NCBI GenBank assembly: GCA_051872395.1
Contig: JBJEDU010000032.1
Location: forward strand, 502-64,501
Source of the DNA: Bacilli bacterium
GTDB lineage: Bacteria; Bacillota_I; Bacilli_A; RFN20; CAG-826
DNA length: 64,000 nt
Reading direction: 5' to 3'
In this document: positions 1 to 64,000 of the stretch, piece by piece
How positions within the stretch are numbered: the first letter of the stretch is position 1
Layout of the letters: the number at the start of each line of letters is the position of its first letter
Position numbers and translations under genes: made by a program
The notes under the pieces: model-generated
What the model saw: the letters and a program-made list of their open reading frames with translations, nothing else
Databases searched by the model: none
What the model was told of the DNA's origin: nothing

Positions 1-2073
1 GGAAAAAATAATGAAGTTAATGCTTTGAGTGATTTTTCTTATTATTTTCCTTCATGTGGTTTAGTGGCTATTAAAGGGAAGTCGGGGTCAGGTAAAAGTA
101 CGTTACTAAACTTGTTAAGTTTATTAGATTCACCCACAAGTGGAGAAATATATTTTTCTCATATCAATTTAAATAAACTTAGTAATAAAAAAAGAAATGA
201 ATTTATTAGAAATAATTTTTCTTTCGTTTTTCAATCGTATCACTTAATTAATCATTTATCTGTTATTGATAATGTTATCGTTAATCTTTTAATAAGAAAT
301 GTATCTTATAAAAAAGCTAGTAAAAAAGCAGAAGGTATATTATTAAAAGTTGGAATTGATAAATCTTTATTTAATAAAAAAGTGAGTCTTTGTTCTGGAG
401 GTGAAAAACAAAGGATCGCTATTGCAAGAGCTTTGATTACTAATCCAAAAATCATATTTTTTGATGAACCCACCGGAGCGTTAGATGAAAACAATAGTCT
501 AAATGTCATGAAACTTATTAGTTCTTTAAAAAAGAATTGTTTATGTATTTTAGTATCTCATGATGAACGACTTATTGAAAAATTCGCTGATGAAATCATT
601 GAGCTTGAATATGGAAAAATAAAGAAAATTACTAAAAGAAATATAATTAAACCTATTACAGATTTAAAAAATAATAATTATAAAAATAGTAAGAAATTAT
701 CATCGTTTTTATACAAAAAGAATATTAATAAAAGGAAAAAGAAACATCTATTTTTATCTTTCTCTTTTTCTTTAGCGCTTTCTTTCTTTATTGTTATTTT
801 TTCTTTCAGTGTCAATAAAGATTCATTAAGTAAAAAAGAAGCTAGTAAACAGTTAGATTATCCCTCTTTGACATTAGTAAAAGAAAAAATTATTTCCACA
901 ACTTCTTCATCTTTAAAACTCGTTAAAACAATGAGACCGAGTAATGATGATGTTTTAACTTTTAAAATAAAAACGAATGATAAATATATTGTCGATTATA
1001 ATTTAGATTATTTGTTTTATTCCTCTTCATTAGATATTGGGGAAAATAATTTTTCTGATTATTCTTTTTCGCCGATATATTCATTTTTAGATGAATTTTG
1101 TAATAAAGAATTATTAATAAAAGGTCAATTTCCTAAAGAAGATAATTTTAATGAAATAGTCATTAATGAATCTTTATACAAATGTTTGATTAATGAATAC
1201 AATTTTTCTCCATTAGATTTATCTTTTGATATAAGTATTAATACAATTTTGCCATTAACATTATCTTTTGATAGTGAAGATATCAAATATATTGAAGATG
1301 TTTTTATTTATGAAGGACAATTAAAAATCGTTGGTGTGGTCAAAGATTTTTCATTTTTATCAAATAAGAAAATTTATTATTCTTACTGTGGATTTAAAAA
1401 TATATTATTTGACCATTTATTAAATAATTTATCTTTTGAGATGGATTATTCAGTCAATGTGTATGATTATTTTTCATTTTTAAATGATAAAAATTATGAA
1501 ACTTCGTATTCCTATCGTTTATTTTTAAAAGATTATCGAAATATTAATTATATTAAAGATGATATAAGTAAAATTGATGGTGAGATTAAGTTAATTTCTT
1601 ATCCATATGAAAAGGAGACGACATTTTCTACTTTATTAAATGTCAGTAATATCGGTTTAAATGTTTTTCTTGTAATTGCTTTTTTATCATTGATTTTATT
1701 AATGATTATTTCTTATTACTCTTTTATATTAAAAGATCGAAAAGAAATAGCGATTTATTTATCGCTTGGAGCATTATATAAAACGATTGAAAATTGTTAT
1801 GTTAATGAAGCAATATTTATAAGTTTTGTCTCTTTTATTTTATCTTTTGTTTTTTCTTTTATTGAACAATTAATAATCAATAGTGTTATTTATAAATTTT
1901 TAAATATTTCTTCCTTTCTATCTATTCCATTTTCCACTTTATATAATATCCCTTTTCTTTTACCTCTTTTTGTTTTATCTATTACAGTTTTAACTGCGTT
2001 GATATCGATTTATATTCCTTTGTTTTTAAGAAGAAAAATTTCACTAAGTAAGGAATTAAAAACTAATGATTGA
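1..2073 (+). CDS. Fused ABC transporter ATP-binding domain + FtsX/MacB-type permease. 5' partial: the reading frame is open to window position 1.
   Basis: Walker A GKSGSGKST, signature CSGGEKQRIAIARAL, Walker [13 protein letters not shown] and H-loop VSHD at the N-terminus. The C-terminal half has one TM helix, a roughly 400-aa extracytoplasmic domain, then three TM helices (FtsX topology). The listed TTG at 25 is in frame with the upstream codons (GKNNEVNAL...), so the true start lies before the window. Confidence 0.85.
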   Translation, partial: GKNNEVNALSDFSYYFPSCGLVAIKGKSGSGKSTLLNLLSLLDSPTSGEIYFSHINLNKLSNKKRNEFIRNNFSFVFQSYHLINHLSVIDNVIVNLLIRNVSYKKASKKAEGILLKVGIDKSLFNKKVSLCSGGEKQRIAIARALITNPKIIFFDEPTGALDENNSLNVMKLISSLKKNCLCILVSHDERLIEKFADEIIELEYGKIKKITKRNIIKPITDLKNNNYKNSKKLSSFLYKKNINKRKKKHLFLSFSFSLALSFFIVIFSFSVNKDSLSKKEASKQLDYPSLTLVKEKIISTTSSSLKLVKTMRPSNDDVLTFKIKTNDKYIVDYNLDYLFYSSSLDIGENNFSDYSFSPIYSFLDEFCNKELLIKGQFPKEDNFNEIVINESLYKCLINEYNFSPLDLSFDISINTILPLTLSFDSEDIKYIEDVFIYEGQLKIVGVVKDFSFLSNKKIYYSYCGFKNILFDHLLNNLSFEMDYSVNVYDYFSFLNDKNYETSYSYRLFLKDYRNINYIKDDISKIDGEIKLISYPYEKETTFSTLLNVSNIGLNVFLVIAFLSLILLMIISYYSFILKDRKEIAIYLSLGALYKTIENCYVNEAIFISFVSFILSFVFSFIEQLIINSVIYKFLNISSFLSIPFSTLYNIPFLLPLFVLSITVLTALISIYIPLFLRRKISLSKELKTND

Positions 2074-4840
2074 ACTTAAAAATATTAACTTATCTTTTCT
2101 TAATCAATGCATTTTTTCAAATGCTTCAATCACTCTTCCTAATAAAGGTTTGTATTTCGTTTTAGGTCCTTCAGGATGTGGGAAGTCCAGTTTTTTACAT
2201 CTATTATGTGGATTATTAAAATATCAAGGCAATATCAAAATAAATGGAAATAATATTTCATCCTTTTCAAAGACGCAAATGGATGATTTTCGCCTTAAAA
2301 ATATCGGATTAGTTTTTCAAGATTATAAATTACTATCTTATTTGAGTGTTTATGAAAATATCGTTCTTCCGTTAAGTGGGTCGAATTTAACTGATTCGAT
2401 AAAACTAACTAAGGCAAAATCGCTATTATCGTATGTTGGATTAAATAATTATTTAAATAAAACTATAAATGAACTTAGTGGTGGAGAAGCTCAAAGAGTG
2501 GCTTTAGCACGTTCTTTAATTAATTCTCCAAGCCTATTATTATGCGATGAACCAACTGGCTCTATCGATAAATTCAATCGTGATATCATCATGCAAATAT
2601 TAAAAAAATATTCACAAAATAATTTGGTGATTGTCGTTACTCATGACGAGAGTTTAATCGATCAATTTTGTGATGGTATTATATATATTAAAAATCACAA
2701 ATTTATATTAAAAAAGTTCGTTAAAAAGAAAGAAAATCAAAAGCTTCTTCTCGATAACAATAATGGTTTTTCTTTTAAAGGTTCATTGAGTCTTAAAGTA
2801 TTGAGAAAAATATATAAAAGTAAAAATAATAAAAGAAAAGTTCAAACATTTTTTATTCGTGGTTTTACTTCATTAGGTATTTTAGGGGTTGGTGTTTCTT
2901 TACTTTTATCTTCTTTTATTTCAACTTCGATAAAAAAATCGTATTCAGAAATACTTTTAGATAATGAAATTATTATGAATAAAAATATTAAAAATAGTGA
3001 ATATGTATCTTCTTTAAATGAAGAAGAAGCATTATCAAAAATTATCGATTATCGAGATTATATTAAAGATATTGGTATTTGCTATTTGAATGATTTTTCT
3101 TCATTTTTCTCTACTTCATATTTTTATTTGAATTCTTCGTCGAGTAAAAAACAAATAATCGATGATTTATCTATTCAACATATCAATGATTTTTTATGGC
3201 TTGATAATTATCCTTTTCTTAATGTTTATCCTTCCAAACCATCAACCCTTCAAGATGATGAAATTATTTTAGGGGCTTCAATTAACACTATTCGTCAATT
3301 ATGTTTATTTTTAGGAATTCCAAGAAACATTTCTTCCTTGTCATATTATTTAAAAAATAACGATTTATATATTTCTTTATTAGCCATCAATGAATCATGG
3401 TCTTATTATGATGAACAAATTTTTAAAGTCGTGGGGTTTTCTTTAGAAAAAAGCAATGTCATATATCACTATAATCATCGTTATAATGAATATATTTTGC
3501 AAACGCGAATGCGATTTGATTCCGTTTATGATATTAACAAAGAGACATATTATCCTTGGACATTAAAAAAGGCCATCTATTATGAAATTGAAGATTACGA
3601 TAATTTCTTGAATAAATCATTTTATGATCCAACTTTTGATGATGTTTATTTAGATAGAAACAAAGAATATTATTTTCCTTCGATATTTAAAAATTTAAAT
3701 AACGAATCTCAAAGTCGATTTCTATTATTTTTTAAGGATAAAGAAAAATTAAAAAGTCGATTAGATTCAATTATAAAAAGTACATCAAATAAAATTAATG
3801 ATGTTTATTTTATGAGCGATAAAGGATATACGGTTTATTCTTCTAGTTTAATGAAAGGTTTTTATTATCCTTTTTTCTTTTCTTTTAATAAAGAAAAATT
3901 AGAATCCGCGGTTGATATTGATTCGCAAAATGATGACATCAATACTATTTCATTATTCGATGAAGTGATTAAAGGTCATTATACGTTAAGTAAAAGTGAA
4001 GGAGTGTTTTTTAAATCAACTGATGAAGTTGATATTGGTCGGCTTCCTCAAAATTATGATGAAATCATTGTTTCTTCCTCATTTTTAAAGAAATTAAATA
4101 TGCCAAATGATAAAGTTCCAAGCGAACCACTTCTTCTTGCAGTTAACAATAAGACAACATATTTAAGTGAGAGCAGTGTTAATAAAGAATACGTTTATTT
4201 GAATTTAAAAGTGACAGGAATTAAAAACTCTTCTTTATTTAACATTTATCAAAATCCGAATTGGTTAATTATTTTCTTTCAAACACGATTGAATGTTTCG
4301 ATTTTTGATTTAGATATTTCTAGTTTTTTAATCGAAGGAAAATCTGGAAAAGATATGAAAGATATCAAAGAAATATTAATGAAAACTTTTCCTTCATTTA
4401 CTTTTTCTTCACCATTATTAGATATTAATGAAAGTGTCAATAATACAATGAAGTATATCGAACTAATTATTTTATGTTTTTCTCTTGTAAGTTTATCTAT
4501 TTCTTTACTTTTATATTCTTTGAGTTTAGATATCACTTTGGAAGAGAGTAAAAAAGATATATCTTTAATTCGTTGTTTAGGTTTTCCTAATCTTGAATCG
4601 GTAAAAATTGTCTTTTTTAATTCTTTAGCTTTTTCCTTGACGAGTTTCTTTGTGAGTAGTTTCGAATTAATAATGTTTTCTTTTGTCTATTCTTTTGTAT
4701 TAAATGTTGATTTCTTTTCGCTTTTAAAAATTAGACCATTTATCTATATGTTAATTATTTCTATTTTGATAGCGTTTTTCTCATCGCTTCTCAACATTAA
4801 AAAAGTTATGAGAATGGATATTTTACAAGCCAGTCAATAA
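2066..4840 (+). CDS. Fused ABC ATP-binding / FtsX-like permease (924 aa). Paralogous partner of the upstream gene.
   Basis: GPSGCGKSS Walker A, LSGGEAQRVALARSL signature, LLLCDEPTGSID Walker B, VTHD H-loop. It has a long extracytoplasmic domain and C-terminal TM helices. Its ATG overlaps the upstream stop by 8 nt (ATGATTGA), which indicates translational coupling. Confidence 0.85.
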   Translation: MIELKNINLSFLNQCIFSNASITLPNKGLYFVLGPSGCGKSSFLHLLCGLLKYQGNIKINGNNISSFSKTQMDDFRLKNIGLVFQDYKLLSYLSVYENIVLPLSGSNLTDSIKLTKAKSLLSYVGLNNYLNKTINELSGGEAQRVALARSLINSPSLLLCDEPTGSIDKFNRDIIMQILKKYSQNNLVIVVTHDESLIDQFCDGIIYIKNHKFILKKFVKKKENQKLLLDNNNGFSFKGSLSLKVLRKIYKSKNNKRKVQTFFIRGFTSLGILGVGVSLLLSSFISTSIKKSYSEILLDNEIIMNKNIKNSEYVSSLNEEEALSKIIDYRDYIKDIGICYLNDFSSFFSTSYFYLNSSSSKKQIIDDLSIQHINDFLWLDNYPFLNVYPSKPSTLQDDEIILGASINTIRQLCLFLGIPRNISSLSYYLKNNDLYISLLAINESWSYYDEQIFKVVGFSLEKSNVIYHYNHRYNEYILQTRMRFDSVYDINKETYYPWTLKKAIYYEIEDYDNFLNKSFYDPTFDDVYLDRNKEYYFPSIFKNLNNESQSRFLLFFKDKEKLKSRLDSIIKSTSNKINDVYFMSDKGYTVYSSSLMKGFYYPFFFSFNKEKLESAVDIDSQNDDINTISLFDEVIKGHYTLSKSEGVFFKSTDEVDIGRLPQNYDEIIVSSSFLKKLNMPNDKVPSEPLLLAVNNKTTYLSESSVNKEYVYLNLKVTGIKNSSLFNIYQNPNWLIIFFQTRLNVSIFDLDISSFLIEGKSGKDMKDIKEILMKTFPSFTFSSPLLDINESVNNTMKYIELIILCFSLVSLSISLLLYSLSLDITLEESKKDISLIRCLGFPNLESVKIVFFNSLAFSLTSFFVSSFELIMFSFVYSFVLNVDFFSLLKIRPFIYMLIISILIAFFSSLLNIKKVMRMDILQASQ

Positions 4841-4913
4841 TTTGGATATAGACAACAAAAATTATATTATATATAATAATTAAGCAATTTTTCATTGAGA
4901 GTGAGTATTAATT

Positions 4914-6026
4914 ATGGGTTTAAAAGCAGGTATAGTCGGTCTTCCAAATGTTGGTAAATCTACTTTATTTAACGCAATTACCAATTCACATGTTGAAGCA
5001 GCGAATTATCCTTTTGCAACGATTAGTCCAAATACTGGTGTGGTCAATGTTCCTGATGATAGATTAGATTTTTTATGTGATGTCTTTTCTCCATTAAGAA
5101 AAATTCCTGCTACGGTGGAATTTTATGATATTGCTGGCCTTGTTAGAGGGGCGTCGAAAGGCGAAGGATTAGGTAATCAATTTTTAGCCCATATTCGTGA
5201 ATGTGATGCGATTGTTGAAGTGGTGCGTTGCTTTGAAAGTGGAGATATTATCCATGTCGAAGGAAGTGTCGACCCAATTCGCGATGTGACCGTCATTAAT
5301 TTAGAACTCGTTATGGCGGATTTAGATTTAGTTAATAAAAGAATTGATAAAATCGCAAATAAAGCAAGAATTTTAAAAGACAAAGATTCCATTTATGAAA
5401 TGGATATCTTATCTAAAATTAAAGTCGCTCTCGATAATGGTGATCCAGTTAGAAGTGTTGCTTTAGACGAAAAAGAAAAAGAATTCATCAAAATAAATTA
5501 TCATTTATTGACTAGTAAACCGATATTATATATTGCGAATGTGAGTGAAGATGATTTATTAGATTTATCTAATAGTGTTCATTTTACATCATTAAAGGAA
5601 TACGCTGAAAAAGAAAATGCTGGTATCATTCCAGTATCTTGCGAAATTGAAGCAGAACTTTCTTCACTTCCAAAAGAAGAAAAAGAAGAATATTTATCTT
5701 CATTAGGGGTCAATGAATCTGGATTAGAAAAGGTTATTAAAGCCACATATCGTTTATTGAATTTATCAACATTTTTTACGGTTGGTAGCGATGAATGTCG
5801 TGCATGGACTTTTAAAAATGGAATGTCCGCGCCTGAATGCGCTGGAATAATTCATACAGATTTTATGAAAGGTTTCATTTGTGCGGAAGTTTATTCTTAT
5901 GATTCTATCAAAGAATTTGGTAATGAAGCCAAAGTTAAAGATGCTGGAAAGATTAGAACTGAAGGAAAAGGATATTATCCTAAAGATGGTGATATTATGT
6001 TCTTCAGATTCAATGTGAAAAAATAG
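4914..6026 (+). CDS. ychF: Ribosome-binding ATPase YchF (Obg-family GTPase-like)
   Basis: N-terminus [23 protein letters not shown], the G-domain motifs and the C-terminal TGS domain are all canonical YchF. Confidence 0.95.
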
Positions 6027-6029
6027 ATT

Positions 6030-6506
6030 ATGTTTAGAGTGGGATTTGCAAAAGATATTCATCGATTAGTCAAAGGTAGACCATTAATTTTAGGTGGTGT
6101 CACTATTCCTTTTGAACTTGGTGAAGACGCTCATAGTGATGGGGATGTTGTCTATCATAGTTTAAGTGAAGCAATGCTCGGCTCTTTAGCGTTAGGGGAT
6201 TTAGGTACATTTTATCCCACTGACGATGATAAATATTTAAATATTGATTCATCGTATTTTGTTAAAGGTTGTTATAAAAAGGTTTTGGATAAAGGTTACT
6301 CCATTGTCAATATTGATATATCTATCAATTTAGAGAAGCCTAAATTAAAACCATATTTACAAAATATGAGAGAAAATATATCTTCTTTATTAGAAATCGA
6401 TATTAAAAATATTTCTATTAAAGCGATGACGAATGAAAAACTTGATTCAGTTGGAGAAAATAAAGCCGTTGAATCATATTGCTATTTGTTAATTAAAAAA
6501 AATTAA
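6030..6506 (+). CDS. ispF: 2-C-methyl-D-erythritol 2,4-cyclodiphosphate synthase
   Basis: Zn-ligand motif DIHRL plus AHSDGDV. The whole 158-aa protein aligns to IspF (GGVTIPFELG...). Confidence 0.9.
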   Translation: MFRVGFAKDIHRLVKGRPLILGGVTIPFELGEDAHSDGDVVYHSLSEAMLGSLALGDLGTFYPTDDDKYLNIDSSYFVKGCYKKVLDKGYSIVNIDISINLEKPKLKPYLQNMRENISSLLEIDIKNISIKAMTNEKLDSVGENKAVESYCYLLIKKN

Positions 6507-6515
6507 GGTTAGTTT

Positions 6516-8144
6516 ATGGATGTCATTTTAAATTTAAAACAACTTGTTATTGATTCTTTTTTAAAGAAATATGGATTACAGTTAACTTTCACTGATGTTG
6601 TCATTGAAAATTCACGTAGTCCAGAACATGGTGATTATGCGACTAATGTCGCTATGAAATATGCGAAAGCTCTTTCTTTAAAGCCGATTGAATTAGCTAA
6701 TTCTTTAAAAGAAGAAATTAAAGATGAATCAATCGCTAAAATTGAAATTGCCGGTCCTGGTTTCATTAACTTTTTCATGTCTAAAGACTCTTTAAATAAC
6801 TTGATTAAAAACATCATTTTAAAAGGTGATGATTATGGTCGAGGAGAGAAAAAAGAAACAAAAATTAATATTGAATTTGTCTCCGCTAACCCGACTGGAA
6901 GTTTACATGTTGGTCACGCTCGAGGAGCGGCGATAGGTGATAGCGTTGCTCGTATATTAAGTTTTGACGGGTATGATGTCACTAGAGAATATTATATTAA
7001 CGATGCTGGTAATCAAATTGATAATTTAGGTTTATCTTTGATTGAAAGATATAAAGAAATTAAAGGTTTACCTTTTAGTTTACCTAACGATGGATATCAT
7101 GGAGATGATGTCAAAGAAATCGCTGAAAGTATTAATAAAAATTATCCTAATTTGTTAGATTTAAGTTTCGATGAGCAATTAGCGTTCTTTAAAAAAGAAG
7201 GATCAAAAATTGAACTCGATAGAATCAAAGAAGTTTTATCAAATTTTGGTGTTACTTTCGATGTATTTTCAAGTGAATTAGAAGTTAGAAAAGATGGCGC
7301 GATTAATAAAGAATTAGAATTTTTAAAACCTCATACTTATTTATCTGATGGTGCGCTATTATTAAAAACTAGTGATTATTTAGATGATAAAGACCGTGTC
7401 ATTGTGAAATCTAATGGAGATTATACATATTTCCTTCCAGACATTGTCTATCATATGAATAAGAAGAATCGTGGTTTTGATTTGCTTATTGATGTATTAG
7501 GCGCTGATCATCACGGATATATCAATCGTATGAAATCTGCTCTTATGATGCATGGATGTTCAGAAGATACTTTAGAAGTTGAACTCATCCAAATGGTTAG
7601 AATTATGAAGGATGGAGTGGAAATTAAAGCCTCTAAAAGAAGCGGCAATGCTTTAACTTTACAAGAATTAATCGAAGAAGTTGGAAAAGATGCGACAAGA
7701 TATTTCTTTGCGATGAGAGCAAGTTCAATGCATTTAGATTTCGATTTAAATTTAGCCAAAGAACAATCTGCGTCAAATCCAGTTTATTACGCGCAATACG
7801 CTCACGCTCGATTATCGAGAGTTTTAGAATTAGGCAAAGAATTTGAAATTGATATCGATAATATTTCTGGACTTACCAGTCCATATGAAATTAATTTGAT
7901 AAAAGCCCTCAATGATTTTCCAAAAGAAGTGAGGGAAGCCGCGAAAGAAAGAGCGCCTTATAAAATGACTAATTATATTCACCGAGTTTCAGAATTGGTT
8001 CATTCATTTTATACAGAGTGCAAAATAGTTGATAAAGATAATGTTGCATTATCTAAATCTAGACTAGCGCTATCAAAAGCGAGTAAAATAGTATTGAAGA
8101 ATGCATTGAATCTCATTGGCGTTACAGCTTTAAATAAAATGTAG
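6516..8144 (+). CDS. argS: Arginine--tRNA ligase
   Basis: Class I HIGH-like motif PTGSLHVGHARGAAIGD. Length is 542 aa, and the C-terminal anticodon-binding (DALR-type) region is conserved. Confidence 0.95.
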   Translation: MDVILNLKQLVIDSFLKKYGLQLTFTDVVIENSRSPEHGDYATNVAMKYAKALSLKPIELANSLKEEIKDESIAKIEIAGPGFINFFMSKDSLNNLIKNIILKGDDYGRGEKKETKINIEFVSANPTGSLHVGHARGAAIGDSVARILSFDGYDVTREYYINDAGNQIDNLGLSLIERYKEIKGLPFSLPNDGYHGDDVKEIAESINKNYPNLLDLSFDEQLAFFKKEGSKIELDRIKEVLSNFGVTFDVFSSELEVRKDGAINKELEFLKPHTYLSDGALLLKTSDYLDDKDRVIVKSNGDYTYFLPDIVYHMNKKNRGFDLLIDVLGADHHGYINRMKSALMMHGCSEDTLEVELIQMVRIMKDGVEIKASKRSGNALTLQELIEEVGKDATRYFFAMRASSMHLDFDLNLAKEQSASNPVYYAQYAHARLSRVLELGKEFEIDIDNISGLTSPYEINLIKALNDFPKEVREAAKERAPYKMTNYIHRVSELVHSFYTECKIVDKDNVALSKSRLALSKASKIVLKNALNLIGVTALNKM

Positions 8145-8170
8145 ATTAATTAAGAAAGAGAGAAAAAGTC

Positions 8171-8593
8171 ATGGAAAAAACATTATTAGATTATGCTGAA
8201 GAATTTCTTCGTAATAATGAAACTGAAGCTTCATTTAATGATATTTGGGCATATGTTTGTGAAAATGCTTTAAATATTAATGAAGAAGACGATTTAGCGA
8301 AGAAAATTATCGCTAGATTTTACACTAATTTATCATTAGATGGTCGCTTTGTTCCATTAGAGAATAGTATGTGGGATTTAAGAGCTAGAAAGAAATTTGA
8401 TGATATTAAAAGAGACTGGAAAGAATACTATCCAGAAGAAGGCGAAACTGATATCGATGTTGAAGACGATGAACAACGTGAATATGAATCAGTTTATGGC
8501 GAAAATACTGATCGTTTAAATGGCGATGATGACGATGAAAACAAATCTGAAGACGATGATGAATTTAATGATCACGTCGATGAAGAATGTTAA
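8171..8593 (+). CDS. rpoE: DNA-directed RNA polymerase delta subunit
   Basis: RpoE-like N-terminal domain (LLDYAEEFL...FNDIWAYV) followed by a highly acidic D/E-rich C-terminal tail. This subunit is specific to low-GC Gram-positives and Mollicutes. Confidence 0.85.
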   Translation: MEKTLLDYAEEFLRNNETEASFNDIWAYVCENALNINEEDDLAKKIIARFYTNLSLDGRFVPLENSMWDLRARKKFDDIKRDWKEYYPEEGETDIDVEDDEQREYESVYGENTDRLNGDDDDENKSEDDDEFNDHVDEEC

Positions 8594-8625
8594 TAAAGAA
8601 TTAATGCATAGGAGGATAATATAAA

Positions 8626-9489
8626 ATGGCATTAGTTAGTATGAAAGAAATGCTTCTAAAAGCTAAAGAAGGACATTACGCTGTTGGACAATTTAACATC
8701 AATAATGTCGAATGGGTAGGAGCAATTCTTGATGAGGTTCAAGAATTAAAAGCCCCAGTTATTTTAGGTGTTTCAGAAGGTGCATCAAAATATATGGGTG
8801 GACCTAATACAGTCGTGGGAATGATTAGAGGTTACATTCTTGATAAAGGAATTACAGTTCCTGTTGCAATTCATTTAGACCATGGTAGTAGTGTGGAAGT
8901 TTGCAAAAAGATGATTGATGCTGGTTTTACCAGTGTTATGATTGATGCTTCCCATTTCCCATTAGAAGAAAATATCGCAAAGACTAAAGAAGTAGTGGAA
9001 TATGCTCATAAACGTGGAGATATTTCTGTTGAAGCTGAACTTGGTCGTGTCGGAGGACAAGAAGAACATGTTGTCGCTGAAACAATGTATGCAGTTCCTG
9101 AAGAATGTGTCAAAATGGTCAAAGAAACTGGTATTGATTGTTTAGCACCTGCTCTTGGCAGCGTTCATGGTCCATATAAAGGTGAACCAAAATTAGGATT
9201 TAAAGAAATGCAAGAAATTGCTGGTTTAGTGGATTTACCATTAGTGTTACATGGTGGTTCAGGTATTCCTGATTTCCAAATTAAGAAAGCTATCGAATGC
9301 GGCACATGCAAAATTAATGTCAATACTGAATGTCAACAAGAATGGACAAAAATTGTTCGTGAAGTCGTAGCAAAAGACGCGAATGTTTACGATCCAAGAA
9401 AGATTATTGGTCCAGGAAAAGCTGGCATTAAAGCAGTTGTCAAAGCCAAATGTGAAGTCTTTGGTTGCATCGGCAAAGCTGAAGATTAA
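8626..9489 (+). CDS. fba: Class II fructose-1,6-bisphosphate aldolase
   Basis: [27 protein letters not shown] start, and the Zn ligands H/E/H/H are in conserved positions. 287 aa. Confidence 0.95.
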
Positions 9490-9514
9490 TTGATATTTAT
9501 TAATTAATATATTT

Positions 9515-9547
9515 AGAACTCTACAATTTTGTAGGGTTCTTTTTTAT
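9515..9547 (+). terminator. Rho-independent terminator after fba
   Basis: Hairpin AGAACTCTACAATTTTGTAGGGTTCT followed by TTTTTTAT. Confidence 0.7.
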
Positions 9548-9606
9548 ATTTATAAAAAATTTATTGTTTTAAAAAACAAAACTTTTTAAAATATTTTTTT
9601 GAAAAT

Positions 9607-10218
9607 ATGGAAAAAGAAAAATTATTAAATATTTTAAAAAATAGTGAAATAAAAAATGAAATCGATATAGTGGACAATATTTATAGTTCGCTTGAAAAGA
9701 AACAAGAAGATTTTTGTCAAACTTTTTGTATTCACTGTGAAAATGGATGTGGTAAATGTTGTGAACATTTTACTCCAGATATAACTTACTTAGAGGCGAT
9801 TTATATCGCCTATGGTTTAATTATTGAAGGAAAAGATTTAATAGTCTATGACAAATTAAAAAAATGGGATGATAACACTATTTATTGTCCTTTTTACGAC
9901 TTCGCTAATAATGAACATCATTGTACGATTTATTATTATCGACCTTTAATATGTCGACTTTTTGGTGCTTCAGCAGTAAAAGATAAAAATGGAAAACCAA
10001 TATTTAAAAAATGTAAATGGAATAAAATGGGAAAAGATGTTTCTACTGAAGAATTTTTATCTCATCCAAATTCTTTGATAACAATGGAGGAATTTGGTCA
10101 TTTATTAGTTAATAACGAACTCAATTATTCAAAAACTGAATTACTACCAAAAGCAGTGATTTCCGCGATTGAAAGATTGAATTTAATTATTAATTTATTT
10201 GATGATGATTCGTTATAA
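9607..10218 (+). CDS. YkgJ-family cysteine-cluster (putative Zn/Fe-chelating) protein
   Basis: CIHCENGCGKCCEHFTP corresponds to the CxxCxxxGxCC motif. A second C-rich segment (CPF...HHCTIY...ICRLFG) is present. Confidence 0.6.
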   Translation: MEKEKLLNILKNSEIKNEIDIVDNIYSSLEKKQEDFCQTFCIHCENGCGKCCEHFTPDITYLEAIYIAYGLIIEGKDLIVYDKLKKWDDNTIYCPFYDFANNEHHCTIYYYRPLICRLFGASAVKDKNGKPIFKKCKWNKMGKDVSTEEFLSHPNSLITMEEFGHLLVNNELNYSKTELLPKAVISAIERLNLIINLFDDDSL

Positions 10219-10259
10219 TAACTATTACTTTTTCATTGTTTTGTATATAATATAGATAT

Positions 10260-11213
10260 ATGTTTGATATTTTAATAGAGAAAATAAATAGATTTGATTC
10301 TATCGTTATTTTTCCACATCGAAACCCTGATGGAGACTGCTATGGCGCAGCGGTCGCACTCAAAGAAGTGATATTAACAAATTTCAAAAATAAAAATGTT
10401 TACATTTCAAGTTCTGGATTAGAAGAATTTTTCGATGTTTTAACTCCGACTGATATTGTTAGCGATGAAATAATTAAAAACTCACTTGGAATTATTGTTG
10501 ATTGTTCTTTGTTTAACCGTGTCGAAGACCAAAGAGTAACTACTTGTTTAGATTTACTCGCTATCGATCATCACGTCGATGATAGCGAAAAAGGTTTATT
10601 AACTATTAAAGATAAAAACATTAATTCAAGTTGTGAATTACTCGTTGATATTTTTAAAGAATTAGATTTTGTTATTAATGTCAAATGTGCGACAAGTTTA
10701 TGCTTAGGAATCGTTACTGATTCTGGTTTTTGTCATTTTTCAAAAGACTTTTCAAAGACCTTTTCCTCTTTAGCGTATCTTGTTGATTTAGGGGCAAAAA
10801 TTACTGATATTATCGATGTTTTATCAATTCAAGACACTAATACGTTAGATTTTAAAGCCTACTTATATTCTTCGTATAATACTTTACCTTGTGGAGTTAT
10901 TTATATTGTTTTAGACCAAAAAGCTTTAAAATCATTTCATATGAGCGCTAGCGAAGCATTAACTTATGTTAATTCTATCGCTAATGTCACTAATTATTCA
11001 GTGTGGATTGCTTTCATTGAAAATAGTGATGGTTCGATGCAAGTTGAATTTAGAGGTAAAAATGTTGATGTTCATTACTTAGCGACCCTTTTTGGTGGTG
11101 GCGGACATATTTCGGCGAGTGGATGTCGTATCAATAAATTTTCTAAAGAAAAAATCAATGAAGTATTATATTCGTGTGAAAACTATTTATTAGATTTATC
11201 AGGAGACAAATAA
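10260..11213 (+). CDS. nrnA: DHH/DHHA1 phosphoesterase (NrnA-type bifunctional oligoribonuclease / pAp phosphatase)
   Basis: Motifs HRNPDGD and LAIDHHVDD (DHH), and GGGGHISASG (DHHA1 GGGH). Confidence 0.8.
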   Translation: MFDILIEKINRFDSIVIFPHRNPDGDCYGAAVALKEVILTNFKNKNVYISSSGLEEFFDVLTPTDIVSDEIIKNSLGIIVDCSLFNRVEDQRVTTCLDLLAIDHHVDDSEKGLLTIKDKNINSSCELLVDIFKELDFVINVKCATSLCLGIVTDSGFCHFSKDFSKTFSSLAYLVDLGAKITDIIDVLSIQDTNTLDFKAYLYSSYNTLPCGVIYIVLDQKALKSFHMSASEALTYVNSIANVTNYSVWIAFIENSDGSMQVEFRGKNVDVHYLATLFGGGGHISASGCRINKFSKEKINEVLYSCENYLLDLSGDK

Positions 11214-11215
11214 TT

Positions 11216-11995
11216 ATGTATGAAAGAGAATTAAATAAAATGATTGAAGCCGCGTTAGTGGCTAAAGAAAAAATTATGGAAATTTATAATTCCCATAGTT
11301 TAAATGTGGAAATTAAAGAAGATAATTCTCCTGTTACTCGTGCGGATAAAGCCGCGGATTTAATTATTAGAGAAATATTGAAAAAATATTTCCCTACCTA
11401 TGCTTTCTTAACAGAAGAAAGTGATGATGATTTATCGCGTTTAGATTCTGATTATGTTTTTATTGTTGACCCAGTCGATGGAACAAAAGATTTTATCGCT
11501 CGCGATGATCAATTTACCACTAATATCGGTTTAGCGTATAAACATGAAGTGGTGGCAGGAGTAATTTGTATCCCTGCGACTGGAGAAATATATTATGCTT
11601 CCAAAGGTCAAGGTGCTTATTATTTAGTTAATGGTGTTTCAACTAAAATCCATGTCAATGATAAAACTAGTGATTTAACTTGTTTAACTAGTGTCTTCCA
11701 TTTAAATGAAGAAGAAAAGAAATTGATTGAAAAACATCATGATAAAATCACTCATGTTGAAAAAAGAGGTTCTTCAATAAAAGCTTGTCATATCGCTCAT
11801 GGAAAAGCAGAAATCTCTTATCGAATGTCACCAAACACTAAAGAATGGGATACTTCAGCGAGTCAAATTATAGTTATTGAAGCTGGTGGGGTATTTTTAG
11901 AACCTGATAAATCAGAAATTAAATATAATCGAAAAGATGTTTATAATCGAAAAGGTTATATTATCGCTAATAGAATTGAAAATTTCTTAGTTTAA
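11216..11995 (+). CDS. Inositol monophosphatase / CysQ-family 3'(2'),5'-bisphosphate nucleotidase
   Basis: Motifs FIVDPVDGTKDF and WDTSASQIIVIEAGG. The stop of nrnA and this start are 2 nt apart. Confidence 0.8.
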   Translation: MYERELNKMIEAALVAKEKIMEIYNSHSLNVEIKEDNSPVTRADKAADLIIREILKKYFPTYAFLTEESDDDLSRLDSDYVFIVDPVDGTKDFIARDDQFTTNIGLAYKHEVVAGVICIPATGEIYYASKGQGAYYLVNGVSTKIHVNDKTSDLTCLTSVFHLNEEEKKLIEKHHDKITHVEKRGSSIKACHIAHGKAEISYRMSPNTKEWDTSASQIIVIEAGGVFLEPDKSEIKYNRKDVYNRKGYIIANRIENFLV

Positions 11996-12011
11996 TATTT
12001 AATTTAAAAAA

Positions 12012-12047
12012 ATAATAAAAAGCCTGATTAAATCAGGCTTATTTTTT
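12012..12047. terminator. Bidirectional intrinsic terminator. It serves the + strand nrnA/cysQ-like operon and the − strand nfu–tRNA-Gln–tRNA-Arg unit.
   Basis: AGCCTGAT-TAA-ATCAGGCT hairpin flanked by an A-run upstream and a T-run downstream. Confidence 0.7.
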
Positions 12048-12050
12048 GTG

Positions 12051-12127
12051 TGGCGCGCTCAGCAAGACTCGAACTCGCAACCTTCAGATTCGAAGTCTGA
12101 CATTCTATCCGATTGAATTATGAGCGC
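12051..12127 (-). tRNA. tRNA-Arg (anticodon TCG)
   Basis: 77-nt cloverleaf read on the minus strand: GCGCTCA...CUUCGAA anticodon loop...TGAGCGC-G-CCA. CCA is encoded. Confidence 0.85.
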
Positions 12128-12151
12128 ATATATAAATTTTTGTTTTTTCTT

Positions 12152-12226
12152 TGGCTGGGGTAAGTGGATTCGGACCACTGCATACCAGTTTCAGAGACTA
12201 GTGCCTTACCGCTTGGCGATACCCCA
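12152..12226 (-). tRNA. tRNA-Gln (anticodon CTG)
   Basis: UGGGGUA acceptor stem, anticodon loop CUCUGAA, G73, encoded CCA. Resembles bacterial tRNA-Gln. Confidence 0.8.
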
Positions 12227-12230
12227 ATTT

Positions 12231-12494
12231 CTATTTGTTATTGTTGTGCTTATCAATTTGTTCTTGAGTGGCCATTCTAACTTCCACAACACCTGGAACT
12301 TCTTCTTGTAAAATGACTTCCACTAATTGTTTGATATCTTGATCAGCGAAAGCACAATCGCGGCACGCACCATGCAATGTCACATAAACGATACCATCAT
12401 TAAATTCGATGAATTCAACATCTCCTCCATCTTTTTGTAAGAAATGTCTTAATTTATCAAGTGTTTCAATAACTAATTTTTCTACTTCTTCCAT
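12231..12494 (-). CDS. NifU-like (Nfu-type) Fe-S cluster carrier protein
   Basis: GGDVEF...TLHGACRDCAF CxxC motif. 87 aa. Its stop is 4 nt upstream of tRNA-Gln, so they are probably cotranscribed. Confidence 0.75.
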   Translation of the reverse strand: MEEVEKLVIETLDKLRHFLQKDGGDVEFIEFNDGIVYVTLHGACRDCAFADQDIKQLVEVILQEEVPGVVEVRMATQEQIDKHNNNK

Positions 12495-12546
12495 AGCGAT
12501 TATGATTTTACCACAAGTTTAATAAAAATTAATAATATAATATATA

Positions 12547-13137
12547 TTATTTTAGAAAAAAGTTCTTAATGGCGAGTCCGTTAGTGATTCTTAAGGCATC
12601 AGCGATTTGACTCAAAGAACCTTCATAATCATTTTTTGCCCAATCAACAATGAGAGCGACACTGCCATAAACCATATAAATAACTACTGGTTTAACTTCA
12701 TCTTCTTTAAAATTTAATATTTGAGAGAATTTTTTAACAAATTCTTTTGTAACATATTCAACAATACTATCAGCGATGAATGTTTTGAATTTATCTTGAA
12801 TAATAAAATTAACGTAATTCTTATTATTTTTTAAATATTTTAAAATTGATTCGATACGTTCTTTTTTAAGATTTAATTCACCATCGCTTGACAATATTTC
12901 AATGCATTTAGTTAAAAACTTATCGGATATGTCTTTACAAACATCATCGACATTTTGATAATGCAAATAAAAAGTACCACGATTAATTTGAGCTTCTTTA
13001 ACTAAATCAGTGACTGTAATTTTTTTATCTTCTGATTCATTAGAGAGCTTAATATAAGCGTCACATATTAATTTTTCGGTTGTTTTGTAACGTAAATCAT
13101 TTTTATTCATGGAATTATTATACAAAATAATCAACAA
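12547..13137 (-). CDS. TetR/AcrR-family transcriptional regulator
   Basis: N-terminal HTH TVTDLVKEAQINRGTFYLHYQNVDDV. It is divergent from an ABC exporter pair. Confidence 0.85.
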   Translation of the reverse strand: MLIILYNNSMNKNDLRYKTTEKLICDAYIKLSNESEDKKITVTDLVKEAQINRGTFYLHYQNVDDVCKDISDKFLTKCIEILSSDGELNLKKERIESILKYLKNNKNYVNFIIQDKFKTFIADSIVEYVTKEFVKKFSQILNFKEDEVKPVVIYMVYGSVALIVDWAKNDYEGSLSQIADALRITNGLAIKNFFLK

Positions 13138-13209
13138 TTGTTCAATAAGTAGACAAATGTTTATCTTTTATTTATTGAAAGGAATCGTTAAATTATTAAT
13201 AATATTAAT

Positions 13210-13923
13210 ATGAAAAAGAAAAATGTTATTTTATCTTCGAAAAATCTCACCAAGGAATATATGAATGGTGAATCATCATTTAAAGCTTTAGATGATGTTT
13301 CTTTTGATATTTATGAAGGTGAATTAGTGGTTATATTAGGTCCTTCTGGCGCTGGAAAGACTACTTTATTAAATCTTATTGGTGGAATGGATAATCCTTC
13401 GAGTGGAGAATTGTTTGTTGATAATGAAAATATTGTGAAGTTCGATAAAAAACAATTAGCGTTATATCGAAGAAATAAAGTCGGATTTGTATTTCAATTT
13501 TATAATTTAATGCCTAATTTAACTGCTTTAGAAAATGTTGAATTAGCGACCGAACTAAAAAAAGATTCTTTGAGTCCTGAAGAAGTATTACTTTCTTTGA
13601 ATTTAGGAGATAAAATGAATAATTTTCCTTCACAGTTAAGTGGTGGAGAACAACAAAGAGTTTCAATTGCGCGTGCCTTAGCGAAAAACCCCAAAATTAT
13701 TTTATGTGATGAACCAACAGGTGCGCTTGATTATAATACTGGGAAATTAATTCTTGGTATATTACAAAAGATGGCCAAAGATAATAATCAAACTGTTTTA
13801 ATTGTCACCCATAATAGCGCTTTAAAAGATATGGGAAATAAGACCATCTATATTAAAAATGGACGAATTGAAAATATCCAATTGAATAAAAAGCCAATGA
13901 ACATCAAAGATATTGTGTGGTAG
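13210..13923 (+). CDS. ABC transporter ATP-binding protein (MacB/LolD-like)
   Basis: Walker [10 protein letters not shown], signature [15 protein letters not shown], Walker [13 protein letters not shown]-loop VTHN. Confidence 0.9.
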
Positions 13924-13929
13924 TGGTAT

Positions 13930-15837
13930 ATGAAAGCTTCTTCAAAATCAATTCTTCGATCGTTTAAAAGTAACTGGTTGAGATTCATTTTAATTTCATC
14001 CATTATTATGGTTTCTTTAATTTTATCTAGCGGGTTAGGCTCCACTCCATCGACTATCAAGAAATCATATTTTCAAACGCTAAAATCTAATGATATTTCA
14101 GATGTCATTATTAAATCCACTAATGAAAGTGGGTTCACATCTAAAGAGTTAGAAATATTAGCTAATGAAAATAATTTTCCTAATATTAATGTTTATACTA
14201 CTTTTGATTTAATTAATGATGAAAATGATCCTGAGTCTAATTATACGAGATATTATTTTTATAATTTTGAGGAATTAGATGAAAATGGTGTAATGAAATT
14301 TGATAATAATAAACTAACTTTAAAAGAAGGTCGCTTACCTGAAAACGGAAATGAAGTCATTGTTGAACAAGGTGGGGGATCAAGAAAAAGATGGAATTTA
14401 GGAGATACAATTTCATGCCAAATTAATAATTTTTCATTAAATTTTGAAATAGTTGGCTTTGTTAACAATCCACTTTATTCTTCTACTTTACAAGAACCAT
14501 CTATTGTCGACACTGAAAGTTTAGTCGATACCATATGTTATTTCGATACGAAATTCGCTATCGGGGAAATTAAAATTACTATTGGATCTATTGAAATAGC
14601 GATTATTAATCAAGTGTTGCCAAAAAATGAAGCAAGCTTGGAATTATTTTTTGGTTTTTATAATTTAACAAGTAATAAATATATTGATAGTGTCAAAGAA
14701 AAAATTAATTTTATTAGAAAAACATATTTGATGGAATCAAATGATGTCGCGTATTTAACTTTGCAAGAAAATGTTGGAGTTGCTTCCTTTAAAACTTACA
14801 TTAATAAAATTATTATTATCAGTTTTATTTTTCCTTTATTATTTATTCTTATTTGCTCTTTGGTTTGTTCAATTTCTTTCTCTAAATATGTTAAAGATGA
14901 AAGAAATTATATTGCTTGTAATGTTTCTTTAGGAATTAGTGAAAAACAAATCTCGAAAAAATATTATATATTTGCGATTATGTCAGTGCTTATTGGTGGT
15001 ATCAGTGGTTTGATTATTGGTCTACTTCTCATTCCTTATGTTATATTTCCTGCTTTTACTGTCATGTTCTTTATCAATGAATTATTATATTCTTTCGATA
15101 TTTTAATTGGCATTTTATCTTTATCCTTCATTTTAATTATTGCCATACTAATTATTTATATGATTTTAAAGGCAAACTTCAAAGAAAAACCAGCAGAATT
15201 ATTGACTAATCCTGCTCCTAAACCAGGAAAGAAAATATTACTCGAACGTATGTCTTTTATTTGGAAAAGATTATCTTTTAAAGTGAAATCATCGATAAGA
15301 AATGTTTTTAGATATAAGAAAAATTCTATTTTGATTTTGGTTTCTAATTTAGGATCTTCTCTTTTATTATTTTTAGGTTTTGGTCTATTAGATAATTCTT
15401 ATGAAATGAATAATGATCCAATATTTAATAATATTTCGGAACCGATGAAAATTATTGCTTTAGTTATTACGATTATTTCAGTGTTACTTTCTTCTTTAAT
15501 ATCTTTCAATTTAATCAATATGAATGTCTCTCAAAGGCAGAGAGAAATTGCCACTTTAAAGGTACTTGGCTATAAAGATATTGAATGTTCACTATATACT
15601 TTTAGAGAAATATTTTCTATCGCTGTTATCGGTTCTTTTTTAGGTGTTCCAACTGGATACCTCATTTTAGATTTTGTTTTGAAGTGGCTAGAATTTGGTT
15701 CGTCGAGTTATATTAATTGGTATTCTTATTTATTCCCGACTTTGATTGTTATTATATTGACGATATTTGTTAATTTCTTAATTTATCCTCGTATTTCAAA
15801 AATTGATATGAATGAATCTTTGAAAACCATCGATTAA
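13930..15837 (+). CDS. FtsX-like ABC permease (635 aa) partnered with the upstream ATPase
   Basis: N-terminal TM helix, a large extracytoplasmic domain, then repeated 3-TM FtsX modules (two modules, MacB/YknZ-like architecture). Confidence 0.8.
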   Translation: MKASSKSILRSFKSNWLRFILISSIIMVSLILSSGLGSTPSTIKKSYFQTLKSNDISDVIIKSTNESGFTSKELEILANENNFPNINVYTTFDLINDENDPESNYTRYYFYNFEELDENGVMKFDNNKLTLKEGRLPENGNEVIVEQGGGSRKRWNLGDTISCQINNFSLNFEIVGFVNNPLYSSTLQEPSIVDTESLVDTICYFDTKFAIGEIKITIGSIEIAIINQVLPKNEASLELFFGFYNLTSNKYIDSVKEKINFIRKTYLMESNDVAYLTLQENVGVASFKTYINKIIIISFIFPLLFILICSLVCSISFSKYVKDERNYIACNVSLGISEKQISKKYYIFAIMSVLIGGISGLIIGLLLIPYVIFPAFTVMFFINELLYSFDILIGILSLSFILIIAILIIYMILKANFKEKPAELLTNPAPKPGKKILLERMSFIWKRLSFKVKSSIRNVFRYKKNSILILVSNLGSSLLLFLGFGLLDNSYEMNNDPIFNNISEPMKIIALVITIISVLLSSLISFNLINMNVSQRQREIATLKVLGYKDIECSLYTFREIFSIAVIGSFLGVPTGYLILDFVLKWLEFGSSSYINWYSYLFPTLIVIILTIFVNFLIYPRISKIDMNESLKTID

Positions 15838-15850
15838 AAATAATGATTTA

Positions 15851-16300
15851 TTGCATATTAAATGTTATAATACATTTACTATGGCAAAGGTTGTTTTAGA
15901 ATCTAAAAATGATTGTGTCGCTTTGATGTATGGGTTAACTCAGCTTACCCCATCTGATTTATATTCTCAATGCGCTTTATCCCTTTCTAGTGAATGTATC
16001 AATATTTATAACGATAATTGTTATGATTTAACCGATGCGAATGGCAATCATGTTCATAAAATTCGTATCAGTGTTCCTCTTAGTCAACTTATCTCTATCA
16101 CTGTTACAAAATATAATAAGAATAAAAAATTTAAAGATTTAAGAAAATTATCTTTAATTGTTGATTCTCAAGAAATGTCAATTAATGTTTTTTATTACAA
16201 AAAAGACGATAAAATTGTTAACAATTTTTTAAATATGCTAAAAAAATATAAAAAAGTGAAAATCACGAATATCACTTGCAATTTACATGAGGATTATTAA
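15851..16300 (+). CDS. Hypothetical protein (149 aa)
   Basis: ORF with no recognisable motifs. It ends 3 nt before the dehydrogenase start. The first ATG may be internal (MAKVV at 15881). Confidence 0.4.
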   Translation: MHIKCYNTFTMAKVVLESKNDCVALMYGLTQLTPSDLYSQCALSLSSECINIYNDNCYDLTDANGNHVHKIRISVPLSQLISITVTKYNKNKKFKDLRKLSLIVDSQEMSINVFYYKKDDKIVNNFLNMLKKYKKVKITNITCNLHEDY

Positions 16301-16303
16301 TTG

Positions 16304-17491
16304 ATGTTTTCTATTATTGGCTTAGGCTATGTTGGAAGTGCTAATGCGACTTTTTTGGCTAAATCAAATGATGTTTATATTTACGATATCGATTCTAAAA
16401 AAGTTGATGCTTTATATTTAAAAAAACCTTTGATAAAAGACAAAGAATTATCAATTGCTTTAAAAGATAAAAATATCAAATTTATAAAAGGAGATTTCTT
16501 CACTAATATCAAAAATAGTGAATTTGTTTTGATTGCGACTTCGACAAATTTCGATGTCGAAAAAGAAAATTTAGATATTTCCTCTATTTGTGATGTTATT
16601 AGTAAAGTTAAAGATATTAATCCAGATGTTACTTTTATTATTCGTTCGACTGTTCCTATTGGAACTTGTCGATATTTAAAAGAAAAATATAAAATTAATA
16701 ATCTTATTTTCATGCCAGAATTTTTAAAAGAAGGTGAATCTTATTTAAACACTGTTCTACCTTCAAGATTAATTTTTGGTTATGATAAATCTAATGAATA
16801 TTTGACAAAAAAAGTTGATAAAATTGAAAAAATTTATACTTCATTATCTTTAGATAATAAAGTTAAAATATTTCACATGAATTATGAAGAAGCTGAATCG
16901 ACAAAATTATTTTCCAATACCTTTTTAGCGCTTCGTGTCGCTTATTTTAATGAATTGGATACATTTGCAAAAATGAATAATTTATCGAGCAAGGATATTA
17001 TCGAAGGTGTATGCGCGGATTCTCGCATTGGAAATTTTTATAATAATCCTTCCTTTGGTTATGGGGGATATTGTCTTCCAAAAGATAGTCGAGCGTTAAA
17101 ATCTTTATTTAAAAATATTCCTAATAACATTATTTCTAGTTGTATCGACGCGAATGAAACTAGAAAAGAATTTATTGCGAACGATATCTTAACAAGTGCA
17201 TTAAATATTTCTTCTAATCCAACGATTGGATTTTATTTATTAACGATGAAAAAAGATTCTGATAATTATCGGGAATCTTCCTCATTAAAATTATTAGAAT
17301 TATTGAAAAATAAAAATGTTAATTTATTAATTTATGAACCACTTATAAAAGAAGATGAATTTAACGGTATTAAAGTGATAAAAAATCTTGATGAATTTTT
17401 ATCTATATCAACGCTTGTAGTAATGAACCGTATTAATAAAAATATCAAACATTCTCATATTTATAGTCGGGACATATTTAATAAAGATTAA
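16304..17491 (+). CDS. Nucleotide-sugar dehydrogenase (UDP-glucose / UDP-ManNAc 6-dehydrogenase family)
   Basis: N-terminal Rossmann IIGLGYVGSANATFLA. Catalytic Cys motif GGYCLPKD. The listed start at 16301 is TTG and the ATG is at 16304. Confidence 0.85.
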   Translation: MFSIIGLGYVGSANATFLAKSNDVYIYDIDSKKVDALYLKKPLIKDKELSIALKDKNIKFIKGDFFTNIKNSEFVLIATSTNFDVEKENLDISSICDVISKVKDINPDVTFIIRSTVPIGTCRYLKEKYKINNLIFMPEFLKEGESYLNTVLPSRLIFGYDKSNEYLTKKVDKIEKIYTSLSLDNKVKIFHMNYEEAESTKLFSNTFLALRVAYFNELDTFAKMNNLSSKDIIEGVCADSRIGNFYNNPSFGYGGYCLPKDSRALKSLFKNIPNNIISSCIDANETRKEFIANDILTSALNISSNPTIGFYLLTMKKDSDNYRESSSLKLLELLKNKNVNLLIYEPLIKEDEFNGIKVIKNLDEFLSISTLVVMNRINKNIKHSHIYSRDIFNKD

Positions 17492-17522
17492 TATTTTTAT
17501 TAAATAATGTATAATATCAAAT

Positions 17523-18815
17523 ATGATTGAGCTTAAAAATTTAGAAATTTCCAAATCAAAAAAGAAGAATGATAAAGTTAACGTTATGTTCCCTTTAGGA
17601 ATATATTATTTAGATTCTTATAGTAAACATATTTTCTCTTTTCTTTTATTCGATAAGGAATTAGAACAAGTTAAAGGTCAATTATTAGTTGATGATGTCG
17701 ATTTATTTAGTAGCGAAGATTCTACTTTCTTTTCTTTAAAAATCAACTCTAAATTTGGTTCTTTTTATTCCTTTTTTGTAGTTGATAAAAACGACAAAGA
17801 AAATCAAAGAGCAGAGATTATTAATGCTTTTCAAGCATTGAAAGATTTGCCTCATGAAAACGAAGAACAAATCAAAGAAAAGATTTTAGCGTTATTTAAT
17901 TTATATGTTGAGAAAAACGCGAAATATATTTGTGTTGATTTTAATGAAGTAGCGAATAAAGAACATGAAAATATCATTATTGAAAACATGACTGATTTCC
18001 AAGAAAAATTAACTTTCATTTGTTTGAAAAGGAAAGTCATTATAAAAGAGGATGAAATTAAAAAAGATAATTCTTCTATTAAATCTAATGAAGAAGATGA
18101 ACTAATAGAAGAAAATTATTCAAATGAAGAGGTTAATAAAGAGAATGTTGAAACTCAAGCAAATGTCACCTCTTTAAATTTCAAAGGAATGGAAGATCAT
18201 GTTGAAATCGATAAAAAAGAAACCGCGCCTCTATTAGAATTTGATACTTTTAATATTGGATTTATTGCTGAAGAAAAGGAAAATAAACCAAGCGAAAAGA
18301 AGAAAAAGAAAAATATTACTAAACCAATAAAAAAATTCGTTGGTTTCTTCAATAGAAATGTTCTTGTTAGTGTATTAATTTCTTTTGCTTGTTTACTTAT
18401 CGTTTTGTTCTCTATGCTTTTAATCTATTCGTTTAAACATAGTAAATTGTTTGATTCTATCTTAATTTTATTAGTGACAATCATATCATTCTCTGTTTCT
18501 ACTTTCATACAAGTATCTTCTTTTGACTTTTTAAAAGGGAAACCGATTAAAATGCAAAAAGAAAAATATGTCTACACTTTAGTGCTCATTGAATTATCAA
18601 CGTTTGTCGGTATTGCTTTAGGCTATGGTATATTTGCGTTATTTTATAATTTAAATTTCTTGTTAGATAGCGAAAAATATATTGCCGTTTATTCAATTGT
18701 CGCTATCATTTTATCTATTGTTGCCTTTATTGTTCCTTTACTTGCTCCAATCGTGTTAAAGATTGCAAAAAAGGTTAAATTATTTTTTACAAGCGCAGGT
18801 ATTAAAAATAAATAG
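17523..18815 (+). CDS. Hypothetical membrane protein: roughly 270-aa acidic cytoplasmic N-domain plus four C-terminal TM helices
   Basis: ORF with a K/E-rich linker and hydrophobic segments from about residue 290 onwards. No known motifs. Confidence 0.45.
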   Translation: MIELKNLEISKSKKKNDKVNVMFPLGIYYLDSYSKHIFSFLLFDKELEQVKGQLLVDDVDLFSSEDSTFFSLKINSKFGSFYSFFVVDKNDKENQRAEIINAFQALKDLPHENEEQIKEKILALFNLYVEKNAKYICVDFNEVANKEHENIIIENMTDFQEKLTFICLKRKVIIKEDEIKKDNSSIKSNEEDELIEENYSNEEVNKENVETQANVTSLNFKGMEDHVEIDKKETAPLLEFDTFNIGFIAEEKENKPSEKKKKKNITKPIKKFVGFFNRNVLVSVLISFACLLIVLFSMLLIYSFKHSKLFDSILILLVTIISFSVSTFIQVSSFDFLKGKPIKMQKEKYVYTLVLIELSTFVGIALGYGIFALFYNLNFLLDSEKYIAVYSIVAIILSIVAFIVPLLAPIVLKIAKKVKLFFTSAGIKNK

Positions 18816-19668
18816 ATACTGCTTTATATGCATCAGTCGCTAAATCGATGAAATGCTTCGCTACTTCCTTGAAGTTGTAGCCGTGGATTTCGCCTTCTTT
18901 ATTAAAGTGTTTAAATTCCGCTAAAAAGGCCCATTGTAAGGCGATAGCGATTCTAAATAAATAGAACTTAATTTTTTTATTATCATCTAATTCATCTTGA
19001 TAATATGCTTCTAATAATTTTTCACCATCGATTAATTTATCGTTGGCAAAACACGCTATATCGTAGAGTGGATCATTTTTCATCATAAATTCAAAATCAA
19101 TTAATAAATATTGATTGTCATCTGATAAAACTATATTACTTTTTTGTAAATCGTTATGAGATAATACTTTCTCTCCGTTTTCTAATAAACTTCTTTTAGA
19201 AAAAATAAATTTTTCTAATTCTAATAATTTAGTGTCGTATTTTAAATTATTTTTTATCCCTAATTGATGATAGTCAGTAATTTGTTTAAATATATCGTAA
19301 GTAAGATTTACTCCGTCAGTGGAAACTCGATGGAGTTTTTTTAAAGATTCCGCTAAAGCGGAAATATCAATTTCTTCATCCTTTAAAAAATTTAAAGAAG
19401 TTCCTTCGATGAATTCATTAATTTTAATTCCTGTCTCAACATCAAAATATATATTTTTGCTAGTTAATCCTGCTTCATAAACTTTTCTTTGAACAAGTTT
19501 TTCATTGTCACGGTCCACTAAATCATTTGAACCTTTTCCAGGAATATAAATAATATATCTTTTATTATTTGATGAAACTAAATATGATTCATTCATCATT
19601 CCACCAAATATTCTTTTCTCTATTTTATATTCATTAAAGACTTTATTTAATATTGTAGTTTCTTTCAT
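18802..19668 (-). CDS. Choline/ethanolamine kinase–aminoglycoside phosphotransferase family kinase (LicA-like)
   Basis: Catalytic loop HNDLQKSNIVL and Mg-binding LIDFEF (the Brenner motif HxDxxxxN...D). Confidence 0.75.
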   Translation of the reverse strand: MKETTILNKVFNEYKIEKRIFGGMMNESYLVSSNNKRYIIYIPGKGSNDLVDRDNEKLVQRKVYEAGLTSKNIYFDVETGIKINEFIEGTSLNFLKDEEIDISALAESLKKLHRVSTDGVNLTYDIFKQITDYHQLGIKNNLKYDTKLLELEKFIFSKRSLLENGEKVLSHNDLQKSNIVLSDDNQYLLIDFEFMMKNDPLYDIACFANDKLIDGEKLLEAYYQDELDDNKKIKFYLFRIAIALQWAFLAEFKHFNKEGEIHGYNFKEVAKHFIDLATDAYKAVSIYF

Positions 19669-19700
19669 ATTTTTCTCACTTTTCTCTCTTTTCAGATATT

Positions 19701-19731
19701 AAAAAACCTAGATTTATCTAGGAGATTTTTT
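19701..19731. terminator. Palindromic intrinsic terminator downstream (minus strand) of the 5-tRNA operon
   Basis: AAAAAACCTAGAT-TTAT-CTAGGAGATTTTTT. The same CCTAGAT/ATCTAGG hairpin recurs at 28754. Confidence 0.7.
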
Positions 19732-19886
19732 ATTATTGCTTAGAATAAGTTTAAAGTGATTTAGCATTTCACTCTCTTTTTTATAACCCAAGCAGTATTT
19801 ATAATGTCATATTTAATTATGCATTTCAATAAAAAATGTCTAGCATAAAATAAAAAACCTCGATGTAATCGAGGGATTTTTAATAG

Positions 19887-19975
19887 TGGTGCCCGGAACC
19901 GGAATCGAACCGGTATGGAATTTTACTTCCGCAGGATTTTAAGTCCTGTGCGTCTACCTATTCCGCCACCCGGGC
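19887..19975 (-). tRNA. tRNA-Leu (anticodon TAA)
   Basis: GCCCGGG acceptor, anticodon loop CUUAAAA, long variable arm, encoded CCA. Confidence 0.85.
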
Positions 19976-19986
19976 ATAGACGATTT

Positions 19987-20062
19987 TGGTCTCCCGTAGA
20001 AGATTCGAACTTCTGACCCCTTGATTAAAAGTCAAGTGCTCTACCGACTGAGCTAACGGGAG
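19987..20062 (-). tRNA. tRNA-Lys (anticodon TTT)
   Basis: Anticodon loop CUUUUAA, T-loop TTCGAAT, encoded CCA. Confidence 0.85.
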
Positions 20063-20071
20063 GAATAACAT

Positions 20072-20147
20072 TGGCTGGGGTGGGTGGGATCGAACCACCG
20101 AGATGACAGAGTCAAAGTCTGTTGCCTTACCTCTTGGCTACACCCCA
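20072..20147 (-). tRNA. tRNA-Gln (anticodon TTG)
   Basis: UGGGGUG acceptor, anticodon loop CUUUGAC, encoded CCA. Confidence 0.85.
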
Positions 20148-20155
20148 ACAAGGTT

Positions 20156-20239
20156 TGGTGGAGGGGGGCAGATTCGAACCGCCGAACCCGAAGGAGCTGA
20201 TTTACAGTCAGCCGCGTTTAGCCTCTTCGCTACCCCTCC
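20156..20239 (-). tRNA. tRNA-Tyr (anticodon GTA)
   Basis: GGAGGGG acceptor, anticodon loop CUGUAAA, long variable arm, encoded CCA. Confidence 0.85.
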
Positions 20240-20267
20240 AAATAGAACTTCCGTATAAGAGCATTAC

Positions 20268-20343
20268 TGGTGGATGCTGAGGGGCTCGAACCCCCGACCT
20301 CCGCCGTGTAAAGGCGATGCTCTCCCAGCTGAGCTAAGCATCC
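20268..20343 (-). tRNA. tRNA-Val (anticodon TAC)
   Basis: GGAUGCU acceptor, anticodon loop UUUACAC, encoded CCA. Confidence 0.85.
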
Positions 20344-20365
20344 GCGGTCTCATATACGCTCAATT

Positions 20366-20395
20366 ACTATATCACTTTATTAAAGATGTAGTCAA
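20366..20395 (-). promoter_or_regulatory. Putative sigma-A promoter of the Val-Tyr-Gln-Lys-Leu tRNA operon
   Basis: Minus strand reads TTGACT, an 18-nt spacer, then TATAGT, about 21 nt upstream of the tRNA-Val 5' end. Confidence 0.4.
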
Positions 20396-20445
20396 TTAAA
20401 ATTTTACATGTTTTTTGAAAAAAACCGCAGGTAAGAATTTTTTAA

Positions 20446-21729
20446 TTAATATCCTTTCTTTCCAAGAAGGTGAAACATGTTCTTTTTGTATATTTCAACT
20501 CCTGGTTGATTGAATGGATTTATGTCTAATAAATATGCACTCATCGCACATGCTCTCATAAAGAAATAGAAGAAATGACCGAGATTTTTAGCGTTCATTT
20601 TGTCTAATTCGATAACATTGACTGGAACGTTGCCATCTTCTTTATGGGCTTTTAATGTTCCTTCAAATGCTTTTTTATTAACAAAAGATAATTTTTTGCC
20701 TTCGAGATAATTTAATCCATCTAAGTTTTCTTCATCGTGAGGAATTAAAACATCAGTGTCAGTATCATTCACAAAAGTTACTGTTTCAAATAATAGTGGA
20801 GTTCCATCTTGGATGAATTGACCTAAGGAATGTAAATCAGTGGAAAATGTCGCGCTTGTTGGATATAAACCTTTATGTTCTTTTCCTTCACTTTCACCGA
20901 ATAATTGTTTGAGCCATTCGCTTAAGGCTGAATATTGAAGTTCATAAAACACAAACATTTCAAGTGGTTTGTTATTTCGATACATATAATCTCTAGTACA
21001 AGCATATTGATAGCATGGATTAGTGGCTAAGTCATCATTGTTATATAATTTACAGGCTTCTTTTGCTCCTTCCATTAATTCGTCAATATTGATTCCAGCG
21101 ACGGCAAGTGGAAATAAACCAACAGCAGTTAAAACAGAATATCGCCCACCAACATCATCTGGAAGAACATATGTTTGATAGCCTTCATTAGTTGATAATT
21201 GTTTTAAGGCTCCTTTTTCTTTGTCAGTTGTAGCAAAGATGGCTTTTCTGGCTTCTTCTTTACCAACTTTATCTTCTAATAATTGTTTAAATAATCTAAA
21301 AGAAATGCTCGTTTCAGTAGTGGTGCCACTTTTTGAGATGACATTAATGGCAAATTTTTTATCTTTTACATATTCTAATATTTGATAAATGTAATTTGGA
21401 GAAAAGGTATTTCCAACGAAAATTATTTCGATATCATCTTTCTTTTTTAATCCATTTAAAGCATCGATTGCACATTTAGCGCCTAGATAAGATCCTCCAA
21501 TCCCAGCAACAATTAATACTTCAAAATTTTCTCTAACATATTTGGCATCTTTTTTGATTTGTTCAAATTCTTTTTTATCATAATTATTTGGTAATTCCGC
21601 CCAGCCTAAATAATCATTACCTGCTAAAGAGCGATTATTGATTCCTTGATTGATTGTTTTAACTTTATCTTTGTATGATTCAATTATCTTTTTAATTTCG
21701 ACTGCGTTTTCTAAATTAACTTTAAACAT
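20446..21729 (-). CDS. pgi: Glucose-6-phosphate isomerase
   Basis: A 427-aa Gram-positive-type PGI. The SIS domains and the GGRYSLWSA-like motif (GGRYSVLTAVG) are present. Confidence 0.95.
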   Translation of the reverse strand: MFKVNLENAVEIKKIIESYKDKVKTINQGINNRSLAGNDYLGWAELPNNYDKKEFEQIKKDAKYVRENFEVLIVAGIGGSYLGAKCAIDALNGLKKKDDIEIIFVGNTFSPNYIYQILEYVKDKKFAINVISKSGTTTETSISFRLFKQLLEDKVGKEEARKAIFATTDKEKGALKQLSTNEGYQTYVLPDDVGGRYSVLTAVGLFPLAVAGINIDELMEGAKEACKLYNNDDLATNPCYQYACTRDYMYRNNKPLEMFVFYELQYSALSEWLKQLFGESEGKEHKGLYPTSATFSTDLHSLGQFIQDGTPLLFETVTFVNDTDTDVLIPHDEENLDGLNYLEGKKLSFVNKKAFEGTLKAHKEDGNVPVNVIELDKMNAKNLGHFFYFFMRACAMSAYLLDINPFNQPGVEIYKKNMFHLLGKKGY

Positions 21730-21730
21730 A

Positions 21731-22108
21731 TTATTTGTTTTTCTCCTTATTAGCTTCTTCTAAAGTATTGTTGATCCAAGTATCTAAATTATTTTGTAAA
21801 GGTAAAAAGTCATCATCTTCACATTCAAATTTTTTTCTTCTTGAATTTTTATGAGTGGAATATTGTTCTTCTTTTGGAACTTGTTTTAATGAAACTCTCA
21901 TAAATCCGTTTTTTTCATCAATAGAAATGATTTTGACTTTGATTTCATCACCTTTTGAGGCAAATTTTTCTATATCTTTAATAAAACCATTACCTAGTTC
22001 GGATATATGTAAAAGACCACAGATGCCATCATCAAATTTCATGAAGATGGCGTATGGTTTAACATCGCTAACACTTCCTTGAACTATATCGCCAATTTGA
22101 TATTTCAT
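21731..22108 (-). CDS. S1 RNA-binding domain protein (general stress protein 13 / YugI-like)
   Basis: S1 fold signature GDIVQGSV...GLLHISEL. The start is 2 nt after the pgi start region, so it looks like an operon. Confidence 0.75.
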   Translation of the reverse strand: MKYQIGDIVQGSVSDVKPYAIFMKFDDGICGLLHISELGNGFIKDIEKFASKGDEIKVKIISIDEKNGFMRVSLKQVPKEEQYSTHKNSRRKKFECEDDDFLPLQNNLDTWINNTLEEANKEKNK

Positions 22109-22153
22109 ACCGTGTATATAATAAAACTTTTATTATAAATGTTTAACAAAAAG

Positions 22154-22984
22154 TTATTTTTTTGCTAAAGAAATTTCCTTTTTATCAATTTCTTCTTGAA
22201 GTGCGACAGAATCGATAATTAGTTTGACTACTTTTTCTAAATCTGAATTTGTGCTGTAGTCGGCTTTACAAATGAAATTAACCCTTCCATCTGTGTATAT
22301 TTGTTTTACCCTATCACTTTCTTTTTCAGGATAGACAGCGATAGATCGTCCTCCATTTTGTTTGACTAAAGTCATACAAGCAATATCAGTCATTCCATCT
22401 CCTAAATATATAATATTTCGGTAAGGAATTCTTAATCCTGGTGTTTTCTTATTTACTGAATTGTCGTCGGTTATATCGACAACCCCTTTTGCGATTCTAA
22501 AGAAAAATTGAGTTTTTTGAGTGTAATTTATCGCTAATTTTGGCCAAGCAGGTTCGCCGTTTTCATCATAGTAATATTCACATCCAAATACTGCAGTAAA
22601 TTCATTAAATATTTGGCTTCCTTCAACTATTTCTTTTGTCCCAGAACTAACCAAATAATGTTCGACAGTTACACCTTTTTCTTTTCCATATTCATTGATT
22701 CTTTTAAACCAAGTAGTGACACCTGGAAAAAATTTGATGTTCTTTCCACATTCTCTTAGATATTCTCTTGTCAATTTAATTCCTTTGTCTTTGGCCATTT
22801 TAACCATCATATACATGTATGATAAAATTCTTTCCACACCTTCTTTTTCGGTGAAGACACTTGTTTCACCCCAGAATTCTTGTGGTGTTAATCCTAAACT
22901 TGGAATAAATGAATAATTTTGCATGTCGGTCGTTGATAACGTTTTATCAAAATCGTACATGATTGCTACTATACTTTTTCCCAT
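22154..22984 (-). CDS. HAD-superfamily hydrolase
   Basis: N-terminal DxD motif MYDFDKT (motif I) and a C-terminal GDGMTD (motif IV). Confidence 0.7.
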   Translation of the reverse strand: MGKSIVAIMYDFDKTLSTTDMQNYSFIPSLGLTPQEFWGETSVFTEKEGVERILSYMYMMVKMAKDKGIKLTREYLRECGKNIKFFPGVTTWFKRINEYGKEKGVTVEHYLVSSGTKEIVEGSQIFNEFTAVFGCEYYYDENGEPAWPKLAINYTQKTQFFFRIAKGVVDITDDNSVNKKTPGLRIPYRNIIYLGDGMTDIACMTLVKQNGGRSIAVYPEKESDRVKQIYTDGRVNFICKADYSTNSDLEKVVKLIIDSVALQEEIDKKEISLAKK

Positions 22985-23103
22985 AATTAACCTCGCTTTT
23001 TATTATCTCATAATTATTGAAATTTAGTCAAATATAATGAATTTCTTCTATGAAGAATTCAATATAGGGTTGAAAAAATTATTTTCAAATGTAGAATAAA
23101 GTT

Positions 23104-23640
23104 ATGTTAATTTTAAATGCTGTTTTAACTTGGACTATTATCATTATACTTATTGTGCTTGTTGGATTTTTTATTTTGAATGTTTTAATTGGTGCGACTT
23201 TTTATTCTATTTTTTATCACAAATTAAAAAAGGGAAGAAGAGCAATCACAATTATTATTCAAGCAAAATATGATTTGATTTCTAAAATTATTGAGCTTTT
23301 AGAAAATAGAATAGATATTTCCAATATTAAATCTCTATTTAATGAAATTGATGTTGCATCTTTTAGAAAAGTTGAAAAAGAAGATTTTAAAGTTTCAAAA
23401 GATAATTTGGCAATTATTAAAAATGAGTTATTTAAAGTTATTAAAGAAAATAAAGAATTATCTGAAGATGAAGAAATTTCGCTATTAGTTTCTAACATTA
23501 TTGAGAATGATAATTGTTATCGTAGTCAAATTGTAACTTATAATTCTAATATTCAAGGATACAGTTACTGGATAAAGTTTTTACCAAGCCGATTTATTTT
23601 TAAATTTGCGAAGATTAAAGCAAAAACTCCTCTTTCATAA
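23104..23640 (+). CDS. LemA-family membrane protein (putative)
   Basis: N-terminal TM helix. The segment IIIQAKYDLISKIIE resembles the LemA core QLKRRYDLIPNLVE. Confidence 0.5.
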   Translation: MLILNAVLTWTIIIILIVLVGFFILNVLIGATFYSIFYHKLKKGRRAITIIIQAKYDLISKIIELLENRIDISNIKSLFNEIDVASFRKVEKEDFKVSKDNLAIIKNELFKVIKENKELSEDEEISLLVSNIIENDNCYRSQIVTYNSNIQGYSYWIKFLPSRFIFKFAKIKAKTPLS

Positions 23641-23681
23641 TGTATTTTGCTTTCTTAATATTTAAATATTAAATATAATAT

Positions 23682-23716
23682 ATCTCGGAGAATAACTTCT
23701 TCGAGATTTTATTTCT
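23682..23716 (+). terminator. Intrinsic terminator after the LemA-like gene
   Basis: ATCTCGGAG-AATAACT-TCTTCGAGAT hairpin followed by a T-rich tail. Confidence 0.55.
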
Positions 23717-23794
23717 CTTAATAAAATTTATAAATTATAGAAAAGAAAGGAGTATTATTCAAATAACATTTGTTATTTAAATAAAAGAAAAGAT

Positions 23795-25399
23795 ATGAAT
23801 AAAAAACCTATTATTTTATGTATTATGGATGGTTATGGTTTAAGAGCGTCACCTCATGGCAATGGAGTCACTCAAGCAAAAAAACCAAACCTCGATAAGT
23901 TCTTCAATAAATATGCTTTTACAATGATAAACGCTAGTGGGGAATATGTTGGACTTCCAGATGGACAAATGGGTAATTCTGAAGTTGGTCATATGAATAT
24001 TGGCGCGGGTCGAATTGTTTATCAATCATTGACTCTAATTAATAAAGCTATTAAGGAAGGAACATTTTTTGATAACAAAGAATATAAAGCCGCGATTGAA
24101 AATGTCAAAAAGAACAAAAGTAAATTGCATATTATGGCTTTAATGAGTGATGGTGGTGTCCATTCCCATATTCGTCACGTTTTAGCGATGATTGAAATGG
24201 CCAAAAAAGAAGGTCTTGATGATGTTTATATTCATTGCTTTATGGATGGAAGAGATGTCGATCCTCAAGCAGGTGTTAAATACATCGATATGATTCAAGC
24301 AAAAATTGATGAACTTCACTTTGGTAAAATCGCTGATATCGGTGGTAGATATTGGGGCATGGATCGAGATAAGAACATGGACCGAGTTGATGTGGCATAT
24401 CGCGTAATGGTAGATCATGATGGTCCTTCATTTACTGATTATCACCAATTTTTCGTAGATCAATATGCCTATTTACCAACGATCGGAAAAGATCCAAGTG
24501 ATGAATTTATCATTCCGCATTATAATGCGAATGTCGATGGTAGAATCCAAGATAATGATTCAGTCATTTTCATGAATTATCGTCCAGATCGTGCGATTCA
24601 AATTTCTACTTTATTGACGAATCCTTTATTTTATAAAAACCCACCTTTAAAAGAAGATAAAACCCCAGCATTTAAAGCGTATGAACCTGAACACAAATTA
24701 AAAAATATTCACTATGTTTGTACAATGAAATACGCAGATAGTGTGAAAGGTCATATCGCTTTCGAACTTCCTAAATTAACAAATATTTTAGGAACCTATT
24801 TAGCAGATAATGGTTACTCTCAATTGCGTATTGCTGAAACAGAAAAATACGCGCATGTTACTTTCTTCTTTGATGGCACAATGAATTTTGATGGTGTTGA
24901 AAGACCAGAACTTAAAAATTCAAAGAGAATTTTGATTAATTCACCAAAAGTTGCGACTTATGATTTAAAACCAGAAATGAGTGCTCATGAAGTTTTATCT
25001 GCCTTATTAACTGAACTTAATAAAGATTATTTAGATGTCGTTATTTTGAACTTCGCTAATTGTGATATGGTTGGTCATACTGCCGTTAACGATGCGGTTG
25101 TTAAAGCTGTGGAAACTGTTGATTACTGCGTTGGTAAAATTATTGATTGGTGCGAAGAAAATAATGGCACATTATTAATTACTGCGGACCACGGAAACGC
25201 TGAAGAATTTTTAGATGATGAAAATCGTCCATTTACTGCCCATACAACAAATTTAGTCCCTTTTGCTATCAATAGAACTGATATCAAATTAATGAAAAAA
25301 GGTGGCAAACTCGCTAATATCGCTCCAACAATATTAGATTTATTAGGTTTAAAGAAACCTGTGGAAATGGATGAAGAATCTCTCATTATTCACGAATAA
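23795..25399 (+). CDS. gpmI: 2,3-bisphosphoglycerate-independent phosphoglycerate mutase
   Basis: Motifs LCIMDGYGL, NSEVGHMNIGAGR and ADHGNAE. 534 aa. Confidence 0.95.
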   Translation: MNKKPIILCIMDGYGLRASPHGNGVTQAKKPNLDKFFNKYAFTMINASGEYVGLPDGQMGNSEVGHMNIGAGRIVYQSLTLINKAIKEGTFFDNKEYKAAIENVKKNKSKLHIMALMSDGGVHSHIRHVLAMIEMAKKEGLDDVYIHCFMDGRDVDPQAGVKYIDMIQAKIDELHFGKIADIGGRYWGMDRDKNMDRVDVAYRVMVDHDGPSFTDYHQFFVDQYAYLPTIGKDPSDEFIIPHYNANVDGRIQDNDSVIFMNYRPDRAIQISTLLTNPLFYKNPPLKEDKTPAFKAYEPEHKLKNIHYVCTMKYADSVKGHIAFELPKLTNILGTYLADNGYSQLRIAETEKYAHVTFFFDGTMNFDGVERPELKNSKRILINSPKVATYDLKPEMSAHEVLSALLTELNKDYLDVVILNFANCDMVGHTAVNDAVVKAVETVDYCVGKIIDWCEENNGTLLITADHGNAEEFLDDENRPFTAHTTNLVPFAINRTDIKLMKKGGKLANIAPTILDLLGLKKPVEMDEESLIIHE

Positions 25400-25422
25400 T
25401 AGATAAGAAAGGAAAATAATAA

Positions 25423-27132
25423 ATGAGTAAAATTGATAATTTAAAATTTGAAGACTTTAAAGTTAAAACCCCTTCTTTAAAACGAATTTCTTCTCGTTTT
25501 GAAGCAATATTGACGGAATTAGAAAAATCTACTTCTGCTTCTGAAGCACTTAAGGCAATTAAAAAATGGAATAAATATAGTGATTCCGTTCAAACTGATT
25601 TTTCGATTATTTATGTTCGCTATTCATTAAACACTACTGATCCTGTAGCAAAGAAAAATCAAAATTTAGTAGATAGTATTTCTCCATATATTTCTAGTTA
25701 TAACAATCGATATATTAAGTTTTTATTAAATTGTCCTTTTAGAAAAGAATTGGAAGATAAATTTGGTTCTTATGTTTTTGAAATGTATGAAGCACAATTA
25801 AAAACTTTTGATGAAAAGATTATTCCTGATTTAGTTACTGAAAACCAATTAGTGAGTAAATACGATGCAATTATTGGCTCTGCAGAAATTGAGTTTAGAG
25901 GAGAAAAACTCAACATCAGCCAATTAGGAAAATATTCCACTAGCGAGGATAGGGCTACTCGAAGAGAAGCTTCATTATTGCTTGATAATTGGTTTTTTGA
26001 ACATGAACAAGAAATTGGTGACATTTATTCTCAATTAGTTACTCTTCGTGATAAAATCGCTCACGAATTAGGATTTGAATCATTCGTAGAACTTGGTTAT
26101 CTCCGTTTAGGAAGATTAGATTATAATCACGAAGATGCAAAAAAATATCGTGATCAAATAACTAAAGAAGTTGTTCCTTTGTCTACAAAATTGTTCAAAG
26201 AACAAATGAAGTCATTAGGTATTAGAAATCCTCAATATTATGACTATAATTTATCTTTTAAAACTGGAAATCCAAAACCAGTTGGTGATGAAGCAGTCTT
26301 GGTAAAGAAAGCTGAAGAAATGTATAAAGAAATGTCAAAAGAAACTGGTGACTTCTTCTTATTTATGGAAGAACATCACTTGATGGATCTTTCTAGTCGC
26401 AGTGGTAAAGTAGGTGGAGGATATTGTACTTATTTCCCTGATTATAAAGCCCCATTCATTTTCTCTAATTTCAATGGTACAGAAGGGGATGTGAATGTTT
26501 TGACTCATGAATTTGGTCATGCTTTCCAAGCATATTTATCAAGTAATATTAGAGTCCCTGAATATCGTTCTCCAACTTTAGAAGCATGCGAAATTCATTC
26601 AATGTCTATGGAATTCTTTGCTTGGCCATATGCAGATAATTTCTTCGATAATGGTGACAAATATCGTTATTCACATTTAAAGGACGCTATTACATTTTTA
26701 CCTTATGGTATTTCCATTGATGAATTCCAACATTGGGTATATGAATATCCAACTGCCACACATATGGAAAGATGCCAAAAATGGAAAGAAATTGAATCTA
26801 AAAATTTACCAAATCGTAAATTTGATGAATGCAAATCTTATTCTCACGGTTCTTGGTGGATAAAACAATCTCATATATTCGGTAGCCCATTTTATTATAT
26901 TGATTACACTCTTGCGCAAGTTGTTGCCTTCCAATTTTTCATTGAAAGTCGCAAAAACAAAGAACGCGCTTGGAAGAAATATGTCAAATTATGTAAATTT
27001 GGTGGAAAAGCACCTTTTGTTACTTTACTAAAACAAAATAATTTAAGAAATCCTTTCTTGGATGGTAATGTTAAAAAGGCTATTGCTCCATTAAAGAAAA
27101 TATTAAAAGAATTTGATATTTCTAATTTCTAA
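25423..27132 (+). CDS. pepF: M3B-family oligoendopeptidase (PepF-like)
   Basis: HEFGHAFQAY zinc-binding HExxH with a downstream E. Size is about 570 aa. Confidence 0.85.
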   Translation: MSKIDNLKFEDFKVKTPSLKRISSRFEAILTELEKSTSASEALKAIKKWNKYSDSVQTDFSIIYVRYSLNTTDPVAKKNQNLVDSISPYISSYNNRYIKFLLNCPFRKELEDKFGSYVFEMYEAQLKTFDEKIIPDLVTENQLVSKYDAIIGSAEIEFRGEKLNISQLGKYSTSEDRATRREASLLLDNWFFEHEQEIGDIYSQLVTLRDKIAHELGFESFVELGYLRLGRLDYNHEDAKKYRDQITKEVVPLSTKLFKEQMKSLGIRNPQYYDYNLSFKTGNPKPVGDEAVLVKKAEEMYKEMSKETGDFFLFMEEHHLMDLSSRSGKVGGGYCTYFPDYKAPFIFSNFNGTEGDVNVLTHEFGHAFQAYLSSNIRVPEYRSPTLEACEIHSMSMEFFAWPYADNFFDNGDKYRYSHLKDAITFLPYGISIDEFQHWVYEYPTATHMERCQKWKEIESKNLPNRKFDECKSYSHGSWWIKQSHIFGSPFYYIDYTLAQVVAFQFFIESRKNKERAWKKYVKLCKFGGKAPFVTLLKQNNLRNPFLDGNVKKAIAPLKKILKEFDISNF

Positions 27133-27196
27133 TAAGCATAATAAAAAGTCCTTAAATTTTAATCTAACAATTAATTAAAACAAGGACTTTTTTATT

Positions 27197-27658
27197 TTAT
27201 AAATCTTTTCTTAACGCTAAAACATTAAGAACACTAGCGACGATAGAAAACGCTAAAGTTAAATATGGTCCAGGTAAAGTGGTTAATTTAGAAAATGAAT
27301 CGATCATTCCGTTAGTGAGAGAGAACCATAATTGAGTTAACATGACAATGACTGCACCAACGATAGTTAAGCACACTGCGCTGATGAGAACAATCTTTTC
27401 AACTTTAATTGATATTTCAACAGGCGGCAAAGCAATGATGAACACTTCTATTAAAGCGACAACAATTAACATATAGCCAACAAAAGTAGGCCATGAACCA
27501 TTGATAAATCCATCCGCGGAATTGAAAAATATTTGACTAGCGTTATAAATTTTTCCATTCATCATACTAAGAGATGGAATAAACATCATCAAAATCGCCA
27601 AGGCACTAAATAGTAAACCAATCCACATTAATCCAACACTTGATATACTTTTTTTCAT
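27197..27658 (-). CDS. Hypothetical 4-TM membrane protein
   Basis: Hydrophobic ORF. Its size and topology are similar to the next gene, so it may be a tandem paralog. Confidence 0.5.
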   Translation of the reverse strand: MKKSISSVGLMWIGLLFSALAILMMFIPSLSMMNGKIYNASQIFFNSADGFINGSWPTFVGYMLIVVALIEVFIIALPPVEISIKVEKIVLISAVCLTIVGAVIVMLTQLWFSLTNGMIDSFSKLTTLPGPYLTLAFSIVASVLNVLALRKDL

Positions 27659-27670
27659 ACAACAGACTCC

Positions 27671-28168
27671 TTATTTCTTAAAATTTTCTAGATATAGAAC
27701 AGTTCCAGAAGTAGCCATCATCAAAAACGTTACGATAATAGCTATGATTGGTGTCGTTGATAATTTAAAATTTGTTTTAGTAATGGAAGATAACGCATCA
27801 ACATAACCCGATTCAAACGATGCAGGAATAACAAATAATAATACGACACTGACAAGTAATAAAACTAAAGAAGAAACAGTGATAATCATTGATATTCTTT
27901 TATCCATTTTCTTAATGAATATTGGTAATGCCATTAATATTCCAACGATAAGTATGATTACATAAGCGAAAAATCCTGTAATGTTTGGTTTTATAGTATT
28001 TGATGAGTTGCCTTCAAAAAATACTTCAGCAAAAGTGTAAGTATATTGTTCGCTAATTGATAATTGTTCATTTGTAATAGTGAGAATTACTTGATTACCA
28101 AACAACATGCAAAAACCTAAAACCGCTAAAACAACTGTTACCAATCTTATGATTTTATTTAGTTTCAT
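27671..28168 (-). CDS. Hypothetical 4-TM membrane protein
   Basis: Hydrophobic ORF 12 nt upstream of the previous one. Confidence 0.5.
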   Translation of the reverse strand: MKLNKIIRLVTVVLAVLGFCMLFGNQVILTITNEQLSISEQYTYTFAEVFFEGNSSNTIKPNITGFFAYVIILIVGILMALPIFIKKMDKRISMIITVSSLVLLLVSVVLLFVIPASFESGYVDALSSITKTNFKLSTTPIIAIIVTFLMMATSGTVLYLENFKK

Positions 28169-28259
28169 TTACTTTACCTCCTTGTTTATTATTATAAATA
28201 TTAATATTTATTTCTCAAATAATATTTTGTTGTTATATTTATTGATTTCATCTTTTCCT

Positions 28260-28700
28260 TTAGGAATGGGTGAATTTCATTAAATAACGGGAATTCTTTA
28301 TATTTTTAATTATTTTAAATCCATGCTTTTCATATAAAGAAATTGCTTTTTTATTATTAATAAATACAAATAAATAAATTGGTTCTTTTGTGGATGACAA
28401 ACAATTTGAAATTATTTTTGAACCAATTCCTTTATTTCTAAATTGTTCAAATACATATAAATCTTCAATTTCGTATTTTCCTTCTTCATTTCTTGAAAAA
28501 TGAAAATAACCAACTTTTATGTTATCGATATAAATTGTGTTATATTCATCAATTTTATCTATTATTTTTTTATGAACAAAATCTAAAACTTTTTCATAAT
28601 TAATAGCGCTTATATTCTCATATTCATCAATTAATTGCTTAGAATATTTAAAAATTATCTCAATATCTTCCTTTTTAGATTTTTGATATGTTAATTCCAT
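28260..28700 (-). CDS. GNAT-family N-acetyltransferase
   Basis: Acetyl-CoA binding motif VFEQFRNKGIGSKII (Q/RxxGxG/A). Confidence 0.8.
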   Translation of the reverse strand: MELTYQKSKKEDIEIIFKYSKQLIDEYENISAINYEKVLDFVHKKIIDKIDEYNTIYIDNIKVGYFHFSRNEEGKYEIEDLYVFEQFRNKGIGSKIISNCLSSTKEPIYLFVFINNKKAISLYEKHGFKIIKNIKNSRYLMKFTHS

Positions 28701-28753
28701 TTTAATCCTCTTTTATTAATTATCTATTATATTTTAAATAAGTGATTTAAAAT

Positions 28754-28786
28754 AAAAAACCTAGATACAATCTAGGAAATTTTTAT
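28754..28786. terminator. Palindromic intrinsic terminator downstream (minus strand) of tRNA-Leu(GAG)
   Basis: AAAAAACCTAGAT-ACAA-TCTAGGAAATTTTT. It is near-identical to the hairpin at 19701. Confidence 0.7.
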
Positions 28787-28788
28787 AT

Positions 28789-28872
28789 TGGTGCGCGAGA
28801 TGAGACTTGAACTCACACGATGTTAGTCATACGCCCCTCAAACGTACGCGTCTACCATTCCGCCACTCGCGC
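28789..28872 (-). tRNA. tRNA-Leu (anticodon GAG)
   Basis: GCGCGAG acceptor, anticodon stem UACGU/GCGUA with loop UUGAGGG, long variable arm, encoded CCA. Confidence 0.8.
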
Positions 28873-28917
28873 AACAGCGCTTATTTATTATCTTTTATTT
28901 CGCTAGAAATATCAAGA

Positions 28918-30906
28918 TTAAATATAGTTAAAGTTTATAAATAAATGAAATAATAGTGAAGATATGCAATATATAGAAATTATTGTTACAAAAATATTTG
29001 TTATAGTTTTATTAAATTTATTTTTCTGATTTGATAGATATTGAATTATAAACCCAACTAAAAGAGCAAAAGTAAAATATAAAATTCCTAAATATCTAAA
29101 GTCCATCGTACAAGCATATGGCATTTGAATATTAAACAAAAGAAACGAAACGATGAACGTAAATGTTGGTGCGATAGCGAATACAATATTTAAATAATTT
29201 TTATTATTAAACACTTTCTTTTTAATTATCAAAATTAAAGATGCAATTGTTAAAGAAATAAATACAAAGAATAAAATGTACCCAATAACATCTTTTTTAA
29301 ATAAGAAGACGATTGATAAATATAAAGAAACAATCAATGTAAAGACATATAGAGTATTAAATTTTTTCTCTTTTGTCATTTTAATCACTATATAAATAGT
29401 GACTAATATCAAAGATACAAAAAGTAAAGTATTCGCAACATATAAAATGACGCTAGTGTATAAGTTAGTATATGAAAATTCTCCAAAGATGGAAGATTTT
29501 AGCATTGATACATAAATATTATAGTCTTGTGGGTAAGCGGTATTTGATGCCCATAATTGCATAAATATATTGGAAAAATATTGAGAAAAAGGAAAGATAA
29601 CAAATCTTTGAAAATAATTTTTTGTTGGGTCCACTAATAAGTTGTGATTAAGATTATCCCAGACATAATTAAATGGCTGATTATAATTTAAATAATTATA
29701 AATAGGCCAATACATTCCGATAGGGAAAACGATTATCGCAAATGTTATAAATAATCCAAAAGCATATAATGTTTTTTTACTTTTAATTAATTTGATAAAT
29801 ATATAGACAAATTCAAAGAAAATAGGAATAGCGATCATCGCTCCACTAACTTTTGAAGCCATGCCTAACCCAATTGAAAACGCTAATAAAATTATTGTTT
29901 TAAAGTTTTGTTTATAGAAAAATTTTATAGCAAGATAAACTGAAGCGTGAATAAAAAACCATAGAAGTGGATCGTTATTACTCATTGCGCTCACTCTAAT
30001 TAAAAATGGTGAACAAACAAATAATAATAAAGAAATAGAAATGGCTTTTTCACTCTTTAGAAATAAGCGTAGTGTTTTATAAGTAAAATATAATTCTAAT
30101 ATTGATAAAGTCGTCGTTAAAATTCTTATTGATTCATATAAAACAAATGTATCTTTTGTGTTTAAAACAAAAGACATAAAATGCATAAAATAAGCATACG
30201 TATAATGAGCAAATTTAGGATGATAAAATTGATAAGAAGCTTTTAATGATGGTAGTTGATTAGCGTCTAAAAGTAAATCAGGAATCTTGTTGTAATAATA
30301 GATGTGCATCGTTATAGAATAATGTCCGTTGTAGTTTAAACTCCACACATCGTATTGTCGGGTAAAAATGTTATCGGTAATATTCATATAAAATAAACGA
30401 ATTATTATACCGATAAAGGCAATTAAGATAATTGTTCTTTTAAATGATAATTTCTTTTTGAAATGTAAATAAAATAAAGCAAATAAAATTAAAGAAATCA
30501 AAATGAAAGAAGTAATAAAAACATCTAAGTGATTGATGCTATTAACAAAATTTCTTCCAGCTGTTTGAAGCGCTTGTTTATCGGCTTTTAGTATATTAGG
30601 CTGATATAGATTTAAATTGAGGCTTCCTTTAGTTAAAGAAAATATTGCATAACTAATAAATGTTAAAATGAAGACTAAAATAAAAGCATATAAAAACGAT
30701 AATTTACTTCGATATAATCGTAAAATTATATTTTTTAAATTCGTTAATGCATCATCTTTAGTTTCTTTAAAATATTGTATTGGATGCGTTGACAATTTTA
30801 AAAAAGAATACGTAACTTTTCTTTTTGCTAACAATGAATAGATAATTAAAACAAAAAACAATAATAAAAAAGATATAGCGATTATGAAAGGAATATTATT
30901 TATCAT
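28918..30906 (-). CDS. Polytopic GT-C superfamily glycosyltransferase (ArnT / PMT_2-like, polyprenyl-phosphate-sugar dependent)
   Basis: 662 aa with about 14 predicted TM helices and short loops. The arrangement is typical of the ArnT / protein-O-mannosyltransferase-like family. It overlaps the upstream oxidoreductase gene by 11 nt. Confidence 0.6.
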
Positions 30907-32446
30907 CTTTTTTACTCTCGTGATATTCTTTTTCTGTATTTACTTTCCAGATGATAGATTTATCTAAATTATTTTTAATACAATTGACCGCTTCAATACT
31001 GGTCAATATTGAATGATCCATATTATTATAACGATGTTGTCCGTTTCTACCTATACAATATAGGTTAGAAATTTTATTGAGTTTTTCTTTTAAAACTTCA
31101 ATTTCATTATATGTATCAAAATATCCAGGATATGCTTTTTTAATTCTTAATACACAGCTATCTTTAACATCATCTTTACTTTTAATAAATTTAATTTTTA
31201 AAAGTTCATCGATCGCTGAAGAGATGAAATCATCATCATTTGAGTTCCACATTTCATCATTTTCATTTACAAAATATTCTAATCCAATCCAAATGGAATT
31301 TTGATAATCTTGAACCATGTATGGAGACCAGTTATTAAATATTTGAATTCTTCCAAGTTTGACTTCCTCTTCTTGTACATAAATCCAAGTATCAGGAATG
31401 ATATTATTAACTGTCTTAATTTTTGTTTTATTAGTAACTGCTAAAGAGTCAAGCAATAATCCAACAGTCATAAAATCTCGATATGATAATCCAGTAGCGA
31501 TGCGATATTCTTCTTTTCCTAAATCTTTTTCACCGATGGAAATCGCTAAATCTTTTAAACTCATCGATGAAAAATAATAATCGCCAACATATTCTTGATT
31601 GTCCTTTGTGATGACTTTTTTTATTTCATCATTTTCCAAAATAACTTTATTAATTTCTTGATTAAAATGAATCTCTCCTCCTAATTCAACAATTTTTTCT
31701 GCCATTAATTCATATAATTGACCTGGTCCTTTTTTCGGATAATAAAATTGTTCAATTAAAGAAGTTTCAACTTTTTTATTCCCTTTTTTAAATGGTTTAG
31801 TTATCGCATTAGTAATGGTTTTTAATAAAGAAAGACCTTTGACTCTTTGCGCTCCCCAACCTGCATCAATTTCTTTTGGGCTTCTTCCCCATACTTTTTC
31901 TGTATATTTTTCAAAAAACATTTGATAAAGTGGTTTACCAAAACGATTAATATAGAAATTTTCTAAATTAGTTTCTTTTCTTTTGTGGATGAGACTACCG
32001 ACGTAGCCAAATCCTGCTTTCATGGTTCTTTTAAAACCCATATTTTTAAAAGTTTCAAATTTCAAAGAAATAGGATAAGAGAAAAATTTATGAAGGTATA
32101 AAATTCTCGATACTCTATTTCTTATGAGCATGACATCATCATCTTTTTCAGGATCTTTTCCATTATTGGAAAGTGGAATATCCCTATTAAGTTCGATATC
32201 ATCTTTACTTTTTTGTGATTGAAGAGGCATTATTTCAAGCCATAAATTCATGACTTCTTCATTTTTAGTAAAAAAGCGATGACCACCAATATCCATTCGA
32301 TTGCCATGATGGTTATAGGTTTTACTAATTCCACCTATCTCATTACTGGCTTCTAAAACGATTGGTTTAATATCTGTAGTTTTTAATAATTGGTACGCTG
32401 CACTTAATCCAGCAGGACCTGCTCCGATAATAATGGCTCTTTTCAT
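30896..32446 (-). CDS. FAD/NAD(P)-binding Rossmann-fold oxidoreductase (UDP-galactopyranose-mutase / amine-oxidase-like superfamily), 516 aa
   Basis: N-terminal dinucleotide-binding motif [15 protein letters not shown]...[14 protein letters not shown] followed by GGHRFF. Confidence 0.7.
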
Positions 32447-32451
32447 TAAAT

Positions 32452-32958
32452 TTAATCCTTATATAAAATATATTTTCTTGTAAAATAGTTCCAAATTAGA
32501 CCAACGATAGTTTTTAAACAAAAACATATGAAATAGGTCCAAAATGTTATGTCAGTAAAAAATGAAAAATTAAATATATCAGTCAAACTTGATTTTGATA
32601 TATCAATATTAAAGCATTTTAAAACAATGACTTGACTTAAAGACATTGTCAGTACTGATAAAACTAAGCCAATAAAAGAAAAAACAACGAATAGCACAAT
32701 AAATTTTGCACTTTTTTTCTCTTTTTTGACCTCACCTTTTTTAAATACATAATAGGTCGATAAAATGTAATTTAAAATGACACCACCAATAAAACCAACA
32801 GCGGTCGATAAGATAATTGCTACTATATCGTTGATATTTGTGGTAAAAACTAAAACAAGTTTACAAAGTAAAAAATCAACTAGAGCACATAGAACCCCAG
32901 TTAATATAAATCTCACTAATTGTTTTAAAGAAGAATTATCCTTTGCATTTAAAGACAT
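32452..32958 (-). CDS. GtrA-family membrane protein (polyprenyl-phosphate-sugar flippase-like)
   Basis: 168 aa with 4 TM helices. The N-terminus [18 protein letters not shown] is typical GtrA. It lies 5 nt upstream of the oxidoreductase. Confidence 0.75.
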
Positions 32959-32966
32959 ATATTAAA

Positions 32967-34391
32967 TTATAATCCTAGTAGTGGAGCGAATACTAGTGTC
33001 CACAAAGTGAAATAACTAAGCAAAGCAATTATATCAACCACAGTAGTGGTAAGTGGTCCACACATAACTGCCGGATCTCTTTTTAAAGCTTTTGCTAAAA
33101 ATGGTAGACTACATCCAACCATTCTTGAGGCAATCATCGTAATAAATAAGGTTAACGCTACTAAGGTAGCGATGATGATTCTTAATAACCAAATATTTGA
33201 AATGGCAGTATGGTTTTCAAAAGAAACAATTCCTACGGACATTTCAATCATAATCCATACGAAAGAAACTGTGGAAATTATTAAAGCAATAACAGACGCT
33301 ACTCTAAATTCTTTCCAAAATACTTTTTTCACATCACCTTTTTTAAATTCATTTAAGGCGATTGAACGAATAATGATTGTCGTTGTTTGTCCTCCAGAAT
33401 TTCCGCCAGCGTCCATAATTAGAGGAGTAAAAACACTAAGAAGGGCGAATTTAGCAATTTCAGCTTGGAAAGATGAAAGAATCAAAGTTGAAAATACTTG
33501 AAGAACCATCAATAAAATAATCCAAGGCGCACATTTTTTAACCAATTTTAAAATTGGTGTATCTAAATATGCATCATCCATTGGGCCAGTTTGATGCATT
33601 AAGGCGATATCTTCAGTTGCTTCTTCAACGATAATGTCGACGACGTCATCGATGGTGATAATACCACATATTTTGTTTTCACTATTGACGACCGCCATCG
33701 CGTTAAGGTCATATCTTTTAAATAGTTCGGCAACTTTTTCTTGGTCATCATTAACGGTTGCAGTTACAAAAGAAACATCCATAATATCGGATAATTTTTC
33801 TTCTTCATTAGCGAACAACAAATCATCGAGGTTAACAGTACCAACAAGAGTTCTTTTAGAATCTCTAACAAAGATGGTGTAAATAGTTTCGGCTTCTCGA
33901 CCATTTTTTCTTAATGTGGCAATTGCGTCTTTGACAGATGTAGTTTCAAGCATTGAAACATATTCTGTAGTCATGACACTTCCAGCAGTATTTTCTTTAT
34001 AATTTAATAAAACATTTATATCTCTTCTTAAATCACTTGGGGCTACTTTTAACACCCTCGCCACTAAATTAGCAGGCATTTCTTCGATGGTATCAACGAT
34101 ATCGTCGGCGAATGAGTTTTCTAAAAGTGTCACTAATTGTTTATCAGTAAAGGAATTAATAATTAATTCTTGTTGCTCAGTAGTAAGTTCAGCGAACAGT
34201 TCAGCGCTATATTCGCTTGGAATAACACGAAAAATATATATTAAAGAAGTAACATCTTCCACATCACACAAAGCTTCTGCAATATCGATTGTGGGAACAG
34301 ATGTAAAAATTTCTTTTAACGATTTGGAGTTCTTTTCTTTTAAATCGTTTTCTAGATTTTCTTTAAATATTTCAAATTCTTCTCTTTCCAT
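32967..34391 (-). CDS. mgtE: Magnesium transporter MgtE
   Basis: N-domain, tandem CBS domains (GSVMTTEYVSM...) and a C-terminal 5-TM MgtE domain. 474 aa. Confidence 0.9.
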   Translation of the reverse strand: MEREEFEIFKENLENDLKEKNSKSLKEIFTSVPTIDIAEALCDVEDVTSLIYIFRVIPSEYSAELFAELTTEQQELIINSFTDKQLVTLLENSFADDIVDTIEEMPANLVARVLKVAPSDLRRDINVLLNYKENTAGSVMTTEYVSMLETTSVKDAIATLRKNGREAETIYTIFVRDSKRTLVGTVNLDDLLFANEEEKLSDIMDVSFVTATVNDDQEKVAELFKRYDLNAMAVVNSENKICGIITIDDVVDIIVEEATEDIALMHQTGPMDDAYLDTPILKLVKKCAPWIILLMVLQVFSTLILSSFQAEIAKFALLSVFTPLIMDAGGNSGGQTTTIIIRSIALNEFKKGDVKKVFWKEFRVASVIALIISTVSFVWIMIEMSVGIVSFENHTAISNIWLLRIIIATLVALTLFITMIASRMVGCSLPFLAKALKRDPAVMCGPLTTTVVDIIALLSYFTLWTLVFAPLLGL

Positions 34392-34496
34392 AAGTTTTAT
34401 TTTATAAAAAAACTTTAAAAATAAAAATGTTTTTTGAATGTAATATGAAAAAATATTGTGTTAGAATATCAATCGTCGAAAGAAGGTAAAAAAATT

Positions 34497-35069
34497 ATGA
34501 AAGAAATTCTTGTCGAAACAAGTGCACGACATATTCACTTGAACGAAGAACAATTTAAAATTTTATGTGGTGAAGATGCGAAATTAGAAGTGCGTGCTCC
34601 ACTTAGCCAACCTGGTCAATTCGTTTCAACAACAAGATTAGATATTGTTGGACCAAAAAGAAAAATTGAAAATGTTTCCATTCTTGGACCTTTTAGAAAA
34701 GAAGCCCAAGTCGAAGTTTCTGCGACTGATGCGAGAACTTTAGGTGTTACTCCTGTCATTAGAGAAAGTGGTGATATTAAAGGTAGCGCTCCTATCACTT
34801 TAGTGGGTCCATGTGGAAGTTTAGAACTTAAAGAAGGATGTATCGTTGCTAAACGTCATATCCACATGACACCAAAAGACGCTGAAGAATTTGGTGTTAC
34901 TAATGGACAAATCGTAAGTTTAAAATTAAATACTCCTGATCGTTCCTTGATTTTTGGTGATGTTGTGGTTAGAGTCAAAGACTCTTTCTCTTTAGCGTGC
35001 CATATTGATACTGATGAATCAAATGCAGCGAATTGTGGTAAAAATGTTACTGCAACATTAATTAAATAA
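34497..35069 (+). CDS. pduL: Phosphate propanoyltransferase PduL (phosphotransacylase)
   Basis: Duplicated PduL motifs SARHIHL and AKRHIHM. RBS GAAGG lies 9 nt upstream of ATG 34497, and the listed ORF start at 34458 is probably too long. Confidence 0.85.
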   Translation: MKEILVETSARHIHLNEEQFKILCGEDAKLEVRAPLSQPGQFVSTTRLDIVGPKRKIENVSILGPFRKEAQVEVSATDARTLGVTPVIRESGDIKGSAPITLVGPCGSLELKEGCIVAKRHIHMTPKDAEEFGVTNGQIVSLKLNTPDRSLIFGDVVVRVKDSFSLACHIDTDESNAANCGKNVTATLIK

Positions 35070-35071
35070 TT

Positions 35072-35353
35072 ATGAAAGAAATAACTTTATATCCACAATT
35101 TGTGTGTTCAAGACAAATTGATATTGTTGTTGATGATGATAATGTCATTCAATCAATGAAGTTTTTACGAGGCTGTTCTGGAAATCTTCAAGGAATCTCT
35201 CGTCTTTGTATCGGACATAAATTAGAAGAAGTTTCTTCTATTTTAGAAGGCATCAGATGTCCGGGTAGTCGAACTGGTGAAACTAGTTGTCCGGATCAAT
35301 TAGCAAAAAGAATCAATGAATATTTAAAAACTAATATTGATACAAAAAATTAA
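35072..35353 (+). CDS. TSCPD-domain protein
   Basis: Literal TSCPD signature GETSCPDQ plus conserved Cys residues (CSGNLQG, RLCIGH, RCPGSRTG). 93 aa. Confidence 0.8.
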   Translation: MKEITLYPQFVCSRQIDIVVDDDNVIQSMKFLRGCSGNLQGISRLCIGHKLEEVSSILEGIRCPGSRTGETSCPDQLAKRINEYLKTNIDTKN

Positions 35354-35374
35354 TACTATATAATATAAGGCAGT

Positions 35375-35496
35375 TATATATCTTATCAAGAATCGCGAAA
35401 AGAAGATGTAAAATCGCGATAGCAACTCTTATATAAAAATAAGTAAGTGCTCTCTTCAGCGGATTTATCCGAACGATAAGTTAGGAATAATTAATA
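35375..35496 (+). promoter_or_regulatory. S-box (SAM-I)-like riboswitch aptamer upstream of metK, a minimised variant
   Basis: The P1 arms CTTATCAAGA (35382) and GATAAG (35475) enclose AGCAAC (compare GGCAACC), GTGC and CAGCGGA, which is the conserved SAM-I J4/1 GUGC...GCAGCGGAAA. The canonical GGGA/GCCC P3 helix is absent. Confidence 0.55.
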
Positions 35497-35526
35497 AACC
35501 TTCCTGACTTTGGGAAGGTTTTTTAA
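35497..35526 (+). terminator. Leader terminator (riboswitch expression platform) upstream of metK
   Basis: AACCTTCC-TGACTTT-GGGAAGGTT hairpin followed by TTTTTT, 24 nt before the metK ATG. Confidence 0.75.
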
Positions 35527-35549
35527 ATGAGAAAGGAAATTACATCGTT

Positions 35550-36728
35550 ATGGAAAAACAAAAAATATTATTTACTTCTGAATCAGTATCAGAAGGACAC
35601 CCTGATAAAGTATGCGATCAAATCGCTGATGAAATTTTAGATAGATTTTTATCTCAAGACCCTTCAAGTCATGTCGCTATCGAAGTATTTGCTAGTGAAA
35701 ATTTTGTTCTTGTCGGTGGAGAATATTTATCAAAAGGAACAGTCGATATTGAGCAAACAGTCAAAGATGTTTTAAAACGAATTGGTTATGATAAAGAAGA
35801 ATTAGGCACTGATTATCATACTGTAACAGTCTTGAATAAAACTAAACCACAATCAGGGGAAATTAATAACGCTGTAAAGAATTTAAAAGATGAAGATTTA
35901 GGAGCCGGTGATCAAGGTATCATGTTTGGTTATGCGACTGATGAAAGCGAAGGCTTTATGCCTTTAGCGATTTCTTTAGCTCATAAGTTAGTGCGTGAAG
36001 CTACCAAACAAAGAAAAGAAGGAAAGTTTTTACATGCTCGTCCTGATATGAAATCACAAGTTACTATCGATTACACTGATACTAATTGTATTAGAATTGA
36101 TAATATTTTAATGTCTTGTCAACATGACGATAATATAAATCTCGATGAATTCAAAAAATATATTCATGATAATATCATGGTTAAAGTAGCAAAATCTTTT
36201 AATTTAAATGATGATTTTACTTATTTAATCAATCCTTCAGGTTCGTTTATTTTAGGCGGTCCAAGTGGTGACACTGGCGTGACTGGAAGAAAAATTATTG
36301 TCGATACTTATGGAGGATACGCTGAACATGGTGGTGGGGCTTTTTCTGGAAAAGATCCAACAAAAGTTGATAGAAGCGCTACTTATATGGCACGTTATAT
36401 TGCTAAAAATTTAGTAGCAGCAGGGGTGAGTAAACGACTTCTTGTTCAATTATCCTACGCGATTGGTTTATCTCATCCTTTGTCAATAAGCGTTAAAACT
36501 TATCACACTTCAAATTATAATGACGATGTCATTTTAGATATTATTAATAAAGTTTTTGATTTAAGACCTGGAATGATAATTAAAAATTTCTCACTCAACA
36601 AACCTTCTTTTAAGTATGCTGAGTTATGTAATTATGGTCATTTTGGTCGTCCAGATTTAATTCTTCCATGGGAAAAATTAGATAAGGTCGAAGAAATTAA
36701 AAAGCTTTTAAATGAAAGCAAAAAGTAA
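35550..36728 (+). CDS. metK: S-adenosylmethionine synthetase
   Basis: MetK motifs FTSESVSEGHPDKVCDQIAD, GAGDQG and DTYGG. 392 aa. Confidence 0.97.
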   Translation: MEKQKILFTSESVSEGHPDKVCDQIADEILDRFLSQDPSSHVAIEVFASENFVLVGGEYLSKGTVDIEQTVKDVLKRIGYDKEELGTDYHTVTVLNKTKPQSGEINNAVKNLKDEDLGAGDQGIMFGYATDESEGFMPLAISLAHKLVREATKQRKEGKFLHARPDMKSQVTIDYTDTNCIRIDNILMSCQHDDNINLDEFKKYIHDNIMVKVAKSFNLNDDFTYLINPSGSFILGGPSGDTGVTGRKIIVDTYGGYAEHGGGAFSGKDPTKVDRSATYMARYIAKNLVAAGVSKRLLVQLSYAIGLSHPLSISVKTYHTSNYNDDVILDIINKVFDLRPGMIIKNFSLNKPSFKYAELCNYGHFGRPDLILPWEKLDKVEEIKKLLNESKK

Positions 36729-36849
36729 TAAAAAATTATTTTTAATATTTTCACTAATTTCGTTAGAAACTAATATAAAATTTCAAACTTATAAGTTATA
36801 ATATAAGTGCAAGCTTTTCTAATTTAATTTGGAAAGGAGTGATAATCAT

Positions 36850-37401
36850 ATGAAATACCAAATTATCGGAAAAAACATTGAGGTAACCGAAGGTATTTCG
36901 AATGCCGTCATTAAGAAATTATCCCGGTTGGATAAGTATTTTTTAATTGACGATAACGTCAATTGCCGCGTTGTTGTTAGTGCGCATGTCGAAATTCAAA
37001 AAGTTGAAGTGACAATTTTTATGCCTAAGCTTACCTTAAGAGCGGAGGTTGAAAATTCAGATCTCTATGCCGCTATTGATCTTGCTATTGATAAGTTAGA
37101 AGGTCAAATGAGAAAACTAAAAACAAGGATGGATAGAAGCAATTCGCGACTTTCACTCGGCGAATCGATAGCTTTTGAAAACATCGAAGAAGATAATAAC
37201 AATTCTAAAAATGATGTTATTGTCAGAACCAAATCTTATTATTTAGAGCCAATGACTCTCGATGAGGCAATTACGAGAATGGATGCTCTTGGACATGACT
37301 TCTTCCTTTATTTAGATGAAGAAGATGATCGAATTTCAGTTGCTTATGTCCGTCGTGATGGTGGATATGGAATTATTCAAGCTGAAAATCCAATAAAATA
37401 A
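36850..37401 (+). CDS. hpf: Ribosome hibernation-promoting factor (long HPF)
   Basis: MKYQIIGKNIEVTEGI... S30AE domain plus a C-terminal dimerisation domain. RBS AGGAG lies 8 nt upstream of ATG 36850. Confidence 0.9.
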   Translation: MKYQIIGKNIEVTEGISNAVIKKLSRLDKYFLIDDNVNCRVVVSAHVEIQKVEVTIFMPKLTLRAEVENSDLYAAIDLAIDKLEGQMRKLKTRMDRSNSRLSLGESIAFENIEEDNNNSKNDVIVRTKSYYLEPMTLDEAITRMDALGHDFFLYLDEEDDRISVAYVRRDGGYGIIQAENPIK

Positions 37402-37432
37402 TAAAAAAATTATTAAAAAAAGACATTAAGAG

Positions 37433-37465
37433 GGAATTGAATTATTCAATTCCTTCTTTTTATTG
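37433..37465 (+). terminator. Intrinsic terminator after hpf
   Basis: GGGAATTGAATTATTCAATTCC hairpin followed by TTCTTTTTATT. Confidence 0.7.
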
Positions 37466-37502
37466 AGAAATTTTCATAGTTGTGTATAATAATAAAAAGT
37501 AT

Positions 37503-38348
37503 ATGAGTAAATTATTAGCAACAGATTTAGATGGGACGCTATTTTATCCAAAAAATATTTCCCGCTGTATACCAAAAAAGAACGTTAAATTTTTAAGAAA
37601 ATTTATTGATGAAGGAAACAAAGTTGTTGTCGTTTCTTCAAGAAGTTCATTTTTCACTAAAAAACTTTCTGTTGAAATTGATCGACCTATCGATTTTTTA
37701 AACTGTTCTTCTGCTGAAATAATTTCTGATGGAAAGGTCATTAGAAGCAAAACTATACCAAACAATGTCTTAAAAAAGATATTGGATGAAATTGATGAAA
37801 AATTTAAACCTGCCGCGTTTTTATTAACATCTAAAAAATATCCAATCATCATTAAAGACTTGCACCGTAAATCCACTTTCTTCAAATGTTTTTATGGCTT
37901 ATATGAATGGTTTCAATTCTCTTATCGAGAAGATTATTTATTAAATAATGATATTTTCGATGAAGAAGTTGCAAATGGTGAAATTTATAAAGTGATGATC
38001 TTCTATGGCTTAAGAAGAAAAAATGGGGAGATTTCTAAAGAAATAAATAAAATAATTCGCTCAGATTACCCGGAAATTGAATCTAGTTGGAGTTCGATAC
38101 TTAATGAACTCACACCAAAAGATTGTTCAAAAGGAGAAGGACTTGAATATTATTGCAACGCGAAAGGCATTGATCCAAAAGATGTTTATGTCGTTGGTGA
38201 TAGTGGAAATGATATTTCAATGTTTAACTCGTTCCATGAGAACTCCTTTGCGATGAAACATAGTTCTCAAAGCGTTCAAAAATACGCTAATCATGTTGTT
38301 TCTCGCGTTTATAAAATCGCTGATTATGTCTTGAAAGGAGAAAAATAA
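37503..38348 (+). CDS. Cof-type HAD-IIB hydrolase (sugar phosphatase family)
   Basis: MSKLLATDLDGTLF (motif I DxDGT) and VGDSGNDISMF (motif IV). The listed upstream GTG at 37482 is probably not the real start, because TGTGTATAAT there looks like a −10 element. Confidence 0.8.
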   Translation: MSKLLATDLDGTLFYPKNISRCIPKKNVKFLRKFIDEGNKVVVVSSRSSFFTKKLSVEIDRPIDFLNCSSAEIISDGKVIRSKTIPNNVLKKILDEIDEKFKPAAFLLTSKKYPIIIKDLHRKSTFFKCFYGLYEWFQFSYREDYLLNNDIFDEEVANGEIYKVMIFYGLRRKNGEISKEINKIIRSDYPEIESSWSSILNELTPKDCSKGEGLEYYCNAKGIDPKDVYVVGDSGNDISMFNSFHENSFAMKHSSQSVQKYANHVVSRVYKIADYVLKGEK

Positions 38349-38352
38349 ATTT

Positions 38353-39228
38353 ATGAATCAAGCTTCACGATACATTTTTGAACTCTATTATTATTTACTC
38401 AATTTTAGAGATACATTAGAATTCGTTTTACCAAAAGATCATAGTAAGAAAATTTATGATCAAAGAAAAGCTGTTATTGAAAACGGAATTAAAGAAAATA
38501 CTCCACTTGGTCAATTTTTATTACAGAATAAAGAAAATGGTGAAAAAATCAAAGAAAACATTAATAATGTTTTAACTGATTTATACGCTGAAGATTCTAC
38601 CGTTTTAGTTCCAAATGGTGATTTGATTAGAGTTGACCACACTCAACATTTAAAAATTTATCAATCTATTATAGGTTTAGCAGAACAATTACGCGATATT
38701 GTTTATGGATATATCAACTTTGCTCGTGGTCGTAATGAATTAGAAGAAAGTATTTTTGATCTTGTCAAGAAAGATGAAGTTTTATATCGTACTATCGTCG
38801 TTATGTTAATTATGAGAGACTTTGAAAAATCTTTTGGAGAATTCCAAAAAGTAATGTCTGAAAATGGTGGAAAACCATCTCCTCAATCAAATTTTATTGT
38901 TCAAAATGAAATTTCGATAATGAGTAATTTAATCCGTTTCTCTCGTCAACACACTCACGCGACTGATAACACAACATTAGATTTACTTGATAAAGTTAAT
39001 CAAGTTATCGAAATGGCGGAAGGTAGAAGAGATAGAAGAAATAATAAATCATTCAAAGAATTATTTGATGAAATCAATACAGACATTTCAAAATATCTCA
39101 GCAGTGTTGAATCTTTGTGGAAAAATGCCTATGATAAAGTATTGAAAGAAGTTATTGAATTTCAAAATTCTAATAAAAAAGAAAACGAAAATCTAAAAAC
39201 TTTCGATTCGAATGCTAATGAAGCGTAA
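38353..39228 (+). CDS. Hypothetical protein (291 aa)
   Basis: ORF tightly following the HAD gene. No recognisable motifs. Confidence 0.45.
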   Translation: MNQASRYIFELYYYLLNFRDTLEFVLPKDHSKKIYDQRKAVIENGIKENTPLGQFLLQNKENGEKIKENINNVLTDLYAEDSTVLVPNGDLIRVDHTQHLKIYQSIIGLAEQLRDIVYGYINFARGRNELEESIFDLVKKDEVLYRTIVVMLIMRDFEKSFGEFQKVMSENGGKPSPQSNFIVQNEISIMSNLIRFSRQHTHATDNTTLDLLDKVNQVIEMAEGRRDRRNNKSFKELFDEINTDISKYLSSVESLWKNAYDKVLKEVIEFQNSNKKENENLKTFDSNANEA

Positions 39229-39248
39229 TAATTAAACGAGGTGTAGTT

Positions 39249-39608
39249 ATGAAAAAGATGACAAAAAAACAAACTAAAATATTCGAAATAGTATTTTATT
39301 CAATTCAAGGCGCTGTTATGCTTTGGGGACTTACCTATGTCGTATTAGGATTACTTGGCATGTATTTACCGATTCCTACTAGTCAAAATGCTTTGAATGA
39401 TTTTTCATCATTTATGCAAAAAACTTTTGGTTTACCAACATTATATTGGGGATTAATTATTTTCGCTGTTGGTGCATTAATTATGGTTATCGCTTTACTT
39501 AAAATTGCTAAAGGAAAAGATAAAGAATTTGAACAACATCAACGTCGTCAAGCTCGTTTGAATATCGAATCTGCTCCTGCTACTCCTAGCGAAACCACTA
39601 ACGAATAA
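39249..39608 (+). CDS. Small hypothetical membrane protein (2 TM)
   Basis: ORF with two hydrophobic helices. RBS GAGGTG is upstream. Confidence 0.45.
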   Translation: MKKMTKKQTKIFEIVFYSIQGAVMLWGLTYVVLGLLGMYLPIPTSQNALNDFSSFMQKTFGLPTLYWGLIIFAVGALIMVIALLKIAKGKDKEFEQHQRRQARLNIESAPATPSETTNE

Positions 39609-39645
39609 CTTATATTATTTTATTAAGATATTATCATTTAAATTT

Positions 39646-39678
39646 GGTTAGATTTATTAAATAAGTCTAACCTTTTTT
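39646..39678 (+). terminator. Intrinsic terminator
   Basis: GGTTAGATTTATTAAATAAGTCTAACC hairpin followed by TTTTTT. Confidence 0.7.
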
Positions 39679-39841
39679 ATTTAGTTTTTCTTTATTTAAA
39701 TAATCTTCTTTATCTATAAAATAAAAAAACATTTTGATGAAATTATTTTATTTCTCTTTAAAACTGAATTATTTTTTTATTTTTTAGCAGAAAAAAATTT
39801 TTGTGATAATTATTATATAATTATTTATAATTATATATATT

Positions 39842-39868
39842 TTAGCACTCACTATTGACGAGTGCTAA
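39842..39868. promoter_or_regulatory. CIRCE operator (HrcA binding site)
   Basis: Perfect match to the consensus TTAGCACTC-N9-GAGTGCTAA (TTAGCACTCACTATTGACGAGTGCTAA), 50 nt upstream of the hsp20 start. Confidence 0.9.
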
Positions 39869-39918
39869 AAATGGTGTATTATATAAGTGTGCTTAAAAAA
39901 GCAGAGGAGGAAAATAAA

Positions 39919-40311
39919 ATGAACAAATACTCAATAGGTTTCTTCGATCCTTTATTCGATGATGATTTATTCTCTTTTAACAAGAAAGTCAATTATATGA
40001 GAACTGATATTAAAGAGAACGAGACCAATTACATATTAGAAGTTGAATTACCAGGAGTTAATAAAGAAAATGTCTCTTTAAAATTAAACGATGGTTATTT
40101 GACAGTATCTTATAAACATGAAGCTAAAGAAGTGGATGACAAATTCGTCCATCAAGAACGCTACTGCTCTTCAATGTCTAGAAGCTTCTATGTTGGTGAT
40201 AATATTCACGAAGAAGATATTGAAGCGTCTTATGTTGATGGTATCTTAAAAATCACTTTCCCTAAGAAACCAGAAGTTAAAAACGTGGAAAAAACTATTG
40301 CTATAAAATAG
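39919..40311 (+). CDS. Hsp20/alpha-crystallin family small heat-shock protein
   Basis: Alpha-crystallin domain YILEVELPGVNKENVSLKLNDGYLTVS...GILKITFPK. RBS GAGGAGG is upstream of ATG 39919. Confidence 0.85.
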   Translation: MNKYSIGFFDPLFDDDLFSFNKKVNYMRTDIKENETNYILEVELPGVNKENVSLKLNDGYLTVSYKHEAKEVDDKFVHQERYCSSMSRSFYVGDNIHEEDIEASYVDGILKITFPKKPEVKNVEKTIAIK

Positions 40312-40346
40312 TTGTTTCTATAAAAAACCTAAAAACCCCTTATAGT

Positions 40347-40388
40347 AAAATCGAGATAGCAAATTGAACACTATCTCGATTTTATTTT
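40347..40388. terminator. Bidirectional terminator between hsp20 and the convergent flavodoxin-ferredoxin gene
   Basis: AAAATCGAGATAG-CAAATTGAACAC-TATCTCGATTTT hairpin with T/A runs on both sides. It overlaps the minus-gene stop. Confidence 0.65.
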
Positions 40389-41258
40389 CTGATATTTCTC
40401 ATCAATTTCTTTAAAATAATCGTAATAACAAGAATAAAAACCTTTTTCGATTTTTTCTTTGATGTAATCACCTTTGATACTTGGATCGTTTTTAATTTTT
40501 TCTAAGTTATATTCTCCATTAACTTTCCAAGAATTAAAAAGTCCAATTTTTATGCAATCTTTTGGACAATAAAATGAGCAGCGCATGCACATTAAGCAGT
40601 GGTGATGAAATTTAATTTTTCCGTTTTTGATATATATGTTGTTGTTTGGGCAGGCATTTAAACATTTATTACAATGAAGACATTTACTTTCGTCAACTTT
40701 ATAGAACAAAGAATTAACTGGTCCTCCAATTGATTGAATAGAAACGAAGAAAGAATAAAATTGATCTAATTTTGAATATTCTAATAATTTGATGTTGGCT
40801 TCTTCTAATTCAGAAAGCATTATTTCTAATAACTTATCATCGTAAATTAATAATTGTTTGACAAAATTATCAGCGAAACGGAAATGAATATTATACGGCA
40901 AAAGAAAATGATATTCTTTAACATCGTTTGAATTAATTAATTTTAATAATTTTCTAGAACTGGTGTTATTAATTTTATAACATTCACCTGATTGTTTGGC
41001 GATGATATATTTTTTATTTTTAATAAAAGTTAATTTCTTTAAATATTTCAAAAAGAAATGAGGAATATTAAATCCATAAATCGGATAAGAAATAATTATT
41101 AAATCATAAATATTTAAATCGATTATTTGACTTTTATAGTCAATTTCAAATTTATCGACTTTAATTTCTTTATATTTATTATATAATCCATTTATGATGA
41201 GATTTACTAAATAACGAGTATTAAAAGTTCCGGTATAGTAAATAATTGCGCATTTCAT
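40371..41258 (-). CDS. Flavodoxin-like domain fused to a 2x[4Fe-4S] ferredoxin domain (EFR1-family)
   Basis: N-terminal flavodoxin-like MKCAIIYYTGTFNTRY. C-terminal CLHCNKCLNACP and CLMCMRCSFYCP ferredoxin motifs. Confidence 0.7.
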   Translation of the reverse strand: MKCAIIYYTGTFNTRYLVNLIINGLYNKYKEIKVDKFEIDYKSQIIDLNIYDLIIISYPIYGFNIPHFFLKYLKKLTFIKNKKYIIAKQSGECYKINNTSSRKLLKLINSNDVKEYHFLLPYNIHFRFADNFVKQLLIYDDKLLEIMLSELEEANIKLLEYSKLDQFYSFFVSIQSIGGPVNSLFYKVDESKCLHCNKCLNACPNNNIYIKNGKIKFHHHCLMCMRCSFYCPKDCIKIGLFNSWKVNGEYNLEKIKNDPSIKGDYIKEKIEKGFYSCYYDYFKEIDEKYQKIKSR

Positions 41259-42877
41259 TAGTTTAATTTTAGATTGATGTAACCATTATCATTTAAAGTA
41301 TCGCCTACGATACTAAATTCTAAGTCTCCTCCAAGCATCGCGATGGTATCTTTGATTTCTTGAGAGAATAATGAAAATAAATCGATAGTGATAGTTTTAT
41401 TGACTTTATCCACTGTTAAAAATCCAGTAGTATCGCTAAAGTTACTAACAAGAATATCAAACAATAAATCAATTGTTTCCTCATTAGCGGTTAAATTACC
41501 GAAATAAACATTGCTTAGCGATAAAAGAATTTTGTTTGAATTGTTATTTATTGACATAAAATCCATAAAGATAGAAGTGTCAAATCCATTGACTGAAAAT
41601 CCGATATCTAAATAAAGTTTGTCATTTAAGAAATTGATATAAAAGTCATCGATCGCGAAGTAATTATAATTGAAATTGTTTTCTGATATTTCTTTTTCTA
41701 AAAGGAAATTATATCCGATTAAATCTTGTAATTTTAAATATCCATTAAATTCATCTTCATCAATTTTTAAGATACTTTCATTTGGATTTGAATATGTGAT
41801 TTTATTGTTGATGACTGTTTTTAAATCTACAGAATCTTCATATGTTATTCCTTGATATAAAGAATTGACGGTTATTCCAATTGAAGATAAATCTACTCCA
41901 TTAACGATTAATTTTTCTTCATCAGTTAAATAATCAAAACCATAAATTAAATAAGAAAACATCATTTCTTTATTTTCGTTATTGATGATATTTGAATTAA
42001 CCACAGTCTCTAATTTATTTATATAAGGTTCAAAATCGACATTTGTCTCTTTATCCACTGTTTTATAAGTTGAGTTATCATCAAGATTATTGATGTCTAA
42101 ATTCAATGAAATAAATTCATTTTCTTTAATTGATAAATCTAATAATCGATTTTCAAATGAAAAAGATAAAATTGAAGAAAATATCCCGCTAAAATCTTGT
42201 TCACTTAAAAGACTTTTTGCGTCAGTTATTAAATCTTTCACATAATATTTAAGTTCCCCATTTTGAAGGTCAGAATGGATTGTTAGATGGCTATCTTTAA
42301 AACTTTGTTCTAAATCTTCATCGGTAACGTTTTCTAAAATGAAAGATTTAGCAATACAATATAGCCCTCCAAGTCGACCGACTTTAAGGTCTTTAATTTT
42401 TAAGATAAAACAATCTGATAAGTAATCATCGCTATTCTTTTGCAATGTTGGGGTCAGTGTAATTTTTGCTTTTGTTTTAAAAAATGAGAGTTTTAAATCA
42501 ATTGTTAAAGTTATGTCTTCTTTTGCGATATCAATGTAATAATTACTAATTACATCTCCACTTTCATCTAATAGTCCACTAGATTCAATTGTGGAGTGAA
42601 GTAATTCGTTAAATCCATATTCGCTTCCACCTATTTTGATTAATCCATCATCTTTTGTGGAATTAACACTATTGAATAAGGCGTTATTCATTTTTGTTTC
42701 AACAGTAGTGTTATTTGGATATTCTGTTTTATTAAAACTTCCATCATAAAATAACGCAAAGACTAAGGTAATAGGTAAAATAACAATAATAAAAAGCGGA
42801 ATAAATATTGCTAAAAAGATTTTTAAACCTTTTTTTGAAGACTTATTTTTTGACATGAATTCATACTCTCCTAACAA
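41258..42877 (-). CDS. Hypothetical membrane-anchored extracytoplasmic protein (539 aa)
   Basis: Single N-terminal TM helix followed by a roughly 500-aa soluble region. Its stop shares a nucleotide with the start of the downstream gene. Confidence 0.45.
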   Translation of the reverse strand: MLGEYEFMSKNKSSKKGLKIFLAIFIPLFIIVILPITLVFALFYDGSFNKTEYPNNTTVETKMNNALFNSVNSTKDDGLIKIGGSEYGFNELLHSTIESSGLLDESGDVISNYYIDIAKEDITLTIDLKLSFFKTKAKITLTPTLQKNSDDYLSDCFILKIKDLKVGRLGGLYCIAKSFILENVTDEDLEQSFKDSHLTIHSDLQNGELKYYVKDLITDAKSLLSEQDFSGIFSSILSFSFENRLLDLSIKENEFISLNLDINNLDDNSTYKTVDKETNVDFEPYINKLETVVNSNIINNENKEMMFSYLIYGFDYLTDEEKLIVNGVDLSSIGITVNSLYQGITYEDSVDLKTVINNKITYSNPNESILKIDEDEFNGYLKLQDLIGYNFLLEKEISENNFNYNYFAIDDFYINFLNDKLYLDIGFSVNGFDTSIFMDFMSINNNSNKILLSLSNVYFGNLTANEETIDLLFDILVSNFSDTTGFLTVDKVNKTITIDLFSLFSQEIKDTIAMLGGDLEFSIVGDTLNDNGYINLKLN

Positions 42878-42959
42878 TTGATATTATATTTATAAATTAT
42901 TATTTATTACATTAAAAATTTTGCTAATATATTTCTAGAGGAGAAAGATAATAATATTT

Positions 42960-43550
42960 ATGAAAAAGATTTTTAACGAGTTTAAAGCTTTTATTTCGCG
43001 TGGAAATATTGTTGATATGGCGGTTGGTGTTATCATCGGTTCAGCTTTTACCGCTATTGTAAATGCATTAGTTAATAATATTTTTATGCCTTTAATTAGT
43101 TCGATTACCGGAAATGGAATTGATAATTTAGTAACAATCATTCCATGGGCGACAAAATTGAGTGATGTGACTGCATCAGATTTTGATCCAGGTAAAGCCA
43201 TTGTTTTTAACGGAAGATATTATGATAAATTATCATATATCAATTGGGGATTATTCCTTCAAGCAATAATTAATTTCTTACTTATTGCTGTAGTGTTATT
43301 TTCCATCGTTAAAATCATTAATACTTTAAGAGGAGAAGGCGAAAAAGCTAAAGTTCGTGCTATAGAACGCGCTAAAAAGAATAAAGCAAAACGAGATGCT
43401 AAACGTCGTAAGAAAGGCTTACCTGTTGAAGAAGAAGTTGTTGAAACTCCAGTAGAGGAAGAAGTTAAGGAAGAAGTAAAACCTGATCCAAGCATCGTCT
43501 TATTAACTGAGATTCGAGATTTATTAAAAGAGAAATCTGAAGATAAATAA
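42960..43550 (+). CDS. mscL: Large-conductance mechanosensitive channel MscL with an extended charged C-terminus
   Basis: N-terminus FKAFISRGNIVDMAVGVIIGSAFTAIV is canonical MscL. It is 196 aa against a usual 130–150, with a K/E-rich tail. Confidence 0.9.
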   Translation: MKKIFNEFKAFISRGNIVDMAVGVIIGSAFTAIVNALVNNIFMPLISSITGNGIDNLVTIIPWATKLSDVTASDFDPGKAIVFNGRYYDKLSYINWGLFLQAIINFLLIAVVLFSIVKIINTLRGEGEKAKVRAIERAKKNKAKRDAKRRKKGLPVEEEVVETPVEEEVKEEVKPDPSIVLLTEIRDLLKEKSEDK

Positions 43551-43558
43551 AACAAATT

Positions 43559-43579
43559 AAGCGCTTCGGCGCTTTTTTT
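43559..43579 (+). terminator. Intrinsic terminator after mscL
   Basis: GCGCTTCGGCGC hairpin followed by TTTTTTT. Confidence 0.75.
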
Positions 43580-43593
43580 GTTATAATTAAAGT

Positions 43594-44211
43594 ATGAAAA
43601 CTAGACTTACATATTACGGACATTCTTGTTTTTGTTTTGATAATGGATATTTTTCCATTGTTATCGATCCTTTTCAAAATGGTTCCGTTCCTAATTTATC
43701 TATTGATAAAAAAATTATGGCAAACATGGTATTGACTTCACATTCTCATAGCGATCATTTTGGAATCGAAAATGTGAAAATTACCGAATCACCATATCGA
43801 ATTAATATCGAAAAAATTAATTCTAAACATGATAAAAATAATGGATTAGATCGAGGAGATAACATTATCCATGTTTTCTTTATGAACAATTTGAAAATTG
43901 CTCATCTTGGAGATTTAGGAGATATTCATTCTATTGAAGATATCGATAAAATTAAAAATGTTGATTTACTTTTAATCCCGATTAATGGGTTTTATACAAT
44001 CGGTAGTTATGAAGCTTATGAATTAATAAATAAAATTAATCCAAAATTAATTATTCCAATGCATTATTACAAAAAAGAAAATCAATCTGGATATAAAGAT
44101 GATGATCAAATTGAAATATTTAAAAAATTGTTTCCTGATTTTATTGAATTAAACACTAATTCTTTCTTTATTGAAGATTATTTACAAATGAAAAAGGTGT
44201 TGATTGTATGA
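43594..44211 (+). CDS. MBL-fold metallo-hydrolase
   Basis: Motif LTSHSHSDHFG (HxHxDH). 205 aa. Confidence 0.75.
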   Translation: MKTRLTYYGHSCFCFDNGYFSIVIDPFQNGSVPNLSIDKKIMANMVLTSHSHSDHFGIENVKITESPYRINIEKINSKHDKNNGLDRGDNIIHVFFMNNLKIAHLGDLGDIHSIEDIDKIKNVDLLLIPINGFYTIGSYEAYELINKINPKLIIPMHYYKKENQSGYKDDDQIEIFKKLFPDFIELNTNSFFIEDYLQMKKVLIV

Positions 44212-45203
44212 TTGATTTACATTTGCATTTAGATGGTTCATTAACTAGTGAAGATATTTGCTATTTAGCTAGGCTTAATAATAAAAATATTACCAATGAA
44301 GATTTAGCGAATTTAAAAGTTAAAGATGATTGCCCAAGTTTGAAAGAATATTTAAATTGTTTTGATTTGCCGTTATCATTACTTCAAAACAAAAAATCTA
44401 TTGAATATGCCTTTTCTTCTCTTGTTAATCGACTTGCGTTTTTAAAATATATTTATGTTGAGATTCGTTTTGCACCTTTACTTCATACAAAAGAAGGATT
44501 GACTATTGATGAAGTGGTAGAATCTGCTATTAAAGGTTTAAATCGTGGGTTAAAAGGTAACAGCGAGTTAAAAGCAAATATTATTTTATGTATGATGAGG
44601 CATGCTTCTTATGAAGAAAATTTAGAAACTGTTCTCGCTGCTTATAAATATAAAAATCAAAAAGTTGTCGCTATCGATTTAGCAGGCGATGAAACTTTAA
44701 AACCAGTGACTGAATTTGCCCTTTTATTAAAAAAGGCGAATGAATTAGGCTTAAATATTACTATTCATGCTGGTGAAGCAACTACTTCTAAAGAAGTGAG
44801 CGATGCGATTAATTTAGGCGCTAAAAGAATTGGTCATGGTGTTCATTTTGATTTAACTGAAGAAAATATTGCTTTGGTTAAAAATAAACGTATTGGTTTT
44901 GAAATTTGTCCAACGAGCAATTTGCAAACCAAATCAATCAAAACTTATAAAGATAACCCGATAATTAAATTTTTAGATAATGATATTTTAGTGTCATTAA
45001 ATTCTGATAATATGACTGTTTCAAATACTGATGTTTATTTGGAAGCTAAACATTTAAAAGATAACTTTCTATTAACGAAAGATCAGTATGCGAAATTATT
45101 ATTAAATGCCATTGATATGGCGTTTATTAGTGAAGAAGAAAAAAATAAATTAAAGATAAAAATAAAAGAAAACATCATTCATTTTATGCTTTGCATAAAG
45201 TAA
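44208..45203 (+). CDS. add: Adenosine deaminase
   Basis: Motifs DLHLHLDGSL, IHAGE and SLNSDN (the SxxxDD-like motif). Overlaps the upstream gene by 4 nt. Confidence 0.9.
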   Translation: MIDLHLHLDGSLTSEDICYLARLNNKNITNEDLANLKVKDDCPSLKEYLNCFDLPLSLLQNKKSIEYAFSSLVNRLAFLKYIYVEIRFAPLLHTKEGLTIDEVVESAIKGLNRGLKGNSELKANIILCMMRHASYEENLETVLAAYKYKNQKVVAIDLAGDETLKPVTEFALLLKKANELGLNITIHAGEATTSKEVSDAINLGAKRIGHGVHFDLTEENIALVKNKRIGFEICPTSNLQTKSIKTYKDNPIIKFLDNDILVSLNSDNMTVSNTDVYLEAKHLKDNFLLTKDQYAKLLLNAIDMAFISEEEKNKLKIKIKENIIHFMLCIK

Positions 45204-45222
45204 AAAAAGAAGGAGATTCAAA

Positions 45223-46170
45223 ATGAATCGTAATGTCACAATTATTGGAGATGGCCTTGTCGGATCTTCAACTGCTTTCACTTTGTTTTTATCAGATTTA
45301 ATAAATAACATTTATTTAATCGACATCAATCAAGAAAAAGTCGAGGGTGATGTTTTGGATATGATGCATGGTGTTACTTTCGTAAACAACAAAAATATTA
45401 AAGTTGGTAAATATGAAGATATCGCTAACTCAAAAATATTGATTATAACTGCGGGAGCGAATCAAAAAGAAGGAGAAAGTAGACTCGACTTATTAAAGAA
45501 AAATATCCAAATTTTTGACTCTATCTTAGAAAATGTTAAACCATTTGTTCATGATGAATTAATTGTTTTAGTGGTCACTAATCCAGTTGATTTATTATCT
45601 TATTACACTTATAAAAAGTTAAATATTGATAGTAGAAGAGTAATAGGCAGTGGAACAGTTTTAGATTCTGCAAGACTAAAATATTTAATTAGTCAAGATA
45701 CGAAAGTTGATGCAAAAAACATTCATGCTTATGTTGTTGGAGAACATGGTGATAGTGAGGTCAGTGCTTTTTCTTTAGTGACTATTGGAGGAATAAAATT
45801 ATTCGATTATTGTGCTTCTTGTCAGAAATGTCGATGTTTTAACCGCTATCAAGATATTCATAATGAGGTTAAAAATTCCGCTTATGAAATTATTAGAAAA
45901 AAGGGTGCGACATATTACGCGATCGCCTTATCTAATAAAAGAATTGTTGAAGCAATTTTATCAGATTCCAATTCTATTTTGACTGTCTCAACTTATTTAT
46001 CGAATTATTTAGATGGAGAAATAAATGATATATATTTATCTTTCCCAACAATTATTAATTATGAAGGTGTTAGAGAAGTTTTAACTCTTCCTTATGATAA
46101 AAAAGAAAGAGAAGACATCATCCTCTCTTTCATCAAATTAAATAAGATTAAAAATGAATTAAAAATATAA
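45223..46170 (+). CDS. ldh: L-lactate dehydrogenase
   Basis: Motifs TIIGDGLVGSS (NAD binding), GANQKEGESRLDL (substrate-specificity Gln of LDH) and GEHGDSE. Confidence 0.92.
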   Translation: MNRNVTIIGDGLVGSSTAFTLFLSDLINNIYLIDINQEKVEGDVLDMMHGVTFVNNKNIKVGKYEDIANSKILIITAGANQKEGESRLDLLKKNIQIFDSILENVKPFVHDELIVLVVTNPVDLLSYYTYKKLNIDSRRVIGSGTVLDSARLKYLISQDTKVDAKNIHAYVVGEHGDSEVSAFSLVTIGGIKLFDYCASCQKCRCFNRYQDIHNEVKNSAYEIIRKKGATYYAIALSNKRIVEAILSDSNSILTVSTYLSNYLDGEINDIYLSFPTIINYEGVREVLTLPYDKKEREDIILSFIKLNKIKNELKI

Positions 46171-47232
46171 TTATTTTTGATAGTAACTTAAGAATTTTTC
46201 TAATAAAGGTTTGTGATAAACGTTAGCTTTTTCTTTGTCCCAACTGTATCTTGTTCTATCGGAATTGAATATTAAATCATCTTCACTAACTTCAATTCCT
46301 TCAATTATCTTTGTCCCATTAAAATTATTCAAATATTCTAAATCTTCTAATCTTTCTGAAGTGAAGAAGGAACGAGAAATATAATAATTACCTTGTTCAT
46401 TTACGCTAACTGCGTCATTTAAATAAGTCAAAGCACTTTTTAAATTTCCGTTTTCATATCTTTGGAAAGTCGGAACGTATCCAGTAGCGTAACCAAACAC
46501 GCTATCGCCTTCAGTGCTTAATTTATAATCATTTTTAAATTTTGTGTAATTTTCATTTGAAGAATTTTTGATACCATCTTCAAGTAAAATTCCTTCAATT
46601 TCGCAATCAAATAAATATAATTGTTCATCATTTAAATTATCTTCATAATATGGAATGACAACATTTGGCATAGCGAATTGACAATCAGGGCAGCTCGCCC
46701 ACACATAACAAACAGTAAAATTATCATTGGCTATTTTTTCATCGAGTTGTTCTTGATTAATATATATTAATTTTGGTTCAAAAATTACTTCCTTCAGCGT
46801 CTTTTCTAATTGAATTGTGCTTTTGAATAAAGGATCAATATTTTTTGTAACATATTGCCATTCTTTTTTTAGTTTCCCTTTTTCGAATAATGCGAGAGTA
46901 GGGCGGTCGGAATAATAAGTTAATCCATATCGATTGGTTTCACTATCTAAAAGTTCATAATTTATTTTGTAAATAATTGTTGAATTTTGTTTTACATAAT
47001 CATCGATAACACCGCTGAACTGTGTCCAACATCCGCAGGTAGAATTTTCACCTGGATAAATAGCTAACACAAAACTTTGTTCATCGATTATTTTTATTTT
47101 TAAATCATCATAAGTAATTTTAGTCGCGCTTGTGTCAAAATCAGAACCAAACGTAATCAAGGTTTTATTATCTTTAGTACACGCTGATAAAATCATTAGT
47201 GATGGTAGTAAACATAGTATAGTTTTTTTCAT
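46171..47232 (-). CDS. Lipoprotein with a thioredoxin-like CxxC motif (putative extracytoplasmic thiol-disulfide oxidoreductase)
   Basis: Lipobox MILSAC at the N-terminus. WASCPDCQF resembles a CxxC active site, and a second TCGCW cysteine pair is present. Its stop abuts the ldh stop (convergent). Confidence 0.55.
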   Translation of the reverse strand: MKKTILCLLPSLMILSACTKDNKTLITFGSDFDTSATKITYDDLKIKIIDEQSFVLAIYPGENSTCGCWTQFSGVIDDYVKQNSTIIYKINYELLDSETNRYGLTYYSDRPTLALFEKGKLKKEWQYVTKNIDPLFKSTIQLEKTLKEVIFEPKLIYINQEQLDEKIANDNFTVCYVWASCPDCQFAMPNVVIPYYEDNLNDEQLYLFDCEIEGILLEDGIKNSSNENYTKFKNDYKLSTEGDSVFGYATGYVPTFQRYENGNLKSALTYLNDAVSVNEQGNYYISRSFFTSERLEDLEYLNNFNGTKIIEGIEVSEDDLIFNSDRTRYSWDKEKANVYHKPLLEKFLSYYQK

Positions 47233-47545
47233 AATTTTTCCCTAATGCCTTAATTATATATCATCTATTAATTTATAAAAAATGGTTTATCTTTTCTTCA
47301 TAAAAAAATTGAGGAAAAATTTATGCGTTTTTCCTATCAAATTTTTGCATAAATTTTCAAATTTTTTTATTAGCGAAATTATTCGATAAAATCATATAAA
47401 AATTAATTTTTTAAAAGTTCGAAAAGTGGTTTGAAAAATCATTTCGAAAAAAAACAATTGATTTTATCGAAAAATTTAAATATATTTTTTTCGAAATATT
47501 ATTTTATATTTCATCGGTTTTTTTGGTTTTTTAAAGGAGAATAAT

Positions 47546-49084
47546 ATGGCGAAAAAAGACTGTATTATATCACTACAAAATGTCTCAAAGGTTTTTGATG
47601 GCACGACTGTAGTCGACGATATTAGCCTTGATATTACTAAAGGCGAGTTCGTCACTTTTTTAGGACCCTCTGGCTGCGGGAAAACTACAACATTACGTAT
47701 GATTGCAGGTTTTGAAATGCCGACAAAAGGAACCATACTTTTAAATGGCGAGGATATCACAAAAGTCCCTCCATATAAAAGACCTATCAACACTGTGTTC
47801 CAAAGATATGCTTTATTTCCTTATTTAGATGTTTATGATAATGTCGCATTCGGATTAAAGTTAAAAAGAGTTCCTGTTACGGTCACAAATAAAAAGGGCG
47901 TAACGAAAACTGTCATGAAGCACCTATCAAGCAAAGAAATTGATCAAAAGGTCGCAAGAGCGTTAAAGATTGTTGACCTTGAAGAGCTTGAAAATCGTGA
48001 CATTTCTACACTTAGTGGTGGTCAACAACAACGTGTCGCAATTGCGAGAGCGATTGTTAATGAACCAGAAATTTTACTTCTTGATGAACCTTTAGGCGCT
48101 CTCGATTTAAAAATGAGAAAAGATATGCAACTCGAATTGAAAGAAATGCATAAAAAATTAGGTATTACTTTCATTTACGTTACTCACGATCAAGAAGAAG
48201 CATTAACGATGTCTGATACTATCGTCGTTATGAAAGCGGGAGAAATTCAACAAATTGGAACTCCAACTGATATTTATAACGAACCAGTCAATGCTTATGT
48301 TGCAAACTTCATTGGTGAATCAAATATTTATAATGCGACCATGGTTGGTAAATTCAAAGTAAAATTCCTCTCACATGTATTTGATTGTATCGATGATTTC
48401 CCAGTCAATGAAAAAGTTGATGTCGTCGTTCGTCCAGAAGACGTCGAACTTAAAAAAGTTAGTGAAGATTATGATGGGGATAAAATCGTTGGAAAAATCG
48501 TTACTAAAGTATTCAAAGGTATTCATTATGAATATGTCATCATGGTTGGAAAGAGCGAAGTTTTAGTTCAATCAACCAAAGAATATCAAATCAAAGATTT
48601 AGTTTCTTTATCTATTGATAAAAATAATATCCAAATCATGGCAAAAGAATATACTGTCAATGTTTATGATAGTGCTTATATCAATAAAAATAATAAACTT
48701 GTCTTATCTTTAGATTCTGATGCAGTATTTGACGCTGATTTAACTCAATTATTAGAAGATTCACATATTGATGATGATGGATATTTAGTTTCAAAAGATA
48801 ATAAAAAATATGATTTAAATGACGCTGACGTGATCGCGTCAATCAAGCTTAGCGATATCGAACTTAGCGATGATATGGACGCTAGCGAAGTTCATGGTGA
48901 TATCGTCAGCATCGTCTATAAAGGAGACCATTATCAAGTGATGGTCAGAACTCCTGAAGAAGAAGACTTCATCCTTGAAACTTTATATTCTTGGAATGAA
49001 TTTGATACCGTTTCCGTTATCATTCCAAAAGAAAAAATATCTCTAAAATTAAAAGGAGATATCAAAAATTATGAAGTCGAGTAG
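47546..49084 (+). CDS. potA: Spermidine/putrescine ABC transporter ATP-binding protein with a roughly 140-aa C-terminal extension
   Basis: Motifs GPSGCGKTT, LSGGQQQRVAIARA, LLLDEPLGALD and TOBE-like domains. The extended acidic C-terminus is typical of mollicute PotA. Confidence 0.9.
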   Translation: MAKKDCIISLQNVSKVFDGTTVVDDISLDITKGEFVTFLGPSGCGKTTTLRMIAGFEMPTKGTILLNGEDITKVPPYKRPINTVFQRYALFPYLDVYDNVAFGLKLKRVPVTVTNKKGVTKTVMKHLSSKEIDQKVARALKIVDLEELENRDISTLSGGQQQRVAIARAIVNEPEILLLDEPLGALDLKMRKDMQLELKEMHKKLGITFIYVTHDQEEALTMSDTIVVMKAGEIQQIGTPTDIYNEPVNAYVANFIGESNIYNATMVGKFKVKFLSHVFDCIDDFPVNEKVDVVVRPEDVELKKVSEDYDGDKIVGKIVTKVFKGIHYEYVIMVGKSEVLVQSTKEYQIKDLVSLSIDKNNIQIMAKEYTVNVYDSAYINKNNKLVLSLDSDAVFDADLTQLLEDSHIDDDGYLVSKDNKKYDLNDADVIASIKLSDIELSDDMDASEVHGDIVSIVYKGDHYQVMVRTPEEEDFILETLYSWNEFDTVSVIIPKEKISLKLKGDIKNYEVE

Positions 49085-49904
49085 TGTGGAAAAAAAGAAT
49101 AAAAGACCACATTTGCTCTCTTTCAAAAGAAAGTATTTATGTATTCCTTATTCTTTATTTTTAATTTTATTTATCATCGTTCCAGTTATCATTATTGTTT
49201 GTTATGCTTTCACTGATAATAACGGAATGTTTACATTTGATGCTTTCGTTGATTTTTTCACTTCTTGGTCAAAAATTAATTGTTTGATTGTATCAGTGTT
49301 TATTGCGTTACAAACCACAATTATTTGTTTATTGATTGGTTATCCTCTTTCATATTTTTTGGCTAATCGAAAAATTAACAAAAATGTTGTTTTGTACACT
49401 TTATTTATCGCTCCAATGTGGATTAATTTCGTCTTGAGAACTGGGGCAACCAGAGATTTATTAAGCTGGTTAAATATCAATGGTGGTAATTATCCATATC
49501 TCGCTACATTGATTGGTATGACTTATAACTATTTGCCATTTGTTATTTTGCCACTTTATACAACAATGTTAAAACTTGATAAGAGTCAAATTGAAGCCGC
49601 CAGTGATTTAGGCGCTACACCTTTCCAAGTTTTTTATAAAACAATTATTCCTCAATCATTTCCGGGTATCGTTTCTGCTTGCTTGATGACATTTATGCCA
49701 ACGATGTCAAGTTATGTTATTTCTGATACTTTAAGTGAAGGAAAAATTACTTTATTTGGTAATTATATTTACTTAGATTTCACTAATAACGCTTGGAATG
49801 ATGGTAGTTTTTTAGCGTTGATTATGCTCGTTATTATCGGCATTTCAATGCTTCTTACTAAAAACGTCTCTAAAGAAGACGCTAGAGGAGGTGGATTATG
49901 GTAA
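49071..49904 (+). CDS. potB: Spermidine/putrescine ABC permease
   Basis: A 6-TM BPD-transporter permease with the EAA loop IEAASDLGATPFQVF. Overlaps potA by 14 nt. Confidence 0.85.
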   Translation: MKSSSVEKKNKRPHLLSFKRKYLCIPYSLFLILFIIVPVIIIVCYAFTDNNGMFTFDAFVDFFTSWSKINCLIVSVFIALQTTIICLLIGYPLSYFLANRKINKNVVLYTLFIAPMWINFVLRTGATRDLLSWLNINGGNYPYLATLIGMTYNYLPFVILPLYTTMLKLDKSQIEAASDLGATPFQVFYKTIIPQSFPGIVSACLMTFMPTMSSYVISDTLSEGKITLFGNYIYLDFTNNAWNDGSFLALIMLVIIGISMLLTKNVSKEDARGGGLW

Positions 49905-52555
49905 AGAAAATTTTAGGGCAAACCTATATTTGGATCATTTTACTTTTAATGTATCTTCCTATTTTAGTTTTAATTGCTTTTTCATTTACTGAAGCAACAA
50001 ATGTCGGTGAATGGACTGGATTTACTTTTAATCTTTATACTCGTTTATTTCAAAGTAAAGAGATTATGACAGCGCTTGGAAACACTTTGATTATCGCTTT
50101 ATTAAGTGCGATAATTTCTGTTTTATTAGGTACTTCTGGTGCTATCGGAGCTTTCTATAGCAAAAAACATACAAAAAACACTATTGATACTGTTACTCAA
50201 ATTCCTGTTGTTAACGCTGAAATTGTTATGGCTTTATCTTTAACTGTTATGTTCGTTTTCTTAGGAAGCGTAGTTTTTAAACAAAATTTATTTGGATTTT
50301 GGACTCTTTTAATCGGTCATGTTGTTTTATCGGTTCCTTTCGTTTATATTTCCGTGAAACCAAAATTACAACAAATGGATCCAAGTTTATATGAAGCAGC
50401 AATTGATTTAGGTGCTACTCCACATAAAGCACTTTGGAAAGTCATTATTCCAGAAATTATTCCAGGAATTGTTTCGGGATTTTTACTTGCTATTACATTA
50501 TCTCTCGATGATTTTATTATTACCGCATTCACTCGTGGTAGTGGTCTATTAAATGGTGAAGGAACGATTGAAACGCTTTCAACTTTAGTTCAAGCCAAAA
50601 TTAAAAAAGGACCTATTCCTCCAGAAATGAGAGCGTTAACTACTTTCATCTTTTTAGCGGTTTTAATTGTTGTTATTGTTATTTCCATTAGAAAATATCA
50701 ACAAGAAAAGAAATTGCACGATCCAAAAAATAAAGAAAAAGTTAAAAAAGTTAAATATTTTGGTATTTTCTTATTTTTAGGTGCTTGCTGTTTAACTTCT
50801 TGTTCACCAACGAATTCTTCTTCCTCTCAAACTTTGAGATTATTAAACTGGGAAGATTATATTTATGAACAAGATATTTCTAACGGATATGAAAAAGAAG
50901 ATTTAATCGATCAATTTGTTTCATATGTAAAAGAAAATTATCCTCAATATCAAAATGTTAAAGTCATTTATGATACCACTGATACAAACGAAACAATGTT
51001 CAATGAATTACAAACAGGTAAATCAAAATATGATTTAATTTGTCCAAGTGATTACATGATTCAAAAATTAGTTTCTAATAAAATGTTAGAAAAATTAGAT
51101 AGAAACTTAATTCCTAATTATGAGCAATATGCTTCTAGTCAATTAAAAACAACTCTCGATCAAATATCCGCTCCAATTCTTGATAAAGACGGAAATAAGA
51201 CCGGAGAATATGAACTATTAGAAGATTACGCTGTCGGTTATATGTGGGGAACTTTAGGTTTATTATTTAACCCATCATTTTCCAAATTAAAAGTAGAAGA
51301 AGAACAAATGTTTGAAGATGTGCGTTCTTGGTCTATTTTATGGGATTCAACATATAAAGGTATGATGTCAATTAAAGATAGTATGAGAGATACTTATGCC
51401 GCAGCACTTATGTATACTTATGATGATGAATTGACTGAATTACGTAATCGTTATTTAAATAACGAAATCACAAGTACTGAATATAACGCTAGTCTTTCTA
51501 CAATATTCAATCGTTGTGAAGACGAAAATATTAAAGAAGTAAATGAATCACTAAATGAACTCAAAAAGAATATTTTCGGAATGGAAGTCGATTCAGGAAA
51601 AGAAGACATTGTTACTCGAAAAATTGGTATTAATTTAGCGTGGAGTGGCGATGCTGTTTATTCTATCGCCCAAGCTCATGATGATACCTTAGTTAGTGAG
51701 ACATTCGATTTATATTATTCATTACCAGAAAATGGTGGAAACATCTGGTTTGATGGTTGGGTCATGCCAAAATTAGGTGAAGGAGAAAGAAGTCAAGAAC
51801 AATACGAATTAGCGCATATTTTCTTAGATTTTATTTCCAATCCTGAAAACGCTAGCCAAAACATGGATTACATTGGTTATACTCCATTTATTGCTGGTGA
51901 TTCCATTATAGATCTCGTTAGAGATTGGTATGATTATCGTTGCGATGTCATCTATTTACGAGATGAAGAAGAGGAAGAATATTACGAAGATGTTGTCTAT
52001 ATCGACCCTGTCAGCGGAGATGAATTGAGTGTCGATTATAACGATGTTCATTTCATTGAAGATAGTGATCCTCTTTATGATGACGTTGAATTAATTGGTA
52101 TTTACCTCGATGAAAATGAAGAGGAAGTCCGTGAGACTCTCGATGAAACTTTCAATGAAAGACTCATATTACCTGATGATATTGAAGAAGTTGATTTATC
52201 ATATTTCTTCAATGGAACATTAGATGAATATGAAGATGGTGTCGATACAATTTTCTATTCTGATTGTTATCATTCAATTTTCAATGAAGATGGAACAAGA
52301 AATATTTGTGTCGGTCAAGAATTTTTCACTCAATATCCTGACGAAGAATGCATCATTAGATGTGCAGTTATGGAAGATTATGGAAAACAAAATGGTGCAA
52401 TTTTAAAAATGTGGGAGAATTTCAAAAGCGACCCATTACCAGTTTGGGCAATCATTTTATTCTCATCTGAAATCGTCATTTTATTCGGTGGTGTGTTATA
52501 TTTTTACATCAGAAAGAGAGTGAAAGTAAACTTGAGAACAAATAGAAAGAATTGA
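49898..52555 (+). CDS. potCD: Fusion of a PotC permease to a PotD polyamine-binding domain (885 aa)
   Basis: The N-terminal roughly 280 aa is a 6-TM permease with the EAA loop YEAAIDLGATPHKALW. An internal lipobox-like LGACCLTSC follows, then PotD-like motifs (LRLLNWEDY, YDLICPSDYM, VGYMWGTLGLLFNP, IWFDGWVMPK). There is an acidic insert and a C-terminal TM helix. Confidence 0.8.
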   Translation: MVKKILGQTYIWIILLLMYLPILVLIAFSFTEATNVGEWTGFTFNLYTRLFQSKEIMTALGNTLIIALLSAIISVLLGTSGAIGAFYSKKHTKNTIDTVTQIPVVNAEIVMALSLTVMFVFLGSVVFKQNLFGFWTLLIGHVVLSVPFVYISVKPKLQQMDPSLYEAAIDLGATPHKALWKVIIPEIIPGIVSGFLLAITLSLDDFIITAFTRGSGLLNGEGTIETLSTLVQAKIKKGPIPPEMRALTTFIFLAVLIVVIVISIRKYQQEKKLHDPKNKEKVKKVKYFGIFLFLGACCLTSCSPTNSSSSQTLRLLNWEDYIYEQDISNGYEKEDLIDQFVSYVKENYPQYQNVKVIYDTTDTNETMFNELQTGKSKYDLICPSDYMIQKLVSNKMLEKLDRNLIPNYEQYASSQLKTTLDQISAPILDKDGNKTGEYELLEDYAVGYMWGTLGLLFNPSFSKLKVEEEQMFEDVRSWSILWDSTYKGMMSIKDSMRDTYAAALMYTYDDELTELRNRYLNNEITSTEYNASLSTIFNRCEDENIKEVNESLNELKKNIFGMEVDSGKEDIVTRKIGINLAWSGDAVYSIAQAHDDTLVSETFDLYYSLPENGGNIWFDGWVMPKLGEGERSQEQYELAHIFLDFISNPENASQNMDYIGYTPFIAGDSIIDLVRDWYDYRCDVIYLRDEEEEEYYEDVVYIDPVSGDELSVDYNDVHFIEDSDPLYDDVELIGIYLDENEEEVRETLDETFNERLILPDDIEEVDLSYFFNGTLDEYEDGVDTIFYSDCYHSIFNEDGTRNICVGQEFFTQYPDEECIIRCAVMEDYGKQNGAILKMWENFKSDPLPVWAIILFSSEIVILFGGVLYFYIRKRVKVNLRTNRKN

Positions 52556-52592
52556 AATACATAAATAATTGTAAAGATATATCTTTTTGTTC

Positions 52593-52622
52593 TTGTTTTA
52601 AAAAATAATATAGTGTTATAAT
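52593..52622 (+). promoter_or_regulatory. Putative promoter of the 7-tRNA operon
   Basis: TTGTTT, an 18-nt spacer, then TGTTATAAT (TG-extended −10). Confidence 0.45.
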
Positions 52623-52623
52623 A

Positions 52624-52727
52624 ACAAACGCTATGCATGGTTCCTTAGCCAAGTTGGTAAGGCAGTTGACTGCAACTCAACGAGCATCGGTTCGAATCCG
52701 GTAGGAACCTCCAAACATAGCGTTTGT
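52624..52727. repeat. Perfect 12-bp inverted repeat bracketing tRNA-Cys
   Basis: ACAAACGCTATG (52624–52635) and CATAGCGTTTGT (52716–52727) can form a long-range stem enclosing the tRNA. Confidence 0.7.
52639..52713 (+). tRNA. tRNA-Cys (anticodon GCA)
   Basis: Anticodon loop CUGCAAC, U73 discriminator, encoded CCA. Confidence 0.85.
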
Positions 52728-52734
52728 GATTATT

Positions 52735-52811
52735 GCGCCTTTAGCTCAACTGGATAGAGTGTCAGACTACGAATCTGGAGGTTGCGAGTTCGATTCTTGC
52801 AAGGCGCGCCA
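52735..52811 (+). tRNA. tRNA-Arg (anticodon ACG)
   Basis: Anticodon loop CUACGAA, encoded CCA. Confidence 0.9.
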
Positions 52812-52821
52812 ATTAATTTAT

Positions 52822-52899
52822 CGGGATGTAGCGTAGCTTGGTTATCGCGTCTGCTTTGGGAGCAGGAGGTCGTGAGTTCGAATCTCACCATCCCGACCA
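52822..52899 (+). tRNA. tRNA-Pro (anticodon TGG)
   Basis: CGGGAUG acceptor, anticodon loop UUUGGGA, encoded CCA. Confidence 0.85.
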
Positions 52900-52909
52900 T
52901 TATTTATTT

Positions 52910-52985
52910 GGGGCTATAGCTCAGTTGGAAGAGCGTCTGATTTGCATTCAGAAGGTCGAGAGTTCGAATCTCTTTAGCTCCACCA
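52910..52985 (+). tRNA. tRNA-Ala (anticodon TGC)
   Basis: GGGGCUA acceptor with the G3:U70 identity pair, anticodon loop UUUGCAU, encoded CCA. Confidence 0.9.
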
Positions 52986-52996
52986 AAAATGTATAT

Positions 52997-53073
52997 GGCT
53001 GCGTAGCTCAGTTGGCTAGAGCGTTCGGTTCATACCCGATAGGTCGAGAGTTCAAGTCTCCCCGCAGCTACCA
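52997..53073 (+). tRNA. tRNA-Met elongator (anticodon CAT)
   Basis: Anticodon arm UCGGUUCAUACCCGA and overall architecture match Firmicute elongator tRNA-Met. Encoded CCA. Confidence 0.75.
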
Positions 53074-53081
53074 TTTATTTT

Positions 53082-53158
53082 GGACCACTAGCTCAATTGG
53101 TCAGAGCATCTGGCTCATAACCGGCTGGTTTCGGGTTCAAGTCCTGAGTGGTCCACCA
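53082..53158 (+). tRNA. tRNA with CAT anticodon, probably tRNA-Ile2 (lysidine-modified)
   Basis: The GGACC...GGUCCACCA acceptor and CUCAUAA loop resemble Bacillus tRNA-Ile(CAU). It is not initiator-like: there is no C1xA72 mismatch and a U:G pair sits in the anticodon stem. Confidence 0.6.
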
Positions 53159-53161
53159 ATC

Positions 53162-53251
53162 GGAGGTGTACCCAAGTGGTTGAAGGGGTTGGTCTTGAAA
53201 ACCAATAGGGGCGAGTAACCCGCTAGAGTTCGAATCTCTATACCTCCGCCA
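53162..53251 (+). tRNA. tRNA-Ser (anticodon TGA)
   Basis: Long variable arm, anticodon loop CUUGAAA, G73, encoded CCA. Confidence 0.85.
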
Positions 53252-53358
53252 TATTAAATGAAATGTCCCCCATTTTTTTCCTAAATAAGGTAAGAAATGG
53301 TGGATTTTTTATTTTCCATAACAATTTTATATATAAATATAGTAAAATTATCTTAATT

Positions 53359-54207
53359 ATGAACGACTTACAAAAATGCCAATTAAATATTTTAAAACAA
53401 TTTATTAGAGTGTGTGATAAATACAATCTTCGTTATTTTTTAGTGGGTGGTTCTTGTTTAGGCGCGATACGACATCAAGGTTTTATTCCTTGGGATGATG
53501 ATATTGATGTTGGAATGCCAAGAGAAGATTTTGAAAAATATATTACTTTGCAAAAAGAATATGAAGGGACAAATTTCTTCATTCAAACATATAAATCAGA
53601 TCCTTGTTATATTTATAATTACGCTAAATTGCGTGATAGTGGAACGACATACATTGAAAATATTTACAAATATCATCGAATTAATCATGGTGTATGGATT
53701 GATATTTTTCCAATTGATGCTTTCGTAAATAAAATTATGCCGAGAGAAAAATATGCAAAAAGTGTGAAATTTGTGTGGTGGAATGTCTATTTGTCTTATT
53801 TACCGGCTTTACGAAGAAAAGTTCATAAACGAACATTTTTTAAAGATATTGGTTTGAATATTATTGCAGGTTTATCTTATATTTTTGATATCAATCATTT
53901 TAGAAACAAAAGAATTGATAAATATACTCAAAAATATAATAATTCTGATTCAAAAATGTATGGTAATCACTTCGGTTTTAACGTTAAAAAAGAAGCGATG
54001 GATAAACAAATATTCTTTGAGTATATCAAAGTGAAATTTGAGGATATTGAAGCAAATGTTCCAAAACAATATGATACATATTTAACTAATCTTTATGGAG
54101 ATTATATGAAATTTCCTCCAATAGAAAAACAAGTTGGACATCATTTGAATAAAGGATTTTCTTTGTCTATTGGATATGAGCAATATATTAAAGAACACAA
54201 AATCTAA
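53359..54207 (+). CDS. LicD-family phosphotransferase (phosphocholine / ribitol-phosphate transferase type)
   Basis: LicD motif YFLVGGSCLGAIRHQGFIPWDDDIDVGMPRED. ATG 53359 is the probable start, because the listed upstream start at 53263 overlaps the tRNA-Ser flank. Confidence 0.8.
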   Translation: MNDLQKCQLNILKQFIRVCDKYNLRYFLVGGSCLGAIRHQGFIPWDDDIDVGMPREDFEKYITLQKEYEGTNFFIQTYKSDPCYIYNYAKLRDSGTTYIENIYKYHRINHGVWIDIFPIDAFVNKIMPREKYAKSVKFVWWNVYLSYLPALRRKVHKRTFFKDIGLNIIAGLSYIFDINHFRNKRIDKYTQKYNNSDSKMYGNHFGFNVKKEAMDKQIFFEYIKVKFEDIEANVPKQYDTYLTNLYGDYMKFPPIEKQVGHHLNKGFSLSIGYEQYIKEHKI

Positions 54208-54225
54208 ACAGGAGTTATTTTTATT

Positions 54226-54936
54226 ATGAATTATGCGTTGATTTTAGCCGCAGGAACTGGCTCAAGAATGGGAAATACTGATAAACCAAAACAGTTTCTT
54301 CCAATTTATGGAAAACCTTTGGTGGTTCATACTGTTGAAGCTTTTGAAATGCATGAAGAAATCGAAGGAATTGTCATCGCGACCAATGAAGCGTATGTTG
54401 ACCAAGTAAAAGTTTGGTGTAAACAATATGATTTAAGCAAAGTTAAAGCAGTAGTGGCAGGTAGTGATTCTCGTCAAAAGAGTGTTTTTAATGGATTAAT
54501 GGCTTTAAAGAAATTTGTTAATGATGATGATATCCTTTTAATTCATGACGCTGCTAGACCACTGATTTCATCAAAAATAATTTCTGATAATATCAAAGAA
54601 TGTCAAATTTCTGATGCTGTCGATACAGTTATTAAAGCATCAGATACCATCATTTGTAGTAAAGATGATAAAACAATCGATAATATTCCAAATAGAAGCG
54701 AATTATATCAAGGTCAAACTCCTCAAACATTTAAATTTTCATTAATTATAAAAGCTCATGAGATGGCAATGAATAATGTTGTTAATAATGTTACTGATGA
54801 CGCAAAATTAGTTTTATCTCTTGGTTATAAAGTTTCTCTTGTTGAAGGAAGTAAACAAAATTTTAAAGTGACAACTTTCGATGATTTAATGATGCTAAAA
54901 GCGCTTTTGAAAATCGGAAAAACTGAGGTTTTATAA
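54226..54936 (+). CDS. tarI: Ribitol-5-phosphate cytidylyltransferase (TarI / IspD family)
   Basis: Motif ILAAGTGSRMGNTDKPKQFLPIYGKPLV. RBS AGGAG is upstream. It is followed directly by a TarJ-like reductase. Confidence 0.8.
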   Translation: MNYALILAAGTGSRMGNTDKPKQFLPIYGKPLVVHTVEAFEMHEEIEGIVIATNEAYVDQVKVWCKQYDLSKVKAVVAGSDSRQKSVFNGLMALKKFVNDDDILLIHDAARPLISSKIISDNIKECQISDAVDTVIKASDTIICSKDDKTIDNIPNRSELYQGQTPQTFKFSLIIKAHEMAMNNVVNNVTDDAKLVLSLGYKVSLVEGSKQNFKVTTFDDLMMLKALLKIGKTEVL

Positions 54937-55976
54937 TGTTTACAAATATATATAAAGTAACTTCTCCAGGTGTCATAGAAGAATTTGTTGATACAGTCGA
55001 TATTGAAAATAAAGTTGTCGTTAAGATTGATACGATGGCTATTTGCAAAGCTGATATCAGATATTATAAAGGCGATAGAGATCCTTTTGTCTTAGAACAT
55101 AAATACCCTTTAGCTCCTATTCATGAGGCTGTTGGTGTAGTTATTAAAGACCCAACAAATACCTTTAAAAGTGGTGATAAAGTAATTCTTGTGCCTAATT
55201 CAATAGAATTCGATGAAGAAATTAAAAAAGAAAAAAATCGAAGAATGTTAAGAAAAGATTTGGGTGAAAATTACTGTCAAAACGCTATATTTAGAAGCTC
55301 TAACGCTGATGGATTTTTAAGACAATACTATTCTTGTGAGCCTTCTCAACTTGTTAAATATGATGATTCTGTCGAATCAAAATATGCGGTATTTTCTGAA
55401 CTTTTATCCGTTTCGAATGCAGCGATTAGAAGGATAGATTTTTCTTCTGTCAATAAATTGGCAATATTTGGTGATGGAATAATGGGATATATGACATATG
55501 TCATGATTATTTCTTCCCATCCTGAAGTTGATTTAACTGTCTTTGGCACTAATAAAGATAAATTAGCGTTATTTAAAAAGGCTAAAACATTTTTAACAAA
55601 CGAATTTAATGGTGAACAATTCGATACACTTATCGAATGTGTCGGTGGAGCGTTTCAAGAAAATGTTATTGACTCAATGATTTCTTTTTCAATTGTTGGC
55701 GCGGATTTGATTCTTATGGGTGTCAGCGAAAATAAAGTTAAAATTAATACGAGAAAAATATTAGAAAAAGGACTTTCACTTAAAGGAGTAACTAGAAGTT
55801 CAAAAGAAGATTTTGTTCTCGTTAGCGAATTTTTGAATAAAAGCGAATTTGTTGATTTATTGAAACCTTTAGTTATTTCTATTAATCAAATCAATAATTT
55901 AAACGATATTTATAATTGTTTTACCAAAGAAATTGATAATAAAACAGTTGTTGGTAAAAATTTATTAATTTGGTAA
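54936..55976 (+). CDS. tarJ: Zinc-type alcohol dehydrogenase (TarJ-like ribulose-5-phosphate reductase)
   Basis: MDR-family ADH fold (ICKADIRYYKGDR, GHEAVG-like PIHEAVGVV, GxGxxG-like FGDGIMG). Its start overlaps the tarI stop (ATAATG). Confidence 0.7.
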   Translation: MFTNIYKVTSPGVIEEFVDTVDIENKVVVKIDTMAICKADIRYYKGDRDPFVLEHKYPLAPIHEAVGVVIKDPTNTFKSGDKVILVPNSIEFDEEIKKEKNRRMLRKDLGENYCQNAIFRSSNADGFLRQYYSCEPSQLVKYDDSVESKYAVFSELLSVSNAAIRRIDFSSVNKLAIFGDGIMGYMTYVMIISSHPEVDLTVFGTNKDKLALFKKAKTFLTNEFNGEQFDTLIECVGGAFQENVIDSMISFSIVGADLILMGVSENKVKINTRKILEKGLSLKGVTRSSKEDFVLVSEFLNKSEFVDLLKPLVISINQINNLNDIYNCFTKEIDNKTVVGKNLLIW

Positions 55977-56029
55977 TTTTAATATTTAATTAATATTAAT
56001 AAATGGTAAAATAAAAAAGCGAGGAAATT

Positions 56030-56473
56030 ATGCCAAACTGTAAAAATTGTGGTGCGAGAATTACAAAATTTGATAGTGATATTTGTCCAGTATGTGGTTA
56101 TAAACATCCTATTGATCGTAATGGCGAAGAAACTAGTGATATTACTAGCAGTTTTAATTTGCCAGAAAATTCCTCAATTAAAGTTAAACAAAAGAAAAGA
56201 ATTGTTACTTTTTTATTAAGTGCTTTGCTTGGATTTACCGGTTTACCATTTTTTTACCTTGGATATAAAAAACAAGGTATTATCTCATTAATTTGTAATG
56301 TTTTATACATCGCAGTTGTTGGAATCATTTTAACTTTTGTTGCTAATTTTGATCCATTAGTTGCTTTTTTACTCATCGCTTTATTATCTAATTATATTAT
56401 CAATATCATTATCGGTTTTATCTTTTTGTTCAAACATAATTTAAAAGATAAATCGGGCTTATTTTTGTCTTAA
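56030..56473 (+). CDS. Zinc-ribbon + TM2-domain membrane protein
   Basis: N-terminal CKNCG...CPVCG zinc ribbon. TM2-domain signature LLGFTGLPFFYLGYKKQG. Confidence 0.65.
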   Translation: MPNCKNCGARITKFDSDICPVCGYKHPIDRNGEETSDITSSFNLPENSSIKVKQKKRIVTFLLSALLGFTGLPFFYLGYKKQGIISLICNVLYIAVVGIILTFVANFDPLVAFLLIALLSNYIINIIIGFIFLFKHNLKDKSGLFLS

Positions 56474-56474
56474 A

Positions 56475-57206
56475 ATGCAACGTTATTTTGCTTCTTTAAA
56501 TAATAATAAAATTGTTCTTTCCACCGATGATGTTCATCATCTTTTAAATGTGATGAGAATGAAAGTTAATGAGCATATTGAAGTGGTTATTAATGGAGTT
56601 TCTTATCTTTGCAATATTGATTCTATAAATCCTTTAAATATTTCGATTATTTCAAAAATTGATAGAAATAGTGAATTGAATATTGATGTTAATTTGATAT
56701 TATGTTTACCCAAAGGTGACAAAATCGATTTAATTATTCAAAAAGCAGTGGAGCTTGGTGCAAATAAAATTATTTTTGTTCATTCTAAAAGGTCAATTAA
56801 TAAAATGACAAATGATGATTTAAATAGAAAAATGGTTCGTTATAACAAAATTATTAAAGAAGCAAGTGAACAGTGTAATAGAAACTCATTGATGAAAATC
56901 GAAGGAATTTATCAAATAAAAGAATTAGATAACATAACCAAAGATTGTTTAAATTTAGTAGCGTATGAGGGTTTATGTGGAAAAACTGGTCAAATTAGTA
57001 ATTTATTAAAAAATAATAATAAACCAATCAACATTATTATTGGACCAGAAGGTGGATTTGAAGAGGATGAAATTTCTCTTTTAGATAATTTAGGATTTCA
57101 TCAAGTTTCTTTAGGAAAAAGAATTCTTCGATTAGAAACCGCAGTATTTTATTCATTAAGTGTGATAGGATATATTTTAGAAAATTATGAAAAAGAAATT
57201 ATTTGA
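56475..57206 (+). CDS. rsmE: 16S rRNA (uracil1498-N3)-methyltransferase RsmE
   Basis: MQRYF N-terminus, PUA-like N-domain and a C-terminal SPOUT fold (IIIGPEGGFEEDE). Confidence 0.85.
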   Translation: MQRYFASLNNNKIVLSTDDVHHLLNVMRMKVNEHIEVVINGVSYLCNIDSINPLNISIISKIDRNSELNIDVNLILCLPKGDKIDLIIQKAVELGANKIIFVHSKRSINKMTNDDLNRKMVRYNKIIKEASEQCNRNSLMKIEGIYQIKELDNITKDCLNLVAYEGLCGKTGQISNLLKNNNKPINIIIGPEGGFEEDEISLLDNLGFHQVSLGKRILRLETAVFYSLSVIGYILENYEKEII

Positions 57207-57957
57207 ATTATTAGAAAGTAAAAGAAAATATAAGAATTCATTCCATGAAACAGAAGAATTTGCCTTCTTTTTAGCTAACAAATCGGTTTTAAAGAAGATC
57301 GCAAAGTTCTCTTTTCTTTCTTTAGCGACGAATGAATTCGATATTTTAAGAGCGAATATTATTATTAAATCTTATTTTAATAAACTAAAAATTGAAGAAG
57401 AAATTTCTAATGTTACAAATCTAATTGTCGATAATAAAATTATTGATAATGACGAATTTTCTACTAATTTGCTATCGAAAATTAGTGATTTACCTTATTT
57501 ATTAGATGGTAATAACAAAATTTACATTACTTTCTTTTCTCGACCAATAAATAATATTTATTTATTCGAACCAACTAAAATATTAGAAAAACCATATTCT
57601 TATTTAGTTACCTTATTTGATGAACTCGTCATTGATTCTTTCGATTATTATGGCAATAATATTTTTTCTTCAAATTTTGTTGATTTAGAAAAAGTTTGGA
57701 CCAACGGAAAAGAAACAGCGTTTTTCTTTAAGAAAACAAACAATATTTTCCTTGTTGATTCCCAAGGAAGATTAGATTTAGCGCTTCCTTTATTTGATAA
57801 ATATATGAATAAAATCTCTTTAGAAAATATCGAACAAAGAATCGCGAAAGTTATTGAAGCATATTACGATAATTCTAAAGCGCTTTTTATCGATGAATTG
57901 TTTAATAATAACTTCATTTCATCGAGAATGTACGGAATATTAAAAAAACATAAATAA
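57187..57957 (+). CDS. Hypothetical protein (256 aa) inserted between rsmE and mtaB
   Basis: ORF overlapping the rsmE 3' end by 20 nt. No recognisable motifs. Confidence 0.45.
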   Translation: MKKKLFELLESKRKYKNSFHETEEFAFFLANKSVLKKIAKFSFLSLATNEFDILRANIIIKSYFNKLKIEEEISNVTNLIVDNKIIDNDEFSTNLLSKISDLPYLLDGNNKIYITFFSRPINNIYLFEPTKILEKPYSYLVTLFDELVIDSFDYYGNNIFSSNFVDLEKVWTNGKETAFFFKKTNNIFLVDSQGRLDLALPLFDKYMNKISLENIEQRIAKVIEAYYDNSKALFIDELFNNNFISSRMYGILKKHK

Positions 57958-57959
57958 AA

Positions 57960-59237
57960 ATGAAATCATTTTTAACAGTCTATCTTGGTTGCAAAGTCAA
58001 TCACTATGAATGCAGTGCGATTAGAACTCTTTTGCTTTATAAAGGTTTAATTGAAGATTTTTCTAATCCAGATGTTGTTATTATTAATACATGTTCAGTT
58101 ACTTCTACTGCGGATCAAAAATCACGTCAAATAATTAGAAGATATCGTAAAAAATTTCCTCATTCAATTCTTGTGGTTATGGGATGTTATTCTCAAATTA
58201 ATCATCAATTTATAATCGAAGAATTAAACGCTGATATTGTCATTGGAACATCTAATCGAAATAAAATTCATGATTATTTGCTTGAATTTGAAAATAATCA
58301 TCAAAAAATTGATGCGACTGATGATAAACCACGCTTATTTTGTGAATATGAAGAATTAAAAGAATCAGCGTGCTCAGAAAATGTCAGAGCGTATTTAAAA
58401 ATCCAAGATGGATGCGATAATTTTTGTAGTTATTGTTTAATTCCTTTTACACGTGGTAAATCTCGTTCAAGAAGTTATTTTGATATTATCAAAGAAGCAA
58501 AATTTTTAATTAAACAAGGATATAAAGAAATTGTAGTGACAGGAATCGATGTTGGAAGCTATGGTAAAGATTTAAAAGAAAATATTTCTTTTTCTTCATT
58601 AATTGAGGAATTATTGAAATTAGATGGTTTAAATAGACTTAGAATTTCTTCGATTGAAGCGAGTCAAATCGATGAAAAATTAATTTCATTATTTTCAAAA
58701 TATCCAAACCTCGCTAAACATTTGCACATTCCTCTTCAATCTGGTTCTAATACTGTTTTAGAAAGAATGAATAGAAAATATGTGACAGAAGATTTTTATC
58801 AAAAGATTCAATTAATTCATTCTTCTGTCGATAATATCGCTTTAACCACTGATGTCATTGTTGGATTTCCAGGAGAAACTGAGGAAGAATTTTTAGAAAC
58901 ATTTAATTTTATTAAAAAATGTAATTTTTCAATGGTTCATGTATTTCCTTTCTCTTCAAGAAAAGGAACAAAAGCCTCATTATTAAAAAATCAAATTTCA
59001 CCTGATATAAAAAATGATAGAGTCCATAAATTATTAGATTTATCTAATTATTTATATCGACAATTTGTCGATAAAAATATCAATCAAAAGCAATTAGTTT
59101 TAATTGAACAATATTTAAAGGATGAACAAAAATTAATCGGTCATACCTCAAACTATATCGAAGTTAAAATTCCAGAAACTAAAGATTTATCAGGCGAATT
59201 TATAGAAATTGTTTTAAATAGTAAGATATTATCGTAA
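57960..59237 (+). CDS. mtaB: tRNA (t6A37) methylthiotransferase MtaB (radical SAM, MiaB-like)
   Basis: MTTase N-domain cysteines, radical SAM motif CDNFCSYC and a C-terminal TRAM-like domain. Confidence 0.85.
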   Translation: MKSFLTVYLGCKVNHYECSAIRTLLLYKGLIEDFSNPDVVIINTCSVTSTADQKSRQIIRRYRKKFPHSILVVMGCYSQINHQFIIEELNADIVIGTSNRNKIHDYLLEFENNHQKIDATDDKPRLFCEYEELKESACSENVRAYLKIQDGCDNFCSYCLIPFTRGKSRSRSYFDIIKEAKFLIKQGYKEIVVTGIDVGSYGKDLKENISFSSLIEELLKLDGLNRLRISSIEASQIDEKLISLFSKYPNLAKHLHIPLQSGSNTVLERMNRKYVTEDFYQKIQLIHSSVDNIALTTDVIVGFPGETEEEFLETFNFIKKCNFSMVHVFPFSSRKGTKASLLKNQISPDIKNDRVHKLLDLSNYLYRQFVDKNINQKQLVLIEQYLKDEQKLIGHTSNYIEVKIPETKDLSGEFIEIVLNSKILS

Positions 59238-59273
59238 TAATTTTATATTTTCTTTGTCAATGTTAAAATTTAT

Positions 59274-59303
59274 TTGACTATTTAATATATAATTACATAT
59301 AAT
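59274..59303 (+). promoter_or_regulatory. Putative promoter of rpmF
   Basis: TTGACT, an 18-nt spacer, then TATAAT, about 27 nt upstream of the rpmF ATG. Confidence 0.4.
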
Positions 59304-59329
59304 AATTGAGACTTAAGGAGGTGACTAAT

Positions 59330-59575
59330 ATGGCAGTCCCACAAAGAAGAATTTCAAAAACTCGTAAAAGATTAAGAAGAACACACTTTAAATTACATGT
59401 AACCGGATTAGTTACTTGTCCTAAATGTGGTGAAATGATTAAATCTCACCATGTTTGCCCAAAATGTGGTTATTATGCTGGAAAGCATGTTGTTAACGAT
59501 GGCAAACTCGTTACCAAAGAAGAAGTTAAAAAAGAAACCACAGCAGGCAAAAAGAGCGCTAAAAAAGCTGATTAA
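59330..59575 (+). CDS. rpmF: 50S ribosomal protein L32 with an extended K-rich C-terminus
   Basis: [22 protein letters not shown] plus a CPKCG...CPKCG zinc ribbon. RBS TAAGGAGGTG is upstream. Confidence 0.92.
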
Positions 59576-59591
59576 TTAAATCTTTTATAAA

Positions 59592-59626
59592 AAATACCTC
59601 AAATCTAGCAAAGAGGTATTTTTTTA
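59592..59626 (+). terminator. Intrinsic terminator after rpmF
   Basis: AATACCTC-AAATCTAGCAAA-GAGGTATT hairpin followed by TTTTTTT. Confidence 0.7.
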
Positions 59627-59711
59627 TCTTTAGAATTTTTATTCTAATCATTTTTATTTATTTGATATAATTATTTTTAGAAAGGATCGATTTATAATCG
59701 AGAATATAATT

Positions 59712-60347
59712 ATGAATTATAATAAATTTATTGATCACACCTTATTAAAACAAGATGCGACCCCTGAACAAATTATCAAACTATGCGAAGAAGCTAAACA
59801 ATATCATTTTATGTCCGTTTGTGTTAATCCTGGTTATGTACCTTTAGCCGCTAGTGCATTACAAGGTAGCGATGTTAAAGTTTGTACTGTTGTTGGATTT
59901 CCGCTTGGCATGAATTTAACTAAAACAAAATTACAAGAAACTGAACTCGCTTTGTCTTTAGGCGCTGAAGAGATTGATATGGTCATCAATGTTGGCATGC
60001 TCAAAGACCATCAAGATGAATATGTCGGTCAAGAAATTGCCTTATTAAAACAAGCATGTGGATCAAAAGTTTTAAAAGTTATTATTGAAACATGTTTATT
60101 AACCGACGAAGAAAAAGTTAGAGCTTGTTTATTAGCAAAAGAAGCTGGAGCGGATTTTGTTAAAACTTCCACTGGATTTTCTACTGGTGGAGCGACAGTT
60201 CATGATGTCAAATTAATGAGAGAAACTGTTGGCCCTGATATGGGAGTTAAAGCTTCTGGTGGGGTTAAGACCCATCAAGATTTACTTGATATGATTGAAG
60301 CTGGCGCTTCTCGAATCGGAACATCTTCTGGAATCAAAATTATTTAA
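59712..60347 (+). CDS. deoC: Deoxyribose-phosphate aldolase
   Basis: Motifs [17 protein letters not shown] and the Schiff-base Lys region FVKTSTGF. 211 aa. Confidence 0.92.
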
Positions 60348-60355
60348 TAATATAT

Positions 60356-60949
60356 ATGGATATAATGTCTTTATTCCATATCAAAAGAGAAAATACAGAA
60401 TTTGGTTTTTATTCTTTTTTGATATTCGCGTTAATTAAAATATTTGTATTTATTGGAAATTGTATAAGTGATATTTCTTTCATTTATTACGATTTATTTT
60501 CGTTATTATTTTATCTTTCGATAATTGGATTATGTCTTAGAGGATTCAAATATGACCGTCCTCGTTTAGTGGATGTTGGATCGACGATTCTATTTATTTA
60601 TTCTGGTGTCCAAGGTTTTATTATGCTTCCTTCTATTTCTATCGTTAGCGGTGATATTTTATTTAATATTTATACGATATTAAACTTCATGTTAAATTTA
60701 TTAACATGTGCTGCATTTTCACTTTTTGTTTCCAATTGGATTAGACCAATAAGCAAACTTGGAGATATTGAAAGAATTTTATTATTTATTGCTTCCATTA
60801 TTTCAGTTGCAATTTTCGTAATTTATATTTTTATGAATTTGACTTTTATAAAAAGTAACATTAGCTTTTTATTTTCTTGTTTTACCTTTCTTTCAAACGT
60901 GGTATTTTATATCGCGATGATGTATTCAACTTACTATTTGTATAAATAA
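60356..60949 (+). CDS. Hypothetical polytopic membrane protein
   Basis: Hydrophobic ORF with about 5 TM helices. Confidence 0.45.
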   Translation: MDIMSLFHIKRENTEFGFYSFLIFALIKIFVFIGNCISDISFIYYDLFSLLFYLSIIGLCLRGFKYDRPRLVDVGSTILFIYSGVQGFIMLPSISIVSGDILFNIYTILNFMLNLLTCAAFSLFVSNWIRPISKLGDIERILLFIASIISVAIFVIYIFMNLTFIKSNISFLFSCFTFLSNVVFYIAMMYSTYYLYK

Positions 60950-61005
60950 TTATAATCAAAATCGATTTTTTGCCCTATTTATATATTAAAGGGGGTAAAA
61001 AACCG

Positions 61006-61758
61006 ATGCATAAGAATCCTGGCATTTTTAAAGAAGAAGAATTTGTCTTCAAACTCAATAACAAAAAATTTAAAGAACTTACAAACAATTTCAAAAACAT
61101 GATTAATGAAATTTTTGGTGTTGTTGACGATAATCAATTAATTGAATGTTCGTTACATCCAGGATTTCAAAAACCAGATGTGAAAATTAAGTGCGCTGAT
61201 AGAGAAGTTTATGTTTCTATCAAATCTGGTCGCGCGACAGAAATTCACGAAGAAAGCGTAAAAGATTTCGTTTTGTTTTTAAAAGCGGAAGGCATTAGTC
61301 GCGAATCAATTAAAACTGTATTATTTTACATTTATGGTGATGGTTCCTATGATGGCAGTGGTAAAAGGAGATACGAATATAACGAACTTCGGATGATGTT
61401 AAGAACTCGTATTAAACTATTAAATATTGAGCTTAACAAAAGCAAAGATTTTGTCAAAAAAGTGATTGAAAAATATCTTTTTAAAGGTTCTAGAAAAGAA
61501 TTTATTGAAGCAGATTACATATATTTTGGCAACGCTGATTATGGTGTAATTTGTAACAAAAAGCAAATATTTAAACATATTGATGTTAAAAACTGGTCTT
61601 TCATGAGTAATCCTCATATTGGACCTCTTCAATTTAGACCACACGCCAGATATATAAATAAACCGGTAAAAAATGAAAAATATAGACATATTGTCGATAT
61701 TTGGTGGGCAAATTTATTTGAGGATTTAGATTATATATCAAGCCGTTATAATGGATAA
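61006..61758 (+). CDS. Hypothetical protein
   Basis: ORF with RBS AAGGGGGT 8 nt upstream of ATG 61006. No confident motif. The PDVKIK...E..K segment is only weakly suggestive of a nuclease-like fold. Confidence 0.45.
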   Translation: MHKNPGIFKEEEFVFKLNNKKFKELTNNFKNMINEIFGVVDDNQLIECSLHPGFQKPDVKIKCADREVYVSIKSGRATEIHEESVKDFVLFLKAEGISRESIKTVLFYIYGDGSYDGSGKRRYEYNELRMMLRTRIKLLNIELNKSKDFVKKVIEKYLFKGSRKEFIEADYIYFGNADYGVICNKKQIFKHIDVKNWSFMSNPHIGPLQFRPHARYINKPVKNEKYRHIVDIWWANLFEDLDYISSRYNG

Positions 61759-61843
61759 TTTTAGACAAAAGGTTTCCTTTGTTATGGGCCCGAAAAAAAG
61801 TTGTTGACTAACCCCAGCGATTATAATATCATTAATATTATAT

Positions 61844-61920
61844 CGCGGGGTAGAGCAGTCTGGTAGCTCGTCGGGCCCATAACCCGGAGGCCATTGGTTC
61901 AAATCCATTCCCCGCAACCA
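61844..61920 (+). tRNA. Initiator tRNA-fMet (anticodon CAT)
   Basis: C1xA72 mismatch, three consecutive G:C pairs closing the anticodon loop (GGGCCCAUAACCC), encoded CCA. Confidence 0.9.
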
Positions 61921-61930
61921 ATTGTTTGTA

Positions 61931-61960
61931 ACAGCATCGACAAAATCGATGCTGTTTTTT
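61931..61960 (+). terminator. Intrinsic terminator after the initiator tRNA
   Basis: ACAGCATCGA-CAAAA-TCGATGCTGT hairpin followed by TTTTTT. Confidence 0.8.
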
Positions 61961-62085
61961 ATTTAAAAAAAGGCGATGATAGTGCCTGCAAACGCAAAAC
62001 AAATTAATTCATCTAAATAATTATGTGGGTGCATTGTATCATTCCTACCCATTACTGGCAGACAAAAAAGATTAATGTCTTACAA

Positions 62086-62113
62086 TAAAAGAAAAGAGAC
62101 TCTTATGAGTCCC
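62086..62113 (-). terminator. Intrinsic terminator after rpsU
   Basis: Minus strand GGGACTCATAAGAGTCTC hairpin followed by TTTTCTTTT. Confidence 0.6.
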
Positions 62114-62122
62114 TAATGCTTG

Positions 62123-62299
62123 TTATTTACGATTTTTTCTTCTAGCGTTTTCGCTTTTTAATTTTCTTTTTAAACCTGGTTTAAGATAAAATTCACGGCG
62201 TTTCGCTTCTTGAATGATACCTGCTTTATTGACTTGGCGTTTAAATCTGCGAATTGCATCATCAAGATTTTCATTGTCTCTGACTATTGTTTTTGGCAT
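62123..62299 (-). CDS. rpsU: 30S ribosomal protein S21. It is not in the supplied ORF track because it is below the size cut-off.
   Basis: Minus-strand translation [58 protein letters not shown]. Strong RBS GGAGGTG is upstream. Confidence 0.9.
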
Positions 62300-62482
62300 T
62301 TAAATCACCTCCTCATTTTCAAAACAATATGATTATATCTATATATTAGAGACAATTCAAGTTTAAATTTAAATTAGACTAATCAATGATAATTCATTGA
62401 TGGGGATATTGTTCACTCCTCTTTTAGGTATTGAAATCAAATGACTTTTTCGATAGCATATTTAAAGGCGGATTTTATTATG

Positions 62483-63658
62483 AATATTACAGTTGTTTGT
62501 GATGTATTAGGTGAGGCCAATAACGGTACTACTCTCGCTGCATTAAATTTGATTAATTCTTTAAAACAAAAAGGTCATAAAGTAAATGTTATTTGTCCCG
62601 ATCCTCTTAGAAGTGGTGAAGAGGGATTCTTTATTATGCCTTTATGTTCTTTTGGTATATTAAATAGTTATGTTAAGCATAATGGCGTTTCAATTGCTAA
62701 AAGTGATGTCAGCATCATCGATAAAGCGTGTAAAGACGCTGATATAGTGCATAGTATGCTTCCATTTTCAGTAGGAAGAGCAGCAGTTAAATATTGTATC
62801 GAACATAAAATACCAATTACATCAGGATTTCACGCGCAAGCGGAAAATTTAACTTCACATGTTTTTTCAATGAATATTAAATTGATTAATCGTTGTGTTT
62901 ATAACAATTTATGGAATCATTACTATAAATATGTTGACGCTATTCACTTCCCAACAAGATTTATTTGTGAAGTAGCAACAAAATTTGGTATGAAAGGTCC
63001 AAAGCCTTACATAATTTCTAATGGCGTTCAAACTAATTTATTCAATACTAATGTTAAGGTTGAACGACCAAAATATTTGGATGGTTCCTTTGTTATTGTA
63101 ATGAGTGGAAGATTATCAAAAGAAAAAAATCAAAAAATATTAATTGATGCGATAAGTAAATCAAAATATAAAAATATTATTCAGCTCATTTTAGCGGGCG
63201 ATGGTCCAAGAAAACATGCTCTATTTAAATACGGAATGAAAAAGTTAAAAAATCAACCGATTATCAGAGCATTTAAGCACGAAGAATTAAATACTGTTTT
63301 ACGATACGCTGATTTATATGTTCATACTTCAATTATAGAAATTGAAGCCATCAGTTGTTTAGAAGCTTTAGCGTGTGGTTTAGTCCCAGTTATCGCTAAT
63401 TCACCTCGCAGTGCTACAAGTAAATTTTCCTTACGACCAGAATCAAGCTTTAATTATCGCTCTGCAAAAGATTTGGCTAAAAAGATTGACTGGTGGATTG
63501 AACATCCAGAGATAAAAAAAGAAGCATCGATAGAATATTCGGAATATGCTAAAGAATTTGACTTCAATAAATGTATGGATAGAATGGAACAAATGCTTAT
63601 TGAAGTAAAAGAAAACTATAATCCTGAAAGACCATGGCTAAAAAAGAAAAGAAAATAA
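62483..63658 (+). CDS. GT4-family glycosyltransferase (candidate diacylglycerol / glycolipid glycosyltransferase)
   Basis: C-terminal Glycos_transf_1 signature (MSGRLSKEKNQ...EIEAISCLEALACGLVPVIAN, the EX7E motif). ATG 62483 (MNITVVCD) is the probable start. Confidence 0.8.
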   Translation, partial: NITVVCDVLGEANNGTTLAALNLINSLKQKGHKVNVICPDPLRSGEEGFFIMPLCSFGILNSYVKHNGVSIAKSDVSIIDKACKDADIVHSMLPFSVGRAAVKYCIEHKIPITSGFHAQAENLTSHVFSMNIKLINRCVYNNLWNHYYKYVDAIHFPTRFICEVATKFGMKGPKPYIISNGVQTNLFNTNVKVERPKYLDGSFVIVMSGRLSKEKNQKILIDAISKSKYKNIIQLILAGDGPRKHALFKYGMKKLKNQPIIRAFKHEELNTVLRYADLYVHTSIIEIEAISCLEALACGLVPVIANSPRSATSKFSLRPESSFNYRSAKDLAKKIDWWIEHPEIKKEASIEYSEYAKEFDFNKCMDRMEQMLIEVKENYNPERPWLKKKRK

Positions 63659-64000
63659 TATATTATTCTGACCAATTGCATGACGATTTTGCGTTTAACA
63701 AAATTAAAACAAAAACAGTTAAAGAAGATTATAAATACATCCATAAAAACATATTTTTTAGGATGTTTTCTTGGTTTTTGAGATATATAATTGCTGTCCC
63801 AGTTTTGTCTTTTGTTACATTTTTTTGTGCTGGAACAAGAATATACAATAAAAAGGTATTGAAAGAAGTAAAACATAAAGGATATTTTTTATACGCGAAT
63901 CATACACAAACCCTTGATCCATGTATTCACGCTGTTAGAATCAATCCTTTTAAATATACTTGCATCATTGCTTCTCATGATGCTTTTTCAATTAATCCAT
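63634..64000 (+). CDS. PlsC-family (1-acyl-sn-glycerol-3-phosphate-type) acyltransferase. 3' partial: it runs off the window end. Not in the ORF track.
   Basis: The frame opens at ATG 63634 (MAKKEKKIIYYSDQLHDDF...) with a TM segment and the HX4D acyltransferase motif ANHTQTLD. Overlaps the GT4 3' end by 25 nt. Confidence 0.6.
   Translation, partial: MAKKEKKIIYYSDQLHDDFAFNKIKTKTVKEDYKYIHKNIFFRMFSWFLRYIIAVPVLSFVTFFCAGTRIYNKKVLKEVKHKGYFLYANHTQTLDPCIHAVRINPFKYTCIIASHDAFSINP

What the first reader, a model, noticed from the sequence alone, without database searches (positions are those of the whole stretch)
28918..32958. gtrA – Rossmann-fold flavoenzyme – GT-C glycosyltransferase operon: candidate lipid-linked sugar remodelling and transfer system
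Three minus-strand genes are translationally coupled, with a 5-nt gap and an 11-nt overlap. They encode a GtrA-family 4-TM protein, a 516-aa FAD/NAD(P)-binding oxidoreductase ([21 protein letters not shown]), and a 662-aa polytopic ArnT/PMT-like GT-C transferase. They sit downstream of mgtE and upstream of tRNA-Leu(GAG). GtrA plus GT-C is the classic logic for polyprenyl-phosphate-sugar flipping and extracytoplasmic transfer. A flavoenzyme intercalated between them suggests a redox or mutase step on the sugar donor, for example furanose formation or an oxidation-epimerisation. This would be conceptually like DprE1 in decaprenyl-phospho-arabinose synthesis, but with an unrelated fold. Together with ispF in the window (MEP pathway, hence polyprenol supply), this points to a lipid-carrier-dependent surface glycosylation route that is poorly characterised in mollicute-like Firmicutes.
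Basis: partly seen in the sequence, partly recalled or inferred. Interest (0 to 1): 0.75.

Follow-up and report, generated by a model that had tools for sequence, protein, structure and literature searches.

The report
Sugar-ring mutase coupled to surface glycosylation
This operon pairs an uncharacterised relative of UDP-galactopyranose mutase, the flavoenzyme that turns six-membered sugar rings into five-membered ones, with a lipid-sugar flippase and a membrane glycosyltransferase, and the same cassette recurs in hundreds of gut and rumen bacteria, pointing to an undescribed route for putting furanose sugars on the cell surface.

Summary
The minus-strand genes gtrA (32958..32452), a 516-aa flavoenzyme (32446..30896) and a 662-aa GT-C transferase (30906..28918) have a 5-nt gap and an 11-nt overlap. 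mgtE ends only 8 nt upstream and tRNA-Leu(GAG) lies downstream.

The flavoenzyme is neither HemY-like nor an unknown fold. By sequence and predicted structure it is closest to eukaryote-type UDP-galactopyranose mutases. The histidine loop and all five diphosphate-binding residues are essentially invariant in the family. NCBIfam calls the family PRK07208 "hypothetical protein", and I found no paper describing it.

Relatives were found in at least 597 species genomes (Clostridia, Bacilli, Bacteroidales, Treponema). They usually sit next to GtrA and/or a highly variable polytopic protein; those that match a curated family are GT-C or GT-C-like. The flavoenzyme is also found fused to GtrA, to polytopic membrane domains, to a 2-TM anchor, to UDP-xylose synthase and to a GT4. 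A GtrB-like synthase is nearby in only 7 of 80 loci and is absent from this window.

Best reading: an extracytoplasmic furanosylation system. A UDP-sugar pyranose-to-furanose mutase feeds a polyprenyl-phosphate donor, GtrA flips it, and the GT-C transfers it. The sugar, the acceptor and the lipid-loading step are not established. This is a new variant of a known kind.

The parts
32967..34391 (-). mgtE (Mg2+ transporter, 474 aa). It is the first gene of the tight four-gene unit and is probably not part of the glycosylation function.
   Evidence: Pfam MgtE_N, CBS and MgtE. It ends 8 nt before the gtrA start. The same order mgtE-gtrA-flavoenzyme-GT-C is found in related Bacilli (L001; L082-L085).
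32452..32958 (-). gtrA: a 168-aa GtrA-family small membrane protein, the proposed flippase or handler of polyprenyl-phosphate sugar.
   Evidence: PF04138 at 40.3 bits against a cut-off of 26.1. Four hydrophobic helices. GtrA homologues lie next to the flavoenzyme gene in 37 of 80 loci. GtrA domains are fused to the flavoenzyme in P0164 and P0255.
30896..32446 (-). UGM-like flavoenzyme (516 aa, NCBIfam PRK07208.1-2 'hypothetical protein'), a predicted pyranose-to-furanose mutase.
   Evidence: NCBIfam 748.8 bits. The best PDB sequence hits are T. cruzi and A. fumigatus UGM. AF2 model with pLDDT 84.3. The top 34 Foldseek hits are all eukaryote-type UGM chains, TM 0.72-0.82.
32408..32425 (-). FAD-binding GxGxxG motif (GAGPAG, residues 8-13) of the flavoenzyme.
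   Evidence: these columns are invariant in alignment A1.
32270..32287 (-). Histidine loop GGHRFF (residues 54-59). H56 corresponds to AfUGM H63 and F59 to F66.
   Evidence: In one search the H63A and F66A PDB mutants lose 4.6 and 4.2 bits against the family profile. The positions are H in 70 of 71 and F in 70 of 71 family members.
31754..31846 (-). Conserved basic flap, residues 201-231 ([31 protein letters not shown]). It contains R201, which corresponds to AfUGM R182. The AF2 model has low confidence here. I infer that it corresponds to the mobile substrate flaps of eukaryotic UGM.
   Evidence: pLDDT below 50 for residues 201-230. The R182K mutant loses 2.1 bits. R201 is conserved in 70 of 71 members.
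31010..31387 (-). C-terminal active-site segments of the flavoenzyme: W354/Y356/R366/W373 (AfUGM W315/Y317/R327/Y334), Y439 (Y419), and R467/Y473/N475 (R447/Y453/N457).
   Evidence: Match lines. The Y317A mutant loses 4.7 bits and R327A loses 3.5 bits. These positions are conserved in 70-71 of 71 members. Residue roles come from PMC3624792 Table 3.
28918..30906 (-). GT-C fold glycosyltransferase (662 aa, PMT_2/ArnT-like), the predicted extracytoplasmic transferase that uses a polyprenyl-phosphate sugar donor.
30322..30399 (-). First large extracytoplasmic loop of the GT-C core (residues 170-195, [26 protein letters not shown]), with invariant D186 and H195. D186 is the candidate catalytic acid.
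   Evidence: Invariant columns in the 31-sequence alignment A5. The topology is inferred from the positive-inside rule: K/R-rich loops at residues 27-35 and 150-156 are placed in the cytoplasm.
28789..28872 (-). tRNA-Leu(GAG), 45 nt downstream of the GT-C stop codon and possibly co-transcribed.
   Evidence: ARAGORN.
28760..28776 (-). Intrinsic-terminator-like hairpin followed by a T-run, after the tRNA. It is the likely end of the transcription unit.
   Evidence: sequence read.

Best explanation
The operon encodes a system that adds a furanose (five-membered-ring) sugar to a cell-surface acceptor outside the cytoplasmic membrane.

Step 1 (fold and residues shown; activity inferred). The 516-aa flavoenzyme is a homologue of UDP-galactopyranose mutase. 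With reduced FAD it converts a diphosphate-linked sugar, most probably a UDP-sugar, from the pyranose to the furanose form at the cytoplasmic face of the membrane.

Step 2 (inferred; the gene is not in the operon or the window). A GtrB/CsbB-type polyprenyl-phosphate glycosyltransferase encoded elsewhere loads the furanose onto undecaprenyl phosphate.

Step 3 (family shown; function inferred). GtrA flips or hands over the lipid-linked furanose.

Step 4 (fold and acidic loop shown; activity inferred). The GT-C enzyme transfers the sugar to an extracytoplasmic acceptor such as a teichoic-acid-like polymer, a lipoglycan or a protein.

The mutase is the conserved part of the cassette and defines the donor. 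The GT-C is highly variable and presumably defines the acceptor. The sugar could be galactofuranose or a pentofuranose (L-Araf or Xylf) and is not determined.
For: The flavoenzyme is UGM-like.
- A single-sequence search against PDB sequences puts T. cruzi UGM first (4dsg, E 3.1e-18) and A. fumigatus UGM next (E about 1e-12). With the family profile A1 these become E 2.9e-23 and about 4e-22.
- The top 34 Foldseek hits to the AF2 model are all eukaryote-type UGM chains, TM 0.72-0.82. HemY and CgoX follow with TM 0.61-0.78 at 12-14% identity.
- Point-mutant PDB entries work as probes. H63A, F66A, Y317A, R327A and R182K score 2-4.7 bits below wild type. N207A and Q107A do not.
- Equivalents of the five diphosphate ligands (R182, Y317, R327, Y419, Y453), of the Galp ligand N457 and of the FAD ligand R447 are each conserved in 70 or 71 of 71 family members. 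Residue roles come from PMC3624792 Table 3.

The substrate is probably a UDP-sugar.
- One family member is fused to a bona fide UDP-glucuronate decarboxylase (P0302; E 1.9e-103 to human UXS1).
- Another is fused to a GT4 (P0184).
- A GalE-like SDR sits between gtrA and the flavoenzyme gene in two Bacteroidaceae loci.

The flavoenzyme is coupled to GtrA and GT-C.
- Of 39 genome loci with at least 2.5 kb on both sides, 29 have an adjacent same-strand protein of at least 400 aa with six or more predicted TM segments (my own hydropathy scan), 21 have GtrA, and 33 have at least one of the two.
- Of 55 such polytopic proteins scanned (the window's own plus 54 neighbours), 17 match PMT_2, 4 match DUF2142 and 1 matches DUF6020; about 30 match no Pfam family.
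- All other neighbours are unrelated housekeeping genes.
- Fusions exist to GtrA (P0164, P0255), to polytopic membrane domains (P0168, P0177, L029) and to a 2-TM anchor (P0266, P0304).

GtrB-like synthases with two C-terminal TM helices do occur inside some cassettes (L027, L039, L063, L079).
Against: - No GtrB-like GT2 is present in the operon or anywhere in the 64-kb window, and only 7 of 80 related loci have one nearby. The lipid-loading step is therefore assumed, not observed.
- Canonical bacterial Glf already makes UDP-Galf, so it is unclear why a separate family tied to the membrane should exist.
- Recurrent membrane anchoring of the flavoenzyme (a GtrA domain, a polytopic domain or a 2-TM hairpin) is unusual for a soluble nucleotide-sugar mutase. 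It hints at chemistry on a lipid-linked substrate.
- The uracil H-bonding residue Q107 and the Galp ligand N207 of AfUGM are not conserved; the family has S127 and I231 at the positions I assigned. The mapping of S127 rests on my recollection of the AfUGM 'YPFQNN' segment. The mapping of I231 was counted from the match line.
- The curated GLF models are not matched at full length.
- No enzymatic or glycan-chemical data exist.
Confidence: 0.58

Rival explanations
1. Lipid-linked mutase. A synthase or phosphoglycosyltransferase encoded elsewhere makes undecaprenyl-phosphate (or -diphosphate) pyranose. The flavoenzyme then contracts the ring on the lipid-linked sugar, as DprE1/DprE2 remodel decaprenyl-phospho-ribose. 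GtrA flips the product and the GT-C transfers it.
For: - The flavoenzyme is coupled to GtrA and GT-C rather than to cytoplasmic glycosyltransferases.
- It is repeatedly fused to GtrA, to polytopic membrane domains or to a 2-TM anchor.
- The gene order resembles Rv3789(GtrA)-dprE1-dprE2-aftA in mycobacteria (from my own knowledge; the pathway is outlined in PMC11127046).
- The uracil-specific Q107 is not conserved.
- An undecaprenyl-diphosphate sugar would still use the five conserved diphosphate ligands.
Against: - All five diphosphate ligands are conserved, which fits a monophosphate donor of the ArnT/PMT type poorly.
- The aromatic residues that stack on or contact the nucleotide (F158, W167 and probably Y104) are retained as F177, W186 and Y124.
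- Fusions to UDP-xylose synthase and to a GT4 point to nucleotide sugars.
- No lipid-linked pyranose/furanose mutase is known, and literature searches found none.
Confidence: 0.17
2. Flavin-dependent mutase-transferase. The enzyme forms the usual covalent flavin-sugar adduct from a UDP-pyranose and contracts the ring. The adduct is then resolved by undecaprenyl phosphate, presented by GtrA, instead of by UDP. This would give undecaprenyl-phosphate-furanose directly, with no GT2.
For: - It explains at once the retained UDP/diphosphate site and the absence of a GtrB-like gene from 73 of 80 loci and from the window.
- It also explains the flavoenzyme-GtrA fusions. These mirror the catalytic-domain-plus-GtrA-like-TM architecture of type III dolichyl-phosphate mannose synthase (PMC12992685).
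Against: - There is no precedent for this chemistry.
- In three-component systems of Gram-positive bacteria the GT2 is often unlinked from the other genes anyway (my own knowledge; see also the review PMC8035078, listed).
- Seven loci do carry a GtrB-like GT2.
- The idea is inferred from gene content alone.
Confidence: 0.08
3. The flavoenzyme is not a mutase. It is an oxidase, desaturase or reductase of the amine-oxidase/CrtI/HemY superfamily that modifies the sugar (for example a keto intermediate) or the polyprenyl lipid carrier.
For: The Pfam match is to Amino_oxidase. There are N-terminal matches to phytoene desaturase and HemY models. HemY and phytoene desaturase are the next structural neighbours after UGM.
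Against: - Those matches cover only the FAD-binding N-terminus and lie far below their cut-offs, for example TIGR00562 at 28.5 bits against 97.85.
- UGM-specific residues outside the FAD site are invariant.
- No heme or carotenoid genes were seen among the ORFs I scanned.
Confidence: 0.05
4. The adjacency is incidental. The mutase supplies UDP-furanose for cytoplasmic glycosyltransferases encoded elsewhere, and GtrA and the GT-C serve an unrelated glycosylation.
For: Six of 39 loci with full flanks have neither GtrA nor a polytopic neighbour. One homologue is fused to a cytoplasmic GT4.
Against: The adjacency is conserved across four phyla while every other neighbour changes. The genes are translationally coupled here. 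There are independent fusions to GtrA and to polytopic domains.
Confidence: 0.04

Closest known systems
UDP-galactopyranose mutase (Glf/UGM), especially the eukaryote-type enzymes of Aspergillus fumigatus and Trypanosoma cruzi
   Same: Same three-domain fold (TM 0.72-0.82). Shared features are the GxGxxG FAD site, the GGH histidine loop, the two arginines and three tyrosines that hold the diphosphate, the equivalents of N457 and R447, and a low-confidence segment at residues 201-230 of the model where eukaryotic UGM has its mobile flaps.
   Different: Identity is only 18-21%. The curated GLF models (PF03275, TIGR00031) are not matched over the full length. There is a family-specific segment at about residues 74-115. 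Q107 and N207 of AfUGM are not conserved. Unlike any described UGM, the enzyme is genomically coupled to GtrA and GT-C, and in some members it is physically fused to them or membrane-anchored.
Three-component extracytoplasmic glycosylation systems: GtrA/GtrB/GtrC of Shigella and Salmonella phages, and CsbB/GtcA/YfhO and GtlA/GtcA/GtlB of Bacillus and Listeria
   Same: A GtrA-family small membrane protein is paired with a GT-C transferase that uses a polyprenyl-monophosphate sugar outside the membrane (PMC8035078, PMC7389260, PMC11127046).
   Different: The cassette has no GtrB/CsbB-type synthase and carries a UGM-like mutase in its place. It is not phage-borne: only 1 hit in 2.9 million viral contigs. 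The donor is predicted to be a furanose.
Mycobacterial decaprenyl-phospho-arabinofuranose pathway (Rv3789 GtrA - DprE1 - DprE2 - AftA)
   Different: DprE1 is a vanillyl-alcohol-oxidase-fold FAD oxidase that epimerises a lipid-linked ribose at C2 together with DprE2, and its sugar comes from PRPP. Here the flavoenzyme is a UGM homologue, predicted to be redox-neutral and to act on a diphosphate-linked sugar.
Pentofuranose three-component systems (polyprenyl phosphoribose synthase + MATE flippase + GT136 GT-C; Kelly et al. 2024, PMC11127046)
   Same: [quoted passage not shown]
   Different: In that system the donor comes from PRPP through a UbiA-type synthase and the flippase is MATE-family. Here the furanose is predicted to come from a flavin mutase and the small membrane partner is GtrA.

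Membership tests
GtrA family (PF04138) | Match to the family profile above the curated threshold. | tested here: met
   PF04138 at 40.3 bits against a cut-off of 26.1. The narrower NCBIfam gtrA_1 subfamily model is not reached (21.4 against 50).
GtrA family (PF04138) | Small integral membrane protein with 3-4 TM helices. | tested here: met
   168 aa with four hydrophobic segments in a Kyte-Doolittle scan.
GtrA family (PF04138) | Translocates polyprenyl-phosphate sugar. | not testable with these tools
   This is a biochemical property. It is disputed even for Rv3789 (PMC12992685).
GT-C glycosyltransferases (PMT/ArnT-like, GT39/GT83 type) | Profile match to PMT_2 or PMT. | tested here: met
   PMT_2 at 41.6 bits (cut-off 26.1) and PMT at 35.7 bits (cut-off 22.7), over residues 251-400.
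GT-C glycosyltransferases (PMT/ArnT-like, GT39/GT83 type) | GT-C fold, a polytopic core. | tested here: met
GT-C glycosyltransferases (PMT/ArnT-like, GT39/GT83 type) | Conserved acidic residue in the first extracytoplasmic loop of the core. | tested here: met
   D186 (in RQYD) is invariant in 31 homologues. The loop is placed outside the membrane by the positive-inside rule; this topology is inferred.
GT-C glycosyltransferases (PMT/ArnT-like, GT39/GT83 type) | Uses a polyprenyl-phosphate-linked donor. | not testable with these tools
   Inferred from the fold only.
UDP-galactopyranose mutase (GLF, PF03275 / TIGR00031) | Full-length match to the curated family models. | tested here: not met
   PF03275 is not reported for the window protein. 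TIGR00031 scores 41.4 bits against a cut-off of 303.75 and covers residues 4-79 only. Distant family members give sub-threshold GLF hits.
UDP-galactopyranose mutase (GLF, PF03275 / TIGR00031) | UGM fold. | tested here: met
   Top 34 Foldseek PDB hits are UGM chains, TM 0.72-0.82, E about 1e-28.
UDP-galactopyranose mutase (GLF, PF03275 / TIGR00031) | Histidine loop over the flavin, plus the diphosphate-binding residues (AfUGM R182, Y317, R327, Y419, Y453) and N457/R447. | tested here: met
   the window residues are H56, R201, Y356, R366, Y439, Y473, N475 and R467, each conserved in 70 or 71 of 71 members.
UDP-galactopyranose mutase (GLF, PF03275 / TIGR00031) | Uridine and galactose recognition residues (AfUGM Y104, Q107, F158, N163/W167, N207). 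| tested here: inconclusive
   F177, W186 and T182 match; T is the residue found in Deinococcus UGM. The Q107A and N207A mutants score no lower than wild type against the family profile, so those residues are not conserved. Y104 probably corresponds to Y124, but this region is not aligned by HMMER.
UDP-galactopyranose mutase (GLF, PF03275 / TIGR00031) | Catalyses UDP-Galp to UDP-Galf with reduced FAD. | not testable with these tools
   Requires an enzyme assay.
Protoporphyrinogen oxidase (HemY/HemG-type, TIGR00562, PRK11883) | Match above the curated cut-off, in a heme-biosynthesis context. | tested here: not met
   TIGR00562 scores 28.5 bits against 97.85. The PRK11883 models score 29-43 bits against cut-offs of 406-560, covering the N-terminus only. 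No heme genes were found among the roughly 40 window ORFs scanned.
NCBIfam PRK07208.1-2 (uncharacterised 'hypothetical protein' equivalog) | Full-length match above the cut-off. | tested here: met
   748.8 bits against a cut-off of 418, residues 2-513.

The most novel reading that the evidence does not exclude
The flavoenzyme does its chemistry on the lipid carrier itself. One version is a lipid-linked pyranose-to-furanose mutase. The other is a flavin-dependent transferase that resolves the flavin-sugar adduct with undecaprenyl phosphate held by GtrA. In the transferase version, GtrA + flavoenzyme + GT-C would be a complete, GT2-independent glycosylation system. Either version would be an enzyme activity with no precedent, and it would be widespread in gut and rumen anaerobes.
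Probability: 0.25. Interest if true: 0.9.

Novelty: new variant of a known kind. Interest (0 to 1): 0.66.

Why it matters
Furanose sugars are absent from mammals. They are targets of innate lectins such as human intelectin-1 and of drug discovery aimed at UGM and DprE1 (these three statements are from my own knowledge).

The known ways to put a furanose on a bacterial surface from outside the membrane start from PRPP: mycobacterial arabinan synthesis and the pentofuranose systems described in 2024.

If this cassette works as proposed, it defines a second route based on a flavin mutase. The route would be present in hundreds of uncultured and cultured gut and rumen species (Clostridia, Bacilli, Bacteroidales, Treponema). 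It would also assign a function to a large family annotated only as 'hypothetical protein' or 'NAD(P)/FAD-dependent oxidoreductase', and in some records mis-annotated as protoporphyrinogen oxidase.

The proposal gives a compact two- or three-gene marker for predicting furanosylated surface glycans in microbiome genomes. It also raises a clear, testable biochemical question: how does the sugar reach the lipid carrier when no GT2 is present?

Tried and rejected
- HemY/protoporphyrinogen oxidase reading: rejected.
- Literature: eight searches in all. Seven looked for the family or for a lipid-linked galactofuranose donor, using terms including PRK07208, GtrA with flavoenzyme and GT-C, UDP-galactopyranose mutase with GtrA, and Und-P-Galf; none found a description. 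The eighth located the UGM residue-role review PMC3624792. The Actinoplanes gsf paper and the lactococcal CWPS paper were read and are unrelated.
- P0006 (660 aa) and P0010 (724 aa) looked like fusions. They are internal duplications and probably assembly artefacts.
- The 344-aa gene between gtrA and the flavoenzyme gene in Bacteroidaceae was first assumed to be a GT2. It is a GalE-like SDR.
- Large soluble neighbours (681, 701, 804 and 1258 aa and others) are U32 peptidases, GH3, GH31, the RNA polymerase beta' subunit and RelA/SpoT. They reflect lineage synteny and are not part of the system.
- A search for a GtrB-like GT2, an SDR epimerase/UXS, or a second copy of any of the three genes in the window found none.
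- Phage carriage, as seen for gtrABC, was tested and essentially excluded.
- I could not inspect the 3D model coordinates for a lipid tunnel or for docking, and I could not retrieve the UGM target sequences from the PDB alignments, which print only the match line. The mapping of Y104/Q107 therefore stays provisional.
- The single in-frame flavoenzyme-polytopic fusion in L029 could be an assembly indel. It is used only together with the independent fusions P0168 and P0177.

Full report
**1. Observation**

The ORF list reproduces the three minus-strand genes at the stated coordinates:
- gtrA, 32958..32452, 168 aa
- the flavoenzyme gene, 32446..30896, 516 aa
- the polytopic protein gene, 30906..28918, 662 aa

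The junctions read TAA-ATTTA-ATG (a 5-nt gap) and ATGATAAATAA (an 11-nt overlap). mgtE (34391..32967) ends only 8 nt before gtrA, so the tight unit has four genes. tRNA-Leu(GAG) (28872..28789) lies 45 nt after the last stop codon. The only terminator-like hairpin on this strand after the operon follows the tRNA (28776..28760).

Pfam confirms GtrA_DPMS_TM, Amino_oxidase/NAD_binding_8 and PMT_2/PMT, all above their gathering thresholds.

**2. What the flavoenzyme is**

NCBIfam places it full-length in PRK07208.1-2, an equivalog named only 'hypothetical protein' (748.8 bits against a cut-off of 418). HemY, CrtI and Glf models match only the N-terminal FAD-binding 70 residues, far below their cut-offs.

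*Sequence comparison with solved structures.* Against all PDB sequences the best hits are eukaryote-type UDP-galactopyranose mutases. T. cruzi 4dsg scores E 3.1e-18 and A. fumigatus about E 1e-12. With a 20-sequence family profile these improve to 2.9e-23 and about 4e-22.

*Predicted structure.* An AlphaFold2 model (pLDDT 84.3, pTM 0.86) gives 34 UGM chains as its top Foldseek hits (TM 0.72-0.82, 18-21% identity). The next hits are CgoX, protoporphyrinogen oxidases and phytoene desaturase (TM 0.6-0.78, 12-15% identity). The only low-confidence segment of the model, residues 201-230, is highly conserved in sequence and contains R201. I infer that it corresponds to the mobile substrate flaps of eukaryotic UGM.

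**3. Active-site test**

The PDB holds point mutants of A. fumigatus UGM as separate sequences, so their scores against the family profile act as a residue-by-residue probe.

| PDB sequence | Bits |
|---|---|
| 3ute construct, wild type | 81.5 |
| H63A | 76.9 |
| F66A | 77.3 |
| Y317A | 76.8 |
| N207A | 81.9 |
| Q107A | 81.7 |
| Y104A | 81.0 |
| 3uka construct, wild type | 81.8 |
| R182K | 79.7 |
| R327A | 78.3 |
| R327K | 79.8 |

H63, F66, R182, Y317 and R327 therefore align to conserved family positions, whereas N207 and Q107 do not.

The HMMER match lines add Y419, R447, Y453, N457, W315, F158 and W167. In 71 family members from genomes, the window residues H56, F59, F177, W186, R201, W354, Y356, R366, Y439, R467, Y473 and N475 are each conserved in 70-71 sequences.

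According to Table 3 of PMC3624792, the roles in AfUGM are:
- R182, Y317, R327, Y419 and Y453 hold the diphosphate.
- R182, N207 and N457 bind Galp.
- Y104 and F158 stack on uracil, and Q107 hydrogen-bonds it.
- The position that is N163 in AfUGM is T180 in Deinococcus UGM, which matches the family's T182.

The enzyme therefore keeps the full UGM machinery for a sugar-1-diphosphate substrate, but not the uracil hydrogen bond or the N207 sugar contact. It is a UGM homologue. It is not a member of the curated GLF family.

**4. What the 662-aa protein is**

Homologues are few and divergent: 40 hits at 25-73% identity. NCBI names the window protein 'ArnT family glycosyltransferase'.

A 31-sequence alignment shows these invariant residues: Y173, D186, H195, Q226, Y228-H229-P230, N310-N311, K352, G475-E476, C599, D602, R604 and Y605.

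K/R-rich loops at residues 27-35 and 150-156 place the segment 177-231, which carries RQYD186 and GH195, outside the membrane. That makes it the first large extracytoplasmic loop of the GT-C core, preceded by N-terminal helices that canonical GT-Cs lack.

**5. Distribution and neighbourhood**

The flavoenzyme family is large and unusually conserved. The homologue search returned 8000 hits, which was its limit, and the best 120 were at least 62% identical. A search of cluster representatives found 1058 clusters (50% identity) at E <= 1e-30.

The best 80 were 56-70% identical and came from Clostridia, Bacilli, Bacteroidales, Treponema and a Riflebacteria MAG.

I called ORFs in the 80 loci and searched them with iterated HMMs.
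- 37 loci have a GtrA homologue.
- Of the 39 loci with at least 2.5 kb on both sides, 29 have an adjacent same-strand protein of at least 400 aa with six or more predicted TM segments (by a simple hydropathy scan), 21 have GtrA, and 33 have at least one of the two.
- The polytopic proteins are extremely diverse (mean column identity 11%). Of the 55 scanned (the window's own plus 54 neighbours), 17 match PMT_2, 4 match DUF2142 and 1 matches DUF6020; DUF2142 and DUF6020 are GT-C-like to my knowledge. About 30 match no Pfam family.
- The other neighbours are housekeeping genes: U32 peptidases, RNA polymerase beta', RelA/SpoT, fumarase, GH3 and GH31.

Close Bacilli relatives keep the full order mgtE-gtrA-flavoenzyme-PMT_2. 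The conserved unit is therefore a two- or three-gene cassette of GtrA, flavoenzyme and GT-C inserted in varying contexts. The flavoenzyme is the constant part and the GT-C the variable part, as expected if the first defines the donor and the second the acceptor.

**6. The missing synthase**

A GtrB/DPMS-type GT2 (GT-A domain plus two C-terminal TM helices) is near the flavoenzyme gene in only 7 of 80 loci, mostly Bacteroidales and Treponema. None is found in the 64-kb window. Roughly 40 of the window's 63 ORFs were also scanned against Pfam, and none is a GT2.

In two Bacteroidaceae loci a GalE-like SDR sits between gtrA and the flavoenzyme gene.

**7. Fusions**

Among cluster representatives the flavoenzyme domain is fused to several partners:
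- a GtrA domain (P0164, P0255; Pfam)
- polytopic membrane domains (P0168, P0177; also L029)
- a C-terminal 2-TM hairpin (P0266, P0304)
- a genuine UDP-glucuronate decarboxylase (P0302; E 1.9e-103 to human UXS1)
- a GT4 (P0184)
- a methyltransferase (P0167)

All of these keep the catalytic residues.

The UXS and GT4 fusions argue that family members handle UDP-sugars. The UXS fusion, together with the family's isoleucine at the N207-equivalent position, also raises the possibility of a pentose: UDP-Xyl directly, or UDP-L-Ara after 4-epimerisation. The GtrA, GT-C and TM-anchor fusions argue that the enzyme works at the membrane together with those partners.

**8. Mechanism**

The best-supported model (about 0.58) is an extracytoplasmic furanosylation pathway:
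1. A UDP-pyranose is converted to a UDP-furanose by the UGM-like enzyme.
2. The furanose is loaded onto undecaprenyl phosphate by a GtrB/CsbB-type synthase encoded elsewhere.
3. GtrA flips it.
4. The GT-C transfers it to an unknown surface acceptor.

What is shown: the folds, the catalytic residues, the synteny and the fusions. What is inferred: every activity, the identity of the sugar, the acceptor and the lipid-loading step.

The rivals differ mainly in where the flavoenzyme acts:
- on a lipid-linked sugar (about 0.17)
- as a mutase-transferase that loads undecaprenyl phosphate directly, which would explain the missing GT2 and resembles the GT-plus-GtrA-like-TM architecture of type III DPMS (PMC12992685) (about 0.08)
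- a non-mutase redox role (about 0.05)
- incidental adjacency (about 0.04)

**9. Comparison with known systems and novelty**

The system works like the GtrABC and CsbB/GtcA/YfhO three-component systems. Its gene logic echoes Rv3789-DprE1-DprE2-AftA. It also parallels the PRPP-based pentofuranose systems of Kelly et al. 2024 (PMC11127046). It differs from all of them in using a UGM-type flavin mutase as the donor-defining enzyme and in usually lacking a linked synthase.

It is not phage-borne: only 1 hit in 2.9 million viral contigs. Seven literature searches for the family or for a lipid-linked galactofuranose donor found no description. The library lacks most subscription-journal papers, so prior work cannot be excluded.

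I rate it a new variant of a known kind, with interest 0.66. About a quarter of the probability lies with the more radical lipid-level chemistry, which would be categorically new.

Noticed in passing
window 32959-32966 (junction) and 32967-34391 (mgtE): mgtE ends 8 nt before gtrA, so a Mg2+ transporter gene heads the same tight unit. The order mgtE-gtrA-flavoenzyme-GT-C is kept in related Bacilli (L001, L082-L085). No functional link is obvious, although glycosyltransferases commonly need Mg2+ or Mn2+.
   Followed up: partly
window 28760-28915: tRNA-Leu(GAG) lies 45 nt after the GT-C stop codon. The only terminator-like hairpin comes after the tRNA, and a promoter-like site (28915..28887) sits just upstream of it. 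The tRNA may be read through from the operon as well as from its own promoter.
   Followed up: partly
window 16301-19668 and 53263-55976: Other surface-glycopolymer genes are present in the window. They are a UDP-glucose/GDP-mannose dehydrogenase family gene (16301-17491), a 430-aa ORF with no Pfam match (17523-18815), a choline kinase (19668..18802, minus strand), LicD (53263-54207) and an ADH-like gene (54936-55976). This suggests phosphocholine or teichoic-type decoration. UDP-GlcA is also the precursor of UDP-xylose.
   Followed up: partly
window 27197-28700: Downstream of the tRNA lie a GNAT acetyltransferase gene (28700..28260) and two small multi-TM proteins with no significant Pfam family (28168..27671 and 27658..27197), all on the same strand. 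The GNAT and the first small protein also follow the cassette in the Logan contig L081.
   Followed up: no
proteins P0162, P0165, P0176, P0188, P0196, P0204, P0224, P0232, P0234, P0239, P0245: A paralogous subfamily of the flavoenzyme carries a 400-1600-aa acidic, low-complexity C-terminal tail. In most members the tail ends in a conserved motif (IDTSIVFKNA[RK]VIK[ST]TKI ... KVIAVI[KR]NGE). At least P0204 and P0245 have lost the equivalents of R201, Y439, Y473 and N475, so they are probably not mutases. Their function is unknown.
   Followed up: partly
proteins P0266, P0304: More distant family members end in a roughly 100-aa extension with two hydrophobic helices. This is a third, independent way of anchoring the flavoenzyme to the membrane.
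   Followed up: partly
proteins P0006, P0010: These two apparent 'long' homologues contain exact internal duplications of 140-200 residues. They are most likely metagenome assembly artefacts rather than real fusions.
   Followed up: yes
L086 13742-17569 (Ruminococcaceae metagenome contig): The cassette GtrA-flavoenzyme-716 aa-565 aa is followed by a protein with a weak cohesin-domain hit and by a protein of more than 1651 aa. From my own recollection, cellulosomal proteins of some clostridia carry galactofuranose-containing O-glycans, so protein glycosylation is a possible role for some cassettes.
   Followed up: no
L042 4942-5973 and L078 874-1908 (Bacteroidaceae): The GalE-like SDR between gtrA and the flavoenzyme gene has a hydrophobic stretch in its C-terminal third (…LMIAGMKACFALGISPLGPY…), which is unusual for soluble UDP-sugar 4-epimerases.
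   Followed up: no
L088 (IMG/VR contig IMGVR_UViG_3300029013_000066): This is the only viral-collection contig that encodes a relative of the flavoenzyme (57% identity). Its neighbourhood was not examined.
   Followed up: no

Follow-up and report, generated by a model that had tools for sequence, protein, structure and literature searches.

A probable SAM-I riboswitch with an unbroken P2 helix and no K-turn upstream of metK in a Bacilli bacterium

The K-turn of SAM-I (S-box) riboswitches is a textbook motif, held to be necessary for bringing the P2 loop to J3/4. A K-turn requires, between two helices, a bulge of 3 nt and then G.A and A.G pairs, and the canonical P2 of SAM-I contains a GA, then a GGG..CCC P2b helix, and then GAUGA. 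Together, the K-turn and P2b normally double P2 back and so place its loop at J3/4, and the resulting pseudoknot is about 4 nt long in canonical SAM-I. Barrick and Breaker stated that the K-turn is conserved in SAM-I aptamers, in contrast to some lysine riboswitch variants that lack it (PMC2258182), and Huang et al. analysed 4,755 SAM-I K-turn sequences with no mention of K-turn-less forms (PMC4914095). A pk-turn can take over the function of the K-turn in SAM-I despite having none of the sequence features of a K-turn (PMC4316175 and PMC3672288), and these substitution experiments indicate that the SAM-I fold tolerates alternative bending devices. SAM-I/IV riboswitches combine a SAM-I-like core with a P2 that has no internal loop (K-turn) (PMC2864571), the only known case of an unkinked P2 in the literature consulted, and SAM-IV riboswitches have P2 split into P2a and P2b, a P2 turn that is not a K-turn, no junction P4, and the additional elements P5 and PK-2 (PMC6890682). 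No description of a natural P4-bearing SAM-I riboswitch without a K-turn was found in the largely open-access literature searched.

In the window (the whole 64-kb stretch of Bacilli bacterium DNA analysed here), metK is preceded by a leader that we read, with a probability of roughly 0.85, as a genuine SAM-I (S-box) riboswitch exerting feedback on metK by transcription attenuation. A permissive scan of positions 35300-35600 (301 nt) matched RF00162 (SAM-I) at 35380-35482, covering model positions 1-108, with 47.1 bits and E = 5.5e-10; the gathering score of RF00162 is 44.4 bits, which the window copy exceeds by less than 3 bits and under relaxed filters only. A default Rfam scan of the whole 64-kb window returned 16 tRNAs and no SAM family. 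This negative was set aside as a filter artefact in 29% GC DNA (28.9% for the genome), because the permissive scan of the leader scored above the gathering threshold. RF00162 was the best clan match shown for the leader, with lower-scoring clan members masked in the output. In the alignment, the interior of P2 was the one part bypassed by the model, via a local end, and uppercase consensus nucleotides were matched in J1/2 (AAGA), in P3 (GCAAC...GUGC), and in the 3′ strand of P1 (GAUAAG). The first-pass annotation had described an S-box-type leader with a terminator upstream of metK and had suggested a search with covariance models. All of the sequence elements that it listed are present, RF00162 matched the leader end to end and far above chance expectation, and by Rfam's own score threshold the leader is a member of SAM-I rather than only S-box-like; its predicted SAM responsiveness gains support as well.

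The aptamer is composed of the following elements.

35380-35387, + strand: 5′ strand of P1 (AUCUUAUC), paired with 35475-35482; 4 of the 8 P1 pairs are changed on both sides in the family
35388-35391, + strand: J1/2, AAGA, with two reported SAM-contact positions (RF00162 columns 10 and 11); invariant in 17/17 sequences
35392-35420, + strand: P2, an unbroken 7-bp Watson-Crick helix (35392-35398 with 35414-35420) without K-turn or P2b
35399-35413, + strand: P2 loop, AAAGAAGAUGUAAAA, 15 nt
35402-35406, + strand: 5′ strand of the pseudoknot, the purine run GAAGA, in the P2 loop, paired with 35453-35457
35407-35413, + strand: 3′ linker of the loop, UGUAAAA; family consensus Y-G-W-A-A-N-A
35421-35451, + strand: P3; no variation in the pairs of the conserved AGCAAC...GUGCU base, covariation in the distal pairs (4 changed on both sides)
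35452-35459, + strand: J3/4, containing the 3′ strand of the pseudoknot
35453-35457, + strand: 3′ strand of the pseudoknot, UCUUC, in J3/4, where SAM-I forms its pseudoknot
35460-35471, + strand: P4, CGGA-UUUA-UCCG, a 4-bp hairpin; 4 of 5 P4 pairs covary in the family
35472-35474, + strand: J4/1, AAC
35475-35482, + strand: 3′ strand of P1 (GAUAAGUU), of which 35478-35482 is common to the antiterminator

A check of P1-P4 showed that all helix pairs in the window are standard. The core of P1 consists of CUUAUC (35382-35387) paired with GAUAAG (35475-35480), and the outer A35380-U35482 pair lies beyond a U-U mismatch. The core motifs AGCAAC, GUGC, and CAGCGGA are found at 35421-35426, 35447-35450, and 35457-35463, respectively, and the P3 loop, UAUAAAAA, is all A/U and has no specific downstream partner. 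The leader had initially been considered minimised, with only a short GCG...CGC helix where SAM-I has its P2/P3 core. That helix exists, as part of the 7-bp stem AUCGCGA (35392-35398)/UCGCGAU (35414-35420), and the GGUGGAGGGA...CCC K-turn/P2b module is indeed absent, in agreement with the proposed structural variant. However, P3 is present, and with P1, P3, P4, and the P2-loop:J3/4 pseudoknot all in place and covarying, the reduction is limited to the K-turn and P2b.

SAM-contact sites have been reported at RF00162 alignment positions 10, 11, 46, 47, and 103 (PMC12714719). The window reads A, G, A, A, and U at these positions, in full agreement with the consensus, and none of them varies among the 17 leaders of the family; the non-canonical SAM binding that had been suggested for the element therefore finds no support. 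By analogy with SAM-I, the pocket would be completed by the AGCAAC...GUGCU base of P3. Where a U-A pair between J3/4 and J4/1 has been published for SAM-I, the window has a U-C mismatch, so some tertiary layers differ from those of the published SAM-I, and the C in J4/1 is invariant in the family. Barrick and Breaker reported a long-range pair beside the pseudoknot; when it was looked for here by inspection, no consistent Watson-Crick partner was found for this C. A G35408-C35474 pair is conceivable; both positions are invariant, and hence there is no covariation signal either way.

The same design was found in 16 other metK leaders, from three Bacilli MAGs and thirteen metagenome contigs, and all 17 variant leaders lie directly upstream of metK. 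The nearest MetK proteins (72, 69, and 61% identity) are from uncultured Bacilli/Bacillales MAGs of animal guts (L001-L003), whose leaders have an unkinked P2, and the exact MetK of the window, with an identical leader, was present in two Logan SRA assemblies. In the next MetK tier (L004, L005, and L007; labelled Thomasclavelia, Stoquefichus, and, for L004, a 'Bacteroidaceae' bin), the leaders keep a textbook K-turn in AU-rich sequence (ACCAU-GA-GAU-GAAG-AUC-GAUGA-AGUGGU), and canonical leaders were found in more distant Clostridia. A gene-agnostic pattern scan of metagenome contigs gave 120 loci, 13 of which have the unkinked design. All 13 are directly upstream of metK, and no other target was found among them, although the scan was independent of the downstream gene; the other loci were canonical Bacteroidota-type SAM-I, SAM-I/IV-like elements, or chance matches. 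No second copy of the variant was found on any variant contig.

A covariance model (R1) was built from the 17 variant sequences and gave the following scores.

Variant members (training set): 79-113 bits
K-turn-bearing Erysipelotrichales-like leaders: 59-61 bits
Everything else: at most 51 bits

R1 thus separates the form cleanly, with members at 79 bits or more and all other sequences at 61 bits or less. The window scored 87.4 bits, partly by construction, as it is in the training set. In a filter-free R1 search of the window for further copies, only noise (at most 14.7 bits) was found beyond the real match. The RF00162 threshold of 44.4 bits was reached by none of the 11 relatives scanned; three of them scored 40.0 (L162), 38.7 (L003), and 36.1 bits (L110), and the remaining tested relatives were unreported at E <= 10 on 10-kb input.

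An alignment of orthologous leaders had been proposed by the first-pass annotation. The 17 sequences were aligned with MAFFT, and the fold proved to be kept with compensatory changes. Standard pairs occupied 94.7% of the alignment cells, and 24 of the 36 pairs were changed on both sides; J3/4 of the window was shifted by one column in this alignment, which slightly lowers the pair counts of the window. The observed covariation values were reached in 0 of 500 shuffles, a statistic that overstates independence because the 17 sequences are related, and sliding the partner columns by 1-3 positions reduced pairing to only 34-42%. Covariation was found in all four helices of the P1-P4 four-way junction. 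In P2, 98.3% of the cells were paired, with compensatory changes in 6 of 7 pairs. In the pseudoknot, all six pairs were changed on both sides, and relatives have AGAGAA:UUCUCU, AGGAA:UUCCU, and CUAGGC:GCCUAG. RNAalifold, run unguided, returned the same P1, unbroken P2, P3, and P4. In an alignment-free comparison of loop:J3/4 duplexes, the mean was -5.9 kcal/mol for cognate pairs, -2.9 when non-cognate partners were combined, and -3.4 ± 0.4 when the loops were shuffled. The pseudoknot of the window (5 bp, A/U-rich, -4.2 kcal/mol) would be unconvincing alone, without this family support. These compensatory changes support every predicted helix and the pseudoknot, and the number of distinct pair types is hard to explain without selection for pairing.

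The K-turn test of P2 was negative: the helix of 7 bp is unbroken, and an internal loop, P2b, and tandem G.A are all missing. Across the 17 sequences, no conserved GA was found on the 5′ strand of P2, and the 5′ linker is 1-5 nt long and variable in sequence. The position equivalent to A2b of the K-turn is U in 5 of the 17 sequences (the window and four relatives). A cryptic standard K-turn was rejected on these two grounds, the missing 5′-strand GA and the variable A2b-equivalent position. In the 3′ linker, at least 90% of the 17 sequences share G35408 and A35410, and A35413 is invariant; this linker is probably derived from the bulge strand of a K-turn. The P2 loop of the family measures 15-17 nt and its pseudoknot strand 5-6 nt, and the 7-bp stem approximates the length of canonical P2a plus the non-canonical layers of a K-turn. 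The longer pseudoknot may compensate for the lost P2b stack. The departure from the textbook SAM-I is peripheral: by score, core, junction, pseudoknot, and platform, the leader is SAM-I, and it fails the one feature, the K-turn, that the literature treats as constant. The leaders of L004, L005, and L007 look like the ancestral state, and alignment on the shared GAAGAU core suggests that a deletion of about 4 nt and a longer P2a, with non-canonical pairs converted to Watson-Crick pairs, gave rise to the form without a K-turn.

The putative promoter, the expression platform, and the target gene are arranged around the aptamer as follows.

35337-35364, + strand: predicted sigma-70-type promoter, TTGATA - 16 nt - TATAAT, with 11/12 consensus matches
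35478-35510, + strand: antiterminator, AAGUUAGGAA (35478-35487) paired with UUCCUGACUU (35501-35510), 10 bp, all pairs standard
35496-35521 (hairpin) and 35519-35524 (U run), + strand: intrinsic terminator, AAACCUUCCU/GGGAAGGUUU, 10 bp (35496-35505 with 35512-35521), loop GACUUU
35550-36728, + strand: metK, S-adenosylmethionine synthetase, 392 aa (PF00438, PF02772, and PF02773, E-values 5e-36 to 1e-61)

Transcription is predicted to start about 8-15 nt before P1. Four promoter-like sites were counted in the region, compared with 1.8 ± 1.8 in shuffles, and the promoter assignment is suggestive only, as AT-rich DNA commonly gives such matches. The ORFs upstream encode a TSCPD-domain protein (35072-35353) and a PduL-type protein, and a hibernation-promoting-factor gene follows metK. 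The hairpin of the terminator is G+C-rich, with a folding energy of -13.0 to -13.3 kcal/mol (RNAfold). A pattern scanner flagged this hairpin on the - strand only, because its stem extension on the + strand takes in three U's of the tail. The hairpin and U run had been recognised before the ATG in the first-pass annotation; the spacing, given there as 24 nt, is 25 nt after the U run (ATG at 35550). When the nascent transcript was folded up to the terminator loop, the antiterminator was the MFE structure (-9.7 kcal/mol). It uses 35478-35482, from the 3′ strand of P1, and 35501-35505, from the 5′ strand of the terminator, and therefore excludes both. A strong terminator ends 17/17 leaders, and an equivalent antiterminator is present in most. 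The energies of the competing states were calculated as follows.

P2, P3, and P4 plus antiterminator, transcript still lacking the terminator 3′ strand: -25.3 kcal/mol
P1-closed aptamer, transcript still lacking the terminator 3′ strand: -18.7 kcal/mol
Aptamer plus terminator, full length: -31.7 kcal/mol

P1 contributes only about -3 kcal/mol. In these calculations, the energies are those expected of an OFF switch under kinetic control.

The analysis shows directly the sequence anatomy, covariation in the helices and pseudoknot, a terminator and an antiterminator that exclude each other, and the position of the leader at metK. From these observations, we infer that SAM is bound, that the leader switches, and that the loop finds a path to J3/4 in three dimensions, and the following model is proposed. 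Transcription would start at the TTGATA/TATAAT promoter, and the leader would fold into the P1-P4 four-way junction, with a SAM pocket of canonical sequence enclosed by P1, J1/2, and the P3 base (AGCAAC/GUGC). The flexible linkers of the P2 loop (1-5 nt on the 5′ side, the conserved YGWAANA on the 3′ side) would present the longer pseudoknot strand of 5-6 nt. At high SAM, the ligand and the P2-loop:J3/4 pseudoknot would keep P1 closed and sequester AAGUU (35478-35482), leaving the terminator (hairpin at 35496-35521 and U run) free to form and to end transcription ahead of metK. At low SAM, P1 (about -3 kcal/mol) would be outcompeted by the 10-bp antiterminator (35478-35487 with 35501-35510), which covers the 5′ strand of the terminator, so that RNA polymerase would read into metK.

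Compared with SAM-I (RF00162), the element shares the P1-P4 four-way junction, AAGA in J1/2, AGCAAC...GUGC at the base of P3, GAU in the 3′ strand of P1, the P2-loop:J3/4 pseudoknot, an antiterminator overlapping the P1 3′ strand, the terminator, and the metK target. It differs from SAM-I in having one continuous 7-bp P2 with a loop of 15-17 nt in the family instead of a K-turn and P2b, a pseudoknot of 5-6 bp in the variant instead of about 4, and an unformed J3/4-J4/1 U-A pair, and its relatives of the same design, at 36-40 bits or unreported, lie outside the family as Rfam delimits it. With SAM-I/IV (RF01725), it has in common a P2 without an internal loop, and the SAM-I/IV examples L096, L099, and L115 from the metagenome scan have a 6-bp P2 and a loop of about 16 nt carrying the pseudoknot strand. 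However, in SAM-I/IV the junction contains no P4 and the P3 loop forms PK-2 with a 3′ tail, whereas the window has a covarying P4, an all-A/U P3 loop, and no PK-2 partner. SAM-IV (RF00634) belongs to the same clan and has a similar ligand core and a P2 without K-turn, but the window has no P2b, P5, or PK-2, has a junction P4, and carries after P1 no hairpins other than the antiterminator and terminator. Membership in SAM-I/IV or SAM-IV was rejected on account of the junction P4 and the lack of PK-2 and P5. The nearest K-turn-bearing relatives are the Erysipelotrichales-like leaders (L004, L005, and L007), which share AAGAA at J1/2-P2, the J4/1 C, a GAAGAU-like pseudoknot strand, and the style of terminator but have a textbook K-turn (GA ... 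GAUGAA), a 3-bp P2b, and RF00162 scores of 51-62 bits, a comfortable pass. The lysine riboswitch variants without a K-turn are a precedent for natural K-turn-less members, although in a different class with a different ligand (PMC2258182). The element is a mosaic of a SAM-I junction and a SAM-I/IV-style P2, and it performs an ordinary predicted function (a metK OFF switch, with SAM as the presumed ligand) with an architecture that is new within a known class.

Three other explanations were weighed against this reading. The leader could be an ordinary SAM-I that still forms a non-standard kink, being canonical in three dimensions and having lost only the sequence signature, for example through a complex K-turn or a pk-turn-like element in which the pseudoknot helix acts as the C-helix and G35408 and the A's of the 3′ linker are used. 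The resemblance of the linker consensus YGWAANA to the K-turn bulge strand GAUGAA of L004, L005, and L007 is in line with this idea, as is the ability of the pk-turn to substitute for the SAM-I K-turn without K-turn sequence features (PMC4316175 and PMC3672288). We nevertheless consider such a kink improbable, as the 5′ strand offers no conserved GA partner and has a linker of 1-5 nt with no fixed sequence, 5/17 leaders carry U at the A2b-equivalent position, and there is no P2b helix to serve as a C-stem inside P2.

A change in ligand recognition is rated as highly improbable. Here, the remodelled aptamer would bind SAM in a non-canonical way or sense a related metabolite such as SAH, and the peripheral remodelling together with the loss of the U-A tertiary pair (U-C here) could affect the pocket allosterically; aptamer variants with changed ligands are known in other SAM classes (PMC10853860). 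Against this, the five reported SAM-contact positions and the surrounding P1 and P3 base sequences match the consensus and are invariant in the 17 leaders, and the target is always metK, the classic SAM-feedback gene. We give the least credence to a decaying relic, in which a reduced genome would have lost the K-turn and with it the switching, leaving a constitutive attenuator or one that is read through. The very AT-rich genome (28.9% GC), the minimal 4-bp P4, and the marginal Rfam score would all suit decay, but the architecture is kept in 17 leaders even though the MetK proteins of the three measured relatives (L001-L003) are only 61-72% identical to that of the window, the antiterminator/terminator logic is retained, and compensatory changes in every helix and the pseudoknot are the signature of purifying selection on structure. 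A functional SAM-I riboswitch that has dispensed with the K-turn remains the preferred reading.

The biological role, SAM feedback on metK, is ordinary. For annotation, the result means that a SAM riboswitch form of an uncultured gut Bacilli clade, conserved and evidently under selection, is mostly invisible to the standard Rfam model, and riboswitch censuses would therefore undercount SAM regulation in reduced, AT-rich genomes. Natural sequences that have the pseudoknot but lack the K-turn provide a ready test of the part played by the K-turn in folding speed, Mg2+ dependence, and switching kinetics. The series from canonical leaders through the AU-rich K-turn of the Erysipelotrichales-like leaders to the K-turn-less form suggests a route from SAM-I to a SAM-I/IV-like unkinked P2. 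We tentatively propose, at a little less than even odds, that the 17 leaders constitute an undescribed structural subclass of the SAM-I clan, in which a four-way junction is combined with an unkinked P2, a longer pseudoknot and an A-rich linker replace the K-turn and P2b, and a P4-loop:terminator pairing is added in most members, the window not among them. If true, this would show that natural RNAs can assemble the SAM-I pocket without the K-turn.

A further observation concerns the P4 loop. In 15 of the 17 leaders (absent from the window and L001), this loop has the sequence CCCA(N), which duplicates the top of the terminator 5′ strand and is complementary to the loop-proximal part of the terminator 3′ strand. 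The P4-loop:terminator pairing covaries (CCCAUAA:UUAUGGG, CCCAGAA:UUCUGGG, and CCCACAA:UUGUGGG), and the cognate duplexes have a mean of -10.5 kcal/mol, compared with -5.9 ± 0.5 for shuffled loops. The P4 loop may aid antitermination by capturing the terminator 3′ strand, and if true, this pairing would be an undescribed extra layer of the expression platform.

In the metK leaders, comparison of the related loci revealed a CCCA(N) motif in the apical loop of P4; its complement lies at the top of the terminator 3' strand, in the loop-proximal part. This motif was carried by the leaders of L002, L003, L091, L107, L110, L113, L132, L137, L158, and L162, and by those of L184, L185, L188, L192, and L197. 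Among the metK leaders compared, it was absent from the window (P4 hairpin, 35460-35471) and from the related locus L001. The pairing between the P4 loop and the terminator covaries, with the combinations CCCAUAA:UUAUGGG, CCCAGAA:UUCUGGG, CCCACAA:UUGUGGG, and CCAC:GUGG. Furthermore, the cognate loop-terminator duplexes had a mean energy of -10.5 kcal/mol, compared with -5.9 +/- 0.5 kcal/mol for shuffled loops. This pairing may serve as a helper antiterminator or as a contact resembling PK-2, the second pseudoknot of SAM-I/IV and SAM-IV. With regard to the terminator hairpin of the window's own leader (35496-35521), the pattern scanner called it on the - strand only, with the tail ATTAATTATT. 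The hairpin is symmetric enough to be bidirectional in appearance, and no convergent gene was evident near it.

Other departures from canonical SAM-I were observed among the compared loci. The metK leader of a Eubacteriales MAG (L023, approximately 1380-1460) has a K-turn SAM-I core of the canonical kind; its J3/4 (AAUUCCUG) is directly continuous with the P1 3' strand (AAGAUGAG), and this core appears to be without any P4 hairpin. In L116, a SAM-I-like aptamer with P2b and a CUGG:CCAG pseudoknot lies at 3345-3450; the internal loop of its P2 (CGUA / UUUAUC) departs from the K-turn consensus, GA...GAUGA, and may be another K-turn replacement. The pattern scan also incidentally caught SAM-I/IV-like elements in L096, L099, L115, L118, L151, and L178. 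These elements have no junction P4, their P2 is 6 bp long with a loop of approximately 16 nt, and their P3 loop CCCACGAC is complementary to GUCGUGGG downstream.

The SAM-I aptamer at 35380-35482 was not reported when the whole window was scanned with Rfam at the default gathering threshold. Only in a scan of 301 nt with laxer filters did it match, at 47.1 bits versus a gathering score of 44.4, and the miss of an above-threshold SAM-I is a caution for AT-rich genomes. The Rfam scan of the window yielded 16 tRNA genes, which are listed below together with the gene preceding metK.

12054-12226, tRNA location
19890-20343, - strand, dense cluster of five tRNA genes
28792-28872, tRNA location
35072-35353, small stand-alone TSCPD-domain gene immediately upstream of metK
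52639-53248, + strand, dense cluster of seven tRNA genes
61844-61917, tRNA location

In translated sequence, a small stand-alone TSCPD gene was also found immediately upstream of metK in L001, L006, L009, L031, and L047, and in the last four it adjoins metK with no riboswitch leader in between. The window organism was absent from the GTDB species representatives, where the best MetK match was 72% identical. The exact window MetK protein was present in two independent SRA assemblies (L201 and L202; Logan SRR30616792 and SRR30616803), in which the 253-nt leader was 100% identical to that of the window and the gene order PduL-TSCPD-metK-HPF was the same.

Follow-up and report, generated by a model that had tools for sequence, protein, structure and literature searches.

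Three adjoining genes in the genome of an uncultured, low-GC, gut-type member of the Bacilli were described as encoding a LicD-family phosphotransferase, a cytidylyltransferase and a zinc-dependent dehydrogenase. Do these enzymes together make CDP-ribitol and consume it, and if so, on which acceptor? The question was examined in a stretch of 64,000 nucleotides from a single contig, hereafter called the window. The host MAG is placed near Erysipelotrichales-like uncultured orders; the nearest named relative of its ArgS comes from a 'Coprobacillus sp.' MAG (64% identity), and the genetic code is standard, with TGA as a stop. Most likely, the trio attaches ribitol-phosphate to a cell-surface sugar. 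The features on which the argument is built are collected in Table 1.

Table 1. Position of the three genes under study, of their upstream neighbours and of other window genes considered in the text.
Feature	Positions	Strand	Evidence
ispF (MEP pathway enzyme IspF)	6030-6506		PF02542, E 2.4e-54
UDP-sugar dehydrogenase	16301-17491		TIGR03026, 269.8 bits
Choline-kinase-family gene	18802-19668	-	PF01633, 67.9 bits (cut-off 29)
Seven tRNA genes (Cys-GCA, Arg-ACG, Pro-TGG, Ala-TGC, Met-CAT, Met-CAT, Ser-TGA)	52639-53251	+	ARAGORN; Rfam
Hairpin and U-rich tract	53256-53314	+	RNA folding
licD, LicD-family phosphotransferase (282 aa)	53359-54207	+	PF04991
tarI, D-ribitol-5-phosphate cytidylyltransferase	54226-54936	+	NF001183; PDB ranking
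tarJ, zinc-dependent MDR-family ribulose-5-phosphate reductase	54936-55976	+	PDB 6xh9 match
GT4 gene	62441-63658		weakly like MGlcDAG synthase, full length (71.9 bits, cut-off 400)

The three open reading frames were confirmed where a preliminary description of the locus had placed them. It had also put them directly downstream of an operon of seven tRNA genes. All seven tRNAs are there (Rfam matches of 56 to 72 bits each) and the position is right, but a strong terminator hairpin separates them from licD. This hairpin, which was missed by a simple terminator scan and seen by direct folding, has a folding energy of -22 kcal/mol and a z-score of -5.2, and none of 200 shuffled sequences folded equally well. 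It probably acts as intrinsic terminator for the tRNA genes, in which case licD-tarI-tarJ would form a separate transcription unit; the tRNA cluster is an upstream neighbour only, outside the functional module. A scan for consensus promoters found promoter-like sites no more often than in shuffled sequences. The licD start is the ATG at 53359: it gives 282 residues, the recorded identical protein and the homologues of over 100 clusters have 282 to 283, and a longer frame opening at 53263 would cross the hairpin. An AGGAG precedes the tarI start, and the overlap announced between the tarI stop and the tarJ start is indeed present as TAATG (54934-54938), which suggests translational coupling. 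Elsewhere in the window, the UDP-sugar dehydrogenase and the LicA-like kinase reported earlier are both real genes, the latter belonging to the choline-kinase family.

In GC and GC3 the trio is like the housekeeping genes, and its flanks are free of mobile-element genes; horizontal acquisition was rejected on these grounds. A TM2-domain gene was also discarded as a member of the module, since a different gene lies downstream in each relative (MFS_2, YbeY, DUF1294). The trio is a self-contained three-gene operon of native base composition.

Which nucleotide-activated compound the two last genes would make depends on their identity. The tarI product matches the Pfam family IspD (E 3.2e-53) and passes both the D-ribitol-5-phosphate cytidylyltransferase model (NF001183, 235 bits for a cut-off of 166) and the ispD model (TIGR00453, 203.6 bits for a cut-off of 181.3), with 31 bits in favour of the former; a further IspD model, NF001186, gives 186 bits, under its own cut-off. 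Its four best PDB matches are all TarI-type enzymes, from S. aureus (6xhp, 1.5e-49), B. subtilis (4jis), Listeria (3f1c) and S. pneumoniae (2vsh, 5e-43), and the best IspD follows at 3.8e-34, 9 to 15 orders of magnitude behind. Identity to S. aureus TarI is 40%, and in the alignment the motifs YQGQTPQTF and DTII agree with TarI sequences, not with B. subtilis IspD. For the dehydrogenase, ADH_N is above the Pfam cut-off and ADH_zinc_N below it, and none of the NCBIfam models specific for TarJ matched. S. aureus TarJ (PDB 6xh9) is matched over the full length (residues 1-346, E 9.3e-53, 182.8 bits; 35% identity, E 1e-63), whereas the next-best MDR protein, a sorbitol dehydrogenase, reaches 3.5e-7 and 33 bits. 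Cys37, His63-Glu64 and GDGIMGY (179-185) are identical in the aligned S. aureus enzyme; from general knowledge of the MDR family, we take the first two to be catalytic-zinc ligand positions and the last to be the dinucleotide-binding glycine motif. Short Logan contigs from this species also encode the exact TarJ.

The cytidylyltransferase therefore sides with TarI rather than IspD, and the dehydrogenase with TarJ rather than other ADHs; the opposite groupings, named in the preliminary description as grounds for its refutation, did not appear, and its interpretation survives this check. By analogy with their characterised homologues, the two enzymes very probably catalyse, respectively, the formation of CDP-ribitol and PPi from CTP and ribitol-5-phosphate, and that of ribitol-5-phosphate from ribulose-5-phosphate and NADPH. 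The claim that they make CDP-ribitol is thus supported through the enzyme identifications.

The score above the ispD cut-off nevertheless invites another reading: the putative TarI would in fact be the IspD that serves isoprenoid synthesis by the MEP route, either exclusively or as a second function, and the dehydrogenase would be an ADH unrelated to TarJ. The window does encode the MEP enzyme IspF, its gene is solitary, with no adjoining ispD in the window or in syntenic relatives, and relatives carry DXS. In another locus, L006, which lacks TarJ, the gene following a 59%-identical LicD scores IspD-type. We nonetheless hold this reading to be very improbable: the lead of the TarI model, the PDB ranking and the motifs all speak against it, and the overlapping downstream gene is an unambiguous TarJ. 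A pure IspD identity is effectively excluded by these sequence comparisons; that TarI doubles as the missing IspD of the pathway is a speculative idea. No ispD-ispF pair that could serve as a comparator was found among the relatives' loci examined.

We next turn to the enzyme that would use CDP-ribitol. As claimed, the first gene product belongs to the LicD family: PF04991 is matched over its entire profile (1-227/227) with an E value of 4.7e-51 and 174.5 bits (cut-off 22.6). Residues 42-57 read FIPWDDDIDVGMPRED and include a DxD motif, WDDDID (residues 45-50), which is invariant across 26 homologues and aligns with WDYDVD of FKRP. This region is also the one matched between the two proteins by sequence (E 7.9e-7). 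The AF2 model (pLDDT 88.4) gave 13 PDB matches at E ≤ 0.001, every one an FKRP chain; they have prob 1.0 and query-normalised TM values of 0.42-0.46, and the best E is 4.8e-7. No hydrophobic segment was found in the protein. LicD is thus predicted to be a soluble enzyme of nucleotidyltransferase fold, moving an alcohol-phosphate from a CDP-alcohol to a sugar hydroxyl.

The trio as a whole would then work in three steps. TarJ would reduce ribulose-5-phosphate, an intermediate of the pentose-phosphate pathway, to ribitol-5-phosphate at the expense of NADPH; TarI would activate the product with CTP to CDP-ribitol; and LicD, in the cytoplasm, would transfer ribitol-5-phosphate from CDP-ribitol to the hydroxyl of a sugar acceptor, forming a phosphodiester and freeing CMP. 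We regard this complete scheme, in which the CDP-ribitol made is used by LicD, as reasonably probable. Its last step is the conserved gene neighbourhood's to suggest: that is what points to CDP-ribitol as the likely donor of LicD.

We found the trio in at least 7 further relatives' loci, with LicD proteins 61 to 71% identical, among unrelated housekeeping neighbourhoods. It is flanked by ACPS and an MFS_2 transporter (L086), by ACPS and a DUF1294 protein (L093-95) or by Peptidase_C39 and YbeY (L087/88/89), and is also present in L090 and L092. L098 has the genes in the order tarI-tarJ-licD, which shows that they stay linked even when rearranged; the tarI-tarJ pairing is conserved in the relatives. 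These loci share no further transferase alongside the trio. This conservation supports CDP-ribitol as the LicD donor, without being a proof. More broadly, over 100 clusters of LicD at 60% identity or more were seen, and every sampled locus lay among housekeeping genes. A scan of a genome collection with the LicD alignment used a back-translated motif, GFIPWDDD, that is generic to the family, and among the matches listed L006 was the single close relative; a metagenome scan with TarJ gave 3 loci. Among the 80 distant LicD loci listed, 19 had a TarI/IspD-like neighbour and 11 a LicC-like one: LicD often adjoins the type of enzyme that would make its donor.

The same LicD clade also contains an exception. 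In L096/L097, a 64%-identical LicD, nested among the TarIJ-linked ones in a neighbour-joining tree, is encoded convergently to an NTP-transferase gene and an NTP-transferase/choline-kinase fusion gene, with no tarIJ within 10 kb. Donor specificity was therefore rejected as something to be read from the LicD phylogeny or sequence, a LicD adjoining LicC/LicA-like genes being nested among those linked to TarIJ. Adjacency is not a proof either, because the tarIJ genes of S. pneumoniae lie in the lic region, near the phosphocholine-transferring licD1 and licD2, while LicD3 is encoded elsewhere, as judged from locus numbering (PMC5448163, PMC4649388).

Both observations fit another reading, in which LicD transfers phosphocholine or another CDP-amino-alcohol-derived group, shares an operon and a surface polymer with tarIJ, and leaves CDP-ribitol to a transferase encoded elsewhere. 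The exact protein is on record at NCBI as 'phosphorylcholine transferase LicD' (MGM9874157.1). Its only NCBIfam match is the M. fermentans Mf1 cholinephosphotransferase model NF045866, which is aligned over nearly its full length, at 88.4 bits, far under the cut-off of 225. The choline-kinase-family gene of the window is syntenic in a relative (L100). This gene however lies on the opposite strand at 34 kb from licD and is only 24% identical to the kinase domain of the L096 fusion, and its best NCBIfam matches are unrelated small-molecule kinases, far under their cut-offs. The window has no LicC-type cytidylyltransferase: tblastn with the LicC-like proteins of L096 matched only the kinase domain. 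Nor did any scanned window ORF match an EamA/DMT-type (LicB-like) permease. Given in addition the intact trio of the other loci, one of them rearranged, and their lack of a co-conserved consumer of CDP-ribitol, we consider a phosphocholine-type donor unlikely.

If LicD uses CDP-ribitol, which sugar receives the ribitol-phosphate? Among scanned window ORFs of at least 100 aa, no Pfam match to Glyphos_transf (TarB/F/K/L; PF04464), to MraY/TagO-type or to LCP families was found, bearing out the earlier statement that the window lacks the classical Tar polymerases and linkage genes; PF04464, TagO-type and LCP genes are likewise absent from the 20-kb contexts of the relatives. No acceptor-building gene (initiating transferase, flippase, polymerase or LCP ligase) is linked to the trio in any of the loci seen. 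The acceptor-making genes would lie elsewhere. We give roughly even chances to an acceptor that is the repeat unit, linked to polyprenyl phosphate, of a teichoic-acid-like or capsular polymer. That it is a glycolipid or lipoglycan of the membrane is distinctly less probable, and what remains is shared by another ribitol-phosphate residue (oligomerisation) and a protein glycan.

The glycolipid was the acceptor preferred in the preliminary description. LicD would then act like Mf1, on a glycolipid of the glucosyl-diacylglycerol type in a wall-deficient cell, yielding a ribitol-phosphate glycolipid or lipoglycan. The cassette stands without polymer-assembly genes in all loci, Mf1 is the best NCBIfam match, and the GT4 gene of the window weakly resembles MGlcDAG synthase over its full length. 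The uncultured orders related to the host are predicted to lack standard WTA and LTA pathways, and are reported to comprise a mix of walled and peptidoglycan-deficient species, some families being without peptidoglycan (PMC10868615). Both the Mf1 and the MGlcDAG-synthase scores are however far under their cut-offs, the linkage of the trio to the GT4 gene is not conserved in relatives, and the IspF of the window, together with a GtrA/GT-C operon, points to polyprenol-linked glycan pathways. We therefore judge an Mf1-like action improbable. A bolder form of the idea starts from a reduced-genome lineage without standard WTA/LTA, thin-walled or peptidoglycan-deficient: the stand-alone cassette, by putting ribitol-phosphate on a membrane glycolipid or lipoglycan, would be a polymerase-free minimal substitute for teichoic acid. 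This seems quite doubtful to us; if true, ISPD/FKTN/FKRP would have in this cassette a bacterial counterpart that acts on a lipid anchor.

As it stands, the trio is a known type of module with a sound functional annotation, and involves no new mechanism. If the CDP-ribitol scheme is true, ribitol-phosphate would be part of the cell envelope throughout a large group of uncultured low-GC, gut-type Bacilli, conserved and passed on by vertical descent. In other Gram-positives, ribitol-phosphate epitopes are bound by host lectins, antibodies and phages, and the scheme would thus inform how the host sees these uncultivated organisms. In human dystroglycanopathies it is LicD-type ribitol-phosphate transfer that fails, and the compact cassette would also be a convenient bacterial model for this reaction.

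Among known systems, TarI-TarJ and LicD3 (Spr_1225) of S. pneumoniae and S. oralis, likened here by family, bring together the same three families for the same proposed chemistry. There, CDP-ribitol comes from TarJ and TarI, and an enzyme of the LicD family joins ribitol to a precursor sugar through a phosphate bridge (PMC4649388, PMC5448163), the role of LicD3 as ribitol-phosphate transferase of the teichoic acid being an assignment rather than a biochemical demonstration (PMC4649388). In pneumococcus, tarIJ lie with licABC, and licD3 is found apart from them, alongside glycosyltransferase genes and tarP/tarQ, whereas the window has all three genes in a single compact operon and no glycosyltransferase, flippase or polymerase gene close to it. 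The closest characterised homologues of the TarI-TarJ pair are those of S. aureus and B. subtilis W23 (over the full length, those of S. aureus are 40% and 35% identical to the window proteins), which form the same adjoining pair; in these bacteria, CDP-ribitol is used by the TagF-family enzymes TarK/TarL (PF04464), not by a LicD enzyme.

Another parallel is mammalian. ISPD, a CDP-ribitol synthase of the IspD family, feeds the LicD-domain proteins FKTN and FKRP, for which the placing of ribitol-5-phosphate onto a glycan has been demonstrated, and bacterial ISPD-LicD fusions are on record (PMC4873967). FKRP is the only solved structure matching the LicD of the window, by sequence and by fold, the fold alignment showing only about 14% identity. 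Unlike it, FKRP and FKTN are type II membrane proteins of the Golgi and carry additional domains; their acceptor is a protein O-mannosyl glycan. To our knowledge, mammals have no TarJ-type reductase.

Two further bacterial enzymes can be compared. Mf1, the GGPL cholinephosphotransferase of a reduced-genome relative among the Bacilli, is a soluble LicD-family enzyme of similar size. Its donor is CDP-choline, and unlike the LicD of the window it lacks a TarIJ partner; the acceptor on which it acts directly is a glycolipid of the glucosyl-diacylglycerol type (PMC11982090). Cps7C of A. pleuropneumoniae, likened by description, has a LicD-family NTase domain that transfers from a CDP-polyol donor onto a polyol-phosphate acceptor (PMC11666461). 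It carries an N-terminal TPR domain and uses CDP-glycerol, whereas the LicD of the window is a single domain of 282 residues. Cps7C shows that LicD enzymes can polymerise, and the synthesis of oligo-ribitol-phosphate is therefore conceivable in the host.

The coordinates, motif and gene calls of the preliminary description were all borne out by open reading frames, profile matches and homologue lengths, and at the sequence level the three products belong to the LicD, TarI and TarJ families. The LicD start at 53359 gives a protein of 282 aa, which is the right reading because 282-283 aa is the length both of the exact NCBI entry and of over 100 clusters of homologues. The tarI stop and the tarJ start overlap in TAATG. 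The module had been described as lying directly downstream of a 7-tRNA operon; this position is correct, but a shared operon is improbable. Indeed, a stable hairpin (-22 kcal/mol, z -5.2) followed by a U-rich tract separates tRNA-Ser from licD, so that the trio is probably its own transcription unit, distinct from the tRNA operon.

Features of the window, and of loci of relatives where indicated
Feature	Location	Strand	Description
ABC ATPase/FtsX-type pair	25-4840	+	consecutive 682-aa and 924-aa proteins, each an ABC ATPase fused to an FtsX-type permease
ispF	6030-6506	+	MEP pathway; solitary, between ychF and argS, no adjacent ispD
Ugd region	15851-19668		in order: 149-aa unknown, UDP-glucose-6-dehydrogenase-like gene, 430-aa unknown (charged N-terminal half, four C-terminal TM segments, no family match), convergent choline-kinase-family gene
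GtrA/FAD-oxidoreductase/GT-C set	28918-32958	-	apparent operon
GT-C/PMT_2 glycosyltransferase	28918-30906	-	662 aa, 14 TM
FAD oxidoreductase	30896-32446	-	516 aa, uncharacterised PRK07208 family (748 bits), UDP-galactopyranose-mutase-like N-terminus
GtrA-family protein	32452-32958	-	
353-aa protein	46171-47232	-	lipoprotein-type signal peptide (MKKTILCLLPSLMILSAC), no family match
885-aa fusion	49898-52555	+	ABC permease (BPD_transp_1) and extracellular solute-binding domain (SBP_bac_8); last gene of a potA/potB-like operon beginning at 47546
seven tRNA genes	52639-53251		upstream of licD
licD	53359-54207	+	Pfam LicD (PF04991), whole profile, E 4.7e-51
tarI	54226-54936	+	Pfam IspD, E 3.2e-53; NCBIfam NF001183
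tarJ	54936-55976	+	MDR zinc-dehydrogenase; end-to-end alignment with S. aureus TarJ (PDB 6xh9)
TarJ insertion	55206-55262		residues ~91-109, Lys/Glu-rich, ~12 residues relative to S. aureus TarJ, segment EFDEEIKKEKNRRMLRKDL
GT4	62441-63658	+	best NCBIfam match alpha-monoglucosyldiacylglycerol synthase, full-length but weak (71.9 bits, cut-off 400)
licD and adjoining cytidylyltransferase gene of relative L006	10001-11558		cytidylyltransferase starts 2 nt after licD
licD region of relative L096	10001-13513		licD converges with genes for an NTP-transferase (282 aa) and a LicC/LicA-like NTP-transferase/choline-kinase fusion (590 aa)
licD region of relative L097	3186-6698		as in L096
ispF of relative L099	9466-9960		solitary, same synteny as in the window
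ispF of relative L100	9507-9998		solitary, same synteny as in the window

The possibility that the cytidylyltransferase belongs with genuine IspD and the dehydrogenase with unrelated ADHs was examined, and neither proved to be the case. The NCBIfam profile for D-ribitol-5-phosphate cytidylyltransferase (NF001183) matches TarI with 235 bits for a cut-off of 166, and the ispD profile scores 31 bits lower. The best four PDB matches are all TarI-type enzymes (S. aureus 6xhp, B. subtilis 4jis, the Listeria paralogue 3f1c and S. pneumoniae 2vsh; E 1.5e-49 to 5e-43), against 3.8e-34 for the best IspD (B. subtilis 5ddt). In alignments, the YQGQTPQTF and DTII motifs agree with TarI sequences and not with IspD, and identity to S. 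aureus TarI is 40% over the full length. TarJ is 35% identical to S. aureus TarJ, also over its full length, and aligns with this ribulose-5-phosphate reductase with E 9.3e-53, whereas the remaining solved MDR enzymes give 3.5e-7 or worse. It keeps Cys37, His63-Glu64 and the dinucleotide motif GDGIMGY. By the established biochemistry of both families, TarJ would convert ribulose-5-P and NADPH into ribitol-5-P, from which TarI, with CTP, would form CDP-ribitol, and we consider this synthesis very probable.

LicD has no hydrophobic segment and is predicted to be soluble. Its AlphaFold model (pLDDT 88) has a sole convincing structural relative in the PDB, the mammalian protein FKRP (E 4.8e-7, prob 1.0), whose WDYDVD motif aligns with the acidic motif WDDDID of LicD. 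FKRP is a CDP-ribitol-dependent ribitol-phosphate transferase. This match is nevertheless a poor guide to the donor, as no other LicD-family structure surfaced when sequences and folds were searched. NCBIfam gave one match for LicD, to the Mycoplasma fermentans choline-phosphotransferase Mf1, which falls far short of the equivalog threshold (88 bits, threshold 225). NCBI labels the exact protein ‘phosphorylcholine transferase LicD’.

Genomic context was sampled for LicD homologues 59-71% identical to that of the window. The order licD-tarI-tarJ was found flanked by ACPS on one side and an MFS_2 transporter on the other (L086), by ACPS and a DUF1294 protein in the same way (L093-95), by Peptidase_C39 and YbeY/Cdd/Era/RecO likewise (L087/88, L089), and on short contigs (L090, L092); in L098 it is rearranged to tarI-tarJ-licD. 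The trio of the window lies between tRNAs and a TM2-domain protein; the flanks in relatives, ordinary housekeeping genes, differ from these and from one another. Because of these varied housekeeping flanks, and of GC and GC3 values equal to those of housekeeping genes, the trio has the hallmarks of a functional unit that is inherited vertically and in which each of the three members would need the others. No second transferase able to use CDP-ribitol was co-conserved with it in the loci sampled.

Among 80 listed loci of distant LicD proteins, a TarI/IspD-like cytidylyltransferase lies close to licD in 19 and a LicC-type one in 11; licD therefore often adjoins a gene for the type of enzyme expected to make the LicD donor. 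These loci come from very diverse taxa, such as Clostridia, Veillonella, Treponema and a Methanomassiliicoccaceae archaeon; an MDR-type TarJ flanks licD in only 2, as against the 19 with a TarI/IspD-like gene. For the LicD of the window, we favour CDP-ribitol as the probable donor. Our confidence is held at this level because of two precedents for phosphocholine or a related donor. First, a LicD of the same clade (L096/L097, 64% identical), nested among TarIJ-linked LicDs in a neighbour-joining tree, adjoins an NTP-transferase and an NTP-transferase/choline-kinase fusion, with no tarIJ within 10 kb of licD; this suggests that LicDs of a single clade have either switched donors or are promiscuous. 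Second, the pneumococcal lic region contains tarIJ close to licD1/licD2, whose products transfer phosphocholine, and LicD3, to which ribitol-phosphate transfer is assigned, is encoded at another place. The window, however, has no LicC-type gene, so that a search for the lic phosphocholine pathway failed there, and the only basis of the earlier phosphocholine suggestion was a choline-kinase-family gene 34 kb away. A phosphocholine-type donor appears unlikely.

The sequence examined showed no further gene of the IspD family, and TarI may cover the IspD step as well. The solitary ispF of the window points to a MEP pathway, indicating a supply of polyprenol. DXS is also present in relatives, and the ABC ATPase/FtsX-type pair is kept upstream of ychF-ispF-argS in L098, L099 and L100. 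In L006, the closest species-representative genome among the matches listed (LicD 59% identical), the cytidylyltransferase scores as IspD-type (TIGR00453 186 bits; NF001183 165.8, just below its cut-off) and TarJ is absent from the locus.

No acceptor-building gene is linked to the trio, and none of the glycan-related genes of the window (IspF, the GtrA/FAD-oxidoreductase/GT-C operon, the UDP-glucose-dehydrogenase-like gene and GT4) is co-conserved with it. GT4 is a candidate membrane-glycolipid synthase, and the make-up of the GtrA/FAD-oxidoreductase/GT-C set hints at glycosylation outside the cytoplasm with a polyprenyl-phosphate sugar as donor. Synteny extends to Ugd and a 387-aa unknown in L099, and to the choline-kinase-family gene alone in L100. 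The genetic code is standard, TGA being the stop in 4 of 59 genes. Among ArgS homologues with a named source, the nearest (64% identity) belongs to a ‘Coprobacillus sp.’ MAG. A search for a classical WTA locus failed within the window; this absence, the three enzyme identifications and CDP-ribitol synthesis by TarI/TarJ are the parts of the earlier interpretation that stand. In the related uncultured orders RF39, RFN20 and ML615J-28, walled and peptidoglycan-deficient species are predicted to be mixed, and standard WTA/LTA routes to be missing in all (Field et al., PMC10868615). The non-classical ribitol-phosphate glycoconjugate proposed earlier is compatible with these predictions. That it is a glycolipid or lipoglycan with which a lineage of reduced wall replaces teichoic acid in a minimal way, TarI possibly doubling as IspD, seems to us quite improbable.

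The closest known systems include TarI/TarJ/LicD3 of pneumococcus and S. oralis, the mammalian ISPD/FKTN/FKRP pathway, for whose discovery bacterial ISPD-LicD fusions gave the cue (PMC4873967), Mf1, a LicD that modifies a glycolipid directly (PMC11982090), and Cps7C, a LicD-family polyol-phosphate polymerase (PMC11666461); TarI/TarJ of S. aureus and B. subtilis W23 are close in the synthesis half. The annotation is sound, and licD-tarI-tarJ is a further case of an already known type of system. It differs from the textbook systems in its packaging: a minimal three-gene cassette in housekeeping DNA, with no polymer-assembly genes alongside, which, judging from the loci compared, is conserved across a whole uncultured lineage.
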